64,000 nucleotides of DNA, taken from NCBI GenBank assembly GCA_963710565.1, contig CAVQAN010000009.1:756965-820964 (forward strand). Reading direction: 5' to 3'. This DNA is from Bryobacterales bacterium (GTDB lineage Bacteria; Acidobacteriota; Terriglobia; Bryobacterales; Bryobacteraceae). The translations under genes were made by a program, and so were the position numbers. Positions within the stretch are counted from its first letter, which is position 1, and every line of letters starts with the position of its first letter. Under the pieces are notes generated by a model, which worked only from the letters and a program-made list of their open reading frames with translations, made no database searches and was not told where the DNA came from. Below are positions 1 through 64,000 of the stretch, piece after piece.

Positions 1-2091
1 CCGCAATTCCTTGTCGTTGATGACCCGACGGTCCACCCCGGTTCAGCACGCTACGCTCGCGGCGATCTTCGCGGTTCCCGATGGCCCACGACCCCCGTAC
101 CAGTCTTCGCGAATTTGGCGTCAGCCCCCATCCTGGACGGCGACGCGCAAGCTGCCCAACACGCCATGGTCAACGGGTGGAACATAGGTAATAAGAAGTA
201 CTATATCGAGACGTCACAAGACCCTCGGCAGACAGGCTACGGCATCTTCTTCGATTACACCCAAGGCGGGGATTATCAACCGCTTCAATCGGATGGGAAG
301 ATGTGTGGTGCGCAGCAATTACTCGGATCCGTGCAGATTCTCGTCGGGCCCTGGGGAGCAAACGCGACCGCGTTAGGTGCCGGTAGCGAGCACGAGCTCG
401 GTCACGGCCTGGCTAAAATCCACACGCCCCCAAACGTGGTGAACGGCGTGGAGGACGACACGTTGATTATGAATGCGAATCTTTTTGAAACTGTCTCCAA
501 TACGTGGGAGGCGAACGGTCGGAGAGCGAACCGGGTGCAGCGCTACGCGAATCAAATACTCTATGACATGCCGCTCAAAGTAGGCACGGTGGACGGCGTT
601 GACTACTACACGAACGCGCTCTCCTACTCGAACCCGGGCGAGGACACCCCCGTCCTCGACCCGACGTACAACCCCATGCTCTGCACGTACAGGCTCACCC
701 CCATCAGGGATACGTTTCCTGCCCCCGGGGGGACGGGCACCATTCGCATTGACACGGCCAGCTATTGCCAGTGGAGCGCTTCCGACCCGGTTACGTGGAC
801 GACGCCAACCGGCGCGACCTCCGGCAAGGGACCGGGCACGTTCACATTCCAAGTCGCGCCGAACACCGGAGCCACGCGTACCGGCACGCTCACCATCGCC
901 GGCACCACCATCAAGATTGTAGAACTCGGAGACTCCGTAACAGGCGGCCTCTACTTCGTCCCCGTCACGCCGTGCCGCGTCGAGGACACACGCAACGGCA
1001 ACGGCCCCTACGGCGGACCGGCTCTCCAAGGCGGCGACACGCGCATCTTCAACATCCCGCAAAGCGGCTGTAACATTCCTTTTACAGCGAAAGCTTACTC
1101 GTTCAATGCGACGATCGTGCCGGTGAGCCAAGGGCCGGTCGGCTTCGTCACCCTATGGCCTGCCGGCCAAGCTCAACCCAACGCCTCCACGTTGAACTCG
1201 TGGGATGGCCGTGTGGTTGCGAACGCGGCCATCATACAAGCAGGTACCAACGGGGAGGTGAGCGTCTATTCCAGCCACCCGACGGATGTCATCCTTGATG
1301 TCAACGGATACTTTGACACGCTGAGCACGACGACCGCCTACTCGTTTTACCCGGTGACTCCGTGTCGCGTCGCGGACACACGTTGGCCGGTCGGAATTTT
1401 TGGTGGACCAGCCTTGGCTGATGACGAGACCCGGGACTTCCCCATCGCGAACAGCTCCTGCGGGATCCCGCCGGAAGCGACGGCCGGCTCGTTCAATTTC
1501 ACGGTCGTGCCGTCCGGGTACTTGGGGTATCTCAGCACGTGGCCGACTGGGGAGGACCAGCCAAACGTCTCTACGTTGAACTCGTGGGATGGCCGTGTGG
1601 TTGCGAACGCGGGGATTGTGCCCATGGGCACGAACGGCATTAATATGTTCGCCACAAACCAGACGCACGCGATCATCGACACGAACGGCTACTTCGCTCT
1701 CCCCGGGAGTCCGGGCGCGCTCCTCTTCCATCCGATGACGCCGTGCCGCGTCGAGGATACGCGGAACCCCGATGGTCCCTTTGGCGGGCCGATCCTGAAA
1801 GGCGGGACGGCGCGCTCGTTCGCGATCCCGGCGAGTGGGTGCAACGTGCCTAACACGGCCGCGGCGTACATCTTCAATCTGACGCTGGCACCAACACAGT
1901 ACCTGGGCTACGCGACCGTTGCGCCGACGGGGCCCCCGCTTCCCTACGTCTCCACCGATAACTCGTGGACTGGGACCGTCGTGGCGAACATGGCGATTGT
2001 CCCTGCGGGGATCAATGGATCCATCGATCTATATGTGACGCAGGATACGCACGCGATCCTCGACATCACCGGCTACTTCGCGCTCGAGTGA
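1..2091 (+). CDS. Secreted multidomain protein, paralog A of the C-terminal tri-module family: zincin-like metallopeptidase region + BACON-like Ig domain + 3 tandem ~115-aa PCRVxDTR modules. The reading frame is open to nt 1, so the 5' end may lie upstream
   Basis: ORF 115..2091 (alternative start; frame has no stop back to nt 1). HELGHGL zinc-binding-like motif. Segment 'TIRIDTASYCQWSASDPVTWTTPTGATSGKGPGTFTFQVAPNTGATRTGTLTIAGTTIKIVEL' fits the BACON pattern. Three repeats (FVPVTPCRVEDTR… / [13 protein letters not shown]… / FHPMTPCRVEDTR…), each ending …NGYF; the last runs to the stop. Confidence 0.6.
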   Translation, partial: PQFLVVDDPTVHPGSARYARGDLRGSRWPTTPVPVFANLASAPILDGDAQAAQHAMVNGWNIGNKKYYIETSQDPRQTGYGIFFDYTQGGDYQPLQSDGKMCGAQQLLGSVQILVGPWGANATALGAGSEHELGHGLAKIHTPPNVVNGVEDDTLIMNANLFETVSNTWEANGRRANRVQRYANQILYDMPLKVGTVDGVDYYTNALSYSNPGEDTPVLDPTYNPMLCTYRLTPIRDTFPAPGGTGTIRIDTASYCQWSASDPVTWTTPTGATSGKGPGTFTFQVAPNTGATRTGTLTIAGTTIKIVELGDSVTGGLYFVPVTPCRVEDTRNGNGPYGGPALQGGDTRIFNIPQSGCNIPFTAKAYSFNATIVPVSQGPVGFVTLWPAGQAQPNASTLNSWDGRVVANAAIIQAGTNGEVSVYSSHPTDVILDVNGYFDTLSTTTAYSFYPVTPCRVADTRWPVGIFGGPALADDETRDFPIANSSCGIPPEATAGSFNFTVVPSGYLGYLSTWPTGEDQPNVSTLNSWDGRVVANAGIVPMGTNGINMFATNQTHAIIDTNGYFALPGSPGALLFHPMTPCRVEDTRNPDGPFGGPILKGGTARSFAIPASGCNVPNTAAAYIFNLTLAPTQYLGYATVAPTGPPLPYVSTDNSWTGTVVANMAIVPAGINGSIDLYVTQDTHAILDITGYFALE

Positions 2092-2364
2092 GGCCAGCGC
2101 CTGGAAGAGTTCGGGCCTTCCGATCCAGAACGCATCTGCACTTCGATTGTGGAGCGCCAGAACCTCACGATGCGGATGCAGATTCGCAGGCTGACCCGCT
2201 TGACGAGTGCCTTCAGCAAGAAATGGGAGAACCTGTGGGCCGCCCTCTGCCGGCACTTTGCCTACTACAACCTCTGCCGCATCCATCGCAGCCTGCGGGT
2301 CACGCCAGCCATGGAAGCGGGGATCACGGATCAGGTTTGGGAAATCGCTGAACTTTTGGGATAG
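2092..2364 (+). mobile_element. IS1-family transposase (InsB-like) C-terminal remnant, 5'-truncated
   Basis: Frame opens right after the stop of the upstream gene. Peptide …NLTMRMQIRRLTRLTSAFSKKWENLWAALCRHFAYYNLCRIHRSLRVTPAMEAGITDQVWEIAELL matches the conserved C-terminus of IS1-type transposases (…SFSKS/AFSKK… motif). Only ~90 aa, no N-terminal DDE part. Confidence 0.5.
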
Positions 2365-2424
2365 GCGGGAGCTATTGAAAGGTGCTGTCTTTGCCGATAT
2401 ATAGACTGTCGGCGGCTTAAAGTA

Positions 2425-2454
2425 TTGACAGCGCTAGGCTTACTGGGGTATACT
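2425..2454 (+). promoter_or_regulatory. Sigma70-type promoter: TTGACA, 18 nt spacer, TATACT. Drives the Panacea cassette
   Basis: ttgaca gcgctaggcttactgggg tatact read directly. RBS aaggatt and ATG at 2471 follow ~10 nt after the predicted TSS. Local GC is far below the window average. Confidence 0.45.
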
Positions 2455-2470
2455 CACGGTTAAGGATTCA

Positions 2471-3031
2471 ATGACGCTTGCGTTTGACGAGGTAAAAGCC
2501 ACCCAAGCTTCAGCGCTGTTTTTGAAGTTGTCGGGGGCCACGCTGAATTACACTGCCTTGATAAAGTTGCTCTACAGGGCAGACAGAGAAGCCCTCCGCA
2601 GGTGGGGATTGCCCATCACGACCGATCGGTACGTGAATATGAAGATGGGTCCCGTGACCAGCAGGATCTATGACCGCATCAAGGCAAGTGCGGACGTAAG
2701 TGCACATCCGAGTTTCTGGTCAACCCATATCCAGAGGATTCCTGGCGACCCCTATGCAGTGGTTCTGTCTTCCGACCCTGGAGCTTCGGAGTTGTCCAAG
2801 GCAGAAGAGGGGCTCATCAAAGAGGTTTTTGCTGAACACGGGCACAAGGACTATGCCACCCTCGTCGAAGAATCCCATAGGGACTATCCCGAGTGGAGCG
2901 ATCCTGGAGAAAGTTCGTCCGTGCTCAACCTTGCCGATATTGTCTCCGCTCTTGGCCTCTCCGAAGAGGAGGCTGCTGGTATAGAGTCGCTCGTTGAAGC
3001 GCAACGAGCCGCCTCTAGTCTGGCGGCATAG
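2471..3031 (+). CDS. Panacea-domain (DUF4065, SocA/GepA-like) protein, putative antitoxin
   Basis: ORF 186 aa. N-terminal 'TALIKLLYRADREALRRWGLPITTDRYVNMKMGPVTSRIYDRIK' fits the Panacea/DUF4065 core (…KLLYxA…G.Pl..d.f.aw..GPV…Y). GC is about 50-52% against ~68% in the flanks. Confidence 0.55.
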   Translation: MTLAFDEVKATQASALFLKLSGATLNYTALIKLLYRADREALRRWGLPITTDRYVNMKMGPVTSRIYDRIKASADVSAHPSFWSTHIQRIPGDPYAVVLSSDPGASELSKAEEGLIKEVFAEHGHKDYATLVEESHRDYPEWSDPGESSSVLNLADIVSALGLSEEEAAGIESLVEAQRAASSLAA

Positions 3032-3037
3032 TGCGCG

Positions 3038-3514
3038 GTGACATTTCATGTCGGCCAGACTTTTCTGTATCCTCTCGACGAAGCCAAAGAAGAGCACCTG
3101 TGGGTCATAGCCACAGAGCCGAATGCAGATGGACTGTTTGCAACCGTGAGCTTCACATCCCTTAGGGGATCTAAGGATCAAACCGTGGTTCTCCTGGCTG
3201 GAGAGCACCCATTTATCAAATGGCCTACCTGTGTCGCATATGCCGCCACGGAGATAAGCAGTTGTAAGAACCTACAGGCCCGTCTGGAATGTGGGTTGGC
3301 GAAGATGCATCGGGACGCCAGCCCACAATTGCTGGAACTCGTTCAGGACGGTTTCTTGGCATCTGACCTAACGAAGAATCGTGTCCGAGAGTTTATTCGG
3401 GCCTACAGGGCCGCGAGGCAACCCCGAGCCCTCGCCGATCCCGCCGACTGGCAGTGGGTGCGCGACATGCGCGGTCCCATTCTGAGTCTCTGTGTCGCGG
3501 GTGGCCTTCATTAG
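3038..3514 (+). CDS. Hypothetical 158-aa protein, candidate cognate toxin of the Panacea-domain protein
   Basis: ORF starts 7 nt after the stop of 2471..3031. Same low-GC islet. No recognisable motif. Confidence 0.4.
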   Translation: MTFHVGQTFLYPLDEAKEEHLWVIATEPNADGLFATVSFTSLRGSKDQTVVLLAGEHPFIKWPTCVAYAATEISSCKNLQARLECGLAKMHRDASPQLLELVQDGFLASDLTKNRVREFIRAYRAARQPRALADPADWQWVRDMRGPILSLCVAGGLH

Positions 3515-3522
3515 CGGGAGAC

Positions 3523-3556
3523 GCAAGCGGCCTGTCCCGGGTCCGCTTTCTTCTGA
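3523..3556 (+). terminator. Candidate intrinsic terminator after the Panacea cassette
   Basis: gcaagcgg(cctgtcccgggt)ccgcttt stem-loop followed by cttctg. T-tract is weak. Confidence 0.3.
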
Positions 3557-3689
3557 ACCGTGTGGGCCTTCATCCGCGTTCATCTGCGTTCATCTGCGGC
3601 CAGTTTCAGTTCGCGTTTTCTCAACCCACGGGGACGCCGCAGCGGGCGCGAAGCGGAGACGGCGCTTGGCCCGGGCATCGATTCCCCAG

Positions 3690-3775
3690 AGGGCAGACCT
3701 TGGGACAGGATCGAAGTTTCGCAAGAGCGGCGAAATTCGATCCAGTCCCCGGTTCGCGGCTTGCGGTATAGGTAG
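3690..3775. repeat. Copy A (core only, most divergent) of a ~80-150 bp intergenic MITE/REP-like repeat family
   Basis: …gggacaggatcgaagtttcgcaagagcggcgaaattcgatccagtccccggttcgcggcttgcgg… shares the ~75-bp core with copies at ~10125, ~11497 and ~16672. Ends 8 nt before the GH5 start codon. Confidence 0.6.
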
Positions 3776-3782
3776 ATGTATC

Positions 3783-4820
3783 ATGCCAATCCGATTCCTT
3801 GTCCTGCTCGCGGCCGCGAGCGCGTTGGTGGCGCAGACGGCCGCTCCCGAGAAACCGGCGCACCGCTGGTGGACGGACCGGTCTCCTGGGACGAGGCCGT
3901 ACACCACCGGCGCCAAGAAGATGCCACTGATCTCGGTCAAGGGGAACAAGTTCGTCGATGCGGCGGGCAACACGGTGCTGTTCCGCGGGCTGGCCATTGC
4001 CGACCCGGACAAGCTGGATATGGACGGCCATTGGAACCGGGAACACTTCGTCAAGGTGAAAGAGATGGGCACGCGCGTGGTGCGCATCCCGGTGCATCCG
4101 GTGGCGTGGCGGGAGCGGACGCCGGCGGAGTACATCAAACTGCTGGACCAGGCGGTGGACTGGTGCACGGAGCTGGAGATGTATATCGACCTGGACTGGC
4201 ACTCGATCGGCAACCTGCCGCGGGGGTTGTTTCAGGACCCGATGTACGATACCTCTGCGCAGGAGACGTTCGGGTTCTGGCGCACGATGGCGCGGCACTA
4301 CGCCGGGCACAACACGGTGGCGTTCTTCGAGCTGTTCAACGAGCCGAGCACGTTCTACAACAAGCTGGGGCCGGTGTCCTGGGAGGAGTGGAAGAAGATC
4401 AACGAAGACCTGATCACCCTGATCCGGGCGTACAACGCGCAGGCGATTCCGCTGGTGGCGGGGTTCGACTGGGCGTACGATCTGACGCCGCTGCGGCTGA
4501 GCCCGATCGCGGCGGAGGGCATCGGGTACTCGGTCCATCCGTACGCCAACAAGCGGCCGCAGCCGTGGGAGGGGCGGTGGGAGGAGGATTTCGGGTTCGC
4601 GGCGGCGAAGTATCCGGTGGTGGCGACCGAGTTCGGCGGGTTCCCGGCGCAGTCGCCCTTCGGACCGGCGATCATCAAGTACCTGGAGGGCAAGGGCATC
4701 AGTTGGATCGCCTGGTGCTTCGACCCGGAATGGGGGCCGACGCTCATCGGGGACTGGAAGTACACGCTGAATCCGTCGGGAGAGTTCGTCAAACTGGCGA
4801 TGCACGGGGGCGTGCAGTAG
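3783..4820 (+). CDS. Glycoside hydrolase family 5 endoglucanase (cellulase), secreted
   Basis: Start MPIRFLVLLAAASALVAQTAA (signal peptide) is residue 98 of ORF 3492..4820. GH5 acid/base motif ELFNEP and nucleophile region VVATEFGG present. Confidence 0.8.
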   Translation: MPIRFLVLLAAASALVAQTAAPEKPAHRWWTDRSPGTRPYTTGAKKMPLISVKGNKFVDAAGNTVLFRGLAIADPDKLDMDGHWNREHFVKVKEMGTRVVRIPVHPVAWRERTPAEYIKLLDQAVDWCTELEMYIDLDWHSIGNLPRGLFQDPMYDTSAQETFGFWRTMARHYAGHNTVAFFELFNEPSTFYNKLGPVSWEEWKKINEDLITLIRAYNAQAIPLVAGFDWAYDLTPLRLSPIAAEGIGYSVHPYANKRPQPWEGRWEEDFGFAAAKYPVVATEFGGFPAQSPFGPAIIKYLEGKGISWIAWCFDPEWGPTLIGDWKYTLNPSGEFVKLAMHGGVQ

Positions 4821-4980
4821 GCGCGCGGCGGCCCACTCCGACACCGGGAAAGGCCGCCCAAACAGCCCTGGCACTCCTTCGAACTCACGGAGCCAGCGGC
4901 CTTTAGTTGAGCCCACACCGGTATTCTGTTATGCTCTGTGTTGGGTTTCCCAACGATTCTTCTTCCTACCAGAGGTTCGC

Positions 4981-5730
4981 ATGTCAGGCCATTCAAAATG
5001 GGCGACGATCAAGCATAAGAAAGCCGCCACGGACGCCAAGCGCGGAAAGGCCTTCACGCGCGTTATCAAAGAGATCTCGATTGCCGCCCGCAGCGGCGGC
5101 GGCGACCCGGATGCGAATCCGCGCCTGCGAACGGCCGTCCTGGCAGCCAAGGCGGTGTCGATGCCCGCCGACAACATCAAGCGCGCCATACAGCGCGGCA
5201 CCGGCGAACTGGAAGGCGGGCAGATCGACGAAGTGATGTTCGAAGGCTACGGGCCCGGCGGCACCGCCGTCCTGGTCGAGGTCGCCACCGACAACCGCAA
5301 CCGGACCGTGAGCGAAATCCGGCACCTCTTCACCAAGTACGCCGGCAAGCTGGGGGAACAGGGCAGCGTGTCGCGCCTGTTCGTGCGCAAGAGCCAGGTC
5401 CTGATCCCAGTGGAGAAAACCACGGAGGAGAAACTGATGGACACGGCGCTCGACGCGGGCGTCGAAGACATCCGCAACGACGGCGTCAACTGGGAGATCG
5501 TCTCGCCGCCGGAAGCGCACCTGCCCGTGCTCGAAGCGCTGCACAAGGCCGGCATACAGCCCGCCGAATCCCAGATCGCCATGATTCCCATCATCCTGGT
5601 GAAGCTCGAGGGCAAAGACGCCGGAACCATGCTGAAGCTGAGCGAGGCGCTCGAGGAGCACGAGGACGTGCAGAACGTCTACGCCAACTTCGATATCGAC
5701 GAACACGTCATGGAGGCCCTGGCACTCTAA
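4981..5730 (+). CDS. yebC: YebC/PmpR family DNA-binding transcriptional regulator
   Basis: [32 protein letters not shown]… canonical YebC N-terminus, 249 aa. Conserved pairing with ruvC. Confidence 0.9.
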
Positions 5731-5744
5731 GCGCCAGGCGGCCC

Positions 5745-6236
5745 ATGCGGGTTCTGGGCATAGACTGCGGGACGGAACGAACCGGCTACGGCATCATCGA
5801 GAGCGATGGCCGGAGCCATCAATTGATTTCGACCGGAGTGATCGTCACCAGCCCCAAGCAGCCTATGCATCTGCGCCTGGTTCGGATTGCCGCCAGTCTG
5901 CGGGCCCTGATTTGCGACCATCGCCCCGCCGCGGCCGCCGTCGAGGAAGTCTTTTACGCGGCCAACGTGCGCACGGTTCTGAAGCTATCGCAGGTTCGGG
6001 GCGTGGCGCTTCTGACCATCGCGGAAGCGGGCCTGGAGCTGGGCGAGTACTCGCCGCTCGAGATCAAGACCAGCGTGGTGGGCTACGGCCGGGCCGAGAA
6101 AGCGCAGGTCCAAATGATGGTGCGGTCCCTGTTGCAGCTCGACCGCGAAATTGAATCCGAGGACGCCGCCGACGCGCTGGCGGTCGCCATCTGCCACGCC
6201 ACGCGAGCGGCCGTGGAACGGGAGCTGGCACGGTGA
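5745..6236 (+). CDS. ruvC: Crossover junction endodeoxyribonuclease RuvC
   Basis: [19 protein letters not shown]… 163 aa, RuvC fold signature. Confidence 0.9.
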
Positions 6237-6868
6237 AGCTCCCGGCCGCGCTTCTCCTCACCGCCGCATCCGCCCTGCTGGCCGCCGACGTGCCCAAAAT
6301 CACGTACACCAAGTCGTTCCCCGGCAGTACTCCGGACTACGTCGAAGCCAGCGTGGACAAGGAAGGGCACGTGGTGTACCGGGAAGGCAAGACCGACGAC
6401 AGCCCGATGGAATTTCAGCTCGCGCCCGCGGAAACCGAGGCGATCTTCGACCTGGCCGCGAAGCTCGACCACTTCACCAAGCCGCTCGAGTCCCCCCTCA
6501 AGGTCGCCTTCATGGGCGACAAAACCTTCCGCTGGGAGAACGGCAGCGAGAAGCACGAGGTGAAGTTCAACTACTCGGCGCACCTCGAGGCCCAGCAGCT
6601 CTGGGAGTGGTTCGAGCGCATCGGCGAAACCGAACAGCGGTTCGCAGTCCTCGACAGCGCGACCCACTTCGACAAACTCGGCGTCAACCAGGCGCTGCTC
6701 GACCTGGAAACCTCGTTCGACCGCAAGCGCCTGGTGGCGCTGGCGCAGTTCCTGCCGCTGCTGGACCGGATCGCGGGGAGCGAGCGCTACATGCACATGG
6801 CGCGGGAGCGGGCCGCGGCGCTGGCCGACACGATCCGCAATCCGCCGCCCAAGGCGCAGGGACAATGA
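6233..6868 (+). CDS. Hypothetical secreted protein, translationally coupled between ruvC and deoB
   Basis: Signal peptide [20 protein letters not shown]. 4-nt overlaps with ruvC stop and deoB start. No known domain recognised. Confidence 0.5.
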
Positions 6869-8037
6869 CGCTCCCGCGCCGCATCGTGCTGCTCATCCTC
6901 GACAGCGTGGGGATCGGTGAGATGCCGGACGCCGCCGAGTACGGAGACGCGGGCAGCGACACGCTGGGGCACATCGCCGCCAGCCGGCCCCTGCGTCTGC
7001 CGAACCTGTGCGCCCTCGGGCTGGCGAACATCCGGCCGTTCGCGAACCTGGCGCCGGCCGCCGCGCCAATCGGCTGCTACGGCAAGTGCGCGCTCGCCTC
7101 CCCAGGCAAGGACACCACGACCGGGCACTGGGAGATCGCGGGCATCCACCTCGAGAAGCCCTTCCCGCTTTATCCCCACGGATTCCCGCCCGAGGTGCTG
7201 GGCGAGTTCGAGCGGCAGGTGGGCCGGCGGGCGCTGGGCAATTGCCCCGCCTCGGGCACCGAGATCATCGAGCGGCTCGGCGCGGAGCACCTGCGCACGG
7301 GCTCGCCCATCGTCTACACTTCGGCCGACAGCGTGTTTCAGATCGCCGCGCACGAAGAGATCATTCCGCTCGCGGAGCTCTACCGGATGTGCGAAATCGC
7401 GCGCGGGATCCTGCGCGGCCCGCACGAGGTGGGGCGCGTCATCGCGCGGCCGTTTGGGGGCAGCCCGGGGGCGTTTGTGCGCGACGGCGCGGCGCGGCAC
7501 GATTACGCGGTGCCCCCGCCGCCGGGCATGCTTCTCGACCGGCTGGCCGAGCGGGGCGTGCCGGTGTGGTCAGCGTGGGCAAGATTGCCGAATGTTTCTG
7601 CGCCGCGGCGTCACGCATTCGGCCAAGACCCAGGACAACGCCGACGGCATGCGGCGAACTCTGGAGGCCATGGGCGAGCGGAGCGCGGGCTGATCTTCAC
7701 CAACCTGGTCGATTTCGACATGCTGTACGGGCATCGCAACGACGTTGAAGGCTACGCCGCGGCGCTCGAAGCCACCGACGCCTGGCTGCCGGAACTCCTG
7801 GCCGGGCTCGGCGACGGCGATCTGCTGATGGTGACCGCCGATCACGGCAACGATCCCACTACGCCCTCGACGGACCACAGCCGCGAGTACGTGCCGCTGC
7901 TGGTTTATGGCCCCCGCGCGCGGCGGGGCCGCGACCTGGGCACCCGCGGCACGCTCTCCGATATCGGGCAGACCGTGGCCGAGAATTTTGAAACTCATCT
8001 TGAGAAAGGAACTAGTTTTCTAGAGAAGATCTTATGA
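6865..8037 (+). CDS. deoB: Phosphopentomutase DeoB, with three local 1-2 bp indels near 7568-7695
   Basis: [38 protein letters not shown]…[16 protein letters not shown]…[23 protein letters not shown]…[24 protein letters not shown] matches DeoB. The conserved segment [49 protein letters not shown] is split across all three frames (+2, -1, -1). Confidence 0.8.
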
Positions 8038-8778
8038 GAACACCATTGATGGCGGGCAACTGGAAAATGTACAAGACGGCCCAGGAAACCCGCGCTTTCT
8101 TCGAGAAATTCGGCCCGCTGGTGGCCGAGGGCCGGGGACGTCGTGCTTTGTCCCACCTTCCCCAACCTGCCGGCGGCGGTCGAGGCCACCGCGGGAACGC
8201 GCATCGGCATCGGCGCTCAGAACCTGTTCTGGAAGAACGAAGGCGCGTACACGGGCGAGGTGTCCGCCCCCATGCTCACAGCGGTAGGCGTTAAGTGGGT
8301 CATCATCGGTCACAGCGAGCGGCGCCAGTATTTCGGCGAGACCGACGAGACGGTTCTGAAGAAGACCGTGGCGGCAATCCTGGCCGGGCTGAACCCGATC
8401 GTGTGCGTGGGCGAGCGGCTGGAAGAGCGCGAATCGGGCAACACCGAGGCCGTGCTCGCGAAGCAGTTCGGGGACGGCATCGCCAAGCTGACGCCCGAGC
8501 AGTTCGCGAAGATCGTCGTCGCCTACGAGCCGGTGTGGGCCATTGGCACGGGCAAGACGGCGACACCCGAGATCGCCTCCGAAGCGCACCGCTTCATCCG
8601 CGCGCTGGCCGAAGCGGCGTTCGGCCCGGCCGCGGCCTCCAGCCTGCGGATTCTGTACGGCGGCAGCGTCAAGCCCGACAACACCGCGAGCCTCATGGCC
8701 AAGCAAGACATCGACGGCGCGCTGGTGGGCGGCGCGAGCCTGACGCCGGATTCGTTTGCGGCGATCGTGAACTTCTGA
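8034..8778 (+). CDS. tpiA: Triosephosphate isomerase, with a 1-bp homopolymer indel near 8135
   Basis: [15 protein letters not shown]… then a frame switch to …[15 protein letters not shown]…[14 protein letters not shown]…[18 protein letters not shown]…LYGGSV. Both halves are TIM. The indel is in a gggg run. Confidence 0.85.
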
Positions 8779-8801
8779 GGCGCAGTCGTCGCGGGCGCCG
8801 G

Positions 8802-9119
8802 CTATTCCTCTGTAAACAGATGAATCCCGTCCGTCTTGTGCGGGCGGGATTCGAGATAGACGCCGGCGGCGAGGCTCGCCGCGGCGAGCGCGAGCATGGT
8901 GGCGCCTACCAGGTCCAGGCCACGGATCCAGAGGATGGCGCCCAGCGACACCACGGTGCGCAGCAGCCACGTTAAGGCCCTTGTCATGGGCTGGCCGGCG
9001 TTGTGGAGGCGGGTGGCGGCGCGGCCCAGCGCGTAGGCGAAGAACATCGCCAGCAGCCCGAGCAGGACCCGCAGGAACTGGATCGGAAACGGCGATCTCA
9101 CCCCTCCAATTTGGGCCAA
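8802..9119 (-). CDS. Hypothetical small membrane protein (2-3 predicted TM helices)
   Basis: ORF 105 aa, hydrophobic segments LRVLLGLLAMFFAYALG and TVVSLGAILWIRGL. No homolog recognised. Overlaps the tpiA hairpin. Confidence 0.3.
   Translation of the reverse strand: MAQIGGVRSPFPIQFLRVLLGLLAMFFAYALGRAATRLHNAGQPMTRALTWLLRTVVSLGAILWIRGLDLVGATMLALAAASLAAGVYLESRPHKTDGIHLFTEE
8821..8854 (+). terminator. Candidate hairpin terminator downstream of tpiA
   Basis: gaatcccgtccg-tcttgtgc-gggcgggattc: 11-bp stem with one G-U pair. No clear T-tract. Confidence 0.25.
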
Positions 9120-9220
9120 ACCGTTGCGGATTGCAAGGGCCGCGCTGCCCCGCTGCCAGACCCGGCGTTACACTGGTCTTGAAAGGGCCCATCTTGCACC
9201 AGCACCAGCACGCCAACGAC

Positions 9221-10105
9221 ATGGGAAGAGTCCTGGTCTGGTCCCTGGCCGGAACCCTGCTGTTCGTCATGGTGGAGGCCGCCGCGGGCATCCACGCGCA
9301 CAGCCTTTCGCTGCTCTCCGACGCCGCCCACAACTTCACCGACGCCTTGGCGCTACTGCTGGCGTGGCTCGCGGTCTTCTTCGGACGCAAGCCGGCGGAT
9401 AGCGTCAAGACCTACGGCTATCACCGCGCCGGCGTCCTGGCCGCCTTCGTCAACGCTCTCTCGCTGCTGATTCTGGCCGGCTACATCGTCTTCGAAAGCT
9501 ACCAGCGCTGGCTGCGCCCGCAGGCGGTGGGCGAGATGACCATGCTGGTGGTGGCGGCGGGCGGCGTCCTGGTCAACGGCGCGATCATGTGGGGCCTGCG
9601 CATGGAGCGCGGCCGTGACGTCAACATCCGCAGCGCCTGGGCTCACATGCTGGGCGACGCGCTGGGCTCGCTGGCGATTGTGGCCGGCGCGGTGGCGATT
9701 CATTACACCGGCTGGCAGCGCACGGATCCCTTGCTGTCCGGCCTGATCGGGCTGCTGATCGTGTGGACCGCCTGGGACGTCGTCAAGGAGACGCTCAACA
9801 TCCTCCTGGAGGGCCTGCCGCGCGGGCTGGAACTGGAACAGGTGACCTCGGCCATGCGCGGCGTTCCCGACGTTCTCGACGTCCACGACGTGCACATCTG
9901 GAGCCTGGGATCGAGCACGCACGCGCTGAGTTGCCATGTGCTGATCGACGACCTGCCGCTCTCGGAAAGCGATTCGATCCTGCAGAGCCTCAACGAAGTG
10001 CTCTTGGAACGTTTCCGCATACAGCACACCACCGTGCAATTCGAGTATGTCAACTGCCCGGGCTGCCCCATCCCCAACGGGCAGCGCCACGCTCACGAGG
10101 CATAG
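9221..10105 (+). CDS. Cation diffusion facilitator family metal efflux transporter (CzcD-like)
   Basis: …HSLSLLSDAAHNFTDALALLLAW…GYHRAGVLAAFVNA…AWAHMLGDALGSLAIV…DVHDVHIW… typical CDF motifs. Start assigned to MGRVLVW (residue 81 of ORF 8981..10105). A His-rich LHQHQH stretch just upstream could belong to the protein via an alternative start. Confidence 0.75.
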   Translation: MGRVLVWSLAGTLLFVMVEAAAGIHAHSLSLLSDAAHNFTDALALLLAWLAVFFGRKPADSVKTYGYHRAGVLAAFVNALSLLILAGYIVFESYQRWLRPQAVGEMTMLVVAAGGVLVNGAIMWGLRMERGRDVNIRSAWAHMLGDALGSLAIVAGAVAIHYTGWQRTDPLLSGLIGLLIVWTAWDVVKETLNILLEGLPRGLELEQVTSAMRGVPDVLDVHDVHIWSLGSSTHALSCHVLIDDLPLSESDSILQSLNEVLLERFRIQHTTVQFEYVNCPGCPIPNGQRHAHEA

Positions 10106-10124
10106 CGTGACGATTCCGCACACG

Positions 10125-10275
10125 AGTGTAGTGCGTCGCCAGCCATGCGAAGCACGATTATCCAAGGGCAAACCCTGGGACAGGCACGAAGTTTCGCAAC
10201 AACGGCGAAATTCGAGCCAGTCCCCGGTTTGCGGCTCGTTCCGATACCCGACGGCATTTGCGACGCACCACGTTA
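10125..10275. repeat. Copy B (full length, with terminal inverted repeats) of the MITE/REP-like intergenic repeat
   Basis: tagtgcgtcgc…ccaagggcaaaccctgggacaggcacgaagtttcgcaacaacggcgaaattcgagccagtccccggtttgcggctcgttccgatacc…gcgacgcacca. Ends are inverted complements. Near-identical to copy D. Confidence 0.65.
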
Positions 10276-10323
10276 GGAGTGTTCAGCAGCCCCTAAGACG
10301 GACGCCACGGGCGGGGGGCTAAC

Positions 10324-11469
10324 GTGCATACGCTGGCCGGGATCCTCAGCGGCGCGGTCATTCTCATCGTCCTTTGGGACGCCTTCGAGACGATCATCCT
10401 GCCGCGCCGCGTCACGCGCAGGATCCGGCTGACCTCGGGGTTCTACCGCCTCACCTGGCGCCCCTGGTCCGCCATGGCGCGGCGCATCCGCCGCCCGCGC
10501 CGGACCGAGGCGGTGCTGAGCTACTTTGGCCCGCTCTCGGTGCTGCTCCTGCTGACGGTCTGGACGGTGGGCATGATCTTCGCTTTCGCCGGCCTGCACT
10601 GGGCTATCGGGACCCGGTTGGTCTCGCCCGACAGGCACCCGGATTTCTGGACCTACCTCTACATGAGCGGCACGGATTACTTCACGCTGGGTCTGGGCGA
10701 CGTGACCGCCGCCGCGGGCCCGGGACGGGCGCTGACGGTATTCGAGGCCGGGCTGGGATTCGGATTCCTGGCCATCGTGATCGGATACTTCCCGGTGCTT
10801 TACCAGGCGTTTTCGCGCCGCGAAGTGAACATCGTGCTGCTCGACGCGCGCGCCGGGTCGCCTTCAAGCGCGCTCGAGCTGCTGCGGCATTTCAGTGAAA
10901 CGGGCGCCCTGGGCCAGCTCGATCTCTCGCTGCACGACGCCGAGCGCTGGACGGCGGAGCTGCTCGAGAGCCACATCTCCTATCCCGTGCTGAGCCACTT
11001 CCGCTCGCAGCACGACAACCAATCCTGGCTGGGGGCGACCACCACCATCCTGGATGCCTGCGCGCTGGTGATGGCCGGCATCCGCGAAATCCCTCCGCGC
11101 CAGGCGCAGCTCACCTTCGCGATGGCGCGCCACGCGGTGGTGGACATCGCGCAGATTCTGCGCAGAGCGCCGCGGGCGCCGGAACCGGACCGTCTGCCGC
11201 CCACGGCGTTCCGCCGCCTGCAGGGGGAGTTGGCGGCCGTTGGCCTGCACCTCGCGGACGGCGACGAGACCGTGGCCCGCCTGGCCCAGTTGCGCAGCCT
11301 CTACGAGCCGTACGTCAACGCGCTATCTCAGTACCTCGCGATGCGGCTGCCGGAATGGGCGCCGGAGCGCCGGGCCGTGCATAACTGGGAGACGAGCGCG
11401 TGGGGCCGCGCCACGGGGGCAGCGTCCAAAGCGGCTACCTGTCAGAGGGCGGAAGACGATCATGGGTAG
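10324..11469 (+). CDS. Ion-channel-like membrane protein (two-TM pore-loop family, filter-like TLGLGDV)
   Basis: 381 aa. N-terminal TM helices and pore-loop-like YFTLGLGDVTAAAGPGRALTVFEAGLGFGFLAIVIGYF. Cytoplasmic C-terminal half of unknown function. Confidence 0.5.
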   Translation: MHTLAGILSGAVILIVLWDAFETIILPRRVTRRIRLTSGFYRLTWRPWSAMARRIRRPRRTEAVLSYFGPLSVLLLLTVWTVGMIFAFAGLHWAIGTRLVSPDRHPDFWTYLYMSGTDYFTLGLGDVTAAAGPGRALTVFEAGLGFGFLAIVIGYFPVLYQAFSRREVNIVLLDARAGSPSSALELLRHFSETGALGQLDLSLHDAERWTAELLESHISYPVLSHFRSQHDNQSWLGATTTILDACALVMAGIREIPPRQAQLTFAMARHAVVDIAQILRRAPRAPEPDRLPPTAFRRLQGELAAVGLHLADGDETVARLAQLRSLYEPYVNALSQYLAMRLPEWAPERRAVHNWETSAWGRATGAASKAATCQRAEDDHG

Positions 11470-11496
11470 GGGCGGGGCCCCACGGCCCGAAGGCCC

Positions 11497-11580
11497 CCCA
11501 ACAACAGGCACGAAGTTTCGCAACCACGGCGAAATTCGAGCCAGTCCCCGGTTTGCAGCTCGTTCCGATACCGGACGACG
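11497..11580. repeat. Copy C (core + right arm) of the MITE/REP-like intergenic repeat
   Basis: …caggcacgaagtttcgcaaccacggcgaaattcgagccagtccccggtttgcagctcgttccgataccggacg… lies between the convergent channel-like gene and trpB2. Confidence 0.6.
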
Positions 11581-11616
11581 CTAATCTACAGAGCGCTTGA
11601 TCTTGCCGGCGGCTTG

Positions 11617-12999
11617 CTACGCCGGCAGCGTCTCCATGGCCTCGGCGATTTCGGCGCCGGGATGCTCGTAGTCCTGCAAGCGGCCGCTAAGATAGGCGTC
11701 GTAGGAAGCCAGGTCGAAGTGGCCGTGGCCGCTCAGAAGGAACAGAATGGTGCGCGGCTTTCCCTCTTCGCGGGCCAGGATTGCCTCGTCGATGGCCGCG
11801 CGGATGGCGTGGGCGGATTCGGGCGCGGGCAGAATGCCCTCCAGCCGAGCGAACTGCACCGCCGCCTCGAAGGTGGGCAATTGCAGGCAGGACCGGGCCT
11901 CGATCAAGCCGTTGGCGAGCAGGTTGCTGGCCAGCGGGGAAGCGCCGTGGTAGCGCAATCCGCCGGCGTGAATGCCGGGCGGGACGAAATCGTGGCCGAG
12001 CGTGTACATCTTGAGAAGCGGCGTGAGCTTGGCGATGTCGCCGAAATCGTAGGTGTAGCGTCCCCTGGTCAGAGTGGGGCAGGCCGCCGGCTCGACGGCT
12101 TGCAGACGGACCTTGGAGCCGGCCAGCTTGTCCGGAATATAGGGCAGCGCCAGCCCGCCGAAATTACTGCCGCCGCCGAAGCAGCCGATCAGGACGTCAG
12201 GCTCGTCGCCGGCGAGCGTCATCTGCTTCCTGGCCTCGACGCCGATGACTGTCTGATGCAGGAGCACGTGGTTGAGCACGCTGCCGAGAGCGTAGTTGGT
12301 GTCGTCGTGGGTGGCAGCGTCCTCGACCGCCTCGCTGATGGCGATGCCGAGGCTGCCGGGCGAATCCGGATGCGCGGCCAGAACGGCCCGGCCGGAGTTG
12401 GTGCGCGGGCTGGGGCTGGGAAAGACCTCCGCGCCCCAGGTGTTCATCATCATGCGGCGATAGGGCTTCTGCTCGTAGCTGACCTTGACCATGTAGACCG
12501 TGCACTCGAGGCCGAACATCTGGCAGGCGAGCGCGAGCGCGCTACCCCACTGCCCCGCCCCGGTCTCGGTGGCCAGCCGCTTGATGCCCGCCTGCTTGTT
12601 GTAGAAGGCTTGCGCCACCGCGGTATTGGGCTTGTGGCTGCCCGCCGGACTGACGCCTTCGTACTTGTAGTAAATGCGCGCGGGGGTATCGAGCGCTTTC
12701 TCGAGGCGCTCGGCGCGGTAGAGCGGCGTCGGCCGCCAGAGCTTGTAGATGTCGAGCACTTCGCCCGGAATATCGATCTCCGGTTGGGGGGCAAACTCCT
12801 GCTGGATGAGCGCCATGGGGAAGATCGCCGCCAGCGCTTCGGGCCCGATGGGCTGACGCGTCGCGGGATTGAGCGGCGGATCGAGCGGCTGCTTGAGCAA
12901 GGGCAGGACGTTCACCCAGGCGGTCGGGATCTCATTGTCGGTAAGAATGAACTTCGTAATGTCGGCCACGCGGTCTCCTTCAAAACGGAATTCGACCAT
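11617..12999 (-). CDS. trpB: Tryptophan synthase beta chain type 2 (TrpB2, PLP-dependent)
   Basis: 460 aa, …[67 protein letters not shown]… Characteristic long TrpB2 form, intact frame. Confidence 0.85.
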
Positions 13000-13089
13000 T
13001 GTAACCCGTCACGGACCGTCAGGGGGGCTGCTGAGACTGGCTGGTACCCCTCGTCCGCGTCTGGGATTCGGGGCGCGCTATCCTGAACC

Positions 13090-14814
13090 ATGCGTTGGAG
13101 CCAACTTCTCATCCCCACCTTGCGGGAGGAGCCGGCGGAGGCGGAGGCCGTCAGCCATCGGCTGCTGTTGCGGGCGGGCTATATTCGCCCGCTGGCGGCG
13201 GGGGTGTACAGCTACCTGTTCCTGGCGCAGCGCTCGCTGAACAAGATCGTCGCGATCGTGCGCCAGGAGATGGACGCCATCGGCGCGCAGGAATTCCTGC
13301 TGCCTGCGCTGCACCCTGCCGAGCTGTGGCAGGAGACGGGCCGCTGGCAGAGCATGGAGCACGACCTGTTCCGGCTCAAGGACCGCAACGGCCGCCAGAT
13401 GTGCCTGGGGATGACCGCGGAAGAAGTCATGACCGCGATCGCGCGCACCGAACTGCGGAGCTACAAGCAGCTCCCGCAGATCTGGTATCAGATCCAGACC
13501 AAGTTTCGCGACGAGCCCCGGCCGCGCTCGGGGCTGATGCGGATGCGGCAGTTCCTGATGAAGGATTCCTACACCTTCGACATGGACGCCGCGGGGCTCG
13601 ATGCGGCTTACCGCAAGCATTACGAGGCCTACGGCCGCATCTTCCGCCGCTGCGGGCTCGAGTTCCTGGCGGTGGAAGCCGATTCGGGAGCGATGGGGGG
13701 CAGCCAGTCGCGCGAGTTCATGGTGAAGTCCGAGGCCGGCGAGGACTGGGTGGTGACCTGCGACCAGTGCGGTTACGCGGCAAACCTAGAGAAGGCCGTC
13801 TCGAGCGCTACGGCTCCGGCGCGTTTCGATCCGGCGGGCGAAGTGACGCCCGAATCCTTCCTCACGCCGGGCATCAAGACCATCGAGCAACTGACGGAGT
13901 TCACGGGCCACCCCGGAAGCTCGTTCATCAAGAGCCTGGTGCTGGTGGCTGACGGCCAGCCCGTGCTGGCGCTGGTGCGCGGCGACCACCAGTTGAACGA
14001 GACCAAGTTCCGGCAGGCAACGGGCGCGCGAGAGTTCCGCGCGGCGCGTCCGGAAGAGATCGTGGGCTGGTTCGGGGCCGCAGCGGGCTCGCTCGGTCCG
14101 GTGGGCGTCAGCGGGATGAGCATACTCGCCGATGAGGCGCTGCGCGGCCGGAAGAACATGATCAGCGGCGCGAACAAGGACGGCCAGCACCTGCGCGGCG
14201 TGACGCCGGGTGAGGACTTCCGGGCGGAGTACCGCGATCTGCGGCAGGCCGCGGCAGGAGACGCGTGCGTGCGGTGCTCGAGCCCGCTGGCGCTCGGCAA
14301 AGCCATCGAGGTCGGACACATCTTCAAGCTCGGCACGCGCTACTCGAGCCCCATGGGATTGCGGGTGCAGAACGCCGCGGGCGAGGAGTGCACTCCGGCG
14401 ATGGGCTCCTACGGGATCGGCATCGAGCGCATCCTGAGTTCCGCGGTGGAGCTGTACAACGATGCGGACGGGATCCTGCTGCCGGCGGCCATCGCGCCCT
14501 TCCAGGCAGTCATTACGCCGGTGAACATTGGAGACGAGACGCAGCGCCAGGCCGCGATGGGGATCTACGAGAGCTGCCGGACGCTGGGTGTGGACGCGCT
14601 GTTCGACGACCGGGACGAGCGGCCGGGGGTCAAGTTCAAGGACGCGGACCTGATCGGCGTGCCCTACCGCATCGTGATCGGCAAGAAGCTCGCGCAGGGG
14701 CTGGTGGAACTGGTGGAGCGCCGTGGACGGCGGAAGTCCGACGTCGAGGCCATGGGCGCGGCGCGAAACGTGGCCGAGAGGGTGGCGGCGGACATCGCGG
14801 GGCCGGACGCGTGA
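13090..14814 (+). CDS. proS: Proline--tRNA ligase (bacterial type with editing domain)
   Basis: 574 aa, MRWSQLLIPTLREEPAEAE…RLLLRAGYIRPLAAGVYSYL…FRDEPRPRSGLMRMRQFLMKDSYTF… class II aaRS motifs, intact. Confidence 0.9.
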   Translation: MRWSQLLIPTLREEPAEAEAVSHRLLLRAGYIRPLAAGVYSYLFLAQRSLNKIVAIVRQEMDAIGAQEFLLPALHPAELWQETGRWQSMEHDLFRLKDRNGRQMCLGMTAEEVMTAIARTELRSYKQLPQIWYQIQTKFRDEPRPRSGLMRMRQFLMKDSYTFDMDAAGLDAAYRKHYEAYGRIFRRCGLEFLAVEADSGAMGGSQSREFMVKSEAGEDWVVTCDQCGYAANLEKAVSSATAPARFDPAGEVTPESFLTPGIKTIEQLTEFTGHPGSSFIKSLVLVADGQPVLALVRGDHQLNETKFRQATGAREFRAARPEEIVGWFGAAAGSLGPVGVSGMSILADEALRGRKNMISGANKDGQHLRGVTPGEDFRAEYRDLRQAAAGDACVRCSSPLALGKAIEVGHIFKLGTRYSSPMGLRVQNAAGEECTPAMGSYGIGIERILSSAVELYNDADGILLPAAIAPFQAVITPVNIGDETQRQAAMGIYESCRTLGVDALFDDRDERPGVKFKDADLIGVPYRIVIGKKLAQGLVELVERRGRRKSDVEAMGAARNVAERVAADIAGPDA

Positions 14815-14875
14815 ATGTCGGGGAACTGCGGCGGGGCCTGGCGGGCTACCTGAAACGCGGGCTCGAGGTGGCGCC

Positions 14876-15484
14876 CTAGCGCCCCATCAGCACCCGCCGA
14901 CCCTGGATCCGAAACTCCCCGGAGAGCACGATGCGGATGGCCTCGGTGTAGGCCTGGTGCTCCTGCTCCAGGATGCGCGCCGCGAGCGTCTCCTCGGTGT
15001 CTTCGTCGAAGACGGGGACCGCGCGCTGGATGACGATCGGACCGGCATCGAGGAGCTCGTCCACGAAATGCACCGTGCAGCCGCTGATCTTCACGCCGTG
15101 CTCGAGCGCCTGGTGCTGCGCTTCCAGGCCCGGAAACGACGGCAGCAGCGAAGGGTGAATGTTCAGGATGCGCAGCGGAAACTCGCGCACGAAGTAGGCG
15201 CTGAGCAGCCGCATGTAACCGGCCAGGCAAACCAGATCCACCGCGCACTTGCGCAGCTCGGCGACCACCATGCGGTCGTAGACTTCGCGGTCCAGGCCCT
15301 TGGAGGGAATCGAAGACCGCGTTCAGACCGCGCGGCCGCGGGCGATTTCGAGGCCGCGAGCGTCCGGCCGGTTCGAGATGACGACGGCGATTTCGGCGTC
15401 GATGCGGCCGGCCTCGACGCTGTCGGCGATGGCTTCGAAGTTCGAGCCGCGTCCCGAGAGCAGGATTCCGAGCCGCTTCTTCAT
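14876..15484 (-). CDS. purN: Phosphoribosylglycinamide formyltransferase PurN, with an apparent frameshift near 15300
   Basis: N-terminus [50 protein letters not shown] lies in ORF 15323..15547. C-terminal part …NIHPSLLPSFPGLEAQHQALEHGVKISGCTVHFVDELLDAGPIVIQ… lies in ORF 14876..15271. ATGA overlap with the purM stop. Confidence 0.8.
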
Positions 15485-16529
15485 AGGTAGACCACCCGCG
15501 TCTTCGAGCCGCGCTTGAGGGGAACGACGCGGCCGATTTCGTAGCACGGCTCGCCCAGGCCGTCGAGCAGCTTCCTGGCGCGCGCCAGGTTACGTTGCGC
15601 CACCACCAGGATCATGCCGATGCCAAGGTTGAAGGTGCGGCGGTAGTCGTCATCGGGAATGTTGCCGAGACGCCGCAGCAACTCGAAGATGGGCGGCACC
15701 GGCCACGCCGCCGTCTGGACTTCGATCGCCACGCGGCGTGGCAGGATGCGCGGCGTGTTGCCGGTGATCCCGCCGCCGGTGATGTGCGCCGCGCCCTTCG
15801 AGCAGGCCTTTGGCCGCGAGCGCCTGAAGGGGCCGCAAGTAGCTGCGGTGGACCTTGAGCAACTCATCGCCGACCGTGCCGCCGAGCTCCGGCAGATAGG
15901 TGTTGACGCCGTAGCCGGCCACCTCGAGCAGCAGCTTGCGGGCCAGGGAGTACCCGTTGGTGTGCAGGCCGGTCGAGGGCAGGCCGAGCAGTACGTCGCC
16001 GGCGCAGATCGTCGTGCCGTTGAGCATGCGGTTGCGTTCGACGGCGCCGACGATGAAGCCGGCCAAGTCATATTCGCCCGCGGCGTAGAGGCCCGGCATC
16101 TCCGCGGTTTCTCCGCCGATCAGCGCACAGCCGTTTTCGCGGCAGGCGTGCGCCAGGCCGGAGACGACCTGGCGCGCCACTTCCGCATCGAGCTTCCCCG
16201 TGGCGTAGTAATCGAGAAAGAAGAGCGGCTTCGCGCCCAGCACGCCGATGTCGTTCACGCAGTGGTTCACCAGGTCCTGGCCAACGGTATCGTGGCGGCC
16301 GGCGGCGAAAGCGATCTTGAGTTTAGTGCCCACGCCGTCGGCCGAGCTGATCAGGACCGGTTTCTTCCATCCGGAAAGCTGGAAACCGGCGCCGAAGGCG
16401 CCGATATCGGTAAGCACGCCTCGCGGTGAAGGTAGCGCGCGCGAGTCGCTTGATGTGATCCACGGCGCGGTCGGCCTCGTCGATATCGACGCCGGCGTCT
16501 CTATAGCGCACTGATTTTGGGAATGCCAT
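15481..16529 (-). CDS. purM: Phosphoribosylformylglycinamidine cyclo-ligase PurM, with at least 2 apparent frameshifts
   Basis: [27 protein letters not shown] (ORF 16323..16529). Then …[32 protein letters not shown]…[10 protein letters not shown]… (ORF 15650..16663). Then …[17 protein letters not shown]…[11 protein letters not shown]… (ORF 15481..16071). All are PurM segments in different frames. Confidence 0.8.
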
Positions 16530-16671
16530 CGTCGGAACCTACAGTATAGCCGGGAAACGCGGCCGGGCCGCGACATCGAACGGTCTCGGCTGTAAGTGGG
16601 GTGTGCCGAGGCGGGTGCGGAGACCCGCCGGGGCCGCGGACGGCTTCCCACGGCGCCGGCCAAGCTTTACA

Positions 16672-16823
16672 CTTGTAGTGCGTCGCAAGTCATGCGAAGT
16701 ACGACTATCCAAGGGCAAACCCTGGAACAGGCACGAAGTTTCGCAACAACGGCGAAATTCGAGCTAGTCCCCGGTTTGCATCTCGTTCCGATACCAACCA
16801 CATTTGCGACGCACCACTTTAGC
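16672..16823. repeat. Copy D (full length, with terminal inverted repeats) of the MITE/REP-like intergenic repeat
   Basis: tgtagtgcgtcgcaagtcatgcgaagtacgactatccaagggcaaaccctggaacaggcacgaagtttcgcaacaacggcgaaattcgagctagtccccggtttgcatctcgttccgataccaaccacatttgcgacgcaccac. Sits in the divergent purM/dtd intergenic region. Confidence 0.65.
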
Positions 16824-16827
16824 TCAT

Positions 16828-17307
16828 ATGCGCGTTGTCATTCAGCGAGTCAGCCGGGCGCGGGTTGTAGTGGATGGGAAGACCGCCGGAACGATCGGGT
16901 CCGGCCTGGTCGTACTCCTGGGCGTCGGCAAGCACGATACCCGCACGGATGCGGACTATCTGGCGGACAAAGTCACCGGGCTGCGTGTCTTCCCCGACGA
17001 GGCGGGCAAAATGAACCTCAGCGTGATCGAGACCGGAGGCGCGCTGCTGATTGTGTCGCAGTTCACTCTGTACGGCGACTGCCGGAGGGGCCGCCGGCCG
17101 GGATTCGACATGGCCGCGCCGGCGGAGGAGGCCCGCGCTCTATATGAGTACTTCGTCGAAGCGTGCCGCAACAGGGGAGTGCCGGTGGAGACCGGTATCT
17201 TCCAGGCATCGATGGCGGTCGAGCTTACCAACGACGGGCCGGTAACTATTATCTGTGAGTCGGAGAAAGCGCGATATCGCAGTAAGTATTCCTATGCTAT
17301 CGTGTAG
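16828..17307 (+). CDS. dtd: D-aminoacyl-tRNA deacylase
   Basis: [34 protein letters not shown]…[31 protein letters not shown]…TNDGPVT. Classic Dtd; start is residue 9 of ORF 16804..17307. Confidence 0.85.
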
Positions 17308-17319
17308 TGGGGGTGAACT

Positions 17320-17610
17320 ATGCCGAGACACAAGACCGTGCAGAATTCCGAGTTGTTGACAAGCGGCGCTCGAGGGGCTGGAAGCGCAGAAGAAGCGGAT
17401 CGAGGAGCAGATTGGCCAGGTTCAGGCCATGCTCGGCCGGCGCCGGGGACGTCCGCCCGCGTCCGCGGCAGCCGCGCCCGCCGCGGAGAAGCCCGCCGGC
17501 ACGAGGAAACTGAGCGCCGCCGCTCGCAAGAGGATCGCCGCCGCCCAGAAACGGCGCTGGGCGGAGTACCGCAAGAAGGCAGAAGCCGAAGGAGTAGCAA
17601 AGTCAGTTCT
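17320..17610 (+). CDS. Small basic coiled-coil / KR-rich protein (possible nucleoid- or DNA-binding), reading frame uncertain
   Basis: MPRHKTVQNSELL… then in the +1 frame …LEGLEAQKKRIEEQIGQVQAMLGRRRGRPPASAAAAPAAEKPAGTRKLSAAARKRIAAAQKRRWAEYRKKAEAE. Looks protein-like but is split over two frames. 3' end undefined; it overlaps the antisense of the VWA gene. Confidence 0.25.
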
Positions 17611-17696
17611 GCGGCGCGGCGGAAACGCGTGGCGCGGCGGCATGCCGGTGGAAGCGCTGGACGACCCCCGCCGCGGGGCGTGGAGCGAGCGCCTCT

Positions 17697-19765
17697 CAGG
17701 GGACCAGGTCGAAGTCGATCCACTGCGAGGCGACGCCTTGTTGTCCCCTGGCCAGCGTGTCCCGAACGACGAACTGAAGCGCGTAGGTGCCTGCCTCGAA
17801 CGAATCCAGGCGCATGCTTCCCTTGGCGGTGGTGCGCGGCGAGGCCGGCCGCCCCGACCTCTAGTCTCGTTGGGTCCGTGGCGAGCACCTGCCGCTGTCC
17901 TTGAAACACGCGCACCTCGGTGTCGATGGCCGGCTTGCCGGTCTTACGGTCCAATCGCGCGTTGAAGATCTGGCAGGTGAAATCGAGCGCACTGCCGCGC
18001 CGGAACACACGGAATGCCGGAACGCCCGGGGCCTCCCGGTCCTGCGGCTGGCCGGCCGGGGTGTCGAGGACAAGCCCGGACAGGGCCAGCCGCCGCTTCT
18101 TCAGATCGGGCACCTCGAGGAACTGGCTCGCAGTTCCAATCCGTCCCGTGGCGGTGTCGCGAACGGCCACGCGGACCTGGTACGGTCCTGGCCGAACCAC
18201 CGGAATCGAGCTGGTGTAGACCAGACCGGCGCCGAGCGCGTACTCGTACCGGCGCGGCTTCAGCTTGATGATCGCCTTGTAGGACGCCTTGTCGACCGGC
18301 TGGCCACGCTCATCCACGGTGAACGCGAGCAGGTCGGCGGTTGCCTGCATGTCGCCGGCTTCGGGCGAAAAGGTGAGGTCGCGGGCGTCGATATGGAGCA
18401 GCAGCGTGATGGCGGTACGGGCGTCCGCGGCTTGGGCAAACACCGGGGTGAGGCGAAGGCGAACCGCGGAGGACTTGAAGGGCGAGAACAGAGCGGCGGC
18501 AAACTCGTCGTCCGTGCGCTTAGGAGAATCTTCGTAGCCGTAGTAACCCGATCGCGAACGAACGTGCAGCTTGGGAACCTTGACCTGCACCCTGATGGCG
18601 TGAAAGTCCGGTTGCTTGCCGTTGCGAGGCTGAAAACGCGCCGCATCGGGTTTGTAGCCGATCAGGTAGTAGCCTTCGAGATCCGTCAGGATTTGTCCCA
18701 AGCCGGAGTCAATGCGGTTGTTGTCATGGACCAGGAAACCGCCGGTCTCGTGGGACAGGACCTGGAGTCCCTCCTGATCCAGCAGCATGCCGGCGAGCGG
18801 GCTGCCGGCGCGGCCCAGGTTGCGAATGTCGTCCTTTGTGAGCCGGTCGGCCGCGCTGGGCGACAGGGGCTGAAGGCCCCGTGCATCGATGCTATAGAGC
18901 ACCACGGCGGCGCGATTGGCCTGGTCCGCCAACCGGCGAACCGCTTCCATGACGCGCTCGTCCGCCGCCCACGCGGGCTGGCCTGCGTAGCGAGGGGCCA
19001 CGGTTTCGCTGGGGCCCAGAATCGAGCGCAGCCGCAGCCCATCGGAGATGAGGATGAGCGACTTGCGCCCCGGCATCTCACGCATGCCGTCGACCAGGTA
19101 ACTCAGGGCGCCGAGGGTTCCGAGAGAGTAAGTGACGCGGCGGAACTGCGCCTCTTGCGATCGGGCGTTCAGGCCCGCGCCGGGGCCCGCAGCGACCGGC
19201 TCCATCGCCGAAAGGCCCGCGCGGCCACCCGGGTACCACCGCAGGCGTTCCACGGCGGCGAGCAGGAGGCTCCGGTCGTTGGTGAACTGATCGAGCGCAC
19301 CCATGCCGCCGCTGGTGCGCACGATGGCCGCCAGATCGCCCGGCTGAAGCTGCCGTTCGACGAACCGCTTGAGGTCGTGCCGCACCTCGCCCATGCTCTC
19401 GAATGAAAGGCCGAGGTCGTCCACAACCAGAACGATGGTGCGGCGAACTTCCTCGCGTATGACCGCAGAGTGCGCGGGAGGAGGCGGGGAACGGCGCCCC
19501 GTGGCGGCGCAGGCGGCGCCGGCGGGACGGCCGGTGAGGAGGGCGGAGCCAGCCGGATGTACGAGAAGTTTGTGATCTTCTGGGGCCGCCCGTCCTCTGT
19601 GATCTCGAAGTCCTCGGCTTTCAGGTCCGTGACCTGGCGGCCCTTGGAATCCGTCACCACCGCATCTACCTGAACCAGATTGACCGTGACCCGGATAACC
19701 GGCGACTCGACCTGGCCCGCCAGCGCCGCCGCCGCGGCCGCCGCCAACCATCTCAGTTGAAGCAT
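17697..19765 (-). CDS. VWA domain-containing protein of the Acidobacteria-type family (TIGR03436-like), with apparent frameshifts near 19500 and 17860
   Basis: Signal peptide + MLQLRWLAAAAAAALAGQVESPVIRVTVNLVQVDAVVTDSKGRQVTDLKAEDFEITEDGRPQKITNF (ORF 19169..19855) is the hallmark N-terminus. VWA core …IVLVVDDLGLSFESMGEVRHDLKRFVE… is in ORF 17292..19793. Family-typical C-terminus …LDSFEAGTYALQFVVRDTLARGQQGVASQWIDFDLVP is read in a third frame ending ~17697. Confidence 0.7.
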
Positions 19766-19855
19766 CGGTATCCTCCGAAACAGCCGAGTCCATCCTAAAC
19801 TCAGGGCGGCGGCGCCGCCTTTCCGGTTACCGCCCACGCCCATAATGAACCACAA

Positions 19856-20011
19856 ATGGGCCGGATTGGCGTGGCCATCGATTCGGAATTATTGAAGAAG
19901 TTCGAAGACCTCATGGGCAGGCGGGACACAAGAACCGCCCGAGGGTTTCCGCGACGCGATTCGCGACGAATTGGCCGGGCGGGTCCGGGAAGGGGCGGAG
20001 CGGCGGGTGTG
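19856..20011 (+). CDS. Small ribbon-helix-helix (CopG/NikR-N-like) protein, with an apparent 1-bp frameshift near 19925
   Basis: MGRIGVAIDSELLKKFEDLMGRR… then the +1 frame gives …EGFRDAIRDELAGRVREGAERRV-stop. Together this matches the RHH pattern (R.GV.ID.ELL..FD.L…RGY.NRSEA.RD.IR..L). Confidence 0.35.
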
Positions 20012-20049
20012 AGGGGCTTGCAGCACGAGCCGGCGCCGGGGCGTAGAGA

Positions 20050-20679
20050 TCAGGCCTGCTGCCGGGCGCCTGCCGCCACGGGCGCCTGGTTCCGCTCGAG
20101 CGGCTGAGTCTGACGCCACGTGAACAACATGCGGTGAACGACAGTAATGTTGGCTATGACGGCGATCACCCACAGGACCGGCGCCATGCGGTTGAACAGC
20201 GCTCCGATGATGAGCAGCACCATGCGCTCCGGACGCTCCATAAAGCCGGCCTTGCACTTGGGAATGATGCATTCGGCGCGCGCCCGCGTGTAGCTCACCA
20301 TCACCGAACCGGTCATCACGACGGCCGTCAGAACCACGTAGAAGAAGCGGTTAATGGAGGCGTAGTAGACCAGCAGACCCATCAACAACACCAGGTCCGA
20401 GTAGCGGTCCACCACGGAATCGAAAAAGGCTCCGAACAGCGTCACCTGGTTGGTGGCGCGAGCCACCCGCCCGTCCACCATGTCGAAAATGCCGGCCCCG
20501 ATGATGACCAGGGCTGCGGGCACGAAGCGGCCGGCCGCCAGCAGAACCGCCGCGACGGCGTTGATGACCAGGCCGATGAAGGTCAGGGCGTTGGGATGGA
20601 TCCGCGACAGGGCGAGGGCGCGGACGATCAACCGGATGACGGCGTTGCACCCAACGCCGATGGCGCGGGTGTAAGTCAT
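20050..20679 (-). CDS. CDP-alcohol phosphatidyltransferase (PgsA-like)
   Basis: MTYTRAIGVGCNAVIRLIVRALALSRIHPNALTFIGLV…GAGIFDMVDGRVARATNQVTLFGAFFDSVVDRYSD… carries the D-G-x2-A-R-x8-G-x3-D-x3-D motif. Multiple TM helices. Confidence 0.7.
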   Translation of the reverse strand: MTYTRAIGVGCNAVIRLIVRALALSRIHPNALTFIGLVINAVAAVLLAAGRFVPAALVIIGAGIFDMVDGRVARATNQVTLFGAFFDSVVDRYSDLVLLMGLLVYYASINRFFYVVLTAVVMTGSVMVSYTRARAECIIPKCKAGFMERPERMVLLIIGALFNRMAPVLWVIAVIANITVVHRMLFTWRQTQPLERNQAPVAAGARQQA

Positions 20680-21156
20680 AGGCCTTCGCTTCCCTCGTCG
20701 TGTATGGTGGTGAGCTTCGAGGATCTCCATCTCCCGCGTGCCACCAGGAATCTGGATTTTGACCACGTCGCCGACTTCCTTGCCAAGCAGGCCGCGGCCG
20801 ATAGGAGAATTGGTCGAGATCAGGCCTTTGGAAACATCGGCGGCTTCGCTGGTGACCAGCCGGTAGGCGATGCGCTCGTCTTTGCCGATGTCGAGCACGA
20901 GCACGCGGGAACCGAGACCCACCCTATTGTGCGGAATCCGGGAGAGGTCCACCATGGCCCACTCGGTCATGCGCTTCTGGAGCTGTTGCAGACGCGCGTC
21001 GACATAGCGCTGGCGCTCCTTGGCGGCGTGGTACTCGGCGTTCTCGCTCAGGTCGCCATGCGCGCGCGCCTTCAGGATCTCCCGCGGCAACTCGGTGCGC
21101 AACTCGCGTTCAAGCGCAGCGATCTCGTCCTGAAGCTTTTTCTTGAAGTCCTCCAT
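20680..21156 (-). CDS. greA: Transcription elongation factor GreA, with no stop codon before the downstream PgsA-like start in this sequence
   Basis: MEDFKKKLQDEIAALERELRTELPREILKARAHGDLSENAEYHAAKERQRYVDARLQQLQKRM…GDVVKIQIPGGTREMEILE. Classic GreA coiled-coil + FKBP-like domain. Runs in frame into …AHHHTRRGKRRP-MTYTRAIG. Confidence 0.75.
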
Positions 21157-21342
21157 GCCGGGAAGCCAGCTCCTCGATTGCTCATTATAGAGCACGGCGG
21201 GCGGGAGCGCGCGCTGGCGGGGGTGCACAGATCGGCGCGGGAACCGGCGGTCGGGCGCGCGGGGAGGCGGAAACGGCGATCCTACGAGCCAAAACAGCTA
21301 GATTCGACAATGGTTTCGCGCTCTGCTATCCTATGATTATCC

Positions 21343-21603
21343 ATGGGAATTAGAACTCCTTACCCCCAAGGTGCCCAGGTGGAGCACCAGAAGTTTGGCC
21401 TCGGCGCCGTGCTCTCCGCCAACGAGGAATACATCGTCATCAAGTTCGACGACTTCGGCGAGAAGAAGTTCCTGGCCCACATCGTCCTGACGGCGCTAAA
21501 GAAAAGCGACCGGCAGCCTCCGGTCGAGAAGCGGGCGCGCCGCAAGCCGAAAGCCGCTCCCTCCGCCGCTCCCTCCGCGCCCGCCCCGGCTGCCGCGGTT
21601 TAA
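21343..21603 (+). CDS. Hypothetical small protein with Ala/Pro/Lys-rich tail, upstream of purQ (not PurS-like)
   Basis: 86-aa ORF MGIRTPYPQGAQVEHQKFGLGAVLSANEEYIVIKFDDFGEKKFLAHIVL… No match to PurS consensus. Confidence 0.4.
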   Translation: MGIRTPYPQGAQVEHQKFGLGAVLSANEEYIVIKFDDFGEKKFLAHIVLTALKKSDRQPPVEKRARRKPKAAPSAAPSAPAPAAAV

Positions 21604-21687
21604 CCCGCAAGCGGGTCCGTATCCGGCTCATTTCCGGCCCCGCTTGAGGTGTGTCCGGGCCCGGCAGTGTTACACTGGAAGCCTGTC

Positions 21688-22368
21688 ATGAAATTCGGAG
21701 TCGTAGTCTTCCCTGGCAGCAATTGCGATCACGACGCGTGGTATGCCGTGTCGCAAAACCTGGGCCAAAAGGCGGAGTTCCTGTGGCACGATGCGCCGCA
21801 GTTGGGCGACGTCGATGCCGTGATCCTGCCGGGCGGGTTCGCCTACGGAGACTATCTCCGCTGCGGCGCCATCGCCAAGTTTTCGCCGGTCATGGGCGCG
21901 GTGCGGAAGTTTGCCCAGGAGGGCGGGCTGGTTTTGGGTATCTGCAACGGTTTTCAGATCCTGGTGGAAAGCGGATTACTGCCCGGGGCGCTCATCCGCA
22001 ACCGCGGGTTGAAGTTCATCTGCCGTCCCGTGCGGCTGCGGACGGAAACCACGAATTCGCCTTTCACCTCCTGCGCCGGGAAGGGGCAGGTTCTGACTTT
22101 CCCCATCGCGCACGGCGAGGGTTGCTACTACGCGGACGAAGAAACGCTGGACCGGCTCGAGGCGGAAGACCGGGTCGTCTTTCGCTATCTCGATAACCCA
22201 AACGGGTCGCTCCGGGACATCGCCGGAGTTCTGAACGCAGGCCGCAACGTTCTGGGACTGATGCCGCACCCGGAACGCGCCGCCGATCCGCTGATGGGAT
22301 CGACCGACGGCCTGGTGGTGCTGCAATCGATGGTCGCGGCGCTGGCCGCCGAAACGCGCCGGGCTTAA
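21688..22368 (+). CDS. purQ: Phosphoribosylformylglycinamidine synthase subunit PurQ (glutaminase)
   Basis: [20 protein letters not shown]…[21 protein letters not shown]…GICNGFQIL…HGEG…MPHPER. Start is residue 14 of ORF 21649..22368. Confidence 0.9.
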
Positions 22369-22405
22369 GGCCGATGGCTGAAAGCTCACGGCGGATGGCT
22401 TCTTC

Positions 22406-24620
22406 ATGACAATTACTCCCGACCTCATCGCCACTCATCAACTCACTCCCGAAGAATACGCCAAGATAGTCGCCCTGCTGGGGCGGGAACCGAGTTACAC
22501 CGAGCTCGGCATCTTCAGCGTGATGTGGAGCGAACACTGCTCCTACAAGAGCTCGCGCCTGCACTTGAAGAAGCTGCCGACGCGTTCGGCGGCGGTGTTG
22601 CAGGGGCCGGGCGAGAACGCCGGCATTATCGACATCGGCGGGGGCTGGGCCATAGCTTTCAAAATCGAGTCGCACAACCACCCCAGCTTCATCGAGCCTT
22701 TCCAGGGCGCGGCGACGGGAGTGGGCGGCATTCTGCGGGACATCTTCACCATGGATGCGATGCCCATCGCGGTCATGGACTCGCTGCGCTTCGGCCCGCT
22801 GGACGACCCGGAATGCGGCCCGCGCAACCGCCGTATCCTCGGGGGCGTGGTCGCCGGCATCGCGCACTACGGCAACTGCTTCGGCGTGCCGACCATTGGC
22901 GGCGAGTGCATCTTCGAGCCGTGCTATAACGGCAACCCGCTGGTCAACGTCTTCGCTCTGGGCGTGTTCAAGAAGGACGAGATCTTCTACGCGCGCGCCA
23001 GCGGCGTGGGCAACCCGGTGGTGTACGTCGGCGCCAAGACGGGCAAGGACGGCATCCACGGAGCCTCCATGGCCTCGGCCGAGTTCAGCGAGGAATCCCA
23101 GCAGAAGCGGCCTACCGTGCAGGTGGGCGACCCGTTCATGGAGAAGCTGCTGCTGGAGGCCTGCATCGAGGCGATGCACACCGGCGCCGTGGTCGGCATT
23201 CAGGACATGGGCGCCGCCGGTCTGACTTGCTCGACTTGCGAGATGGCGAGCCGCGGCGGCACGGGCATCGAGATCGACCTGGCGCGGGTGCCGCAGCGGG
23301 AAACCGGCATGACTCCGTACGAGATCATGCTGTCGGAGTCGCAGGAGCGCATGCTGCTGGTGGTCGACAAGGGGCGCGAGGAGGAGGTCTTCCGCGTCTT
23401 CAGGAAGTGGGGGCTGGACGCGGTTGCCGTGGGCGTGGTGACCGACGACGGCAAGATGCGGGTGAGGGATCACGGCCAGGTGGTGGCCGAGATTCCGGCG
23501 CGCGAGCTGGCAGACGAAGCGCCGCTCTACGACCGCCCGCACACGCTGCCGTTCCGAACGGCTCCCATCGACGGCCCGGCCATTCCCGCGGGCAATTCCG
23601 AAGCCGATCTGCTGGCGCTGGTGGCTTCCGGCGACCTGTCCTCGAAGCGCTGGATCTGGGAGCAGTACGACCACCAGGTCCGCACCAACACCACGCAGGG
23701 GCCGGGCGGCGACGCCGCCATCGTGCGCATCAAGGAGACGGGCGCCTCGATGGCCATGGCGCTCGACGGCAACGGCCGCTACGCGTACCTGGGGCCGCGC
23801 GAAGGCGCCAGGCTCGCGGTGGCCGAATGCTGCCGGAATCTCTCGATCGTGGGCGCGGTGCCCGCGGCCGCGACCAACTGCCTGAACTTCGGCAATCCCG
23901 AGAAGCCCGAGATCATGGCGCAGCTCGTCGAGGCCATCGAGGGCATGGCCGAGGCCTGCCGCTTCTTCGAGACGCCCATTACGGGCGGCAACGTCAGCCT
24001 CTACAACGAAACGCTCGGAGAGGGCGTGTATCCCACGCCGGTGCTGGGCGTGGTGGGCCTGCTGCCGACCGGCCGCGCCGGTGACGATCGACTTCAAGGC
24101 GCCGGGCCGCTCCGTGCTCCTGCTGGGCGGATTGGGAGATTGCGATGACAGGCGCTTCGGGTCGAGCCAGTACGCCAAGATCGTTCTGAAGCAGCTCTGG
24201 GGTCTGCCCCCCGCGCTCGACATGGAATACGAGAAACGCGTGCAGGCGGCCATGCGCGCCATCGTGGCCGCCGGACTGGCCGAGTCCGCACACGACCTGA
24301 GCGACGGCGGGCTGGCCGTAGCGCTGGCGGAATGCTCCTTCGGCCCGGCCGGGGTGGGCGCCGCGCTCGATCTGTCGAGCGACCTGCGGCCCGAGTTCCT
24401 GCTGTTCCACGAAGGGCCGTCGCGCATACTCGTTTCGACGGAACGGCCGGGCGAGGTGCAGCGGATCGCCGAACAGCACGGCGTCCCGGCGCTGCCGGCG
24501 GGCACGGCCGTGGCCGGCCGCCTCTCGATTCGCAACCGGGGACGGACGCTGATAGACTGTGAACTGCGGCGCCTCCGCGAGACCTGGGAAGGGGCGCTCG
24601 AGGCGGCACTGCGGGGTTAG
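22406..24620 (+). CDS. purL: Phosphoribosylformylglycinamidine synthase subunit PurL, with an apparent 1-bp frameshift near 24070
   Basis: ORF 22406..24148 (…[18 protein letters not shown]…ESHNHPS…) carries the PurL N/central domains and goes off-frame after …[13 protein letters not shown] 24081..24620 ([17 protein letters not shown]…) is the PurL C-terminus in the next frame. Confidence 0.85.
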
Positions 24621-24691
24621 CGATGTTCGACAAGCTGTACGAACAGTGCGGATGCGGCGAACCGGCGCTCGGGGCTGCGACCAGGGTAACG

Positions 24692-26108
24692 ATGCCCGAC
24701 AAACTGCACGAAGAGTGCGGCGTCGTCGCGGTCTACGGACATCCCGAGGCGGCCAATCTCGCTTACCTGGGGCTGTACGCCCTGCAACATCGCGGCCAGG
24801 AAAGCGCCGGGATGTGCTCCACCGACGGGAAGGAGATTTACACCGTCAAGGAGATGGGCTACGTCGCCGACATTTTCACGCCCGAGCAACTGGGCAAGCT
24901 GCGCGGCCACTCGGCCATCGGCCACACGCGCTATTCCACCGCCGGCACCACCGTGCTGCTGAACGCCCAGCCGTTCGCCGTCTCCTGCAACAAGGGCCTC
25001 ATCGCGGTGGCCCACAACGGGAACATCACCAACGCCGCCGAGTTGCGCCACGAACTCGAGCGCGAGGGCTCCATCTTCCAGGCTTCGAGCGATACCGAAG
25101 TGATCCTGCACCTGGTGGCGCACTCCCGCGAGCGGACGCTGGCCGGCGCGCTGCGCGAGGCGCTGCTGCAGCTCGAAGGCGCCTTCTCGCTGGTGTTCCT
25201 GGCACAGGACCGCGTGATCGTGGCCCGCGACCCGCAGGGCTTCCGCCCCCTGGCCATGGGCCAGATGGAGCTATCGGGCGGCAGGAAGTCCTACGTGTTC
25301 GCTTCGGAAACCTGCGCCTTCGACCTCATCGGCGCGGTGTACCTGAACGAAGTCGAGCCGGGCGAGATGGTGGTTGCGGGACCGGACGGGCTGACGCGCG
25401 AGCGATACTGTCCGGAACAGCCGCGGGCGCAGTGCGTCTTCGAGCACGTCTACTTCTCGCGGCCGGACTCGATCGTCTTCGGCCGCTCGGTGCAGGAATC
25501 GCGCGAGATGCTGGGGCGGTTGCTGGCGCGCGAGCACCCGGCGGAGGCGGACGTCGTGGTACCGGTCCCCGATTCGGGCGTGGCCGCGGCCATCGGCTAC
25601 GCCGCCGAGTCGCGCATCGCCGTTTCGCCACGGGCTGATCCGCAGCCACTACATCGGCCGCACGTTCATCGAGCCTTCGCAGGCCATCCGCGACTTCGGC
25701 GTGAAGCTGAAGCTCAACCCGGTGCGGCACCTGCTGGAAGGCAAGCGCGTGGTGCTGGTGGACGACTCGATCGTGCGGGGAACCACCTCGCGCAAAATCG
25801 TGCGCATGGTTCGCAACGCGGGCGCGCGCGAGGTTCACGTGCGCATCTCCTGCCCGCCCACCCGCTCGCCGTGCTTCTACGGCGTGGATACGCCCACCAA
25901 GCGCGAGCTGATCGCCGCCAATAACACGGTCGAGGAGATCCGCACGTTTCTCGAGGCGGACAGCCTGGGCTACCTGTCCCTGGGAGGCTTGCGCGAAGCC
26001 GTCGCCGACCGCCGCCACGAATACTGCTACGCCTGCTACACCGGCGACTACCCCACCGACCTGGTCAACATCGAAGAGCTCATGACGGCCAAGGAGCGCC
26101 GCGGGTAA
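24692..26108 (+). CDS. purF: Amidophosphoribosyltransferase PurF, with an apparent 1-bp insertion near 25626
   Basis: Propeptide MPDKLHEE then [12 protein letters not shown]…GHTRYSTAG… (Ntn Cys + GATase II), in ORF 24623..25924. PRTase domain …[31 protein letters not shown]…[14 protein letters not shown]… continues in ORF 25701..26108. Removing one g restores [13 protein letters not shown]. Confidence 0.85.
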
Positions 26109-27280
26109 TGCCCGCCCGCATCGCGCCGTCCGCCGAACGCGTCGAGCCCTCGCGCATCCGCGAGCTGGCCCACATCGCCATGGGCATGGAAGGAGTGCTC
26201 AAGCTCTACTTCGGCGAGTCGAGCACGCCCACGCCCGAGTACATCCGCCGCGCCGCGCAGAAGGCGATGGCCGACGGCTACCTGTTCTACACGGAGAACG
26301 CCGGCCTGCCGTCGCTGCGCCGCGCGCTTGCCGATTCCTACCGCACGCTGCACGGCGTGGATCTCGATCCCGAACGGGAAATCGTGGTCACGGCTTCGGG
26401 CGTGCAGGCGCTGAACGTCTCGATCCGCTGCGTGCTCGATCCGGGCGACGAGGCGCTCGTTCTGACGCCGGCGTGGCCCAATGGCGCGGCCAACGTGGCG
26501 CTGGCGAACGCGGTGCCGCGCATGATTCCCCATGTGCTCTCGGGCGGGCGTTACGAGATCGATTTCGATGCGCTCGAGGCCGCCGTCACGCCGCGCACGC
26601 GGCTGCTGATTTACACTTCGCCTTCGAACCCGCTGGGCTGGGTCGCCACTTCCGCGGACCAGGACCGCCTGCTCGATTTCGCGCGGCGCCACGAGCTGTG
26701 GCTGCTCGCCGACGAAGTGTACGAGCGCCTGTACTACCACCCGAAGCCCGGCACGCCCGCGCCTTCCGTTCTCAAGAAGGCGACGCGCCAGGACGCCGTG
26801 ATCGTGGCGCAGTCGTTTTCCAAAACCTACTGCATGACCGGGTGGCGGGTGGGCTGGCTGGTGGCCCGCCCGGATTTGGCGGCCAAGGCGGCGCAGTTGA
26901 ACGAGTTCATCATTTCGCACGCGCCCAGCTTCTCCCAGCGAGCGGCCGAGACCGCGCTGGTGTGGGGCGAAATCGAGATCAAGAAGATGCTGGCGCGCTA
27001 CAAAGAGAACCGCGACTACTGTCTGGCGATGCTCAAGGAGGCGCCCGGTGTCACCGTGCCTGAGCCGGAGGGCGCCTTCTACCTGTTCCCGCGCATCGAG
27101 GGAATGACCGATTCGTTCGACTTTTGCCGCCGCTTGCTGGAAGAGACCAGCGTCGGCCTGGCGCCCGGCGTGGCCTTCGGAGCGGGCGGCGAGGGCTCGA
27201 TCCGCATCTGCTACGCGGCCGAGCGCGAGATCCTCAAGCCCGCCATGGAGCGGCTGGTTGGGTTCTTGCAGGCGCGGTGA
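26108..27280 (+). CDS. PLP-dependent class I/II aminotransferase (AspC-like)
   Basis: 390 aa. …YTSPSNPLGWVAT…LLADEVYERLYY…AQSFSKTYCMTGWRVGW… carries the Lys-containing SFSK motif. Intact. Confidence 0.8.
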   Translation: MPARIAPSAERVEPSRIRELAHIAMGMEGVLKLYFGESSTPTPEYIRRAAQKAMADGYLFYTENAGLPSLRRALADSYRTLHGVDLDPEREIVVTASGVQALNVSIRCVLDPGDEALVLTPAWPNGAANVALANAVPRMIPHVLSGGRYEIDFDALEAAVTPRTRLLIYTSPSNPLGWVATSADQDRLLDFARRHELWLLADEVYERLYYHPKPGTPAPSVLKKATRQDAVIVAQSFSKTYCMTGWRVGWLVARPDLAAKAAQLNEFIISHAPSFSQRAAETALVWGEIEIKKMLARYKENRDYCLAMLKEAPGVTVPEPEGAFYLFPRIEGMTDSFDFCRRLLEETSVGLAPGVAFGAGGEGSIRICYAAEREILKPAMERLVGFLQAR

Positions 27281-27354
27281 GGCACTAGCCCGCGGCTCGG
27301 TACTCGAGCGCGAGCGAGCGGTCCGGAAGCGGATTTGCAGAGGACCGCCGTCTT

Positions 27355-27816
27355 GTGCCTCAAAGCCCCGGCGGTAACGGCATCACGCCCGACGGTCGCT
27401 TTGGCGGGCCGTGGATGGCGGGGGGTAAGGATGATCTGCCCGCTCTTCACGCTAGCGTCCAGGGCATCGCCGGCGCCAAGTCCGAGCTTGCGCCGGGCGT
27501 CTCGGGAAGGCAACGAGCTAATGAAATCCTGACTTGCGCGATCACGGAGTTGGGGTTCGTCCGCGTTCTGTGCCAGGCTCCGCAATATGGATTGACCGTC
27601 GCGCAGTCGAGGACCCTCCTGGTCAGACTCAAGAAGCAGGGAATGGTTCCCTTCAGCTTCATCGCCGACGATCACGACATCTCGCGGCTTCCTGCATGGG
27701 TCAAGACGGGGCGCCAGACCACGGACGGCCATCTGGCGGAGCTGGCACGGGCGCACGATTCCGTGCTTGCGACGCTGGACGAACGAATACCCTCCGCGTT
27801 CGTCATTCCGGGCTAG
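27355..27816 (+). CDS. PIN-domain VapC-family toxin-like protein; N-terminus uncertain, no obvious antitoxin gene
   Basis: …ILTCAITELGFVRVLCQAPQYGLTV…GMVPFSFIADDHDIS…GRQTTDGHLAELARAHDSVLATLDERI matches the VapC subfamily pattern (ATCPITENGFVRI…FWPDD…KQVTDAYLLALA…LATFD). The first ~45 aa of the ORF do not look like a PIN N-terminus. Confidence 0.45.
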   Translation: MPQSPGGNGITPDGRFGGPWMAGGKDDLPALHASVQGIAGAKSELAPGVSGRQRANEILTCAITELGFVRVLCQAPQYGLTVAQSRTLLVRLKKQGMVPFSFIADDHDISRLPAWVKTGRQTTDGHLAELARAHDSVLATLDERIPSAFVIPG

Positions 27817-28029
27817 CCGGGGGCCAACCCCTTTCCCGCAAGGGACCGGTTGAGGTACAGGGACGCTGGTTTATGGCGCGAGTCGTGCCGGCGTGCCGAG
27901 ACGACGGGCGCGAATCTCTCCGCTCCGGGCCGCGCTAGAAGAATACGTCTTTGTGACGCAGCGTGGGTTCAGTATGACATGCACATGCATGCAGAATGCC
28001 GGCCGATCCGGTGCGGGCCCCATGGGGCC

Positions 28030-29031
28030 TCAGCACAGCGACGCCAGCAAGGCCCCCCGTGCCGTCGAATTGAGAGGATCGGCCGCCAGGCGGATCTCGG
28101 AAAGCTCCAGGGGGAACTCTTGCGGCCGCAGAGCCTTTTCGAAGCGCTCGAGGAAGCCGCGGGGCATGGCGCTTCCGCCGGTGAGAACCAGCGGGATGGC
28201 GCGATCGAGCTTGGGCAGGCGTCCGCCGGCGGTGAGCCCCTCGCGTAGCGCCTCCACCACGGTGCGGATCATGTCGTCGTAGTAGACCGTGAGCGCATTC
28301 TGGACGCGGTCTCCGGAGAAGCCGTCGAGCTCGAAGGACTGCTCTTTGAGGATGCGCAGGCGCGTGGCCAGCTCGCCCGTGGCGAGCGCCGCCTGGGCAT
28401 CTACAAAGTCGCCCCCTTTGGCGATGCTGAAGCTCGCCACCGGCAGGGACAGCACGGCCAGGCACACGTTCGACAGGCCGCTCCCGCAGGAGACGCCGAT
28501 ACCGGTGAAGTTCGACGATTCCATCTCGCCGAGCACCACCGCCAGCCCCTCGACAATGGGCTGCGCTTCGTAGCCGAGTTCGGCCAGGACCTGCCGGCAC
28601 GACGCCTCGTGATAGGCGATGCTGGCCTCGCCGCCGGCCAGCGGCGCCGGCACACTGTAGGTCACTCTCTGGGTCTGGCCGCCGGCCCTGCCCAGGAGCT
28701 TGGCGAGGATCGAGCGGATGACGGCGATGGCATGCGGCTCGCGGGGGTTCAACACGCCGTTGAGCATGGGGCGGCGCGCATCCACGTGGAGGACGTCCGA
28801 AAACCGCTGGGCGTCATTCCCCGCCACGACGATCTCACGGCCCTGGACCTCGAAATAGACGCCCTCCTGCCGTAGCAGGCTCTCGGTGAGCCGGGACTGA
28901 GGCAGGGTGACAAAAGCGTTGAGCTGCGCGTCGAATTGCGGCCGGCCGCCCACGCTCCGGGCCACCACGATCCGGCTGGTGCCGATGTCGAGACCGAGCG
29001 GCTGCGTGCGGTCCAGTTCGGCGTTGTTCAT
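28030..29031 (-). CDS. Actin-like ATPase (ASKHA superfamily; ParM/StbA/MreB-like)
   Basis: 333 aa, N-terminal phosphate-1 motif LGLDIGTSRIVVA. Later GIGVSCGSGLSNVCLAV and LVLTGGSAMPRGF match adenosine/phosphate-2 motifs. Confidence 0.55.
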   Translation of the reverse strand: MNNAELDRTQPLGLDIGTSRIVVARSVGGRPQFDAQLNAFVTLPQSRLTESLLRQEGVYFEVQGREIVVAGNDAQRFSDVLHVDARRPMLNGVLNPREPHAIAVIRSILAKLLGRAGGQTQRVTYSVPAPLAGGEASIAYHEASCRQVLAELGYEAQPIVEGLAVVLGEMESSNFTGIGVSCGSGLSNVCLAVLSLPVASFSIAKGGDFVDAQAALATGELATRLRILKEQSFELDGFSGDRVQNALTVYYDDMIRTVVEALREGLTAGGRLPKLDRAIPLVLTGGSAMPRGFLERFEKALRPQEFPLELSEIRLAADPLNSTARGALLASLC

Positions 29032-29057
29032 GGCGCGTCCCCCTGCCGCCCGGCCTG

Positions 29058-29924
29058 CTTACTCGAACGGAAGCACCTCTTCGCGGTGGATGCGTTCGTA
29101 GTACTGTCTCATCCTCAACAGCTCGTCGCGCGTCAGGGGCGCTTTGTCGCTTCTGGCGCGCAGGCAAATGCCCGCCGCCAGTGCGACAAGGACGAGAACG
29201 GCGCCGGCGATCATGACCGTTTGCCGGCCGCCTCCACGCCACAGCGCACCAACACGGACGACAGGCTATTGCCGCTGTTCGCGCCGCTCTGGGGCGTGCA
29301 GAACGAAGCCGCCTCCGCGATGCATTGGGATTCCTGCTGCTTCTCCTTCTGCCAGGCGCGGTAGGCGTCCTGCTGGCGCGCCACCTCATCGACATTCCCC
29401 TGGGTGCGGGCCATGTAGCGGGCGGTGAGGCGATCCAGTTCCGCCTGAATCTCCGCGTTCTCGCGGTTCTTCGCGGCCTCGAACTCCCGCAGGCTGTTCT
29501 GGAGCGCTTCCTCATAGTCGTTCAGGGCGCGCTGGCGCGCCATCGCGTCCTGGAGGAGATCCTCGGTCTCGACACCGGCAACGTCCAGGGCCATAAGCAC
29601 CGCGCAGCGCTTGGCCTCGACCGAAAGCCCCGAGACGTGCGTGCTGTGAACCATTTCGGCGACCTTAAGGATGTCGTAGGCCACTTTGGGCTGCTTGAAC
29701 GACGCGTTCCGGTAGATCTCCTCGAAGGGCACGAAATGGCCAACGGCAGCGCCGGCGCCCTCCGGCCTTGAAGCGGGGCCGGCCGGTTCCGGAGCCAGCC
29801 CGTCTTCCTTGGTCCGAGCCACTGCACCCTGCGATGTGCCGTACGCGGCCGAGCCGTTGCGATGCGATCCATTCGAGGACGCGTCGTCTTCGTGAAGCGA
29901 GAAATGGAAAAATCGTTTGAGCAT
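29058..29924 (-). CDS. Coiled-coil protein with probable C-terminal TM anchor (apparent frameshift near 29215), upstream partner of the actin-like ATPase
   Basis: ORF 29211..29924 is a coiled-coil-rich 237 aa (…ALNDYEEALQNSLREFEAAKNRENAEIQAELDRLTARYMARTQ…). The next frame continues …GGRQTVMIAGAVLVLVALAAGICLRARSDKAPLTRDELLRMRQYYERIHREEVLPFE-stop at 29058. Confidence 0.35.
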
Positions 29925-30225
29925 AGTCCCTCAACCTCCGCGCCGTTGCCTCAGAACCGGCACCGGCGGAATGTCCTCATTGAATGCCATTGGCGAATCA
30001 CTGCTTCGCGTATCACTTTGGCAGTACATTTGAAGTCGCCGTTTTCTCAGCCAAAATGCCCACAGTTACCCGCCATGAGTCCTACAGCGGCGGGGGGTGG
30101 CGACAGATCCGTCGCGGCTCGCGATGGGCGCAGTGGAGGAAGCGGCGGTGGGCGATGAGGCGTCAGGTCAGAAGTGACGCCGTGCGCGTTCAGGGGAGGG
30201 CTGGCGCTCTGGCCGGCACAGAGGG

Positions 30226-30684
30226 CTATTCCCGCTCGTTGAGGCGCTTGCCCGGCGGCGGTTCCTTCCTCGGCTTCGATAACAGTGTCTTACCCAGCAG
30301 GAACGCCAGCGGGATCGCGGAACCCAGTAGGGCATACTTCAGCTTGCTCTTGGGGCGTTGGGGCGGCTCCGGTGGCAGTACGCCCTTGGCCGGATCCCTC
30401 TCGACCGGTCCTCCGAGGCGCATTTTCTCCCAGTCGTAGTAGAATTGCTTCCCGCATTCCAGGCAGACGACGTAGGTTTCGCCCGACGGACCCCCCGGCT
30501 TGCTCACTGGAGTGATGGGGCGAGTGAGCCGCCGATGCGGGCATCGAAACAGCAGGTCGGCAAGGACAGCGATCATAATTGGTCCGCTCTCACTATTGTC
30601 CCAGGATCGGGGAGCCGGTAGCGGGCTCCGCATTTGCAGGGGGTTGGGTACCGTGACTCTCACAGTACCCCAAGTGATTGACAT
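30226..30684 (-). CDS. Hypothetical zinc-ribbon-like protein with C-terminal TM helix
   Basis: CPHRRLTRPITPVSKPGGPSGETYVVCLECGKQFYYDWEKMRL (C-P-H…C-x2-C) then …KLKYALLGSAIPLAFLLGKTLL. Immediately downstream of the flotillin gene on the same strand. Confidence 0.35.
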   Translation of the reverse strand: MSITWGTVRVTVPNPLQMRSPLPAPRSWDNSESGPIMIAVLADLLFRCPHRRLTRPITPVSKPGGPSGETYVVCLECGKQFYYDWEKMRLGGPVERDPAKGVLPPEPPQRPKSKLKYALLGSAIPLAFLLGKTLLSKPRKEPPPGKRLNERE

Positions 30685-30752
30685 AAAAGCACAATCGTGA
30701 GGAACTGGAGTTTCAAAGGTTCGCGGAAGATAGCGAAAGGCGGGTCGGTCTC

Positions 30753-30989
30753 ATGTTGGATCTTCTGGAGCGGGACTCAAACACGTGGCACCGGATGAGA
30801 GAAGGAGCCTTCGAGAAGAAGCTGCTTTGCTTCGAGCTGGTTCCGAATCGAATCAACACCACGTCTGCCAACTTCACCATCTACCGCGCCAAGGTCCCAG
30901 GCGGCTGGCTCCTGGCCGTGCGCCCGCACGATAACCTGACGTTCGTTCCCGATCCACAACACGAGTGGGACGGCGGATCCGCCGAGTAG
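30753..30989 (+). CDS. Hypothetical 78-aa protein
   Basis: ORF MLDLLERDSNTWHRMREGAFEKKLLCFELVPNRINTTSANFTIYRAKVPGGWLLAVRPHDNLTFVPDPQHEWDGGSAE. Protein-like composition and moderate GC; no homolog recognised. Confidence 0.35.
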   Translation: MLDLLERDSNTWHRMREGAFEKKLLCFELVPNRINTTSANFTIYRAKVPGGWLLAVRPHDNLTFVPDPQHEWDGGSAE

Positions 30990-31007
30990 CCGCGCAGGCC
31001 ACCCGGT

Positions 31008-32993
31008 CTATGCGCCGGGAACATTCTCAGCAGCTTTGTCTTTCCCCGCAAGCTGGCGCATGAAGAGCGCCGCTACTCCCTCCAGCGTTCCACCGCCGTT
31101 GGCGCCCATCACCAGAGTGCTCGGCATGAACGGAACGCTGCTCCGGGCCAGGGCATCGATCGCATTCACCAGCGCCGTAGCGCTCTGCCCCAACGCCGCA
31201 ACCTGCCGCTCGTAGGATTCCGCCTTCGCCAGCCCGACCGCCCGGACCTGGGCGCCCTGCGCCGCGCCGGTCCGCTCGATGAAGGTCGCCTCTCCTTCGG
31301 CCTCTTTCTTCCGCGCCGCCGTCCGGTTCTCCTGAATGCCGACGCCCACCTGCGATTTCGCCAGATCGGCCTGCATGTCGGCGGTCCCCTTGGCCTTCTC
31401 CGTCTCGATGCGCTGGTCCTGGGCCGCCCGCTGCATCTTGAAGGTCTCGACTTCCTGGTTGGCGATTTCGCGCTCCGTCAGCACCTGCACCAGTTGTTCG
31501 GGCAGCACCACGGCCTGAATGTAAACCCCGCGTGTCTCCACCTTGTACTTCGCCAGCTCTTCCTTGACGTATTCGAAGGCGCCCTGCTGCACCGACTCGC
31601 GGCTGCTGATGAACTTCACTGCCGGCATGCCTTGCAGCTTGTTGCGGAAATGGTTCCCCACGGCCGCTTGCAGGATCTCGTTGACCAGGTTCGCCACGCT
31701 GCCAACCATGGAGATCACGTAGGGAGCCTGGGTGTCGGGAATGTGGATCTGCACCTGCAAATCCAGTGCGAACGCGAAGCCCTCGCTGCTTTTGGCCTCG
31801 ATCTGCTTGAGCTGCGCGTCCAGGTTGTGGGCCTGCGAGACCACGTCCGCCCAGTTGAGAGTGATGATAAACGTCGGAACGATGACCGCCTGGTAGCAGC
31901 GCGGGTTGATGGGGTACTTCCCGGTCCGCAGCGGCTCTTCCCAGATCCCGCGATGGCCCGGCCGCACCAGGCTGCCGAACTTGAATTCGGCGCCGGATGT
32001 GTCCTGAGTCGGCAGGCCGACGTAGGCCTTGATGACGCCAACCTGGCCCTGCTCCACCACCAGCATCGGAACTTCTTCCACCCGAACCAGAAACGGGTTG
32101 AGGTTGTAGGCTCCGTACAGAAGCGGGTCGTGTTGCAAGCCGATCCTGCCGCCCAGGTCGAGGAAGCGCTGGAAATCCTGATACCCGTTGTGCCTGTCGT
32201 TCTGGCTGCCCAGAATCGTTTCGATCAGCCGGGCATCGATCGGCTGTTCCGGGCCCGCTTCGGCTTCCAGCTTCTCGACGTCCGTATAGACGCCCAGGCG
32301 GCTGGCGATGTCGCCGGCGGGCAGAGGCTGGCCTTCCAGCGTGGTGACAATGCCGATGATGTCCACAACCCGGCCGCCGTCCGCGGGGCTGGGCGAGATG
32401 CGCGTCACATCGAGCTGCCTGTGCTCCAGGCCGAAGGCCACGAAGCTGAGCCCGCCCTCCCGGTCGGCGAGTTTGCGCATTTCGGAGGAAACGGGCACGC
32501 CGAAAACGTGGGGCTTGGTGATGACGAGAAACGCCACCGGATGGATGGGCGCGAGAGTTCCGGGCGACAGAACAGGCCGTTGAACGCCCTTCTGTCCGCC
32601 CATCTCGACGAACGCCCGCAGGTCCGTAAAATTGCCGAACTCGGGCCGGAACACCCCCGATTTGGCGCCGATCGGCAGCGGCTGTCCTACTTGGGCAATC
32701 ACGACGCCAATCTGCCCGGCTGGGACCTGCACCCAGGGATGCTTCGTCACGGCGTAGAGCAGGCAGAACCGGAATCGCAGCCCCGGCATCAGCATCTCCG
32801 CCTGGTAGCCGGCTTCTCCGCGTAAAGCGATCGGGTTGTCTCCGGGGAGTTTCGCGCCGAATCGCTTTCGGAGCAAACCGACTTCAGTGGGCCCGATGCT
32901 GTAAATCGACTTGAAGAAGAGGAACAGAACGACGAATACTCCCGCCGCTTCCGCGGCCTTGACCAGCAATTGCGACAGGTTGAGCGGTTCCAT
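31008..32993 (-). CDS. Flotillin-like SPFH/Band-7 family membrane protein (YqiK-like)
   Basis: 661 aa. N-terminal TM helix, SPFH domain, long charged coiled-coil (…EREIANQEVETFKMQRAAQDQRIETEKAKGTADMQADLAKSQ…), C-terminal Ala/Gly-rich tail. Overall flotillin/YqiK architecture. Confidence 0.75.
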   Translation of the reverse strand: MEPLNLSQLLVKAAEAAGVFVVLFLFFKSIYSIGPTEVGLLRKRFGAKLPGDNPIALRGEAGYQAEMLMPGLRFRFCLLYAVTKHPWVQVPAGQIGVVIAQVGQPLPIGAKSGVFRPEFGNFTDLRAFVEMGGQKGVQRPVLSPGTLAPIHPVAFLVITKPHVFGVPVSSEMRKLADREGGLSFVAFGLEHRQLDVTRISPSPADGGRVVDIIGIVTTLEGQPLPAGDIASRLGVYTDVEKLEAEAGPEQPIDARLIETILGSQNDRHNGYQDFQRFLDLGGRIGLQHDPLLYGAYNLNPFLVRVEEVPMLVVEQGQVGVIKAYVGLPTQDTSGAEFKFGSLVRPGHRGIWEEPLRTGKYPINPRCYQAVIVPTFIITLNWADVVSQAHNLDAQLKQIEAKSSEGFAFALDLQVQIHIPDTQAPYVISMVGSVANLVNEILQAAVGNHFRNKLQGMPAVKFISSRESVQQGAFEYVKEELAKYKVETRGVYIQAVVLPEQLVQVLTEREIANQEVETFKMQRAAQDQRIETEKAKGTADMQADLAKSQVGVGIQENRTAARKKEAEGEATFIERTGAAQGAQVRAVGLAKAESYERQVAALGQSATALVNAIDALARSSVPFMPSTLVMGANGGGTLEGVAALFMRQLAGKDKAAENVPGA

Positions 32994-33083
32994 ATTCGGG
33001 AGCCCCTTTCGGCTCCAGCCGAGTATATCCCATCCACAGCCGAGTCAGATGCCGCTGGGTGGGAACGTGCTCGGGCAGGGGCG

Positions 33084-34037
33084 CTACGCCCGCAAGCGCA
33101 ACGCCTCGAACATCGGAATCAGGCGGAACTCTGTCTGGACCGCGCGCACCGGCTCGCCGATCTGGTGCACATTCGCCGCTTGGGCTTGCCCGTTGTCTTC
33201 GGTCATCTGCAGGTAGGGGATGAGTTTGGGGTCGATGCGCATGATGCGGCAGCAGGTGGCGTCCACGGCGACGCGATCCGCGCCTCCGACGATCACGCCT
33301 GCCGCTTTCGGGGTCCCCTGGATGGGGCCGTTCCCCTCCATGCCCACGATGCCGTCCACGATCGCGAACGTGCGCGGGAACAAGCCGTGCAAGTCGGCGA
33401 TGCACTCCTCGATCCCGGCCCAGTGCAGCACGTTCTTCGGCCAGCCGTAGACGCCTCCCGGAACGAGCCCGAAGAGGTTCTTCATGCTGAGCGTGGCGCC
33501 CACCCAGTGGTGGCACTTCATCTTGGGCATAGAGACCAGCAGGTCCGCGGCCAGCGCCGTCCGCGGAAGGTAGTAGGACTTGATGCGTGAACGGGCGCCG
33601 GACACGCGCACCCGGGCCACCTCATCGAGATTGAGGTCCGTGAAGAGGGTCTCGAACCGCGGGATGGCCTGGAAGTATCCCGCCGCCTCGGCCAGTTCGA
33701 GCGTGTTGCGGCGGTGGCCCGGGCCTTCGGCGATGCGCACCTCGGCTGCACCAAGCGAGCGAAATGCCTCCAGGGCCGCGGCCACCACTACCGGATGCGT
33801 GTTGATGGTGGTGCCGGGGTCGAACTCGACCAGGTTCGGCTTTAGCACGACCCGCTTGCCGCGGACCTCGACCTTGTGCTCGGCCAGAAGCCGCCGGATC
33901 GGATCCAGCAGATCCTGGGAATACGAAGCGGCGCGCAGGATCGAAACCAGGGGCGCGGGGCCGTGCATCCGCGCGCAGCCCGCGAGAGCCCCGGCCGCGG
34001 CGCCCGCCAAAACCTGCCGCCGGGTCGGAGCGCTCAT
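33084..34037 (-). CDS. DUF362 domain protein with Tat-type signal peptide
   Basis: MSAPTRRQVLAGAAAGALAGCA (RR motif) then …VVLKPNLVEFDPGTTINTHPVVVAAALEAFRSLGAAEVRIAEGPG…CHHWVGATLSMKNLFGLVPG…VDGIVGMEGNGPIQGTP… DUF362 pattern. Start is residue 215 of ORF 33084..34679. Confidence 0.7.
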   Translation of the reverse strand: MSAPTRRQVLAGAAAGALAGCARMHGPAPLVSILRAASYSQDLLDPIRRLLAEHKVEVRGKRVVLKPNLVEFDPGTTINTHPVVVAAALEAFRSLGAAEVRIAEGPGHRRNTLELAEAAGYFQAIPRFETLFTDLNLDEVARVRVSGARSRIKSYYLPRTALAADLLVSMPKMKCHHWVGATLSMKNLFGLVPGGVYGWPKNVLHWAGIEECIADLHGLFPRTFAIVDGIVGMEGNGPIQGTPKAAGVIVGGADRVAVDATCCRIMRIDPKLIPYLQMTEDNGQAQAANVHQIGEPVRAVQTEFRLIPMFEALRLRA

Positions 34038-34909
34038 GGGGCGGCCTCCAGGAAGGCGTTCCGGCCCTCGCCCGCGCGGCGCGCCAGGATGGCGAGCGCC
34101 GTGTCGAGGAGAGTGCGGGCGGGGATGTCCGCCGGAATTGCGGGTGCGGGACGGCCCTGCGCCATCAGACCAAGCTGAAGCCAGCTCAGCCCCTCGAGCG
34201 ACCGGCAATTGCGGAAGTGCTCCTCGGCTTTGGCGACGGATTTCGCGAGCAGGGCCGGGTCGGCGCCGTGCAGCGCCAGAAGAGCGATGCCGGTGGTCTC
34301 GGGATACGAGACCGCCTGGAAGCCGAGTGCCCCTGTCGAGCCGTGGTTCCAGCCGCCATCCCCGCAGACGTGGCCCAGCAGGAAGTGACGGCCCTGGTCG
34401 ATCCGCTGGCGGATCCGGGGCTCCGGGTAGCGATGCTCGATCTTGTGGAGCGCCAGCACGGTGAGCGAAGTTGGCACCACCCAAGCGGCCGTGCCCGGAT
34501 ACCACGACCAGCCCGGGAGGCCTTCCTCCATGGCCTGGGGCCGGTCGTTGTTCATCCATTTCCGGAGCCGGTAAATGAAGCTCGATTCTTCGCCGCTCTG
34601 TGCCAGGAGCCAATCCACGGCGCGGCGGGCGGCGTCTTCGGGACCGGTCCCGGCCAGGACCGCCAGCGCCGTCACCCAAGTGCTCTCCTCAACGGACGGC
34701 CGCGGCGCGAAGCCGCCGTCTCCGCGCTGATTGCCCGCCAGAAACCGGCGTGCCCGGCCGGCAGCCGGCCCGGCATCGGGTTGCCCATCGAGGGCCAACA
34801 GCGCGTAGGCGGTGGGCTCGGTCCAGGACGAGCCGTCCCGGTATCCCCAGCCGCCATCCGGGTTCTGCACAGCCAGCAGGGTTTTCTCGTTCTCCATCAA
34901 CCCCAACAA
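34034..34909 (-). CDS. Prenyltransferase / squalene-cyclase-repeat (alpha-alpha toroid) protein
   Basis: …VQNPDGGWGYRDGSSWTEPTAYALLAL…NQRGDGGFAPRP…VCGDGGWNHGSTG…TTGIALLAL… repeated QW-like motifs with DGGW. 4-nt overlap with the DUF362 gene start. Confidence 0.6.
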   Translation of the reverse strand: MLGLMENEKTLLAVQNPDGGWGYRDGSSWTEPTAYALLALDGQPDAGPAAGRARRFLAGNQRGDGGFAPRPSVEESTWVTALAVLAGTGPEDAARRAVDWLLAQSGEESSFIYRLRKWMNNDRPQAMEEGLPGWSWYPGTAAWVVPTSLTVLALHKIEHRYPEPRIRQRIDQGRHFLLGHVCGDGGWNHGSTGALGFQAVSYPETTGIALLALHGADPALLAKSVAKAEEHFRNCRSLEGLSWLQLGLMAQGRPAPAIPADIPARTLLDTALAILARRAGEGRNAFLEAAP

Positions 34910-34957
34910 GCTTACACCACCGGCTGTGGCCGGGGCTCTGCGCTCCGCTCTTGGCCC

Positions 34958-35510
34958 CTATGGCGCGAAATACCCGTTGATGTCCAGAATCACGTGCGTC
35001 GGGTCCGTCACGTAGACGCTGATCGCCCCGCTCGTCCCCGCCGGCACGATCGCCGCGTTCGCCACCACGCTGCCGTCCCACGAGTTCAACGTCGAAACGT
35101 TCGGCTGCGACGACCCTGTTGCCCACGCCGAGAGATACGAGAGCCGCGCATCGGGCACCACCGTCAGGTTCAGCGAGTACGCCGCCGCCGTCGACGGAAT
35201 GTTGCAGGCGCTGGCCGGGATCGCAAATGAGCGCGCGGTGGCCGCAGCCATCTCCGGCCCTCCGAACGGACCCGCGGGGTTGCGCGTGTCCGCCACGCGG
35301 CACGGCGTCACCGGATAGAAGTTCAGCGCCCCCGGACTCCCCGGCGCCGCGAAGTAGCCGTTGCCGTCCAGAATCACGTCCGTCGCGTTCGAAACGTACA
35401 CGGAGATCGACTCATTCGTCCCTGCCGGGACGATCGCGGCGTTCGCCACCACCTTGCCCGTCCAGGAGTTCAGCGTCGACGCCACCGGCGGCGCCTGCCC
35501 CGTCGGCCAG
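34958..35510. repeat. ~0.55-kb near-identical DNA repeat: 3' end of paralog B, duplicated in paralog C (offset 3945)
   Basis: Off-frame ORFs 35119..35550 and 39064..39495 translate almost identically. ORF 34217..35230 ends like 38939.. begins. Read directly: >95% identity over the first ~550 nt, lower beyond. Confidence 0.75.
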
Positions 35511-38500
35511 GTGGTCAGGTAGCCCAAGTACCCGGCGGGTACCACTGTGACATTCAGCGAGTACGCCCGCGCCGTGGCCGGAAGGCCGCAGGAACTCAGG
35601 GGAATGGGAAAGTCCCGGGTCTGGCCACCGTACATAGACGGCCCGCCAAACTGGCCCGTGGGGCCCCGCGTGTCGGCGATGCGGCAGGGCGTGGCGGGAT
35701 AGAACGCATACGAGATCACGGCGCTGGGGGAATCGAAGTAGCCGTTGATGTCCAGGATCACGTCGGTCTGATCAGTGACATACACGCTAACCGCCCCACC
35801 CAAACCGGCCGGCACGATGGCCGCATTGGCCACCACGATCCCGCCCCAGGAGTTCAGAGTCGAGACCAGGGGTTGGACCTGGCCCCGCGGCCACAGCGTC
35901 AAGTAGACCAGCGGCCCGGCGGGCACCACGGTCACGTTCAACGAATACGCCTGGGCCGTCGCCGGAATGCCGCATCCGCTTTGCGGTACGCCGAAGGAAC
36001 GCCAGGAACCGGCTGTCATGGCCGGTCCGCCGAACGGCCCAACCGCGCCCCGCGTGTCCGCCACGCGGCAAGGGACTACGGGTATGAACTGCAGGCCCGC
36101 CGGCGCAGTGCCGGTCGTGAAGGACCAGGTCCCGGAATTGCCGAAACCGAAGCTGTTCAGGGCCACAATCCGCCAGTAGTAGGTGGTGTTCGGGCTGAGC
36201 GTGCCCGGGGCGTAGCTGGTGCCCGTCGTGTTGGCCACCCAGAGCGGCGTAGACGCGGTTCCAAAGTAGACGTCGTAGGACATGGCCCCACCCGAGGGGT
36301 TCCACAGCAAAGCTGAGGCGACCGGAACGCCGGTAGCTCCGTTCGGGGGAGAGACCAGAACCGGTGCTTCGGGAGCGGGTATTTCCGTCGTGAACGACCA
36401 TGTGGCCGAACTCGCCGAGTCGGTTCCGTTTCTGGCGACGACCTGCCAGCGGTAGGTAGTGCCCGCCGTCAGCCCCGCGACGCTGCAACTCGTTCCCATC
36501 GCGGTACAGGCCAAGACCAGCGGGGTCGTAGTGCCCAGGTAAACGTCGTAGGAAGCGGCTCCGGGCGAAGCGTTCCAACTCAGGGTTGGCGCCAAGGAGA
36601 CGCCCGTAGCGCCGTCGGCAGGCGCAGTGAGAACCGGCGCGGCAAGGGCGGGATAGGCTGACAGCTTGGTCACGAAGGCGTCGTATTCTCCGCCGCCGTT
36701 TGTCGTCTGAAACGCCGACTGAGTGGGAAAGTCGGTCGATTGGGTGTGCCCCGTAACGTAGGCCGCGCCCGGTCCGTCCAGCGCGATCCCTAGACCCGCG
36801 TCATCGCCGTTCCCACCCAGATACGTGCAATAGATCACCGCGTTGCCCGCCGGCGTCAGTTCCGCCACGAAAGCGTCCCAAGCGCCTCCCTGGAATGTCG
36901 CCTGGTACGCAGACTGGGTGGGGAAGTTGCTCGAAGCGGTTTGTCCCGCAATGTAGGCCGAGCCCATCCCGTCTACCGCGATCCCGTTGGCCTCATCATG
37001 GTCACTTCCACCCAGGTACGTGGAGTACAGGCAGCGCGTTACCCGACGGCGTCAGTTTCGTCACGAAGGCGTCCCAGGTTCCTCCCTGGAGTGTCGCCTG
37101 GTACGGCGACTGGGTGGGGAAGTTGGTGGAGGTGGTCTCCCCCGCCACGTAGGCCGAGCCCGCACCGTCCACCGCGATCGCCGAAGGCCTGATCGCTCCC
37201 ATTCCCGCCCAGGTAAGTGGAGTAGGACCAGCGCGTTGCCCGCCGGCGTCAGTTTCGTCACGAAAGCGTCGCAATCGCCTCCCTGGAATGTCGCCTGGTA
37301 CGCCGACTGGGTGGGGAAATTGGTCGAATAGGTAAACCCAGTGACGTAGGCCGAGCCCGCCGCGTCCACCGCGATCCCGTTGCCCTCATCATCCTTGCTT
37401 CCACCCAGGTACGTGGAGTAGACCAGCGCGTTGCCCGCCGGCGTCAGTTTCGTCACGAAAGCGTCGGCATATCCGCCTTGGTATGTCGCCTGGTACGGCG
37501 ACTGGGTGGGGAAGTTGGTCGAATCGGTGCGCCCCGTGACGTAGGCCGAGCCCGCCCGTCCACCGCGATCCCCTGGGCACATGTCGTCGTCGCTTCCACC
37601 CAGGTAGGTGGAGTAGACCAGCGCGTTGCCCGCCGGCGTCAGTTTCGTCACGAAAGCGTCGTAAGCCTCCTCCCTGGTTTGTCGCCTGGTACGGCGACTG
37701 GGTGGGGAAGTTGGTCGAAGAGGTGTACCCCGTGACGTAGGCCGAGCCCGCCCCGTCCACCGCGATCCCGTCGCCCTGGTCACTGCCGCTTCCACCCAGG
37801 TAGGTGGAGTAGACCAGCGCGTTGCCCGCCGGCGTCAGTTTCGTCACGAAAGCCGTGCTGCCGCTCCCCGTATGTCGCCTGGTACGGCGACTGGGTGGGG
37901 AAGTTGGTCGAGCCGGTGCTCCCCGTGACGTAGGCCGAGCCCGCCCCGTCCACCGCGATCCCGTAGCCCAGCTCATAGTCGCTGCCACCCAGGTAGGTGG
38001 AGTAGACCAGCACCACCGGGTCGATGCGCAACTCCCGCTTCCGGTCGTACTTCGCCAGTTCGAAGCTCACCCGGTTGCGCGCCACGATCGCGTACCGCGC
38101 CCCCACCTCCACCCGCTTCCCGCCGATCTCCTGATACACCCGCGGCTTCTGCTGCCGCACCTCGCCCAGCGCCGTCCGCAGCACCAGGTCGCCGCCCGCC
38201 TCCACTCCCAGCGACTCCACTCCCTCGTAGGCCACCTGGATCTGCTTCGCATCCGCTCCCGGCGCCACCACGAAGTCGTACTCCAACTGCCGCTGGTTGC
38301 CGTACCACACCAGGTCGATGCCTGGGTACACGCCCTCGTACTGGATGCGCGCGTAATGCGGCACGTCCGTGCGCCACTTCTTCGGGTCGTTGCCGATGAA
38401 ATAGTTGCTGATGCCAGGTAGCTTCTCCAACCCGATCACCTGCCGCGGCTGCCCCGCTCCCGCCAGCTTCATCCGCACCACTGCCTGCTCGACTTGGCTG

Positions 38501-38849
38501 CTTGCCGCCGCTCGTGCGGCAACGCCTTGGGATCCCGCCGCTCCCCCGGCTGAGCAGCATGCACCGCTTCGGTATCGGTGAAGAAGGCCGTCATCCCGCC
38601 GCCGCGTGCCAGAAAACGCACCCGTGCATCGGTTTGCCCCAGGTTGGGCTCGAACGCTAGCGGCAGCTTCCCGTAACCCTCGGCCACCTGAGGCCTGCCG
38701 GCAGCGTCCCCGGCCAGGAACCGCGGTCCCGCGGGCAGCCTGGGCAGCGATAACAGCTTGCCCGTGGCCACCGTAAACTGAGCGCTCGCGGCGCCCGACA
38801 GCGCCAGCAGAGTGCCGGCGGTCCTAGCAACCGATGACAGCCTGGCCAC
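34958..38849 (-). CDS. Paralog B of the tri-module family: signal peptide + Acidobacteria-type N-domain + SBBP beta-propeller repeats + 2 Fn3 + 3 C-terminal modules. At least 4 apparent frameshifts between ~37000 and ~38500
   Basis: N-terminus [24 protein letters not shown]…[13 protein letters not shown] (ORF 38469..38849). …[55 protein letters not shown]… (ORF 37780..38481). SBBP repeats ([47 protein letters not shown]) are spread over ORFs 37389..37988, 37061..37795, 37002..37274 and 34958..36967. The last ORF also holds Fn3 (…SWNA..GA.SYDVY.G…[10 protein letters not shown]) and three PCRVADTR modules. Confidence 0.7.
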
Positions 38850-38902
38850 AGCTAAGCTCCTCCCTCACGAATCTGCATTGAGGCTCTCCGATTGAAGACA
38901 AC

Positions 38903-39455
38903 TCATGGCGCGAAGTACCCGTTGATGTCCAGAATCACGTGCGTCGGGTCGGTCACGTAGACGCTGATCGCCCCGCTCGTCCCCGCCGGCACGATCGCCG
39001 CGTTCGCCACCACGCTGCCGTCCCACGAGTTCAACGTCGAAACGTTCGGCTGCGCCGACCCTGTTGCCCACGCCGAGAGATACGAGAGCCGCGCGTCGGG
39101 CACCACCGTCAGGTTCAGCGAGTACGCCGCCGCCGTCGACGGAATGTTGCAGGCGCTGGCCGGGATCGCAAAGGAGCGCGTGGTGGCCGCAGCCATCTCC
39201 GGCCCTCCGAACGGACCCGCGGGGTTGCGCGTGTCCGCCACCCGGCACGGTGTCACGGGATAGAACGTCAGCGCCCCCGTACTCCCCGGCGCCGCGAAGT
39301 AGCCGTTGCCGTCCAGAATCACGTCCGTCGGGTTCGAAACGTACACGGAGATCGACTCATTCGTCCCTGCCGGGACGATGGCGGCGTTCGCCACCACCTT
39401 GCCCGTCCAGGAGTTCAGCGTCGACGCCACCGGCGGCGCCTGTCCCGTCGGCCAC
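38903..39455. repeat. Second copy of the ~0.55-kb near-identical repeat (3' end of paralog C)
   Basis: See 34958..35510. Confidence 0.75.
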
Positions 39456-41470
39456 GTCGTCAGGTAGCCCAGATACCCCGCGGGCACCACCGTGACGTTC
39501 AGCGAGTAGGCGCTGGCCGTTGGCGGAAGACCGCAGGAACTGAGGGGAATCGGGAAGTCCCGGCTTTGGCCGGCCGACATGGCAGGTCCGCCAAAAGTGC
39601 CAACGGGCATCCGCGTGTCGGCGATGCGGCACGGCGTGGCGGGATAGAACGCATACGAGCTGGGGCCGGTGGAGGTGTCAAAGTAGCCGTTGATGTCGAG
39701 GATCACGTCGGTCGTATCGGGAACATAGACGCTCACCGCCCCGCCGGTCCCGGCCGGCACGATGGCCGCGTTGGCCACCACGATCCCGCCCCAGGAGTTC
39801 AGCGTGGAGACGTTGGCCTGCGCCTGCCCGGTGGGCCACAGCGTCAGGTAGTAGAGTGGCCCCTCGGGCACCACGGTCACGTTCAACGAATAGGCCTGCG
39901 CCGTTCCGGGAATGCCGCAGGGGCTCTGCGGAATCGCAAAGGAGCGAGTAGAGCCGGGCGTCATGGTGGGACCGCCGAACGGCCCAGGGGCGTTCCGTGT
40001 GTCCACCACGCGGCAAGGCGTCACGGGGACGAAGCGCAGAGCCGTCGCGCCTCCCCCTGGCTGGTTCGAGGCTTGGTTGACTGCAATCGTCAGGCCGCCG
40101 GCGGAGATCTGCGCCGAGCGCCAAGGGCCAGGGTTGGCGGCCACGTTGAGCGTGACGGTGGCCGAATCGGCGCCGCTGGCCGGACCCGCCAGAGTGACCC
40201 AATCCGGCAGGTTCGAGATGGCCCATGGGCAGCCGATGCCGGTGGCGATGGTGAGCGGATAGCTCCCCCCAGCCACTGCAGCCTGGATCGAGGTGGAAGA
40301 AACGGAGTACCTGCAGTTGGCGCCCGAAGGGGCTACGTCGTACACGCTGACGTAGGCCTGGGACTGTCTGGTTTCCTCCAGGGTCGCGGGATCGACGGTG
40401 TCGACGTCGTAGGAGACATAGACGCGCCCGTTGTGGAGGATAAGCCAGGGCCGCCCCGCCAGTGTGTTGTTCGCGAGGCTGTAGTTGGTCACCGCCACGT
40501 CGTCGATGAGATTCCAGTTAAGATCGAATGCGGCCAGGTGTACATTGAATGCCGGGGGGAGGTACTGGGGAGCGGGGCGCGTTTGGCTGTCGTCCAGGTA
40601 GGCGACGAAGAACCGGTCGCCGTCGAATGCCAGGCCCTCGGAAAACTCGCCGTACGGCCGCAACGTTTGCTTGCCAAGAAGGCGCCAACTCGTGTCGTAG
40701 TGCATCACGTCCACCTCGCCCAGGAACGCGCTGCCGGTAACCAAATGGTAGACCCCGTTGACGAAGATCATGGACGATCCGCAGATCTGCGGTGGGTTGT
40801 CCAGTATCATCCTGCCCTCCGTCACCAACGCGGGGGAGAAGAAGTAGTGGTAGGTCGCGGCTCCGGTGAAGAAATCAGGGGGCGTTCCCGAGGCGTTGTT
40901 GTTGTATTGCGAGCTGACGTCCAGTTGTCCGTTGACGAAGGCGACCATCGGATCGTTCTCGGCCTCTTGCGGATCCACGATGGAAAGGTAGATTTCGGAT
41001 TCGATCTGCCAGCTCACGGCGTCGAATTTCATGAGCTTCCAGCCATGGAAACCGGGGATTTCGGGCACGTAGTCGGGAGCCCAAGCGAAGTAGTAATCGT
41101 TCCCGACCATCACCGATCCCGAGTCGTTTGCCTCGAACCCGGCGGCGTGGTCCCGGACGAAGTAATCCGCTTGGCCGGTCGGATTCATGTCCAGGTCGTA
41201 TTCCTTATAGGCATACCCGGCTCTTTGATCGGCCGCGGAGGAGGGCGGCTTGGTGCCGAATGTCACCACCAGGCGATCCGTCGCGGGGACGTAGTTAACC
41301 CGCGCGAAACCGCCCGTTCCAAAGGTCCCATCCGGCGCCACCTGAACGGTGCGTACGAACTGAAACACTCCCGTTCCCGTGCCGGCAGTTTCGGCGTTCG
41401 CCGGGGCGCCGCCGACGGCGGCCGTTCCCGGTATGCAGACCAGCATCGCTACCGCTAGAACGCGTTTCAC
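38903..41470 (-). CDS. Paralog C of the tri-module family: signal peptide + ~400-aa unknown beta-rich (glycosidase/propeller-like?) domain + BACON-like domain + 3 C-terminal modules. Intact frame
   Basis: 855 aa, GTG start with AAGGAGG RBS. MKRVLAVAMLVCIPGTAAVGGAPANA. BACON-like CRYSVSSTSIQAAVAGGSYPLTIATGIGCPWAISNLPDWVTLAGPASGADSATVTLNVAANPGPWRSAQISAGGLTIAVNQ. Then LRFVPVTPCRVVDTR…/[13 protein letters not shown]…/[13 protein letters not shown]…INGYFAP-stop. Confidence 0.8.
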   Translation of the reverse strand: MKRVLAVAMLVCIPGTAAVGGAPANAETAGTGTGVFQFVRTVQVAPDGTFGTGGFARVNYVPATDRLVVTFGTKPPSSAADQRAGYAYKEYDLDMNPTGQADYFVRDHAAGFEANDSGSVMVGNDYYFAWAPDYVPEIPGFHGWKLMKFDAVSWQIESEIYLSIVDPQEAENDPMVAFVNGQLDVSSQYNNNASGTPPDFFTGAATYHYFFSPALVTEGRMILDNPPQICGSSMIFVNGVYHLVTGSAFLGEVDVMHYDTSWRLLGKQTLRPYGEFSEGLAFDGDRFFVAYLDDSQTRPAPQYLPPAFNVHLAAFDLNWNLIDDVAVTNYSLANNTLAGRPWLILHNGRVYVSYDVDTVDPATLEETRQSQAYVSVYDVAPSGANCRYSVSSTSIQAAVAGGSYPLTIATGIGCPWAISNLPDWVTLAGPASGADSATVTLNVAANPGPWRSAQISAGGLTIAVNQASNQPGGGATALRFVPVTPCRVVDTRNAPGPFGGPTMTPGSTRSFAIPQSPCGIPGTAQAYSLNVTVVPEGPLYYLTLWPTGQAQANVSTLNSWGGIVVANAAIVPAGTGGAVSVYVPDTTDVILDINGYFDTSTGPSSYAFYPATPCRIADTRMPVGTFGGPAMSAGQSRDFPIPLSSCGLPPTASAYSLNVTVVPAGYLGYLTTWPTGQAPPVASTLNSWTGKVVANAAIVPAGTNESISVYVSNPTDVILDGNGYFAAPGSTGALTFYPVTPCRVADTRNPAGPFGGPEMAAATTRSFAIPASACNIPSTAAAYSLNLTVVPDARLSYLSAWATGSAQPNVSTLNSWDGSVVANAAIVPAGTSGAISVYVTDPTHVILDINGYFAP

Positions 41471-41640
41471 AGCCTGTTCCTCCTTTTCAGTTCCGGAAGT
41501 CCCACGCGGGCCACACAGTAAGCTCTACTACCCTCTGCCGTGGCTGAAGTTAGGCAAAATGCGACACCACGCCGTATGTCGTCTATTGCCGTCCTCTGCC
41601 GGGAGGGGTATCCTTGTTGCGATAATCGCGGGACTCACAT

Positions 41641-43683
41641 ATGAAGCCTCTCCGGGCGAAACAGCCGGTGCAGCCGGACCCAGCCGGTGAACGGCTTGAA
41701 TCCTGGAAGGAGATCGCCCGGCACCTGAATCGCGACGTCCGAACCGTGCAGCGCTGGGAGCAGAGCAAGGATCTCCCGGTGCGGCGACTGCCCGGCGGCG
41801 ATATGGCGCGGGTCTACGCCCTGCGCTCGGAGTTGGACGCCTGGTGGAATAGCCGGGGAATCCACCTGACCCCGGGGGCGGAGGGCGCGGCGGTGGAGCC
41901 GGCAAGCGCGCCGCGCAGCCCGGCGCGGATTTGGGCGGGAGTGGCTGTGGGGCTGGCTGTGCTGGCGGCGCTGACGGTCTGGGGGCTGCACCGGAAGCCT
42001 GGCGTATCGGCGCCCCTCCGGGTCGTCCCGCTCACCAGCTTGGGCGGAGAGGTCGGTTACCCGTCGTTCTCGCCGGACGGCAAGCAGGTGGTCTTCGTCT
42101 GGAACGGAGAGAAACAGGACAACCACGACTTGTACGTCCGGCAAATCGGGGTGGGCGAACCATTGCGCCTCACCAGGGACCCGGCCATGGACTCCTGGCC
42201 CTCCTGGTCCCCCGATGGACGGCAGATCGCCTTCGTTCGCTGGCGAATCGGGCAGCCGAAGTTGGAGCTCCGGGTCATCCCGGCGCTGGGCGGAACGGAC
42301 CGGCTCCTGGCGGAACGTCCGGTCCCTGAGGTTTGGCCGGTTCCGGCGGCGAGCTGGACTCCGGATAGCCGGTGGCTGATCTGCGGTCTCCCCGGCGCCA
42401 CGACTCACACCTCGCTGGTCCTGCTATCGGTCGAGACCGGTGAACAGCGGCGCCTGACCTCGCCACCCGAGGGATGGGACGGGGACGATTCCCCCGTGCT
42501 CAGCCCGGATGGACGCCAGGTGGCGTTCATACGGCGGAACGGTGTCGAATCTGGCAATGTCTTTCTGCTTAACCTCAGGCGCGATTACAGCGCGCAAGGC
42601 GAGCCTCAACAGTTGACCCACGAGGCATGCTGCGCCGTGAATCCGCTTTGGACCGCCGACGGCAGCGAGATCCTGTACCTCACCAGCGACCAGGACATTT
42701 CGACGCTACACCGAATTCCGGCGCACCCGGGCGGGCAGCCCCGGATCGTGGATACCATCGGCGCCATGGGCAACCAGCTCGCGATCTCCCGGCAGGGCGA
42801 CAGACTGGTCTACGTCGGCGGCCAGACGGATTCCGACCTCTGGCGCGTCGAGCTTCCAAGGCACGGCGTTCCCGGCGCGACCCTCGCGGCGCGGCGGGTG
42901 CTCTCCTCCAGCCGCATGGAGGCCTTTCCGGACATTTCGCCGGACGGGAAGCGGGTGGCCTTCGGCTCGAACCGGTCGGGGACGTTCGAAGTCTGGCTGG
43001 CAGAGGCGGATGGCTCCGGCGCGGTGCAGGTGACTGCGCTGGGTGGCCCTCCCGCCCTGCTGCCGAGGTTGTCGCCGGACGGCAAACAGATCGCCTATAA
43101 CGCCAACCTGGATGGAAGCCGGGATGTCTACGTCGTCGGCGCCGAGGGTGGAGTTCCTCGCCGCCTGACGCGGGCCTCCGGGGGTAACATAGCGCCCACC
43201 TGGAGCCGGGACGGGAAGTGGGTTTACTTCGCCAGTGGCCGCAGCGGGAGCTTCCAATGCTGGAAGGCCCCGAGCGATGGGGGCGCCGCCACCCAGATCA
43301 CCAGGAACGGCTGTTTCGGTGGGTTCGAGTCCGTGGACGGTCGAAGCCTGTACTATGCGAAGGATTGGGGCCCAGCGCCGATCTGGCAGGTTCCCGCGGG
43401 CGGCGGGGAAGAGCGGCCCGTCGGTCCCGCGGTCGAGACTTTCCGGGTTCCATGGAACTTCGCAGTGACCGCGGGCGGGATCTACACCCCGGCGACCACG
43501 AATCCGCTGGCCGGCTTCGAGGTGAGGTTCTATTCGTTCGCCACCGGAGCCACCGAGATTCTGGGAAGAGTCGAGAAACCGTTTGGGCGCTCCATGTCGG
43601 TCTCTCCGGACGGCCGCTGGCTGCTCTTCCAGGACTACCCGGCGCGCCGCGGTGACCTGATGCTGGTGGAGAACTTCCGGTAG
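41641..43683 (+). CDS. Membrane-anchored transcriptional regulator: N-terminal HTH DNA-binding domain + single TM helix + periplasmic TolB-like (PD40/WD40-like) beta-propeller
   Basis: 680 aa. GERLESWKEIARHLNRDVRTVQRWEQSKDLPVRRL (Acidobacteria-type HTH). TM IWAGVAVGLAVLAALTVWGL. Repeated SPDGKQ/SPDGRQ/SWSPDG…(V/I)AF motifs typical of TolB/PD40 blades. Embedded inside the paralog cluster. Confidence 0.7.
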   Translation: MKPLRAKQPVQPDPAGERLESWKEIARHLNRDVRTVQRWEQSKDLPVRRLPGGDMARVYALRSELDAWWNSRGIHLTPGAEGAAVEPASAPRSPARIWAGVAVGLAVLAALTVWGLHRKPGVSAPLRVVPLTSLGGEVGYPSFSPDGKQVVFVWNGEKQDNHDLYVRQIGVGEPLRLTRDPAMDSWPSWSPDGRQIAFVRWRIGQPKLELRVIPALGGTDRLLAERPVPEVWPVPAASWTPDSRWLICGLPGATTHTSLVLLSVETGEQRRLTSPPEGWDGDDSPVLSPDGRQVAFIRRNGVESGNVFLLNLRRDYSAQGEPQQLTHEACCAVNPLWTADGSEILYLTSDQDISTLHRIPAHPGGQPRIVDTIGAMGNQLAISRQGDRLVYVGGQTDSDLWRVELPRHGVPGATLAARRVLSSSRMEAFPDISPDGKRVAFGSNRSGTFEVWLAEADGSGAVQVTALGGPPALLPRLSPDGKQIAYNANLDGSRDVYVVGAEGGVPRRLTRASGGNIAPTWSRDGKWVYFASGRSGSFQCWKAPSDGGAATQITRNGCFGGFESVDGRSLYYAKDWGPAPIWQVPAGGGEERPVGPAVETFRVPWNFAVTAGGIYTPATTNPLAGFEVRFYSFATGATEILGRVEKPFGRSMSVSPDGRWLLFQDYPARRGDLMLVENFR

Positions 43684-43870
43684 CTTGCGGCCGGGTTACT
43701 CGACATAGACGCATTGGACGCGAGGGCCGATGCGTAACGGCCCGGTCTTGAGCCAGTCGGCGAGTCTCCAGCGAAGCGCCCGCGGCTGCTTGCCCTACGG
43801 CGCGAAACACCCGCTGACGTCGAGGATCGCGTGGGCGTCGTTGGTCACGAAGATGGACGGCCCGGGCGTG

Positions 43871-44886
43871 CTACGGCGCGAAATAGCCGTTGATATCGAG
43901 AATTACCTGCGTCGGGTCTGTCACGTAGACGCTGATCGCCCCGCTCGTCCCCGCCGGCACGATCGCCGCGTTCGCCACCACGCTCCCGTCCCACGAGTTC
44001 AACGTGGAGACGTTCGGCTGCGCCGACCCCGCCGCCCACGCCGAGAGGAACGAGAGCCGCGCGTCGGGCACCGCCGTCACGTTCACCGAATACGCCGCCG
44101 CCGTCGACGGAATGTTGCAGGCGCTGGCCGGAATGGCGAAAGAGCGCGTCGTGGCCGCCGCCATCTCCGGCCCTCCGAACGGGCCCGCGGGGTTGCGTGT
44201 GTCCGCCACGCGGCACGGCGTCACCGCGTAGAACGTCAGCGAGCCCGTACTGCCCGGCGGCGCGAAATAGCCGTTGCCGTCCAGAATCACGTCTGTCGGA
44301 TTCGAGACGTACACCGAGATCGACTCGTTGGTCCCCGCCGGGACGATCGCGGCGTTCGCCACCACCTTGCCCGTCCAGGAGTTCAGCGTCGACGCCACCG
44401 GCGGCGCCGATCCCGTCGGCCAAGTGGTCAAAAAGCCCAGATAGCCTGCCGGAACCACCGTGAAATTGAGCGAGTACGCGCTCGCCGTTGGCGGAAGACC
44501 GCAGGAACTGAGGGGGATCGGGAAGTCGCGGCTTTGGGCGGCCGACATCGTAGGTCCGCCGAACGTGCTCGCGGGCATCCGCGTGTCGGCGATGCGGCAC
44601 GGTGTGGCGGGATAGAACGCATACGAACTGGGGCCGGTGGAGGTGTCGAAGTAGCCGTTGATATCCAGGATCAGGTCGGTGGTATCGGGGACATAGACGC
44701 TCACGGCCCCGCCGCTACCGGCCGGAACGATGGCCGCGTTGGCCACCACGATCCCGCCCCAGGAGTTGAGCGTGGAGACGTTGGCCTGCGCCTGCCCGGT
44801 GGGCCACAGCGTCAGGTAATAGAGCGGACCCTCGGGCACCACCGTCACGTTCAACGAATAGGCCTGAGCCGTGTTCGGGAATGCCG
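43871..44886. repeat. ~1.0-kb near-identical (about 97%+) DNA repeat: 3' end of paralog D, duplicated in paralog F
   Basis: Constant offset of 12383 nt to 56254..57268. Identical off-frame ORFs on both strands (43730..45001 vs 56290..57303; 44004..44231 vs 56387..56614; 44197..44463 vs 56580..56846; 44428..44622 vs 56811..57005). Identity collapses abruptly at ~44886/57268. Confidence 0.8.
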
Positions 44887-47800
44887 CAGCCTCCTTGCGG
44901 AATCGCAAAGGATCGGGTGGAGTCCGCCGCAAGCGAGGGACTGCCGAACGGCCCGCCGGGGCCGCGCGTGTCCACCACGCGGCAGGGAGTTACCGGGATG
45001 AACCGGAGGCCTACCGCCGGCACGCCCGTCGTGAAGGACCACATCCCGGAACTGGCCGTCCCGCCGGCGTTCCGCGCCGCGACCTGCCAGTAGTAATTAT
45101 TGTTCGCGTTCAGCGTGCCCGGAGCGTAACTGGTGGCGGTCGTGTTCGTCACCCAAGGCGGCGCGGACGAAGCGCCGAAGTAAACGTCATACGACGTGGC
45201 CCCGGTTGAAGCGTTCCAGGCCAGGGTCGGCGCTGTCACCACGCCGATGGCTCCGTTCGACGGACCAGTCAGACCCGGCGCCGCGGGCGGGGCGACGATG
45301 TTGGTCGTAGCGCTGGCGCTGGTCGGCGCCGAGCCTCCCCCCGACAGACTTATCTGACTGGTCACCTGGGAAGGCGCGTCTGCCGCGACGTTCACCGTTA
45401 CGGTGATGGGCGGAAAGCTGGCCCCTGGCTGGAGCACATCGCTGCGGGTGCAGGTGTTACCCGAGCAGTTCCAGCCCGTGCCCGACATGGAGACCAGCGT
45501 CAGGCCGGTGGGGTCGGTCACCGTCACCGTGCCGTTGGTCGGTGCGGCGCCCGCGGCGTTGCTCACCACCACGGAGTAGGTCGCCCCCGTTTGTCCCGGT
45601 GTGAAGGCTTCGGGCTGCGTGACGCTGACACTCAAGAGTGAGCTCGTCCCCTGGGGCACCAGCAGCCGGATCACACTGCTCGAGGGGTCCGCGATGTAGA
45701 TCCTGCCGGCGGCGTCCACCGCGAGGCCATAAGGAGAATCAAGCTGGGCGCTGGTGGCCGGGCCGCCATCGCCTGAGTAGCCTCTCGTTCCGCTCCCCGC
45801 GACCGTCGTGATTGTGCCATCGGTCGCCACCTTGCGGATTCTGCTATAGCAGGGATCCGCGATGTAGAGATTGCCGGCCGCATCCACCCCCACACCATCG
45901 GGGCAGATCTGCGCGGCGGTGGCCGGACCTCCGTCGCCTGGAGACGCCGAGCCTCCGCCCGCCACGGTAGTGATGACGCCTGTCGCCGCCGCCACCATGC
46001 GAATCCGATAGTTGTAGAGGTCCGCGATGTAGAGATTGCCGGCGGCATCGAGCGCCACGCCGGTCGGGGAGAATAGCTGGGCGCTGGTAGCCAGACCGCC
46101 GTCGCCCAGCCCCGACGTGCCACCCCCGGCCACCGTCGTGATGATGCCGGTCGCCGCCGCCACCATGCGGATCCGGTTGCCGAACTGCTCCGCAATGTAA
46201 AGGTTGCCGGCTGCATCCACCGCCAAGGCCGAAGGGAAATCGAGCTGGGCCGCGGTGGCCGGGCCGCCATCCCCCAATCCAGACGTGCCACCTCCGGCCA
46301 CGGTTGTGATGGTCCCATTGACGGATACCTTGCGGACCAACTGCCCGTCATCGAAGTAGACGTTGCCCGCGGCATCCAGCGCCACGCTGTAAGGGTCACC
46401 GGCTCCCGCCACGGTCGTGATGGTGCCATCAGGCGCCGCTTTGCGGATGCGGACGTTCTTACTGTCGGCTATATAGAGGTTCCCGCGGGCGTCCACCGCC
46501 ACACCGTAAGGGTTGCTGAGGCCGGCGCTGGTGGCCGGGCCGCCGTCGCCGAATCCCGCGCTGCCGTTCCCCGCCAAGGTCGTAACGGTGCCATTGGCCG
46601 CCACCCTGCGGATCACGTTGGCATTCGTGTCCACTGCGTATAGATTCCCGGCGCCGTCCACCGCCACGCCCAAGGCTGAGGTCCACACGGTCGTGATGAT
46701 GCCATTGGGTGCCACCTTGCGGATATAGCCGTCTGAGATGTAGAGGTTTCCGGCGCCGTCCAGGGCCAGGTCCAAAGGTTGACCGATTCCGGCCGGCCCC
46801 GCTATCGTCGTGATGATGCCCGTCGTCGCCGCCACCTTGCGGACCCGGTTGTTGACGGAATCCGCGATGTAGAGATTGCCGGCGGTGTCCACCACCACGC
46901 CTGAAGGAACGGCGAGTTCCGCACTCGTGGCCGGTCCCCCGTCCCCTGAGTAGCCAAAGGTTCCGGTCCCCGCTACCGTTGTAACGGCGCCATTGGCCGC
47001 CACCTTGCGGATCGCGTTGTCGGGGAGATCCGCGATATAGACGTTGCCCTCGACGTCCACCGCGACGCCCCAAGGCTCGTAGGTTCCCTGTCCCGCCAGC
47101 GTCGTGATGGTGCCATCCGGCGCCACCTTGCGAATCGCCGAGTTCCAGTAGTCCGCGATGTAGACGTTGCCGGCGGCGTCCACGGCCACCCCGCGAGGGT
47201 TATCCAGTCGAGCGTCAATGGCCGGGCCGCCGTCGCCCGAGTAGCCCCCGACTGCTGAGCCCGCCACGCGGGCGAGAGCTCCCGAGCCGTCCACTTTGAA
47301 TACCCAGTTTCCGGAGCTGAAGTATACGTTGCCTTGCCCGTCCACGGCGACGGCCTGCGGAGCGGAAAGCGGCGCGCTCGCGGCCGGGACCCCCGAGGGC
47401 GGAACCCCGCCGCCCGCCACTGTCGTGATCAGATACTGCACGGCGACCGGCGGCGCGCCCGTCGTGAACGACCAGGTCGCGGAAACGGCAGAACCGGCGG
47501 CATTATGCGCCGCGATCTGCCAGTAGTACGTAGTGCCCGCGTTCAGCGTGCCGGGAGCGTACCTGGTCGCCGCCGTGCTCGTCACCAGGGGCGGCGGGGA
47601 TGAGGCGCCAAAGTAGACGTCGTAGGACGCAGCCCCGGTTGAGGCGTTCCAGACCAGAGTCGGCGCTAACACAACGCCCCCAGCTCCGTTCCCTGGCGAA
47701 GCTAGCGCAGGCGTCGCGGGCGGCGCGGCGATGTTAGTCGTAGCGCTGGCGCCGGTCGGTACCGAGCCTCCCCCCGACAACGTGATCTGACTGATCACCT

Positions 47801-50800
47801 GGGAGGGAGCATCCGCGGCGACGTTCACGGTCACGGTAATGGGTGGAAAGCTGGAGCCGGGCTGGAGCACGTCGCTGCGCGTGCAGGTGTTGCCCGAGCA
47901 GTTCCAGCCCGTGCCCGACATGGAAACCAGCGTCAAACCGGTGGGTACGATCTCGCTCACCGTCACCGTGCCGCCGGTCGGTCCGGCGCCCGCGGCGTTG
48001 CTTACCGCCACTGAGTAGGTGGCTCCGGTCTGCCCCGGTGTGAAGGCAGCGGGCTGGGTTACACTGACACTCAGCAGCGAACTTGTCCCCTGCGGCACGA
48101 GCAACCGGATCACATTGTTGTCGGTATCCGCGATGTAGATCCTGCCGGCGGCATCCACCGCGACGCCATAAGGGTAATTGAGTTGGGCAACGGTGGCCGA
48201 GCCGCCGTCGCCTGAGTACCCCGCGGTTCCGGTCCCCGCTACCGTCGTGATCGTCCCATCGATCGCAACCTTGCGGATCCGATGGTTGCAAGTGTCCGCG
48301 ACGTAGAGGCTGCCTGCGCCGTCCGCCGCTACGCCCGAAGGGGAGTTGAGTTGCGCGCTGATTGCCGGACCGCCATCTCCCGCGTAGCCCCCGGTTCCGT
48401 TCCCCGCGACGGTCGTTATCGTGCCATTGGGCGCCACTTCGCGAACCCGGTTGTTGCCACAGTCCGCGATGAACAGGTTGCCGGCAAGATCCACGGCCAC
48501 GCCTGCAGGCGCGTTGAGCTGCGCGCCGGTGGCCGGGCCGCCGTCGCCCGAGAATCCCGCGGTTCCGTTCCCCGCCACGGTCGTGATCGTCCCATCGACC
48601 GCAACCTTGCGGACCCGGTAGTTGTAGGTATCCGCGATGTAGAGATTGCCGGCGGCATCCACGGCCACGCCCTGCGGCATATTGAGTTCGGCGCTGGTGG
48701 CCGGGCCGCCGTCGCCCGAGAAGTCATAGTCGCCGGTCCCCGCCACGGTCGTGATGGTGCCATTGGCCACTTTTCGAATCACGTTGTCGAGCTCGTCAGC
48801 GATGTAGAGGTTGCCGGCCGCGTCCGTCGCCACGCCGGCTGGGAGGTCGATCCCGGCGCTGGTGGCCGGGCCGCCGTCGCCAGAGTACCCCCAGTTCACG
48901 CCACCCGCTGCCGTCGTAATGGTGCCATCGGTCGCCACCCTGCGGACCACGTTGTCGACGGTGTCCGCGATATAGATGTCGCCAGCGGCATCCACCGCCG
49001 CGCCTTCAGGCCCGTAGAGCTGCGCGCCGGTGGCTGGACCTCCGTCGCCCGAGTATTCCCTTCCGCTCCCCGCCGCCGTCGTAATGGTGCTATGGACATC
49101 CACCTTTCGAATCACGTAGTCGGCGCCATCCGAGATGTAGAGGTTGCCGGCGGTATCTACTGCAATGCCATCCGGGTGGAGTTCGGCGCTGGTGGCCGGG
49201 CCGCCGTCACCCGAGTAGCCCCGCTTGCCGTTCCCCGCCACCGTAGTGATGATGCCATTCGCCGCGACCTTGCGAACCCTGTCTGCGCCCCTTTCCGCTA
49301 TGTAGAGGTTGCCGGCGGCGTCCAGCGCCACGCTGTCAGGGCTGGCGAGTTCGGCGCTTGTAGCCGGGCCGCCGTCGCCTGAGTGGCAGCACTTCCCATC
49401 GCCCGCCACCGTCGTGATGATGCCATGGACATCCACCTTGCGGACCGCCTCGTTGTTGCTGTCCGCAATGTAGAGATTTCCGGCGGCATCCACTGCCACG
49501 CCCAAAGGGTTCTTGAGCTGGGCGCTGGTGGCCAAGCCCCCGTCGCCCGAATAGCCATAGCCGCCGTTCCCCGCCACAGTCGCGATCGAGCCATTGGCCG
49601 CCACCTTGCGGATCACGTTGTTGCCGTAGTCCACGATGTAGAGGTCGCCCGCGCGATCCGCCGCGACGCCCCAGGGTCGGGACAGTTGGGCGCTGGTGGC
49701 CGAGCTGCCGTCGCCAGAATAGCCCTGGGTTCCGTTCCCCGCCACGGTCGTGATGGTGCCGTTGGGGGCCACCATGCGGATCACGCTGTTCTCGGTATCG
49801 GCAATGTAGAGGTTGCCGGCGCCATCGACCGCCACGCCTATAGGGTCCCCGAGTTGGGCGCTGGTGGCCGGGCCGCCGTCGCCTGAATAGCCGCCGCCGG
49901 TTGAACCTGCCACGCGCGTGAGAACTCCCCCACTGTCAACCCTGAACACAGAGTTGGCCGCAGCGAAATAGAAGTTCCCCTGCCCGTCCGCCGCGACGCC
50001 CCACGGCTGAAACGACGCGCTCACGGCTGGCACCCCCGAGGGCGGCAGCCCACCGCCCGCCACCGTCGTGATCAGATACTGCACGGCTGCGACTGGCGCA
50101 CCCGTGGTGAACGACCACGTTGCGGAACTGGCCGTCCCCGCTACGTTACGGGCCACAACCTGCCAGTAGTAGGTGGTACCGGAATTCAAGATGCCCGGAG
50201 TGTAAGTGGTCGCCGTCGTGTTAGAGGCCATGGTTGGCGGAGATGAGGCGCCAAAGTACAGGTCATAGGACGTCGCCAGGCTCGCAGTGTTCCACACCAG
50301 AGCCGGCGCGAGCGCCACGCCGGTGGCTCCGTCCGCTGGGGAGCTCAAGACTGGCGCTACCGGAGCCGGTACGAGCGTCGTAAACGACCAGGTATCGGAA
50401 CTCGCCGTGCCCGCGCTGTCTCTGGCCACAACCTGCCAGTAGTAGGTCGTGCCCGCGGACAGCGTCCCAGGACTATAACTCGTCCCCGTGGTGTTGGTGA
50501 CGAAAGACGGAGGAGTTGCGGTACCCACATGAACGTCGTAGGAAGTGGCCCCGGCAGCAGCGCTCCAACTCAATGAAGGCGTACGGGGGACGCCGGTAGC
50601 GCGGTTGGCGGGCGCCGTGAGGATTGGCGCGGAATTGCCAGTCTCGGTCCAGGTCCCGGGCGCCCCCGACACGGAGGCCTCCTGACATGGAACACTGCCG
50701 CCGCACCAGATCTGGGACGTGTCGGCGCCGGTGGAGACGAATCCGTATTCGCTAAACAATAGCGGGTATGGACAAACCACACCGTACACGCCAGAGCAAG

Positions 50801-51917
50801 CGCCGGCGGGGTATTGCGCGCCGAAATCCCAACCAATGATGCCGCCAGACGCGTCTGTGGTGACACCGAGACTGCCGACATCCCCGCCGCCTGAGGAGTA
50901 ATCTGTCACTTGGTCGGACACCGCCCAACTGACGGGGACAACGGGCTGCTGCAGAAGGTTGGCCGGCAGAGGTTTAGCGAACGTGAACGAGGCAGTGATG
51001 AAGTCCGCATTCGTGAGAGGGTAGGAATTGATGCCGGAGTTTTCGCTATTGACGTCGTTGAAGTGGCTGCCGGTGTACGTGTAAATCACGGCGCCTGCCT
51101 CTGCGACCAGCGTCGTAAACGACCAGGTATCGGAACTCGCCGTGCCCGCGCTGTTTCTGGCCGCAACCTGCCAGTAGTAGGTCGTGCCCGCGGACAGCGT
51201 CCCAGGACTATAACTCGTCCCCGTCGTGTTGGTGACGAAAGACGGAGGAGTCGCGGTGCCCACATAAACGTCGTAGGAAGTAGCCCCGGTAGCAGCGCTC
51301 CAACTCAACGAAAGCGCAAGGGGGACGCCAGTAGCGCCGTTGGCGGGCGCCGTGAGGAACGGCGCGGAATTGCCGGTCTCAGTCCAGGTCCCGGGCGCCC
51401 CCGACACGGAGGCCTCCTGACATGGAACACTGCCGCCGCACCAGATCTGGGACGAGTCGGTGCCGGTGGAGACGAATCCGTATTCGCTAAACAATAGCGG
51501 GTATGGACAAACCACACCGTACGCGCCAGAGCATGCGCCGGCGGGGTATTGCGCGCCGAAATCCCAACCAATGATGCCGCCAGACGCGTCGGTGGTGACA
51601 TCGAGACTGCCGATGTCCCCGCCGCCTGAGGAGTAAGTTGTCACTTGGTCGGACACCGCCCAACTGACGGGGACAACGGGCTGCTGCAGAAGGTTGGCCG
51701 GCAGAGGTTTAGCAAACGTGAACGAGGCAGTGATGAAGTCCGCATTCGTGAGAGGGTAGTGGTTGATGCCGGGGTTGCCGTTGTTGAAGTCGTTGAAGTG
51801 GTTGCCGGTGTACGCGTAAGTTACGGCGCCGGCCTTTGCGGCTGGTGAGGCGGCTAGCGACACCAGCGCGCCAAGAACGAGCGAGAGAGCTGTGCGGGAA
51901 GTGCGTGTGGACATCAT
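43871..51917 (-). CDS. Paralog D of the tri-module family (giant, >2650 aa): signal peptide + duplicated N-terminal domain + Fn3s + ~40 NHL repeats + DUF11-like + Fn3 + ~20 NHL + DUF11-like + Fn3 + 3 C-terminal modules. Apparent 1-bp frameshift near 44870
   Basis: ORF 44715..51953 (2412 aa). NHL consensus repeated (ITTVAGNGT.GYSGDGGPATSAQL..P.GVAVDAAGNLYIAD..NNRIRKV). DUF11-like YSVAVSNAAGAGPTGGTVTVSEIVPTGLTLVSMSGTGWNCSGNTCTRSDVLQPGSSFPPITVTVNV. Frame breaks inside module 1 (…GCGIPEHG…). ORF 43871..44932 continues …[12 protein letters not shown]… through modules 2-3 to INGYFAP-stop. Confidence 0.75.
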
Positions 51918-51940
51918 GCTCCTGTCGCTCCGAGAGTGAA
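50480..51940. repeat. Internal ~732-bp tandem duplication (2 units) encoding the N-terminal domain + Fn3 of paralog D
   Basis: Off-frame ORFs 50570..50881 and 51305..51601 translate near-identically at a 732-nt offset. In-frame protein shows AVTYAYTGNHFNDFNNGNPGINHYPLTNADFITASFTFAKPLPANLLQQP… repeated as AVIYTYTGSHFNDVNSENSGINSYPLTNADFITASFTFAKPLPANLLQQP…. Confidence 0.6.
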
Positions 51941-52229
51941 ATGGGACTTCCATTTTGGCTCCCGGCTTCGAGTCACTTTATCACAAGCCGCCCATCTTGA
52001 GTTCCCATCGCCCCTTGGAAACCCCGCCAATGACTGGCGGGATTCCCATAGCTCCGACGGCGGTTTGCTTGTTTGGAAGACGCGGAGACCAGGCCGCTCC
52101 GGCGGTCGGGCTGTCGCTCTCCCGCCGCCAGCCAAGCAGGAGCAGGTCAGGTAGCAAAAGACCCGGAAAGGAGGCTCGCCGCGAACCGCACGATATCGAA
52201 GCGCGTAGCGGATCGTGGTCGGCTATCCC

Positions 52230-55200
52230 TTACGGCGCGAAGTACCCGTTGATGTCGAGAATCACGTGCGCCGGGTCCGTCACGTAGATGCTGATCGCTC
52301 CACTGGTCCCCGCCGGCACGATGGCGGCGTTGGCCACCACGCTGCCGTCCCACGAGTTCAGGGTCGAAACCACCGGCGCGCCCGAACCCGCCGGCCAGGC
52401 CGAGAGGAAAGAAAGCCGCCCGTCGGGCACGACTGTTACGTTTAGCGAGTACGCCGCTGCCGTCGAGGGGATGTTGCAGACACTGGCCGGGATCGCGAAC
52501 GAGCGCGTCGTCCCCGCCGCCATCTCCGGACCGCCGAACTGGTCGGCGGGATTGCGCGTGTCCGCCACCCGGCACGGTGTCACCGGGTAGAACGACAACG
52601 CCCCCGCGCCCCCCGGCGCGGCAAAGTACCCGTTGCCGTCGAGAATCACGTCCGTCGGGTCGGAGGCGAACACCGAGATCGATCCATTGGTCCCCGCCGG
52701 CACAAGCGCGGCATTCGCCACCACCTTGCCGGTCCAGGAATTCAGCGTGGAGGCGTTGGGCTGAGCCTGCCCCGTTGGCCAAGTGCTTAAAAAACCGAGA
52801 TAGTTCGTGTCCGGCACCGCCGTGACATTCAACGAGTAGGCCCGTACCGTGGCTGGGAAGCCACAGGAACTCATGGGAATGGGAAAACCCCTGGTCTGGC
52901 CGCCGTACATGGAAGGCCCTCCGAACTGGCCGGTGGGGCTTCGGGTGTCGGCGATGCGGCACGGCGTGACGGGATAGAACAAATACGAAGTCGGGCCACT
53001 GGAGGTGTCGAAGTAGCCGTTGATGTCCAGGATCACGTCGGTCGCATCGGGGACGAAGACGCTCACTGCCCCGCCCGTCCCGGCCGGAACGATGGCGGCG
53101 TTGGCCACCACGATCCCGCCCCAGGAGTTCAGGGTGGAGACGTTGGCCTGCACCTGCCCGGTGGGCCACAGCGTCAAGAAGTAGAGCGGCCCCTGCGGCA
53201 CCACCGTCACGTTCATCGAATACGCCAGAGCCGTGCCCGGGATACCGCATGGGCTCTGGGGAACGGGAAACGAGCGCGAAGAATTGGCCGTCATGGTCGG
53301 CCCGCCAAACACCCCGGCCCCGCCCCGGGTATCCGCCACGCGGCATGGGGTCACCGGAATGAAGTGCAGGCCAACTACCGCGACGCCCGTCGTGAAGGAC
53401 CACGTCGCGGAGGGAGTAGATCCGACATCGTTCTGGGCCACCACCTGCCAGTAGTACGTCGTGCCCGGGAGCAGCGCCCCGGGTGCGTAACTGGTGCCGG
53501 TCGTGGTCCCGATCAAGGGTGGCGGAGAGGATGTTCCGAAGTGGACTTGGTAGAAGGTCGCGCCGCTTGCGGCCTTCCAGTCCATCATCGGCGCGAGCAC
53601 GACACCGCCAGCCTCGTTGCCCGGAGACACCAGAACGGGCGCGGCGGGCGGTGGAATGACGTTGTCCGAATCGCTGGTACCGGTTGCCGGTGAGCCACCG
53701 CCCGACACGGAGGCGTAATTCACCACCTGCGTACCCCCGGTCGCGACCGCGCTCACGGCCGCCGCCACCGTGATGGGAGGATAGCTGGAGCCGGCACTCA
53801 GCACATCGGCGCGCGTGCAGAAGGAACTCGAGCAGCTCCAGCCCGTGCCGCTCATGGACACCAGCAGCAGACTGGTGGGGAGCGAGTCCGTCACCAACAC
53901 GGTGCCGCTCGTGGCCCCCGCCCCGGCGGCGTTGCTCACCACCACGGAGTACGTCGCATTCTGCCCCCGCCCCCAGCCTTCGGGAGTGGGTCTTGGCGGC
54001 CATCAGAAGGGCATGCGATCCACCCGGCGTCAGCACCCGCACAGCGCCGTTGAGCTCGTCGGCGATGTAGACGTTGCCGGCTGTGTCCAAGGCCACGTCA
54101 TCGGGCTGCTGGATGGTGGCACTGGCCGCTGGGCCTCCATCGCCCGTGTACCCCCCTCCGCGCACCAGCGATGAGATGTTGCCATCGAGACCCACCTTGC
54201 GAATCGTCTCGTTATTGCAGTCCGCGATGTAAATGTTGCCGGAGGCATCCACCGCCACGGCCACGGGGGAGTTGAGGCTGGCGGCGGTCGCCGGCCCTCC
54301 GTCGCCCCGGTAGCCCTGGGTACCGTTGCCGGCCACCGTGGTGATGGTGCCGTTGGCCGACACCTTGCGGATCGCGTTGTTCCCGCAGTCGGCAATGTAG
54401 AGGTTGCCGGCGGCGTCCACCGCTACACCCTCCGGGTATTTGAGCTGAGCGGAGGTGGCCGCCCCTCCGTCGCCCGAGAAGCCCTGGGTACCGTTGCCGG
54501 CCACCGTCGTGATGATGCCGCCCGCCGTTACTTTGCGAATCCTGGAGTTGCCGGTGTCCGCGATGTAGACATTCCCGGCAGCATCCACTGCTACACCCAG
54601 AGGCGCGCAGAGTTCGGCGCTGGTGGCGGGTCCTCCATCGCCCAAGGAGCCATAGCAGTTGCCGGTGCCGGCCACCGCGGTGATGGTGCCGGTGGCCGCC
54701 ACCTTGCGAATCCTGTTGTTGCCCTCGTCGGCAATGTAGAGGTTGCCGGCGGCATCCACCGCTATACCCCACGGGTCGTCGAGCTGAGCGGAGGTGGCCG
54801 GGCCATTGTTGCCCGAGTAGCCCCTCGTGCCGTTGCCCGCCGCAACCGCGACTGTGCCATTTGCGGCTACCTTAAATACCCGGTACGCGACAACGTCCAC
54901 GATGAATAGATTGCCGGAGGCATCGGCCGCCACGGCAGTGGGGCCGCCCAGCGGAACGGCGGTCGCCGGACCTCCGTCGCCGGGGTAACTGAACATCCCG
55001 TTGCCCGCTACGGTCGAGATGGCGCCACTGCCCCCCACCTTTCGAATCCGTGCGTTGCCCGAGTCCGTCAGGTAGAGGTTGCCGGCCGAGTCCACCGCCA
55101 GGCCGTCCGGGTAATCCAGTTGGGCGCTGCCAGCCGGAGCTCCGTCGCCCGAGAAGCCCCGGGTACCGCTGCCGGCCACCGTGGTGAGGGTGCCGTTGGC

Positions 55201-56100
55201 CGCCACTTTGCGAATCCGTTGGTTGTTCGTGTCGGCAATGTAGAGGTTGCCGGCGGCATCCATCGCCACGCCCTGGGGACCGTTGAGCTGGCCGCTGGCC
55301 GCGGGGCCTCCATCGCCCGAGTAGCCATAGGTTCCGTTGCCCGCCACCGTGGTGATGGTGCCGTTGGCCGCCAGCTTGCGAATGCTGTTGCTGCCCTCGT
55401 CGGCAATGTAGAGGTTGCCGGCGGCGTCCACCGTGACGCCCTGAGGCCAGCCGAGCTGGGCGCTGGGCGCTGGACCTCCGTCACCAGAATAGCCATAGGT
55501 GCCGTTGCCGGCCACCGTGGTGATGGTGCCGTTGGCCGCCACTTTGCGAATCCTGTTGTTGCCCTCATCGGCAATATAGAGGTTGCCAGCGGCGTCCACC
55601 GTCACGTCCTGAGGCCAGCCGAGCTGGGCGCTGGGCGCGGGACCTCCGTCACCAGAATAGCCATAGGTGCCGTTGCCGGCCACCGTCGTAATAATGCCGT
55701 CGACACCCACCCTGCGAACGCGGTTGGCCCCGGGGTCGGTGAAGTACACATTCCCTGCGACATCCACAGCGACGCCGTTGGGCCATGTCAATTGGGCGTC
55801 GGCAGCCAGCCCTCCGTCGCCCGGATCCGGCCCGGGCGTAGCACTCCCCGCCAGGCGCGTCAGAAGCCCCGTGCCGTCGACCTTGAACACCCAGCGGCCC
55901 GCGGTGAGATACACGTTTCCGGCGGTGTCGGCCGCGACCTTCTGCGTGTTGAGCAATCCCACGCTCACAGCCGCAGCCGGTGTGCGCGGTGCCGCCCCCT
56001 CCGCCACCGTCGAGATCAGGTACGACTGGGCCCAAGCGGCGGTCGCGGACACCACAAGTACAACCGTCGCGAACACTCGCGTTGGGAACTTGAGGATCAT
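52230..56100 (-). CDS. Paralog E of the tri-module family: signal peptide + ~24 NHL repeats + DUF11-like + Fn3 + 3 C-terminal modules. Apparent 1-bp frameshift near 54000
   Basis: ORF 52147..56100 has MILKFPTRVFATVVLVVSATAAWAQ + NHL repeats and goes off-frame after …VRVLTPGGSHALLMAAKT. ORF 52230..53945 (…VVSNAAGAGATSGTVLVTDSLPTSLLLVSMSGTGWSCS… Fn3 … three PCRVADTR modules …INGYFAP) continues in the adjacent frame. Confidence 0.75.
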
Positions 56101-56253
56101 GTTTGGATACCCATTCTATAGCGACACGAGCAACCCTGTTAGCGCCGCATCCGAGTCTACGCCAACCGCACAGCGCCGGGCAAAACAGAAAACAGAGAGA
56201 CGAATGGCAAATTTGGGGGGCGGGCGCTTCCGCCCGCCCCGGATCCCGGGCCT

Positions 56254-57268
56254 CTACGGCGCGAAATACCCGTTGATGTCGAGAATCACATGCGTCGGGT
56301 CTGTCACGTAGACGCTGATCGCCCCGCTCGTCCCCGCCGGCACGATCGCCGCGTTCGCCACCACGCTCCCGTCCCACGAGTTCAACGTGGAGACGTTCGG
56401 CTGCGCCGACCCCGCCGCCCACGCCGAGAGGAACGAGAGCCGCGCGTCGGGCACCGCCGTCACGTTCACCGAATACGCCGCCGCCGTCGACGGAATGTTG
56501 CAGGCGCTGGCCGGAATGGCGAAAGAGCGCGTCGTGGCCGCCGCCATCTCCGGCCCTCCGAACGGGCCCGCGGGGTTGCGTGTGTCCGCCACGCGGCACG
56601 GCGTCACCGCGTAGAACGTCAGCGAGCCCGTACTGCCCGGCGGCGCGAAATAGCCGTTGCCGTCCAGAATCACGTCTGTCGGATTCGAGACGTACACCGA
56701 GATCGACTCGTTGGTCCCCGCCGGGACGATCGCGGCGTTCGCCACCACCTTGCCCGTCCAGGAGTTCAGCGTCGACGCCACCGGCGGCGCCGATCCCGTC
56801 GGCCAAGTGGTCAAAAAGCCCAGATAGCCTGCCGGAACCACCGTGAAATTGAGCGAGTACGCGCTCGCCGTTGGCGGAAGACCGCAGGAACTGAGGGGGA
56901 TCGGGAAGTCGCGGCTTTGGGCGGCCGACATCGTAGGTCCGCCGAACGTGCTCGCGGGCATCCGCGTGTCGGCGATGCGGCACGGTGTGGCGGGATAGAA
57001 CGCATACGAACTGGGGCCGGTGGAGGTGTCGAAGTAGCCGTTGATATCCAGGATCAGGTCGGTGGTATCGGGGACATAGACGCTCACGGCCCCGCCGCTA
57101 CCGGCCGGAACGATGGCCGCGTTGGCCACCACGATCCCGCCCCAGGAGTTGAGCGTGGAGACGTTGGCCTGCGCCTGCCCGGTGGGCCACAGCGTCAGGT
57201 AATAGAGCGGACCCTCCGGCACCACCGTCACGTTCAACGAATAGGCCTGCGCCGTTCCGGGAATGCCG
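56254..57268. repeat. Second copy of the ~1.0-kb near-identical repeat (3' end of paralog F)
   Basis: See 43871..44886. The encoded C-terminal ~340 aa are identical except for a few residues (e.g. THVILD vs TQVILD). Confidence 0.8.
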
Positions 57269-60200
57269 CAGGGGCTCTGCGGGATCGCAAAAGAGCGCGT
57301 TGAGCCGGCCGTCGGGGTGGGGCCGCCGAAGGGGCCGTTGGGGTTCCGTGTGTCCACCACACGGCAGGGCGTCACCGGCACGAACCGCAGGCCGGCGGGA
57401 GCGGCGGACACGGTGCTGAAGGACCAGACCGCGGAGGCCGTGGGGCCGACCGCGTTCCGCGCCGCGACCTGCCAGTGGTATGTGGCGCCCGCGGTCAGTG
57501 GCCCAGTGGCGTAACTGGTAGCGGCCGTGTTCGTCACCAACGGCGGCGTGGAGGACGTGCCGAAGTAGACGTCGTAGGAAGTGGCGCCCGCCGCTGCGTT
57601 CCAGGACAAAACCGGCGAGAGCACGACGCCGGTGGCTCCGTTGACCGGGGAGACGAGCGTGGGGGCCGCGGGCGGCTGGAGGACGGTGGTGGGGTCGCTG
57701 GCGGAGGCCGAAGCAGCACCGCCGCCCGAGACGCCCACCTGGTTCGTCACCAGCGAGGGCGCAACCGCCGCCACGTTGACCGTCACCGTGATGGTGGGAT
57801 AGCTGGCGCCTGGGTTCAGCACGTCGCTGCGGGTACAGGAAGTGCTCGAACAACTCCAGCCCGTGCCCGCCATCGAAACCGGCGTCAGCCCGGTGGGCAG
57901 GGTGTCCGCGACCGTTACCGTGCCGCCGAGCGCCTGGCTTCCAACATTGCTCGCCACCACCGAGTAGGTCGCTCCGGCTTGACCCGCAGCGAAGGCGCTT
58001 GCATGAGTCATCGTGACCCCGAGTGCCGGGGCCGCGTTGTTCACGAAGGCCGTGACGGACAGCGGGTGAGTGCCCCCGACGATCAGGTCCGGCTTGCCAT
58101 CGCCGTTGAGGTCCGCGGCGGCCACGGAAAACGAATTGGCGGCGCTGTTGAAGTGGTATTCCGTCTGGAAGGTTCCGTCGCCATTGCCTTGCATGTAAGT
58201 CATGTCCGTCTCGCCGCAGCAGTGACTCACGAACAGATCCGCCTTGCCGTCCGCGTTGAAATCTCCGATGACAACGCCGGAAGGGCCGTACTGGCTTGAG
58301 ACCGACACCGGTGTCTGGAAGGTCCCGTTCCCGTTGCCGAGAAGGACCGCAAGGGTGTACGTGACGTTTGCGTTTTCGGCTCCTACCACGAGGTCGGGCT
58401 TGCCGTCGCCATTCAGGTCGCCAACAGACACCACCGAACGGGTACGCACCCACCGGCACTGTGACGGGCGTCTGGAAGCCCCCGTGGCCGTCATTCAGGA
58501 ACACGTACACGGCGCCTGCGGGCCTGGGAGATATTTCCGGGTCTCCGCCATAATCGGTCACCACGAGGTCGGGCTTGCCGTCGCCGTTCAGGTCCGCTGC
58601 CGCCAGGGCTACGGGCCAGTTGCCCGCGGAATACGTGTGAGACAGCGTGAAGCCGCCGTGGCCGTCGCCGAAGAAGACCGTGACGTTGCCGGGCACGAAG
58701 GGAAACAGGACGGCGGCGTTCGCCACCGCGAGATCCAGCTTGCCGTCGCCGTTGAAGTCGGCCACCACGATGGCGCCGGGGGTCGTGCCGCCTGCGGAGA
58801 ACGTCCCCGAGAGTTGCAGGCCGGAAGCCGAGTTGAGAAGCACCGCAACCTGGCCGCCGAATGGCTCGGTGGCCGCGAGATCGAGGCGACCGTCCCCGTT
58901 GAAGTCCCCCGCGGCCGCGCCCACGGCTAAGGTCAGCGCGTCGATCGTCACCGGCGCCTGGAATCCGCCGTGGCCGTCTCCCGCGAACAGCTTGTCATTC
59001 AGAATCGCGTCGGTCTTGCCGTCGCCGTTGAAGTCGCCCGCAACAAGAAGGCTGCCAACCGACGTGCCTGGAGCGGACACCGAGACGGCGCCTTGGAACG
59101 TGCCGTCCCCGTTGCCCAGCAGCAGATCGATCATCCCGCTTTCGATGCCGGCGCCGATCGCGCGCGCATCGCCTGACCCCTGGAGAATGTCAAGGTTTCC
59201 GTCGCCGTTGTAGTCCGTAATGACCAGGCTGTCCGGCTCGTAGCTGACGACGTAGGATGCGCCCGTCCGGAACGTGCCGTCGCCGTTGCCCATGTAGACC
59301 GATACCGTCTGAGCGTACGAGTTCGCCACGGCCAGGTCCAGTTTGCCGTCTTTGTTGAAGTCGCCTGCGGCGACGTATTGCGGCTGTGCCCCCGTGGCGT
59401 ACGACGAGCCGCCGGAGAAGGTGCCATTGCCGGCGCCGAGCAGGATGTTGACGGTGTTGTCCTGGGCTGTCACCGCGAGGTCGGGATTCCCATCGCCGTT
59501 GAAATCCGCGATGGTCACCGAGAGCGGGTGGTTCCCGGCAGAGTAGTTCGCGCCCGTCGTGAAGGTCCCGCTGCCGGTGCCGAGCAGGATGTACACCTTC
59601 CCGGACGAGGCGCCGCCGTTGTCGGCGACCGCCAGGTCCAGCTTGCCGTCGTGGTTCAGGTCCAGGGCAGCGAGCGAAACCGGCGAAGCGCCGGCGGAGT
59701 AGTTCACGGGCGCGGCAAACGTGCCGTCGCCGTTGCTCAACAGGATCGCGACTCCGCCCGGATTGGTGCCGTCGCCGCTGTAGGCGACGGCCAGATCCGT
59801 CTTTCCGTCCCCGTTGAAGTCCGCCGCTAGGATACCCGCGGCGTTGGCCCCCACCGTATAGGACTTGGAACTGGCGTAGGTCACTTGAGAGGTGGCGAAG
59901 ACAACTATGACCTGGCCAGTGTTGCTGGAGAAGGGAAGGTAGGCAGCGCCCGGAGAGCCGTCGCCCTTGAAATCGCCCAGGGCGACGGGCTGGGAGGCCC
60001 GGCCGACACCGGCCGGTCCCGCGGAACCGCCGAGGAAGGCCGTGGTTCCCTCCGCCAGGATCGCGGCCAGGCCGTCGGCTGGGCCGATCAATCTAAACGG
60101 CCGAGTGTTGGAGAACTGAAGTGCCTTGTAGGTGCCATCGGGTTGGCGCACCTCCGGCGTGCCGCCGGTTGTGGAGATTGCGGCCTTTGCCGGTGTGGTC

Positions 60201-60337
60201 TTGACCGGCTTCAAGCCGGCCATCCTGACTGTTTGGTCCTTATCCTTATCTCCATCGCACTCTTCACAGCCTGTGAGGACCAACGCCATCGCCACGACCA
60301 GCAAGCGAGTGCTCTTCCGTAAGCGTGTGTGTTTCAT
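56254..60337 (-). CDS. Paralog F of the tri-module family: lipoprotein signal + ~16 FG-GAP/VCBS repeats + DUF11-like + Fn3 + 3 C-terminal modules. Apparent frameshift near 58480-58560
   Basis: MKHTRLRKSTRLLVVAMALVLTGC (lipobox). FG-GAP repeats (DFNGDGK.DLAVA…G.G.GTF) fill ORF 57098..60502, which goes off-frame after …VTVPVGAYPFGGV. ORF 56254..58494 continues with FG-GAP (…DLNGDGKPDLVVG…), DUF11-like, Fn3 and three modules ending INGYFAP. Confidence 0.75.
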
Positions 60338-60577
60338 GGATGCTCCTACGAACCGATGTTGACCGACCCGCGAGCCGTCCCGGGGCGCTCCGGCATCCCG
60401 GACAGAGCAATCATCGGTCTTTTCTCCCGTTCGACACGGTCCGACCCGACGATTGATAGCATACCCGCCCAGGCGGGTTCTCTCAAGCCAAAAATGAAGC
60501 AACGCACGGCGCGCTAGTACCAGGAGTACTACGCCACCAGACGTCCGCCGCAGGATTGGCTCCGTGTTGGCGGACCA

Positions 60578-61294
60578 TCAAGACCGGTCCAGCAGCCGAA
60601 CGCGATCTGGCGCGGTCATCTTCTCCGCCGCCAGGCGCAGGATCAGCCGCGGCGTGCGGGCGGCGCGCGGCAGCAGGAACCTCATCGCCTCCGCCGGCTT
60701 CTTGGGATAGGTCTCCTTCAAGACCCAGCCCACACCCTTTTGCACCATGTCGTCCGGGTCCTCGAGCAGAGCGCCGGCGATGCGGAAGATCGCCGCGCTG
60801 TTGCGCCCCTGCTTCGCTTCCTGGAGCAGAGCCACCATGGCGGCACGGCGCTTCCAGCGGTTGGGCGAGCGGACCCAGTTATCGAGCTCTGCGATGAGCC
60901 CCGGCTCGTTGCCGATCGAGGCGGCGAGCAGCCACGAGGCCACGCCGTCGCAATTCGCCCAGTTGTGGACGTAGCGGTCGATCCAGCGCTCGAATAGCCT
61001 GAACTCGCGCGCGCCGCAGAGCTTCGCGCGCCGCCGGTAGATCAGGATCGCGATGCCGGCCTCTTCCAGCTTGCCGCTCTTCCAGAGCTCCGTGGCCAGC
61101 TTCTCCAGCGCCGGCTCCGGCCACGTCCTCACTTCGCGCCACGCCTCGCGGGCCACCGCCTTGACCTGCGGCGCCCGCACTCCGTAGGCATCCACAGGCT
61201 CGCGGAAGAAGTTCTCGACGCCCTTCTTGAACTCCGCCTCGGCCCGCACCCGCAGCCCCGTTCGGATCGACGCCAGTACTTCGGAAACGGTCAT
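60578..61294 (-). CDS. DNA alkylation repair protein (AlkD-like HEAT-repeat fold)
   Basis: MTVSEVLASIRTGLRVRAEAEFKKGVENFFREPVDAYGVRAPQVKAVAREAW…WANCDGVASWLL…MVQKGVGWVLKE… matches the DNA-alkylation-repair-enzyme family pattern. Confidence 0.7.
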   Translation of the reverse strand: MTVSEVLASIRTGLRVRAEAEFKKGVENFFREPVDAYGVRAPQVKAVAREAWREVRTWPEPALEKLATELWKSGKLEEAGIAILIYRRRAKLCGAREFRLFERWIDRYVHNWANCDGVASWLLAASIGNEPGLIAELDNWVRSPNRWKRRAAMVALLQEAKQGRNSAAIFRIAGALLEDPDDMVQKGVGWVLKETYPKKPAEAMRFLLPRAARTPRLILRLAAEKMTAPDRVRLLDRS

Positions 61295-61313
61295 GGCTGG
61301 TCCCACAACCTGC

Positions 61314-62642
61314 TCACGCCTCCCGCTCGATGCGCACCCGCGCGATGCGGTTGTGGTCCATTTCCAGGATCGTGAATCGGCGGCCCTCGTCCTCGACGGA
61401 TTCGCCCGGCTTGGGGATGTAACCGAGCCGGAAAAGCAGGAACCCCGCCAGCGTCTCGAAGCCGGCGTTGGTGGGGAGCTCGATCGCGTACTGCGTCTCC
61501 AGGTCGCGGATCGACACCGCGCCTTCGATCTCGACCACCGGGCTGACCAGCGAAGGCTTGGGCCGCCGCACGTCGTGCTCGTCCTCGATTTCGCCGAAGA
61601 TCTGTTCGAAGACGTCCTCCATGGTCACCAGGCCGGCGATAGTGCCGAACTCGTCCACCACCAGCGCCATGTGCGCGTGATGCGTCCGGAACTCGTCCAC
61701 CATCTGGTTGAGCGGCTTGCTTTCCGGCACCACCAGGTGCTTGCGCAGAAGGGGGCGCAGTTGAAACGGCGGCGCGGGCGTGTTCGTGCGCGCGGCCAGC
61801 CGGAGCCGTTGCCAGGCCGGCAGCAGGTCCTTGTAGTGCAGGATCCCCACGATCTTCTCGGGCGCGTGCTCGTAGACCGGCACCCGCGTGTACTGGTTCT
61901 CGATCAGGGTGCGCAGCACGTGGTCGAGCGACGCCTCCGCCGACACCGAGACGATGTCGTTTCGCGGCACCATGATCTCCCGCACCGAGAGGCTCTGCAA
62001 GTCGAGAAGGTGGCCCAGCGCCACCTCTTCGAAGGCCGTGATCCGCCCCGCCGCGCGAACCGAACTCGCGATCAGCTTCAGCTCTTCCAGCGAGTGCGTG
62101 GTCTGGCCGGCCGCGCCCAGCCGGAACAGCCGCGATACCGCCGTCGAGGAGCGCTCGAGGACGTAGATGAACGGCTGCGAGACGCGGTAGAACACCAGCA
62201 GCAGCGGCGCCGCCGCCACCGCGTAGCCCTCCGCCTGCTTGATTCCAAAGTTCTTGGGCACGACCTCGCCGAAGACGACCATGCAGAAGGTGAGCATCAG
62301 GAAGGCGGCCACCAGGGCGGCCGCGTGCACCCAGGGTTCGGCCCGCTGGGCGACCAGCGGATGCACCGCCGACGCGATCAGGTGGTAGAGGGTGTTCTCG
62401 CCGGCCCAGCCTGCACCGATCCCCGCCAGTGTCACGCCAACCTGAACGGTGGCGAGCAGCCGTTCCGGGCGGCTAAGCAGGTTGAGCGCCGCCTGCGCCC
62501 CGACATTGCCCTCCGCTGCCAGTTCGCGCAACCGTGAGGGCCGGGCCGAGATGAGCGACAGTTCGGCTGACGCGAAGAAGGCGTTGAAACCGATGATCAT
62601 TGCCAGCAGCAGGAGCTGGTAGCCCATGTAGGTCTCATCCAT
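61314..62642 (-). CDS. CNNM/CorC-type transporter (DUF21 + CBS pair + CorC_HlyC; hemolysin-family protein)
   Basis: 442 aa. TM DUF21 region (…FNAFFASAELSLISARPSRLRELA…) and CBS pair (…VREIMVPRNDIVSV…TRVPVY…ALVVDEFGTIAGLVTMEDVFEQI…). C-terminal transporter-associated domain. Intact. Confidence 0.85.
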   Translation of the reverse strand: MDETYMGYQLLLLAMIIGFNAFFASAELSLISARPSRLRELAAEGNVGAQAALNLLSRPERLLATVQVGVTLAGIGAGWAGENTLYHLIASAVHPLVAQRAEPWVHAAALVAAFLMLTFCMVVFGEVVPKNFGIKQAEGYAVAAAPLLLVFYRVSQPFIYVLERSSTAVSRLFRLGAAGQTTHSLEELKLIASSVRAAGRITAFEEVALGHLLDLQSLSVREIMVPRNDIVSVSAEASLDHVLRTLIENQYTRVPVYEHAPEKIVGILHYKDLLPAWQRLRLAARTNTPAPPFQLRPLLRKHLVVPESKPLNQMVDEFRTHHAHMALVVDEFGTIAGLVTMEDVFEQIFGEIEDEHDVRRPKPSLVSPVVEIEGAVSIRDLETQYAIELPTNAGFETLAGFLLFRLGYIPKPGESVEDEGRRFTILEMDHNRIARVRIEREA

Positions 62643-62696
62643 AGAAGCGCACCTCGCCGCGACGGGCGCGCCCGCAATTCCAGTAGAATCGTGACG

Positions 62697-64000
62697 TGAC
62701 TCTCAAGCGGGCGCTCCGATATCTCAATCTGACCATACTCATCGTACTGCTTCTGGCTGCGATCGCCGTCTACTGGTGCGCGTGGCGCCCGCTGCCGCAA
62801 ACTGCGGGCCATATCGCGGTTCCTATCGCGCAACGCGTCATAGCCGCGCGCGACGCCCTCGGAGTCCCTCACATCGTGGCCGCCACCGTGGATGATGCGC
62901 TGTTCGTCCAGGGATACGTCACCGCCCAGGACCGCCTCTTCCAGATGGACGCTTTCCGGCGTTACGCCGGCGGCACTCTGGCGGAAGTGTTCGGACCCGC
63001 GCCCCTCGACTCCGATCGCGAGGCGCGCCGCCTGCGCATGGACCGCATCGCGGAGATGCAGGCCGCGCTGCTTCCCGCCGCCGACCGCGCCGTGCTGGCC
63101 GCCTATGTCCGCGGCGTCAACTACTTCATCGAGACGCATCGCAGCCGCCTGCCCCTGGAATTTACGCTGCTGCGCTACGATCCCCGGCCCTGGACCATCA
63201 AGGACTCCGTCCTGGTGGCGCTCTACATGTATCGCGAGATGACGGTTTCCTGGCGCGATAAGCTCACCAAGAGCGCCATGCTGGAGGGCGGCGACGCGGC
63301 CAAGGTCGAGGCGCTGTTCCCGCCGCGGATGAGCGGCCGCATTCTCCCCGGCTCGAACGCCTGGGCACTCGCCGGCTCGCGCACCAGGACCGGCCGTCCG
63401 CTTCTGGCCAACGATCCCCATCTCCCGTACTCGATTCCTTCCATGTGGTACATGGTCCATCTGCGCGCGCCGGGGTTGAATGTCTCCGGAGTCTCGCTGG
63501 CGGGACTGCCCTGCGTCATCATTGGCCACAACGATCGCATCGCCTGGGGCGAGACCAATGTGGGCTTCGACGTCCAGGATCTTTACCTCGAGAAGATCGA
63601 CCTGCGCACGGGCCGGTACGTCTTCCGCGGACAGATCGAGCAGGCGCGCTGGGAGCGCGAGTTGATCCCCGTCAAGGGCGCTCCGCCGGTCGAGTTCGCT
63701 CAGTGGGTCACGCGCCACGGTCCGGTCTTCACTGACCACGGCCGCGCCATGGCGCTGCGATGGGCCGCCGACGAGCCCGGCGCTCTGTCCTATCCCCTCC
63801 TCGATCTGGACCGCTCCCGCGACTGGCCGGAGTTTCTGACCGCGCTGGCGCGCTTTCCCGGCCCCGCCCAGAACTTCGTGTACGCGGACACGGCCGGCCA
63901 CATCGGCTACCACATTGGCGGCCGGCTTCCCATCCGCAGGAAATACGTCGGAGACGTCCCCGTCGATGGCAGCTCGGGCGACTACGAGTGGGATGGCTAC
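62697..64000 (+). CDS. Penicillin acylase (amidase) family Ntn-hydrolase, 3'-partial (runs off the window end; absent from the ORF table)
   Basis: Own translation from GTG 62697: VTLKRALRYLNLTILIVLLLAAIAVYW (TM/signal) …DALFVQGYVTAQDRLFQMD…PGSNAWALAGSRTRTGRPLLANDPHL… The GSNAW motif holds the catalytic beta-subunit N-terminal Ser. No stop before nt 64000. Confidence 0.8.

What the first reader, a model, noticed from the sequence alone, without database searches (positions are those of the whole stretch)
10125..10275. Four-copy intergenic MITE/REP-like repeat family with terminal inverted repeats (copies at ~3690, ~10125, ~11497, ~16672)
A ~75-bp core (ggacaggcacgaagtttcgcaacaacggcgaaattcgagccagtccccggtttgcggctcgttccgatacc) occurs four times within 13 kb, always intergenic. 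Two copies (10125..10275, 16672..16823) are full length at ~150 bp with matching left arms (tccaagggcaaaccctgg) and terminal inverted repeats (tagtgcgtcgc … gcgacgcacca). The other two are truncated cores.

The copies sit in varied contexts: 8 nt upstream of the GH5 start, between convergent genes, and in a divergent promoter region. Small size, TIRs, no coding capacity and multiple dispersed copies fit a miniature inverted-repeat transposable element or a structured REP-like element. The core can form an imperfect hairpin (cgaaguuucgc/gcgaaauucg), so a small structured RNA is an alternative
Basis: seen in the sequence. Interest (0 to 1): 0.55.

Follow-up and report, generated by a model that had tools for sequence, protein, structure and literature searches.

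The report
REPIN-like palindromic repeat of Bryobacterales
The four repeats are copies of a small non-coding hairpin-forming mobile DNA element that is scattered through the genomes of soil and peat Acidobacteria (Bryobacterales); its core looks like two back-to-back copies of the end sequences that flank a class of single-strand-DNA transposase genes, so it is an uncatalogued member of a known kind of element.

Summary
There are four same-strand, intergenic copies: 3679-3763, 10122-10280, 11504-11578 and 16670-16824. Two are ~155-nt palindromes with 17-nt inverted ends.

The family is not local. One exact-pattern scan hit more than 104 stretches in 32 Bryobacterales genomes, 140 copies in the DNA fetched. 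No Rfam family matches.

The conserved unit is a ~70-75-nt hairpin. Eleven of its 30 pairs change on both sides, against 3.6 in shuffles. Outer arms are optional.

Copies lie mostly just after stop codons. Five relatives (80-91% identical K-channel protein) have the two flanking genes abutting where the window carries a 217-nt insertion, so it is inserted DNA.

Each half of the core (GCAAAnnGGGGACAGGCACGAAGTTTCGC) resembles the inverted repeats that flank RAYT-like Y1 (IS200/IS605-type) transposase genes. These are the "TIRtrons" with the GGGGWSAS motif (PMC3733652). In 22-24 of 80 such genes I fetched, these repeats sit about 50-70 nt before the start codon and just after the stop.

Best reading: a REPIN-like dimer of transposase end repeats, moved in trans. 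The cognate transposase was not found, so this step is inferred.

A classical DDE-type MITE and a structured RNA are less likely. It is a new member of a known kind, of moderate interest.

The parts
10122..10280 (+). Full-length copy 2 (the finding): a ~155-nt imperfect palindrome
   Evidence: nhmmer profile positions 6-164, E 3e-42. It folds as one long hairpin: -60.6 kcal/mol on the plus strand and -76.2 on the minus strand, z -4.1 and -7.0.
10123..10139 (+). Left inverted end of copy 2, CGAGTGTAGTGCGTCGC (family consensus CTAGTGTAGTGCGGCGC)
   Evidence: Sequence; family alignment.
10166..10235 (+). Core hairpin of copy 2: two inverted half-sites, GGGCAAACCCTGGGACAGGCACGAAGTTTCGC and GCGAAATTCGAGCCAGTCCCCGGTTTGCGGC, around the 7-nt loop AACAACG
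   Evidence: Covariation on 46 family members: 11 of 30 pairs change on both sides against 3.6 in shuffles, 0/500.
10260..10276 (+). Right inverted end of copy 2, GCGACGCACCACGTTAG
   Evidence: Sequence.
10106..10322 (+). The whole 217-nt segment that is absent from five relatives, where the CDF-transporter stop TAG is followed after 1 nt by the K-channel start. It holds copy 2 plus 16 nt (left) and about 45 nt (right) of unrelated DNA. It is bounded by a CGTG direct repeat (10106-10109 and 10323-10326).
   Evidence: Alignment with L105 and L107. Gene tables of L105-L113 show CDF and K-channel genes abutting.
16670..16824 (+). Full-length copy 4, between purM (minus strand) and dtd (plus strand). 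Its right end is 5 nt before the dtd ATG at 16828. Core at 16713-16783.
   Evidence: nhmmer profile positions 7-162, E 1.5e-38. Fold -51.1 / -68.2 kcal/mol. ORFs.
11504..11578 (+). Truncated copy 3 (profile positions 64-138) between the convergent K-channel and PALP-enzyme genes. It is preceded by an unrelated GC-rich hairpin (11470-11500).
   Evidence: In relatives this spacer holds different DNA, including small ORFs.
3679..3763 (+). Core-only copy 1 (profile positions 39-122), 19 nt upstream of the GH5 start ATG 3783. It carries a compensatory variant of the middle stem (GGATCGAA/TTCGATCC).

Best explanation
The repeats are copies of a non-autonomous palindromic mobile element of the REP/REPIN class, specific to Bryobacterales (Acidobacteriota).

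Its conserved unit is a ~70-75-nt hairpin made of two inverted half-sites: GCAAA-nn-GGGGACAGGCACGAAG-TTTCGC, a 7-nt loop, then GCGAAA-TTCGAGCCAGTCCCC-nn-TTTGC. Each half-site resembles the terminal inverted repeat that flanks RAYT-like Y1 (HUH, IS200/IS605-superfamily) transposase genes. These are the 'TIRtrons' of Di Nocera et al. 2013, whose repeats share the motif GGGGWSAS. The core therefore looks like such a gene unit with the gene deleted, that is, a head-to-head dimer of its end repeats.

In the longer form the core is embedded in a ~155-nt palindrome whose ends read (C/G)TAG-TGTAGTGCGGCGC.

Proposed mechanism: a chromosomal Y1 transposase encoded elsewhere recognises the folded single-stranded hairpin and cuts and rejoins it, so copies spread in trans. 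The hairpin carries conserved mismatches (A.A, A.A, T.C) and a bulged G. Copies survive mainly just downstream of stop codons, where a strong hairpin is tolerated. Old copies lose their arms but keep the core.

Shown here:
- family membership and spread;
- a hairpin maintained by compensatory changes;
- insertion polymorphism;
- a bias towards 3' ends of genes;
- specific resemblance of the half-site to repeats flanking Y1 genes.

Inferred:
- that a Y1 transposase moves it;
- that the substrate is single-stranded DNA;
- any effect on transcripts.
For: (1) Spread. A profile finds 140 distinct copies in 823 kb from 32 genomes plus the window, with at least 41 in one MAG.

(2) Hairpin. On 46 diverse cores, 86% of cells pair. 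Eleven pairs change on both sides against 3.6 in shuffles (0/500) and 3-5 in slid controls. Whole-stem swaps occur in L004 (CAGTGCCC/GGGGACTG) and SbA3 (CCAGGC/GCCTGG).

(3) Mobility. CDF and K-channel genes abut in L105-L113, from five relatives with 80-91% identical K-channel protein. No copy is found anywhere in those 7-17-kb syntenic loci, whereas the window has a 217-nt insertion there.

(4) Old copies also exist, occupying orthologous sites in genomes 78-88% identical. In one pair the core is 68/70 identical while the flanks are 87.6% identical.

(5) Position. Convergent gene pairs account for 35/110 copies. Stop codons typically lie 0-40 nt from the element (crude gene calls).

(6) Link to Y1 genes. 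PMC3733652 reports RAYT-like genes flanked by inverted repeats with GGGGWSAS, an Acidobacteria-specific group of them, and dispersed or dimeric families of such repeats. The core's left half contains GGGGACAG.

Of 80 Y1-gene loci fetched with Bryobacterales Y1 proteins, 24 have an inverted pair of A-rich + GGGGACAG 35-mers around the gene, against 0.66 in shuffles. At a stricter cut the counts are 22 against 0.

In an unbiased blastn-short of 170 half-core variants against 299 kb of Y1 loci, 10 of 13 hits fall on those flanking repeats: 7 lie 48-68 nt before the start on the + strand, and 3 lie downstream on the - strand. Examples:
- L143, AAAATCGGGGACAGGCT, 17/17 on both sides of the gene;
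- L164, AAAACCGGGGACAGACGGAACGTTTCC;
- L142, AACCGGGGACAGACGGGAAGTTTCCC.

The element profile's only two weak hits in these loci lie directly beside Y1 genes.

(7) Tandem arrays and partial duplications of cores (L026, L073, L020, L004) resemble REP clusters.
Against: - No Y1 gene flanked by the exact half-site (GGGGACAGGCACGAAGTTTCGC) was found.
- The window has no Y1 gene.
- The Y1 genes seen in Bryobacterales DNA carry related but different repeat subtypes, GGGGACAGACGCATTTT or GGGGACAGGCTACGC (L002, L068, L194, L196; L198's organism was not identified). None has a copy of the element beside it.
- The match between half-site and flanking repeat is short (14-17 nt exact, about 21/28 overall).
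- Y1 transposases of the IS200/IS605 type make no target duplication, yet the one clean window junction shows a 4-nt CGTG repeat and carries extra non-element DNA.
- The outer arms with CTAG-bounded 17-nt inverted ends are not explained by the dimer model. They look like ordinary MITE ends.
- The core was the search key, so 'the core is always present' is partly by construction.
Confidence: 0.55

Rival explanations
1. A classical MITE. On this reading it is a deletion derivative of a DDE-transposase insertion sequence (for example IS630- or IS5-like, both of which favour CTAG/TA targets). It would be mobilised through its 17-nt terminal inverted repeats, and core-only copies would be decayed remnants.
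For: Full-length copies have good 17-nt inverted ends, each bounded by CTAG. The size is about 155 nt with no coding capacity. A 4-nt direct repeat (CGTG) bounds the window insertion. Copy number differs greatly between genomes.
Against: - About 43% of copies keep the left arm and only about 16% the complete right arm. In one MAG most copies share the same left arm but stop at GCCGATACACG on the right. This is hard to square with transposition that depends on both ends.
- Core-only copies end sharply at the hairpin base.
- There is no duplication outside CTAG in about 12 full copies.
- The window insertion carries 16 + 45 nt of foreign DNA.
- Almost no orphan ends, and no pair of ends enclosing a gene, were seen in 823 kb.
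- The centre, not the ends, is the most conserved part and carries the Y1-type motif.
Confidence: 0.2
2. A host-functional structured element that only looks mobile. Candidates are a transcribed hairpin acting as a (bidirectional) terminator or mRNA 3'-end stabiliser, or a multicopy small RNA, kept by selection at each site.
For: The hairpin is supported by covariation. The core is flanked by an A-run and a T-run (GCAAAA...TTTTGC) like a bidirectional terminator. Copies are enriched right after stop codons and between convergent genes. The core is far better conserved than neighbouring coding DNA across 32 species. The window copies fold better as minus-strand RNA.
Against: - No Rfam family matches at gathering or permissive thresholds.
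- The terminator scan does not flag the window copies, which have only 3 T.
- Copies lie in both orientations relative to the upstream gene.
- Strand preference in folding is not general: 11 against 7 full-length copies.
- Sites next to housekeeping genes are occupied in the window but empty in five close relatives.
- Tandem arrays, nested insertions and partial duplications are behaviour typical of selfish repeats.

This reading does not exclude the best explanation: mobile hairpins can be co-opted.
Confidence: 0.2
3. A repeat spread by recombination or gene conversion rather than by a dedicated enzyme. Copies would be pasted together with bits of donor flank through microhomology.
For: The window insertion contains non-element DNA on both sides and is bounded by only 4 nt of microhomology. 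Copy 3 replaces ancestral DNA rather than adding to it. Copies within a genome are more alike than copies between genomes: inner arms 0.84 against 0.67 identity.
Against: This does not explain more than 100 dispersed copies with sharp, reproducible limits, nor the specific resemblance to repeats flanking Y1 genes. The extra flanks match nothing else in the data.
Confidence: 0.05

Closest known systems
TIRtrons / TIR-repeat families associated with TIRYT tyrosine transposases (Di Nocera et al. 2013, PMC3733652; e.g. Koribacter versatilis ORF1552, Stenotrophomonas maltophilia)
   Same: Both involve RAYT-like Y1 genes flanked by inverted repeats that carry GGGGWSAS. The repeats also occur as dispersed families, often as dimers or clusters, and an Acidobacteria-specific group of such transposases is described. 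The core half-site carries GGGGACAG preceded by an A-run, as do the repeats flanking 22-24 of 80 Y1 genes examined.
   Different: The cognate gene with the same repeat was not found. This family has a fixed head-to-head dimer with a 7-nt loop and, in part of the copies, extra ~40-nt arms ending in CTAG-bounded inverted repeats. The host order (Bryobacterales) and the sequence are not in that paper.
REPINs and REP sequences mobilised by RAYTs (Pseudomonas, E. coli)
   Same: Two inverted units form a long hairpin. Both show tens to hundreds of extragenic copies, a preference for the 3' sides of genes, clusters, conserved mismatches in the stem, long persistence with occupied orthologous sites, and proposed mobilisation in trans by a single-copy Y1 transposase (PMC3733652 text).
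   Different: REP units are 20-40 nt with a GTAG head. Here the units are about 30 nt with GGGGACAG. A GTAG appears only in the optional outer ends and not in all genomes. RAYT adjacency, the defining feature, is not shown.
Long palindromic MITEs of other bacteria: Correia/NEMIS (Neisseria), ERIC/IRU (enterobacteria), RUP, SMAG
   Same: All are 100-160-nt imperfect palindromes that are intergenic and fold into long hairpins. They are often co-transcribed and can sit next to start codons or split operons (my own knowledge of these families; anatomy).
   Different: No sequence similarity. Those families have defined target duplications (e.g. TA for Correia) and depend on their ends. Here the centre is the conserved module and the ends are dispensable.
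IS200/IS605-derived miniature elements (PATEs)
   Same: Non-coding derivatives that keep the hairpin ends recognised by a Y1 transposase, with asymmetric ends and no need for terminal inverted repeats (my own knowledge).
   Different: PATEs keep distinct left and right subterminal hairpins and insert next to a fixed tetra- or pentanucleotide. No such fixed target was seen here.

Membership tests
REP/REPIN-RAYT systems (including TIRtron/TIR-repeat systems) | Short, non-coding, extragenic palindromic repeat present in many copies per genome | tested here: met
   140 copies in 823 kb from 32 genomes, with at least 41 in one MAG. The window copies are all intergenic.
REP/REPIN-RAYT systems (including TIRtron/TIR-repeat systems) | The unit is a pair of inverted repeats that folds into a hairpin, with pairing maintained in evolution | tested here: met
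   Folds with z -4 to -7. Eleven of 30 pairs change on both sides against 3.6 in shuffles, 0/500.
REP/REPIN-RAYT systems (including TIRtron/TIR-repeat systems) | Repeat carries the signature seen next to the transposase gene (GTAG head for REPs; GGGGWSAS for TIRYT repeats) | tested here: met
   GGGGACAG fits GGGGWSAS. In 15 of the 46 family cores aligned the left half reads GGGGACAG; in most of the others, and in the family consensus, it reads GGGTACAG. The window copies read TGGGACAG or TGGAACAG. A GTAG occurs only in the outer ends of some genomes, so that part is inconclusive.
REP/REPIN-RAYT systems (including TIRtron/TIR-repeat systems) | A RAYT/TIRYT gene in the same genome flanked by copies of the same repeat | tested here: inconclusive
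   There is no Y1 gene in the window. Y1 genes in Bryobacterales DNA (L002, L068, L194, L196; L198's organism was not identified) are flanked by related but different subtypes, and the element profile finds nothing beside them. Complete genomes could not be searched.
REP/REPIN-RAYT systems (including TIRtron/TIR-repeat systems) | Transposase binds or cleaves the single-stranded hairpin | not testable with these tools
   Needs biochemistry.
MITE derived from a DDE-transposase IS | Terminal inverted repeats on all active copies | tested here: not met
   Both ends are present in about 16% of copies. A left-arm-only form dominates in one MAG, and core-only copies have sharp limits.
MITE derived from a DDE-transposase IS | Target-site duplication of fixed length | tested here: inconclusive
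   Full copies end in CTAG on both sides, with nothing repeated beyond it. The one empty-site comparison gives a CGTG repeat, but around a segment larger than the element.
MITE derived from a DDE-transposase IS | Autonomous IS with the same ends | tested here: inconclusive
   A search for the ends with up to 3 mismatches in 823 kb found 8 orphan matches, none enclosing a transposase gene. Only DNA near cores was sampled.
Described RNA families (Rfam 15) | Match to a covariance model at or near the gathering score | tested here: not met
   No hits in the window at gathering thresholds. Only chance-level hits (E > 5) with permissive settings on 10080-10320.
Canonical intrinsic terminator | GC-rich hairpin followed by a T-run | tested here: not met
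   None of the four copies is flagged in 3000-17500. The window cores are followed by GGTTTGC only, while other genomes have up to TTTTT.

The most novel reading that the evidence does not exclude
Bryobacterales may harbour a long-lived REPIN-like population whose unit is a composite. The inner part is a dimer of TIRYT-type end repeats. The optional outer palindrome has (C/G)TAG-tagged ends. The element would be maintained by an as yet unidentified domesticated Y1 transposase and would be inserting often enough to split translationally coupled genes, as with the CDF-transporter/K-channel pair here.

This would extend the REPIN-RAYT 'intragenomic symbiont' model to Acidobacteria. It would also offer a case where the element acts as a mobile hairpin or terminator that reshapes operons.
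Probability: 0.35. Interest if true: 0.55.

Novelty: new member of a known kind. Interest (0 to 1): 0.38.

Why it matters
Small palindromic repeats are badly catalogued outside Proteobacteria. This family is abundant in an ecologically dominant, mostly uncultured soil and peat lineage, and it is absent from Rfam and from the literature searched.

Uses if the reading holds:
- It gives annotators a model to mask spurious ORFs and to explain variable intergenic regions.
- It marks sites where coupled genes were pulled apart by a hairpin of -60 to -77 kcal/mol (CDF transporter | K channel), or where a hairpin sits 5-19 nt before a start codon (dtd, GH5). These are testable effects on expression.
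- It provides a concrete substrate for studying the large, uncharacterised TIRYT branch of Y1 transposases.

It does not reveal a new kind of system.

Tried and rejected
- Rfam at gathering and permissive thresholds found nothing.
- The idea that the minus strand is the functional RNA strand came from the window copies folding 15-17 kcal/mol better on that strand. It was rejected because the family shows 11 against 7 full copies, and the core differs by only 1.4 kcal/mol.
- The canonical terminator scan did not flag the copies.
- A search for an autonomous IS through orphan or paired ends in the fetched loci found nothing convincing.
- Clustering all ORFs near copies to find a recurrent neighbour gene found no enriched family.
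- tblastn with remembered E. coli RAYT and IS200 TnpA sequences led to Y1 genes in L002 and L068. These are 7 kb and 4 kb from the nearest copy, and the element profile finds nothing in their flanks.
- I looked up five Y1 genes or gene sets hoping for the cognate one (L002-like, L143-like, P0289, P0319, P0293). All have related but different flanking repeats.
- Exact-protein look-ups of window proteins (Dtd, PALP, YebC, and the 100% K-channel hit P0001) are not on record, so the window's own genome could not be read further.
- Apparent orthologous sites in L053, L016 and L099 turned out to have different synteny.
- The extra DNA carried by the window insertion matches nothing else.
- A literature search for the sequence itself found nothing.

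Full report
**Observation.** The repeat finder adds the fourth, more diverged copy (family D2: 3690, 10165, 11489, 16712). A profile HMM built from related copies sets these limits, all on the + strand: 10122-10280 and 16670-16824 (full length), 11504-11578 and 3679-3763 (partial). It finds nothing else in the 64 kb.

The two full copies have 17-nt inverted ends (10123-10139 with 10260-10276; 16670-16686 with 16806-16822). Each folds into a single long hairpin, z -4 to -7 against shuffles.

**Gene context.** The neighbours are ordinary chromosomal genes: a SocA/Panacea-domain gene, GH5, YebC, RuvC, a metalloenzyme, TIM, a CDF transporter, a K channel, a PLP enzyme, ProRS, PurN, PurM and Dtd. 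All four copies are intergenic.

- GH5 starts at ATG 3783, so copy 1 ends 19 nt before it.
- The right end of copy 4 lies 5 nt before the dtd ATG at 16828.

**The family.** All are in Bryobacterales, Bryobacteraceae or Solibacteraceae MAGs from peat and soil. In the 823 kb fetched, the profile finds 140 distinct copies from 32 genomes plus the window. Per genome the count reaches at least 41. Rfam 15 has no match at gathering or permissive thresholds. The sequence does not occur in the paper library.

**Anatomy.** The consensus is CTAGTGTAGTGCGGCGC-(about 30 nt)-GGGCAAACCGGG(G/T)ACAGGCACGAAGTTTCGC-AAnnnCG-GCGAAATTCGAGCCAGTCCCCGnTTTGC-(about 25 nt)-GCGCCGCACTACACTAG.
- The left arm is kept in about 43% of copies.
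- The complete right arm is kept in about 16%.
- Many copies are the bare core, with limits that cluster sharply at the base of the hairpin (profile positions 47/48 and 119-123).
- In one MAG most copies share the left arm but stop at GCCGATACACG on the right.
- Cores also occur in tandem arrays and as partial duplications (L026, L073, L020, L004).
- Full copies end in CTAG on both sides, with no further duplication.

**Structure.** I tested my 30-pair hairpin on 46 diverse cores aligned without gaps. It has 86% of cells paired. Eleven pairs change on both sides, against 3.6 in shuffles (0/500) and 3-5 when the partner is slid.

Three mismatches (T.C, A.A, A.A) and a bulged G are themselves conserved. 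The two halves therefore keep distinct identities.

The better folding of the minus strand in the window copies is not a family trait: 11 against 7 full copies. Nothing therefore points to one transcribed strand.

**Position.** I used a crude GC3-based gene caller. Relative to the element's orientation, the flanking genes are arranged as follows:

| Arrangement of flanking genes | Copies |
|---|---|
| Convergent | 35 |
| Co-directional | 38 + 23 |
| Divergent | 14 |

Stop codons typically lie within 0-40 nt of the element. This is the 3'-end bias known for REPs.

**Mobility.** Homologues of the window's K channel were looked up in their contigs. In five relatives (80-91% identical protein; L105-L113) the CDF stop codon TAG is followed after one base by the K-channel start. 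No copy of the element is detectable anywhere in these 7-17-kb syntenic loci.

The window instead carries 217 extra nt (10106-10322). This segment is copy 2 plus 16 and about 45 nt of DNA that matches nothing else, bounded by a CGTG direct repeat.

The K-channel/PLP-enzyme spacer is also rebuilt. DNA that in relatives holds small ORFs is replaced by a GC hairpin plus truncated copy 3.

In contrast, three pairs of other genomes 78-88% identical share occupied sites. In one pair the core is 68/70 identical while the flanks are 87.6% identical, and arm content differs between the two. The family therefore has both old and recent insertions.

Copies within a genome are more alike than copies between genomes.

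**What moves it.** No gene family recurs next to copies. The window has no Y1 transposase.

The lead came from Di Nocera et al. 2013 (PMC3733652). They report:
- RAYT-like tyrosine transposase genes that are flanked not by REPs but by longer inverted repeats sharing GGGGWSAS ('TIRtrons', 'TIRYT');
- an Acidobacteria-specific group of these transposases;
- such repeats forming dispersed families, often as dimers.

The left half of the core contains GGGGACAG.

I fetched 80 loci encoding relatives of two Bryobacterales Y1 proteins (L002:209-937, Pfam Y1_Tnp E 4.6e-10; and L068). In 24 of them (22 at a stricter cut) the gene is bracketed by an inverted pair of A-rich + GGGGACAG 35-mers. The upstream one lies about 50-70 nt before the start and the downstream one just after the stop. 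Shuffles give 0.66 and 0.

In an unbiased blastn-short of 170 half-core variants against all 299 kb of Y1 loci, 10 of 13 hits fall exactly on these flanking repeats, in the expected orientation. Examples: L143 is 17/17 on both sides, L164 reads AAAACCGGGGACAG..., and L142 reads AACCGGGGACAGACGGGAAGTTTCCC. The element profile's only weak hits in those loci are also directly beside Y1 genes.

The core thus has the layout of such a gene unit with the gene removed: left repeat, 7-nt loop, right repeat. In other words, it is REPIN-like.

**What is missing.** The cognate gene was not found. The Y1 genes I could read in Bryobacterales DNA have related subtypes, GGGGACAGACGCATTTT or GGGGACAGGCTACGC (L002, L068, L194, L196; L198's organism was not identified). 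None has a copy of this element beside it. My scans and look-ups were then exhausted. The outer arms and the CGTG repeat at the one clean junction are not explained by a Y1 mechanism.

**Verdict.** The finding is real, and the element is certainly a dispersed, insertion-polymorphic palindromic repeat.
- Most likely (about 0.55) it is a REPIN-like dimer of TIRYT-type end repeats, moved in trans by a Y1 transposase.
- A DDE-type MITE (about 0.2) and a primarily host-functional RNA or terminator hairpin (about 0.2, and not exclusive of the first) remain possible.

It is a new, uncatalogued member of a known kind. Interest is moderate, mainly as a handle on the uncharacterised TIRYT branch and on operon disruption in Acidobacteria.

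Noticed in passing
window 34900-57700 (minus strand): Very large genes built from tandem repeats with periods of 384 nt and 168 nt (repeat families D1-D20). They are probably NHL/beta-propeller-type and Ig-like repeat proteins and dominate the second half of the window.
   Followed up: no
window 14876-16663 (minus strand): purM is split over two reading frames (15650-16663 with AIRS and the start of AIRS_C; 15481-16071 with the rest of AIRS_C). purN is represented only by a 131-aa ORF covering the C-terminal part of the domain. These are frameshifts, either pseudogenes or indel errors of a long-read assembly, so small indels between repeat copies should be read with care.
   Followed up: partly
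L018, L079, L002, L052 (one MAG, JAIQFU01): Copies in this genome are often flanked on both sides by inverted heptamer microsatellites, (TAGTCGC)n on the left and (GCGACTA)n on the right, as if the CTAG-containing ends had expanded symmetrically.
   Followed up: no
L007:5628-5790: A different palindromic repeat (GGCCACGGATGAACACGGATAA...TTATCCGTGTTTATCCGTG...) is nested inside the left arm of a copy. At L100:4224 another palindrome family begins with the same head, CTATTGTAGTGCGGCAC. These genomes hold several families of such repeats.
   Followed up: no
L026:2546-2952, L073:1300-1610, L020:1576-1973, L004:6241-7303: Tandem arrays of 3-7 cores or whole units with periods of 62/86, 86, 153 and 161 nt, including half-cores. 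They resemble REP clusters (BIMEs).
   Followed up: partly
L068:1354-2300: A Y1 transposase gene with an in-frame TAG (HLW*NRF, where relatives have Q). It is bracketed by a perfect 17-bp inverted repeat, CCGTGACAGGCTACGTG, and followed by an ACGGGTTTGGTT tandem repeat.
   Followed up: partly
window 11470-11617 versus L105:9147-9432 and L110:5147-5755: The K-channel/PLP-enzyme spacer is hypervariable among relatives. Some hold one or two small ORFs (73 and 85 aa, no Pfam), one holds another long palindrome (L112), and the window holds a GC hairpin plus the truncated repeat.
   Followed up: partly
window 2471-3514: A SocA/Panacea antitoxin-domain gene (2471-3031) is followed by an unannotated 158-aa ORF (3038-3514). 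This may be a toxin-antitoxin pair, lying just upstream of copy 1 and of a GH5 gene that is absent from the syntenic region of relatives (L105, L107).
   Followed up: no

Follow-up and report, generated by a model that had tools for sequence, protein, structure and literature searches.

A predicted transmembrane regulator with a MerR/excisionase-type HTH and a tandem-propeller sensor, and its candidate operator, in a surface-protein gene cluster of a Bryobacterales bacterium

The window analysed here, a stretch of 64,000 nucleotides from a Bryobacterales bacterium, contains a surface-protein gene cluster of ~25 kb into which a single gene of opposite orientation, here termed the regulator gene, is embedded (Table 1). 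In agreement with the preliminary description, a GC3-based gene call leaves it as the sole plus-strand gene between ~34958 and 60502, separated by the reported 170 bp from the divergently oriented paralog C. GC content by codon position (0.68/0.54/0.82) is of the coding type, and a short-read assembly made independently (L104) contains the regulator at 100% sequence identity. Its closest homologues share 90% and 78% identity over the full length; in the databases, homologues are named 'Tol biopolymer transport system component', 'PD40 domain-containing protein' or hypothetical. The tri-module C-terminus of paralog C is found in six genes of the window, one of which (115..2091, plus strand) is located far outside the cluster. 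Possible frameshifts in the tri-module genes fall at 44885, ~54000, ~58300-58494, 38469-38481 and 36968-37779. Two open reading frames, 17292..19793(-) and 22064..24535(-), were considered as further surface-protein genes and ruled out by codon-position GC.

Table 1. Features of the regulator locus, given in window coordinates.
Feature	Position	Strand	Description or basis
Paralog C, 855 aa	38903..41470	-	N-terminal domain, BACON-like domain, tri-module; likely direct target
Divergent intergenic region, regulator/paralog C, 170 bp	41471..41640		ORF limits
Operator-like imperfect palindrome, 38 bp	41553..41590		GGCAAAATGCGACA-N10-TGTCGTCTATTGCC; arms 41553-41566 and 41577-41590
Predicted regulator promoter	41586..41614	+	-35 TTGCCG (41586-41591), 17-nt spacer, -10 TATCCT (41609-41614); sequence reading
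Regulator gene, 680 aa	41641..43683	+	HTH, TM helix, tandem PD40 propellers; ATG-start ORF
Cytoplasmic winged HTH, residues ~18-76	41692..41868	+	helices 22-28 and 33-43; wing strands 48-50 and 57-61; helix 62-76
Single transmembrane helix, residues ~97-117	41929..41991	+	hydropathy maximum and AlphaFold helix 99-117
Periplasmic sensor, two tandem PD40-type beta-propellers, residues ~125-680	42013..43680	+	Pfam, model, Foldseek

The AlphaFold model of the regulator (mean pLDDT 85.7) begins with a helix-turn-helix, which is followed by a β-hairpin wing and a further helix. Against the Pfam model HTH_17 this domain scores 21.7 bits, under the cut-off of 27. The assignment nevertheless holds, because the HTH is the best-conserved segment across the family, with a mean column identity of 64%, and because the predicted fold agrees with it. 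The domain is of the MerR/excisionase/gpNu1/BldC class. The resemblance to ToxR/CadC initially proposed does not extend to their OmpR-type DNA-binding domain, since the Pfam search yields no Trans_reg_C match and the HTH is MerR/excisionase-like instead. Its nearest matches also include proteins that are not regulators in the classical sense, namely RacA and terminase small subunits.

A disordered linker of ~20 residues (pLDDT <50 at residues 77–100) connects the HTH to the transmembrane helix. The helix shows a Kyte-Doolittle mean of 2.0 over 19 residues and carries positive charges at both ends. Domain logic suggests that the HTH faces the cytoplasm and the propellers the periplasm. Profiles, hydropathy and AlphaFold thus bear out the anatomy given in the preliminary description, an HTH, one TM helix and a periplasmic PD40 sensor, and support the predicted topology of a one-component transmembrane transcription factor.

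The remainder of the polypeptide is formed by the sensor. Pfam detects PD40 in seven stretches (E 4e-48) together with DPPIV_N, the corresponding part of the AlphaFold model is all-β, and Foldseek retrieves tandem propellers, Tricorn (1k32) and TolB; precomputed Tricorn_N and Tricorn_2nd matches are found on homologues. Of the PD40/TolB-type propeller of ~550 aa originally described, the repeat type and the length (~555 aa) could be retained, but the sensor comprises a tandem pair of Tricorn-N/TolB-like propellers and not a single one. The PD40 repeats and the propeller fold are shared with TolB and with the N-terminal propellers of Tricorn. Neither identity applies to the whole protein. The TolB model TIGR02800 reaches 196.7 bits, with a cut-off of 343.15, and matches the propeller part only; the N-terminal TolA-binding α/β domain is replaced by the HTH and the TM helix, and there are no tol-pal genes near the regulator, which has surface-protein genes as neighbours, or in the contexts of its relatives. 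Of the Tricorn protease only the propellers are present; the chain ends at residue 680 after the second propeller, with neither PDZ nor peptidase domain.

The same propeller module is combined with different outputs. In ~30 of the top 120 full-length matches a Pkinase domain takes the place of the HTH, at 41–46% identity and covering 82–88% of the query, and in two further proteins (P0099 and P0103) Trans_reg_C is carried on a homologous module. Given this degree of identity to many Pkinase-TM-PD40 proteins, the propellers of the regulator represent a shared sensor module. Conversely, TPR sensors in other proteins carry the regulator-type HTH, which is therefore a modular output domain. It belongs to a family of 12,662 clusters at 50% identity, mostly from Acidobacteriota. 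There are also many proteins of 70–118 aa with nothing but this HTH; some of them are encoded on long contigs, and many could be fragments or frameshifted gene calls. The regulator is a predicted membrane-anchored DNA-binding sensor, and the large family to which it belongs in soil Acidobacteria is unannotated.

The intergenic region between the regulator and paralog C shares 70–71% DNA identity with the regions separating the regulator from a small gene in the related loci L001 and L009. It contains the imperfect palindrome, which has a variable centre but is otherwise conserved in the corresponding regions of orthologues, even where these share only 62% protein identity. The palindrome score is at least 21 of 24 in nine distinct regulator loci, at a fixed distance to the HTH codons. 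As background, 2000 random 330-nt windows gave a maximum of 17, save for one draw of 24, which is probably a real site sampled in a duplicate locus. When 1.39 Mb of related loci were scanned, every site with a score of 19 or more adjoined a regulator, the exceptions being a weak site in L062 and a second copy in L009, which precedes the small gene on a promoter segment of 139 nt that has been duplicated. Within the 64-kb window there is one site even if up to three mismatches are allowed (0.01 expected).

A metagenome scan returned 15 matches to the palindrome. An HTH gene is located 120–165 nt away in nine (two duplicating genome loci already counted) and 1–3 kb off in three, whereas the last three sit too near a contig end to tell. 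At three metagenome loci, representing two distinct arrangements, the regulator is not divergent and the palindrome stays with the gene for the small secreted protein that is otherwise its usual partner: it is found upstream of this gene with the regulator convergent (L093 and L102), or upstream of the same gene beside a partial TPR gene, the HTH part of which is off the contig (L098). The periplasmic part of palindrome-carrying regulators is either PD40 or TPR. In the rest of the family, beyond the palindrome clade, the upstream regions show no significant enrichment of generic inverted repeats (p = 0.19), which limits the operator evidence to the palindrome sub-clade. Palindrome and regulator are linked through guilt by association, and another factor could bind the candidate site.

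The right palindrome arm overlaps the -35 hexamer of a putative regulator promoter. In an alignment of four orthologous regions both hexamers occupy invariant or nearly invariant columns, with TATCCT, TATGCT and TATACT as variants of the -10 element. The assignment is an inference, since a strict sigma-70 scan of 41300–44000 called no promoter, the divergent side towards paralog C included. Terminator-like matches in the same interval occur only at chance level, and an Rfam scan of 41200–41900 at E ≤ 1 gave no match to a known RNA element. Reading the palindrome itself as an ECF-type promoter was rejected, as the spacing of ~22 nt from GGCAA to CGTC is unsuited.

In relatives, the usual divergent partner of the regulator is a small secreted protein, which has a signal peptide and the motif C-x5-GTY/W ... 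DC[TS] and finds no sequence match in Pfam, NCBIfam or PDB. The gene is absent from the whole window. Positions 41440–41681 align to L001 9799–10041, a stretch that runs from the first codons of the small gene across the intergenic region into the regulator start, and positions 41250–41421 align to L001 9005–9182, inside a gene for a 700-aa surface protein. It follows from the two alignments that ~620 bp of L001 are missing from the window. Moreover, paralog C starts with MKRVLAVAML and the small protein of L001 (166 aa) with MKRILAVALL, and the GTG start of paralog C is preceded at a distance of 7 nt by a strong AAGGAGG. The junction is confirmed in the independent assembly L104. The promoter, the ribosome-binding site and the first ~10 codons of paralog C (41441–41470) hence derive from the small secreted-protein gene of the relatives.

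These features can be combined into a mechanism that we regard as reasonably probable. The regulator would be a single-pass, one-component transmembrane regulator, in which the MerR/excisionase-type HTH binds the 38-bp palindrome as its operator, probably as a dimer, and the tandem propellers detect an envelope or extracellular cue in the periplasm. In response to this cue it would regulate both its own promoter and the divergent one, which in relatives drives the small secreted protein. Here, a deletion of ~0.6 kb has removed the small gene and fused its promoter, ribosome-binding site and ~10 codons to paralog C, so that paralog C has most likely been captured as a direct target of the regulator.

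A variant of this mechanism differs in the state in which the regulator acts. The full-length protein would be an inactive membrane precursor, from which proteolysis in response to a periplasmic signal frees the HTH of ~90 aa to act on the operator. The disordered linker between HTH and TM helix is in line with such a cleavage, and the short HTH-only proteins indicate that the domain is evidently workable when not anchored in the membrane, provided that they are not the fragments or frameshifted gene calls mentioned above. However, the window has no linked gene for a site-1 or site-2 protease, nor does such a gene recur near the regulators of relatives, and ToxR and CadC work while membrane-bound (PMC10269533). 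Release by proteolysis is improbable.

A second alternative, to which we likewise give little credence, denies the protein a role in transcription. On this view it would be a membrane-anchored, TolB/Tricorn-like periplasmic scaffold or peptidase accessory, the HTH-like domain of which tethers DNA to the membrane, as in RacA, or binds a protein, and the palindrome would be the site of another regulator. Database names of the homologues point in this direction, as do RacA and the terminase small subunits among the nearest HTH matches. On the other hand, the TolB score remains below its cut-off, with the TolB N-terminal domain replaced by HTH and TM helix, and tol-pal genes, peptidase and PDZ domains are all missing. 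Furthermore, the HTH is the part of the protein that is conserved most strongly, the same sensor carries bona fide signalling outputs (kinase, Trans_reg_C) in its place, and the specific palindrome travels with genes carrying the regulator-type HTH.

The preliminary description had gone further and suggested that the regulator controls the adjacent tri-module genes. Its singular orientation within the cluster seems to invite this view, and a tri-module gene is also found at most 1 kb upstream of a related regulator in L020. Close relatives, too, have a surface-protein gene near the regulator, which is immediately divergent in L009 and situated behind the small secreted gene in L001. However, the synteny expected from such a role is not conserved: with the window and L020, tri-module linkage amounts to 2 of 52 distinct regulator loci, and clustering of the three genes on either side of these 52 loci revealed no neighbour family that recurs broadly. 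With more than 6,537 tri-module proteins and 12,662 HTH clusters, chance adjacency is plausible. In another genome, a cluster of tri-module, DUF7948 and FG-GAP genes has no such regulator within 10 kb on either side, and the L001 orthologue of paralog C carries Soli_cterm and lacks a tri-module.

A shared operator-like motif upstream of the paralogs was not found either. The search covered k-mers of 7–12 nt on both strands of the five available upstream regions, one of which (upstream of 36967) is coding; no k-mer of at least 8 nt is present in at least three of the five, and the number of common 7-mers stays below shuffle expectation. With up to three mismatches, neither the palindrome nor its half-site occurs elsewhere in the window, including the upstream regions of the other paralogs. 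Two of the observations named beforehand as speaking against cluster-wide control were therefore made, namely unconserved linkage in a large family with variable neighbours and the lack of a common motif. Together with the missing Trans_reg_C domain, they render a ToxR/CadC-like master regulator of all adjacent tri-module genes very improbable. What stands of the suggestion is the link to paralog C, which the conserved palindrome makes plausible; the other paralogs have no such site. Since the site is found only beside paralog C and linkage to tri-module genes has not been maintained among the regulator loci, control by the regulator is probably restricted to its own gene and paralog C and does not cover the whole cluster. 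Nothing points to direct control of the remaining five tri-module genes.

In its architecture the regulator resembles ToxR, CadC and TcpP, which are likewise single polypeptides leading from a cytoplasmic DNA-binding domain at the N-terminus through one TM helix to a periplasmic sensor at the C-terminus; action at a nearby promoter, as predicted for the regulator, would be a further common trait. In contrast to the OmpR-type Trans_reg_C of these proteins, its HTH is of the MerR/excisionase type. Moreover, ToxR and CadC possess a periplasmic fold of their own, whereas the regulator has a tandem PD40 propeller, and its putative operator is an inverted repeat. The small periplasmic or secreted partner encoded next to the regulators of relatives recalls ToxS and TcpH, but its gene is divergent and not co-transcribed, and the present genome lacks it.

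With the MerR family the regulator has the N-terminal winged HTH of the MerR/excisionase fold in common. However, it lacks the long antiparallel coiled-coil dimerisation helix and the C-terminal effector-binding domain of MerR proteins; the wing is followed by a single helix of 15 residues (62–76), the linker and the TM helix. The position of the operator also differs, as MerR operators are located inside a spacer of 19–20 nt, while the palindrome is positioned upstream of and overlapping the -35 hexamer of a presumed promoter with a 17-nt spacer. None of the proteins with a related HTH (lambda gpNu1, BldC, AlpA/RdfS/Xis, RacA, MerR/BmrR) is membrane-anchored with a periplasmic sensor. Acidobacterial Pkinase-TM-PD40 proteins have a propeller like that of the regulator, with a kinase instead of a DNA-binding domain as output; by analogy only, the regulator is also similar to PknD of M. 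tuberculosis, a Ser/Thr kinase with an NHL propeller as sensor.

A survey of transmembrane transcription regulators (TTRs) lists 321 proteins with PD40, for example 'Trans_reg_C,PD40,PD40' with 665 aa, and 151 with HTH_17, and reports that Acidobacteriae are enriched in TTRs (PMC10269533). TTRs are defined there by a DNA-binding domain and at least one TM region (PMC10269533), both of which the regulator has. The survey relied on Pfam thresholds, below which the regulator HTH falls, and describes no operator or partner gene for PD40/HTH_17 proteins (PMC10269533).

Although Acidobacteriota abound in soil, they are difficult to grow in culture, and hardly anything is known about their environmental sensing. 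A broader reading, which is conceivable although rather unlikely, is that the regulator stands for an unrecognised major class (more than 12,000 clusters at 50% identity) of acidobacterial MerR/Xis-HTH-TM-PD40/TPR regulators. Each would be paired with a secreted 'C-x5-GTY' protein, which would serve as regulated output and at the same time as periplasmic ligand or co-sensor in a ToxS-like feedback, and the divergent promoter/operator would form a recurrent landing site for surface-protein genes. As examples of such landing, paralog C at the present locus, an NHL/BACON-like gene in L009 and a carboxylesterase gene in L092 could be named.

On the regulator reading, ~12,600 clusters that now go by the names 'Tol biopolymer transport component' or 'hypothetical' would have to be reclassified as membrane-bound transcription factors. 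For annotators, the place of the regulator inside a surface-protein cluster is no evidence for a cluster-wide regulon. The locus would provide an example of regulatory rewiring, in which a deletion of 0.6 kb hands a large surface protein over to the promoter that usually serves a small secreted one. The candidate operator GGCAAnAnGCGACA-N10-TGTCGCnTnTTGCC and a defined partner gene make the family testable without genetics in the native host.

The gene for the regulator, a membrane protein combining a helix-turn-helix (HTH) domain, a TM helix and PD40 propellers, is present exactly as claimed in the preliminary description, as are the 170-bp gap to the divergent surface-protein gene paralog C and its position as the sole plus-strand gene in a minus-strand cluster (about 34958 to 60502). 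Six genes of the window end in the tri-module, a C-terminal domain, and five of them form this cluster. The GC content of the regulator ORF at its three codon positions (0.68/0.54/0.82, window GC about 66%) is typical for real genes of the window; overlapping ORFs in other frames carry an antisense signature. Positions 39902-43901 recur at 100% identity in L104, a short-read assembly made independently, so the junction between paralog C and the regulator is not an assembly artefact.

In the AlphaFold model (40 homologues as input, mean pLDDT 85.7), a winged HTH is followed by a disordered linker, the TM helix and an extended all-beta region (see the table); the sequence likewise contains one hydrophobic helix at residues ~97-117. 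The propellers are presumably periplasmic. Pfam detects seven stretches of PD40 repeats (E 4e-48) and also DPPIV_N. With the whole model, Foldseek matched tandem-propeller proteins, Tricorn and TolB, and precomputed Pfam labels of homologues include Tricorn_N and Tricorn_2nd. Therefore, the sensor consists of two propellers, and not of the single TolB-like propeller proposed earlier. Identity with TolB was rejected, the NCBIfam score of 196.7 being far below the cut-off of 343; Tricorn and MerR proper were rejected as well.

The HTH is the best-conserved region of the regulator, with a mean column identity of 64% and the consensus RLDSWKEIAxYLxRDVRTVQRWE..GLPVHRL...VYA.KSELDAWW. Pfam models reach it only below threshold (HTH_17, residues 23-72, 21.7 bits; cut-off 27), and NCBIfam matches to BldC, MADS1 and 'carph-isopro' are weak. 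The HTH comparison gave a gpNu1-type terminase wHTH (7lxs; 7.0), RppC/TerS (7.0), RdfS excisionase (6.7), BldC (6.5), AlpA excisionase (6.5) and the MerR-family proteins CvkR and BmrR (6.4). Together with weak pointers of the sequence profile to gpNu1, RacA and BldC, these matches place the domain with the winged HTHs of the MerR/excisionase type and not with the OmpR-type domain of ToxR/CadC. The proposed resemblance to ToxR/CadC holds for the way of working; the regulator itself stands outside that family, whose defining feature, the OmpR-type domain, it lacks.

The full-length search gave more than 5,393 matches, named 'Tol biopolymer transport system component', 'PD40 domain-containing protein' or hypothetical. 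Among the best 120 matches, about 30 combine this propeller module with a Ser/Thr kinase where the HTH would be (41-46% identity across 82-88% of the query), and two proteins, P0099 and P0103, carry Trans_reg_C. The HTH in turn is joined to PD40 propellers (~680 aa) or TPR arrays (~545-580 aa), and is found by itself or in tandem as well. Such combinations, three outputs sharing one sensor and two sensors sharing one output, are what characterises a modular transmembrane signalling protein. The HTH profile matches 12,662 clusters at 50% identity (E <= 1e-3; 10,512 at E <= 1e-10), and at least 580 HTH stretches were confirmed in species-representative genomes. Nearly all hosts belong to the Acidobacteriota (Bryobacterales, Terriglobales, Vicinamibacteria, Holophagae, Thermoanaerobaculia); a few are Binatia and others. 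Among the database proteins P0068 and P0361-P0393, many of 70-118 aa are HTH only, some from contigs longer than 100 kb, and in some family members the HTH is repeated two or three times in tandem; binding DNA in soluble or tandem form, as BldC does, may therefore be a further role of the domain.

Between the regulator gene and paralog C lies an imperfect palindrome, whose arms are constant and whose centre is variable in an alignment of the window with the related loci L001, L009 and L005. Its right arm overlaps a conserved TTGCCG, which together with TATCCT represents the predicted promoter of the regulator, a reading of sequence to which the strict promoter scan gave no call. With matches counted at 24 conserved positions, nine distinct regulator loci score 21 or more, and there the palindrome always precedes the HTH tryptophan codon by 131-164 nt. 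In 2000 draws of random 330-nt windows from the same loci the maximum was 17, bar one draw of 24 that probably sampled a real site in a duplicate locus. Across 1.39 Mb of loci, sites scoring at least 19 are found only beside regulators, except for a second copy in L009 and a weak site in L062. An exact-pattern scan of a metagenome collection yielded 15 loci, with an HTH gene 120-165 nt from the palindrome in nine (two duplicating known genome loci) and 1-3 kb away in three; in the other three the contig ends too near to judge. Rfam families were not matched in the palindrome region. Generic palindrome enrichment in the rest of the HTH family was not significant, so the operator claim is limited to the palindrome-bearing clade.

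In L001-L004 (regulator 78% identical), the gene divergent from the regulator encodes a 166-aa secreted protein without Pfam match, followed by a 700-aa surface protein that shares 77% identity with paralog C over the N-terminal and BACON-like parts. This protein ends in TIGR03437 Soli_cterm (213 bits in L001), not in a tri-module; the heads of L001 7117-9219 and paralog C are orthologous, and the C-terminal modules have evidently been swapped. In L005-L008 (regulator 62% identical), conservation is confined to the small secreted protein (179 aa, 43% identity with the L001 type). These secreted partners form one family with a signal peptide and the pattern C-x5-GTY/W ... DC[TS], arranged as single or tandem domains of ~140 aa, and matched nothing in Pfam, NCBIfam or PDB. 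This uncharacterised family, with the palindrome upstream, is the conserved partner of the regulator clade. Where the regulator is convergent (L093, L102), the palindrome remains upstream of the secreted-protein gene; in L098 it precedes the same gene next to a partial TPR gene whose HTH part lies off the contig. It stands ahead of a secreted carboxylesterase gene in L092, and the divergent product in L094 and L096 is an RCC1-repeat secreted protein.

Paralog C has been fused to this divergent promoter. Window positions 41440-41681 align to L001 9799-10041, a segment that runs from the small gene's first ten codons through the intergenic region into the beginning of the regulator gene, and 41250-41421 align to L001 9005-9182 inside the surface-protein gene. 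In L001, ~620 bp lie between both stretches and contain the surface gene start, a spacer and nearly the whole small gene; the window has 18 nt in their place. Paralog C therefore starts with MKRVLAVAML (MKRILAVALL in the small protein) and has taken over the AAGGAGG ribosome-binding site together with promoter region and palindrome. Nowhere in the 64-kb window is the small gene present. As it adjoins the regulator in the distant relatives L005, L011, L021 and L090, its adjacency is ancestral and the window arrangement derived. L009 is a second, independent case of a surface gene landing on the divergent promoter: one promoter copy lies ahead of the regulator's neighbour, an NHL/BACON-like surface gene, and the second ahead of the small secreted gene, at a distance of 3 kb. 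The duplicated 139-nt segment (6759-6897 and 9791-9929), palindrome included, is 88% identical.

The tri-module itself is very common, ending more than 6,537 proteins with many unrelated heads, including BACON, NHL, DUF11, GH16, YD, fn3, serine protease and CarboxypepD_reg. Its three ~125-aa repeats share the pattern 'TPCR..DTR ... ILD.NGYF' and neither Pfam nor NCBIfam has a matching model; the tri-module looks like a C-terminal part of secreted proteins of Acidobacteriota that has not been described before. Of the six tri-module genes, at least four are broken into two or three ORFs that overlap, in a frameshift-like manner. A 1-nt insertion near 44885 distinguishes the giant gene from paralog C; DUF7948 is broken at 38469-38481, and 36968-37779 can still be read as SBBP coding sequence. 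A public gene call, P0250 (571 aa), appears equal to ORF 52230..53945, so the breaks are also present in the deposited assembly. Elsewhere in the window, ORFs 17292-19793 (-; 833 aa) and 22064-24535 (-; 823 aa) have their highest GC at codon position 1 and no family matches and are therefore probably not genes; opposite the second of them, ORF 22406..24148 (+) carries the coding signature.

Coordinates of the regulator, its intergenic region and associated genes (window positions unless a locus or residues are named)
Feature	Position	Strand	Remark
Regulator gene	41641..43683	+	680-aa ORF, ATG start
Paralog C	38903..41470	-	divergent neighbour
HTH helices	residues 22-28, 33-43		AlphaFold model
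Beta-hairpin wing	residues 48-50, 57-61		AlphaFold model
Post-wing helix	residues 62-76		AlphaFold model
Disordered linker	residues 77-100		AlphaFold model
TM helix	residues 99-117		AlphaFold model
All-beta region	residues 127 to 680		AlphaFold model
Palindrome GGCAAAATGCGACA-N10-TGTCGTCTATTGCC	41553-41590		imperfect; core of conserved intergenic block
TTGCCG	41586-41591		conserved; overlapped by palindrome right arm
TATCCT	41609-41614		conserved; 17 nt downstream of TTGCCG; TATGCT or TATACT in relatives; ATG at 41641
Tri-module copies	38906-40030 (paralog C); 958-2082; 34961-36085; 43874-44896; 52233-53360; 56257-57381
Split tri-module genes	34958-38849; 43871-51953; 52147-56100; 56254-60502	-
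Small secreted genes	L001 9329-9829; L005 9269-9808; L009 6273-6767; L011 9307-9804; L090 1008-1499; L100 586-1107		also L021/L101, L093, L102/L098

The reading we favour, with somewhat better than even confidence, is that of a membrane-tethered regulator whose HTH binds the palindrome and which controls its own and the divergent promoter on a periplasmic cue. The winged HTH would bind the palindrome, probably as a dimer, and would act on the regulator's own promoter through the overlap with the -35 element, which suggests autorepression. The periplasmic propellers would sense the cue and the divergent promoter would respond; in this genome it would drive paralog C. Comparison of L011, L019, L021, L089 and L102 with the window, L001, L005, L010, L020 and L090 revealed, in a small sample, that half-site GCGTC goes with RTLQ, RTVM, RTIQ or LPI in recognition helix or wing, and GCGAC with RTVQ and LPV. 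This may be co-varying specificity, a weak hint in favour of a match between HTH and site. That the regulator is not a transcription factor at all appears improbable. Equally doubtful is a variant of the membrane-tethered model in which the HTH is released by proteolysis. Least probable is a master regulator of the whole cluster: the palindrome occurs once in the window at <=3 mismatches (0.01 expected), its half-site nowhere else at <=2, and the upstream regions of the other paralogs lack it. No neighbour family is widely shared among 52 distinct regulator loci; the small secreted protein adjoins regulators of the closest relatives only, and a tri-module is found beside the regulator only in the window and in L020. 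Within 10 kb of a tri-module/DUF7948/FG-GAP cluster in another genome, no such regulator is present. The analysis therefore found no conserved linkage with tri-module genes, and the proposed role as regulator of the surface-protein cluster is only partly right.

Transmembrane transcription regulators (TTRs) form a known class enriched in Acidobacteriae, and a survey counted 321 TTRs with PD40 and 151 with HTH_17 (PMC10269533). Our literature search did not find a description of this particular HTH family. The generic TTR class accommodates the regulator as a new variant, with a MerR/Xis-type HTH and PD40 or TPR sensors. Useful results that lend themselves to testing are the family-level picture and the promoter-capture event. 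A regulator family very abundant in Acidobacteriota, largely mis-annotated or unannotated, now has a candidate operator and a partner gene.

Follow-up and report, generated by a model that had tools for sequence, protein, structure and literature searches.

The 3′ ends of four tandem paralogs (B, C, D, and F) in the DNA analyzed here have probably been homogenized by recurrent intragenomic gene conversion, which best explains the pattern of identity in the cassette that these genes share. The DNA is a stretch of 64,000 nt from a Bryobacterales bacterium (GCA_963710565.1 CAVQAN010000009.1:756965-820964), hereafter the window, and positions are counted from its first letter. Homogenized synonymous sites, sharp breakpoints, and switches of the nearest neighbor along the cassette point to gene conversion and not to purifying selection. 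The process is a known one, and what is new is its example in an unannotated protein family and in a free-living host. Gene conversion in surface-protein paralogs is well known from pathogens; a case in a peat or soil acidobacterium would mean that the process is not dependent on immune evasion.

Gene content of the window

The window has a GC content of 66%. Six paralogs (A–F) were found, each having a C-terminal 384-aa cassette of three 128-aa modules, which are predicted to fold as β-sandwiches. Five of them (B–F) are large exported proteins encoded on the minus strand at 34958–60502, and their cassette DNA comprises 1.15 kb (three 384-nt modules). The preliminary description had counted five copies, which is right for the minus strand; a sixth, diverged copy (A) lies on the plus strand. 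The paralogs were as follows:

115–2091, plus strand: paralog A, BACON-like N-terminal part and diverged cassette (943–2088)
34958–38480, minus strand: paralog B, SBBP repeat array, two fn3-like domains, and cassette (34958–36103)
38903–41470, minus strand: paralog C, intact, 855 aa, with signal peptide, unannotated body, BACON-like domain, and cassette (38903–40048)
43871–51953, minus strand: paralog D, two NHL propeller blocks, fn3-like domains, and cassette (43871–45011)
52230–56100, minus strand: paralog E, NHL propeller, DUF11-like and fn3-like parts, and cassette (52230–53378), with a frameshift near 53975–53990
56254–60337, minus strand: paralog F, lipoprotein-type signal, FG-GAP/VCBS propeller, DUF11-like and fn3-like parts, and cassette (56254–57399), with a frameshift near 58433

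After its frameshift is bridged, D is ~2,700 aa long and carries about 30 NHL repeats in its two blocks. Public gene calls on the 1,591,142 bp contig show the same fragments (B, 669 aa; E, 571 aa; D, 292 aa; F, 746 aa). The N-terminal regions had been described as unrelated. The bodies do differ, and certain segments are shared: an fn3-like domain just 5′ of the cassette is common to B, D, E, and F, a DUF11-like segment to D, E, and F, and NHL repeats to D and E. The cassette of A has 62% amino-acid identity to that of F and was not homogenized, and A was used as the baseline copy inside the window.

The array is adjoined by a PD40/Tricorn-like gene (41641–43683), the nearest relatives of which come from Bryobacterales/Bryobacteraceae fen and peat metagenome-assembled genomes (MAGs) at 73–78% amino-acid identity; the host is therefore an acidobacterium of that family.

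Several other features of the window were recorded. The N-terminal part of D contains a 735-nt tandem duplication (50371–51105 and 51106–51840, minus strand, 93.9% identity), each unit of which consists of an unannotated domain and an fn3-like domain. A 333-aa ORF (28030–29031, minus strand) is a full-length match to the Pfam family Volactin (PF25216, E 8.7e-80), a name that we take to come from an archaeal actin homologue, and the adjoining 661-aa ORF (31008–32993) is, judging by its sequence, a putative flotillin/SPFH-like protein. An intergenic repeat of ~150 nt is present at 10127–10276 and 16674–16822 (plus strand, 91% identity), and its terminal inverted repeats are GTAGTGCGTCGC...GCGACGCACCAC. 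The repeat gave no Rfam match and resembles a MITE-like element or a small structured RNA; Rfam and tRNA scans of the whole window were empty.

Identity tracts and their boundaries

The identity between D and F and between B and C was determined by self-BLAST, fixed-offset comparison, and multiple alignment, all of which were concordant. The features that define the tracts were the following:

43908–44833, minus strand: perfect D/F tract, D side, 926 nt with zero differences, likely recipient
56291–57216, minus strand: perfect D/F tract, F side, identical to 43908–44833, likely donor
44872–44874, minus strand: 1-nt insertion in D, CCCGAACACGGC against CCCGGA-ACGGC in C and F, splitting D into two ORFs
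34958–35510, minus strand: B/C tract, B side, 97.3% identical to 38903–39455, with the breakpoint 552 nt from the stop codon
38903–39455, minus strand: B/C tract, C side, partner of 34958–35510

The near-identity of D and F at an offset of 12383 was reproduced by all three methods. On the 3′ side, D and F differ only at 43886, 43895, 43904, and 43907, and the perfect tract ends 37 nt before the homology does. Beyond its other end, single mismatches at 44834 and 44867 are followed by the indel at ~44873. D has private variants to either side of the tract. The identity had been described as collapsing within ~10 nt at this boundary. The drop is real and leads to about 72%; the apparent collapse is largely due to the ungapped comparison, which at a fixed offset crosses the 1-nt insertion in D. 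In a gapped alignment, the homology continues for ~640 nt upstream at 66–78%, and D and F share ~1.66 kb of homology in all.

At an offset of 3945, B and C are 97.3% identical over 552 nt, with 15–17 scattered mismatches in the first 550 nt from the stop (~97%), the count depending on how the stop codon and the terminal columns are treated. Upstream of the 552-nt breakpoint, they are 77.9% identical. The offset and the identity agree with the preliminary description, which had placed the end of both tracts in module 1; the D/F boundary is inside module 1, and the B/C boundary is inside module 2. In the last 350 nt, identity is 97.1% for B/C, 98.9% for D/F, and 91–92% for B or C against D or F. 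The range of 88–97% that had been given for all five minus-strand paralogs over this segment does not apply to E, which is 82.9–84.3% identical to the other copies.

In every pair, the E pairs included, identity falls ~1000–1040 nt from the stop, and the first 40–50 codons of module 1 are just 64–73% identical in all comparisons. A tract ending where divergence is too high is what is expected of homologous recombination, and the D/F tract may thus have ended where the copies were too divergent for strand exchange.

At the other end, the stop codon marks the exact start of the cassette homology, and the sequences downstream of it are unrelated, which excludes a segmental duplication. A mobile element was considered and rejected because of this exact start and because neither a transposase nor an integrase is found next to the array. 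It is also highly improbable that D and F owe their identity to a recent duplication or unequal crossing-over. They are direct repeats in one tandem array, and the length of their shared homology would be compatible with such an origin, but the identity is limited to an internal 926-nt block with divergent flanks (D-private variants on the 3′ side, 72% identity upstream, unrelated sequence past the stop), one crossover would extend identity into one flank, and the N-terminal domain types differ (NHL in D, FG-GAP in F). The D/F tract is thus internal and non-reciprocal.

Off-frame ORFs that translate identically in the D/F region do exist, as had been reported (for example, 43730–45001 and 56290–57303, plus strand). 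They are a trivial by-product of DNA identity at 66% GC. Functional antisense ORFs were rejected, as a mirror frame is expected in high-GC coding DNA.

Synonymous sites, breakpoints, and mosaic structure

The earlier reading of conserved synonymous sites as a sign of conversion was borne out. The proportion of synonymous differences (pS) per 43-codon segment was 0.00 in D/F codons 86–344 and 0.03–0.13 in B/C codons 215–385, against 0.2–0.6 outside the tracts of these two pairs and in the other pairs. In a Sawyer-type permutation runs test, 253 consecutive polymorphic sites were concordant in D/F (P<1e-4). The B/C tract was also detected (P=0.003), as was a separate 64-nt tract common to B and D/F (P about 0.001). 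Sharp boundaries, and not a uniform divergence, were confirmed by the best single breakpoints, located 996 nt from the stop in D/F (Fisher P=6e-36) and 552 nt from the stop in B/C (Fisher P=3e-25); for B against D or F, the best breakpoint was at 538 nt and was highly significant.

The grouping of the copies changes from module to module. In module 3, B, C, D, and F are mutually closest (92–99% amino-acid identity). In module 2, C, D, and F group at 95–100%, with B at 87–91%. In module 1, the cluster consists of C and F (92%) and D (87–89%) only, and B is closest to foreign proteins. E and A remain at the level of foreign sequences in all three modules, as do three other cassette proteins of the same contig. 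The pattern is thus a nested mosaic of B, C, D, and F that is most pronounced at the 3′ end and weakens toward module 1.

Two observations point to D as the likely recipient of the latest tract. First, at three of the four D-private sites F agrees with B, C, and E. Second, the similarity between C and F is unbroken across the 5′ tract boundary, where that between C and D falls. The E cassette sits between the identical D and F, yet it is only about 82% identical and has very few shared 31-mers; conversion apparently no longer reaches a copy as diverged as E. Identity to F is just about 75% in other cassettes of the same 1.59-Mb contig. Given these copies and the unconverted E, the homogenization is local and incomplete.

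Recombination-free explanations of the identity, namely strong purifying selection or a codon or RNA-structure constraint, are effectively refuted. The cassette protein is indeed highly conserved (36 invariant positions per module in 15 modules), and conservation peaks in the last 100–200 nt also in unrelated loci (85–91%). Yet the D/F synonymous sites are identical, the breakpoints are sharp and pair-specific, and copies A and E as well as eight control pairs, all encoding the same conserved protein, differ at 14–28% of nucleotides.

The controls were drawn from 80 metagenome loci encoding close relatives of the cassette, seven of which had two neighboring full cassettes; the eighth pair came from a related long-read contig (L082). 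The eight neighbor pairs have 72–86% DNA identity, and their longest identical runs are 29–52 nt. Selection at the protein level alone therefore does not hold the DNA identical, as the preliminary description had argued, and the B/C/D/F group is exceptional against these eight loci, in a comparison where recent tracts are under-sampled since short-read assemblies break at long identical repeats. A genome scan that started from the PD40 gene yielded no sister strain; the best match had 78% amino-acid identity, the cassette genes were without synteny, and the cassette was seen at 0 of 80 loci. The exact pattern of the D junction was absent from the JGI metagenomes scanned.

The long-read contig L082 (5.4 Mb) contains a further arrangement at 4365–11380, where a peptidase_S8-NHL gene (4365–8165), a DDE transposase (8110–9900), and a 459-aa cassette-only ORF (10001–11380) follow each other on the same strand. 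The row resembles a cassette gene interrupted by an insertion sequence. About 5 kb farther downstream lies another cassette gene, with 83% identity between the two cassettes.

Assembly quality and frameshifts

The assembly carries consensus indels, as essential single-copy pur genes in the window are broken. In purF (24563–26108), a frameshift at ~25620 puts the GATase and PRTase parts in different frames; purM (15650–16663) is shifted at ~15793 and purL (22406–24620) at ~24075; and purN (14876–15345) has an in-frame stop between compensating shifts at ~15322–15345. In the SBBP array of B (36660–38010, minus strand), six 195-nt units measure 193, 196, 195, 196, 197, and 195 nt. The array has 7–8 indels in 1.2 kb, and every unit is a good repeat in some frame. 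Either the consensus failed locally in these repeats, or B is a very recent pseudogene with a cassette still refreshed by conversion. E and F have one frameshift each, outside the cassette. A 392-aa ORF (20050–21228, minus strand) combines GreA (N and C domains) with a CDP-alcohol phosphatidyltransferase; it probably represents two genes joined by a sequence error that removed a stop codon.

The frameshift in D is most likely a consensus error, since similar ones occur in purN, purM, purL, and purF. A programmed frameshift or a true pseudogene is not preferred for D, the essential purine genes being equally defective. Of eight estimated frameshift sites (including 44873, 58433, ~53985, 15793, 25620, and 15343, all positions approximate), six are at most 4 nt from CGAA/TTCG, and 16% of all positions in general are within 6 nt of this motif. 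The frameshifts in D and F are both at CCGAAC. They may be due to systematic base-calling error at a modified motif, and the source is probably a noisy, long-read MAG. All frameshifts in the window are thus suspect and cannot be read as biology. The D frameshift had been pointed out for its closeness to the breakpoint; it does lie near, 39 nt from the end of the perfect tract, and if it is a consensus error, this closeness is coincidental and, given the indel density of the window, unremarkable.

The perfect identity of D and F could in principle be an artefact of assembly or polishing, in which a ~90%-similar repeat was given one consensus twice; the older mosaic would still be real. We regard this as unlikely, though less so than the other alternatives. 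It would fit the many consensus indels in both unique housekeeping genes and repeats, the position of the D indel next to the tract end, and the Flye-style contig names of related records, which suggest long-read MAGs. Zero differences in 2 × 926 nt are also mildly surprising, as about one random error would be expected by our rough extrapolation from the indel density of the purine cluster. Several points argue the other way. A collapse should have taken in all four copies, B, C, D, and F being ~90% alike, but identity is seen in D and F only, and B and C have retained their scattered substitutions. Uniquely anchored long reads would normally span a 1-kb repeat whose partner is 12.4 kb away. 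The D indel shares its motif with the unrelated frameshift in F, which indicates systematic base-calling error and not a stitching scar. Finally, the tract stops short of the end of the homology, and D-private variants located there recur in an independent assembly. The older mosaic, with 91–97% identity, is not a collapse artefact because the copies are similar, not identical.

The independent evidence is the Logan contig ERR11594402_277791, a k-mer assembly of run ERR11594402 retrieved via the PD40 gene; exact searches with the products of C and the flotillin-like gene and with the public products of D, E, and F gave no record. Exactly 4000 nt long, it equals 39902–43901 at 100% and includes the D-private bases 43886 and 43895. 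Its left end is the first unique 31-mer past a 56-nt run shared by C and F. The right end (43901) matches no repeat in the window and may be due to a strain variant or to a further paralog in another part of the genome.

The cassette domain

The cassette had no Pfam match even at E≤10, no NCBIfam match, and no sequence match in the PDB. Profiles of the T9SS CTD, PEP-CTERM, the autotransporter barrel, SLH, CWB2, and TIGR03437 did not match it in the Pfam and NCBIfam scans. The cassette family is large: at least 6,400 proteins were matched, and among the matches listed, the N-terminal partners include GH16 glucanase, peptidases, CarboxypepD_reg, BACON, and fn3, and further YD, NHL, FG-GAP, HAF, and DUF11. 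A single-module profile gave 30,176 clusters at 50% identity (E≤1e-3), with three matched stretches in nearly all of the best 150 of these clusters. Exactly three modules were found in 126 of the 132 homologous proteins retrieved. The cassette forms the extreme C-terminus in 128 of them, typically ending in GYFAP (exceptions include P0016 and P0003). The invariant pattern of each module is PCR..DTR ... GGP ... R.F ... S.C ... STxNSW.G.VVAN ... I.D..GYF.

The AlphaFold2 model of the cassette was confident and compact (pLDDT 94.6, pTM 0.92), with eight strands per module, and the predicted module fold is a β-sandwich (jelly-roll). When the model was compared with single-chain C1q, TNF, and Cbln1 trimers, 183–201 residues were aligned with low TM-scores. 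A viral fold library gave just generic triple jelly-roll matches (picornavirus polyproteins and tail proteins, TM about 0.2).

We infer that the cassette may act as a pseudo-trimeric head, formed naturally by a single chain, for a common binding partner that is either external or part of the cell's own envelope. The N-terminus of F has a lipoprotein signal (LVLTGC), which hints that this end would be anchored and that the cassette would be distal. More tentatively, and with clearly less confidence than in the conversion itself, the cassette may be proposed as an abundant undescribed domain, a single-chain fibre-tip or C1q/TNF-like head, serving as a shared ligand-binding or envelope-docking unit, with 3′-anchored conversion keeping clustered copies matched to one partner. 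Acidobacteriota, a dominant soil phylum of which little is understood, have the cassette at the end of tens of thousands of large exported proteins, and its ligand, once known, would annotate a large block of "hypothetical" surface proteins.

Proposed course of the conversions

In the proposed mechanism, the cassette DNA of the tandem, same-strand genes B, C, D, and F would have been repeatedly overwritten by non-reciprocal homologous recombination. One or more older events would have made C, D, and F about 91% alike across about 1.02 kb. Later, the last ~550 nt of B would have been converted by a C-like donor, leaving this part 97% identical to C today. A tract of at least 926 nt would then have been copied very recently from F to D, the direction being the one suggested by the D-private bases and the similarity to C. 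The tracts would begin within the strongly conserved 3′ part, in which exact runs of at least 31 nt are common to the copies, and halt at sequence that is too divergent, namely the first 40–50 codons of module 1. The conversion was presumably carried out by RecA-type recombination, and the clustered copies could thereby keep one common ligand-binding or anchoring head.

Comparison with known systems

In Helicobacter pylori, the 3′ segments of babA/babB, homA/homB, and sabA/sabB are homogenized within strains by intragenomic recombination (Pride & Blaser 2002, via PMC3960876). The two cases are alike in combining divergent 5′ and middle segments with homogenized 3′ segments in one genome, in having non-reciprocal tracts, and in the conserved C-terminal part that is common to a family of exported surface proteins. 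They differ in that the shared part is a predicted soluble triple β-sandwich here and not a β-barrel membrane domain, and in that the genes lie in one tandem array in a free-living soil or peat acidobacterium with no host immune pressure. The present case also rests on one genome. The literature search yielded nothing relevant on gene conversion in Bryobacteraceae, on run ERR11594402, or on the C-terminal domains of acidobacterial NHL/FG-GAP proteins.

The preliminary description had compared the genes to a mirror image of Rhs/CDI systems, with passenger domains swapped onto a common anchor. This holds as an analogy only, as no exchange of N-terminal bodies was seen in the window. Only the general idea of recombination at a constant/variable boundary in large exported proteins is shared with Rhs/CDI, and the polarity is inverted, the constant part being C-terminal here. 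The window proteins have no RHS/YD or VENN features, toxin tip, immunity gene, or orphan cassettes; their Pfam domains are NHL, FG-GAP, SBBP, fn3, BACON, and DUF11 only, and each stop is followed by unrelated sequence.

With the tip of Bdellovibrio Bd2133 (8OK3/8OND, PMC10769870), the single-chain C1q head (5HZF), and single-chain APRIL-BAFF (4ZCH), the cassette shares β-sandwich modules of ~120–130 aa, which are predicted in our case. Like fibre tips, it ends a long modular protein, with three modules that are predicted to pack compactly. Unlike in the trimeric fibre tip and the C1q and TNF heads, the three protomers are fused in one natural chain, and there is no sequence similarity and no Pfam C1q or TNF match. 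In Bdellovibrio fibres, the tip is the variable part, whereas the cassette is the constant part here.

Triple-repeat modules that anchor proteins to the cell surface include SLH (three domains) and CWB2 of Clostridioides difficile (three repeats). Like these, the cassette has three tandem repeats at one terminus, predicted to form a pseudo-trimer, combined with many functional regions and occurring in many paralogs per genome. Unlike them, it has a different predicted fold, no sequence relationship, and a diderm host, and the lipobox of F suggests that the cassette may be distal. If the tentative reading of the cassette as a shared head is true, it would serve dozens of different acidobacterial surface proteins and be a diderm counterpart of the triple-repeat principle of SLH and CWB2.
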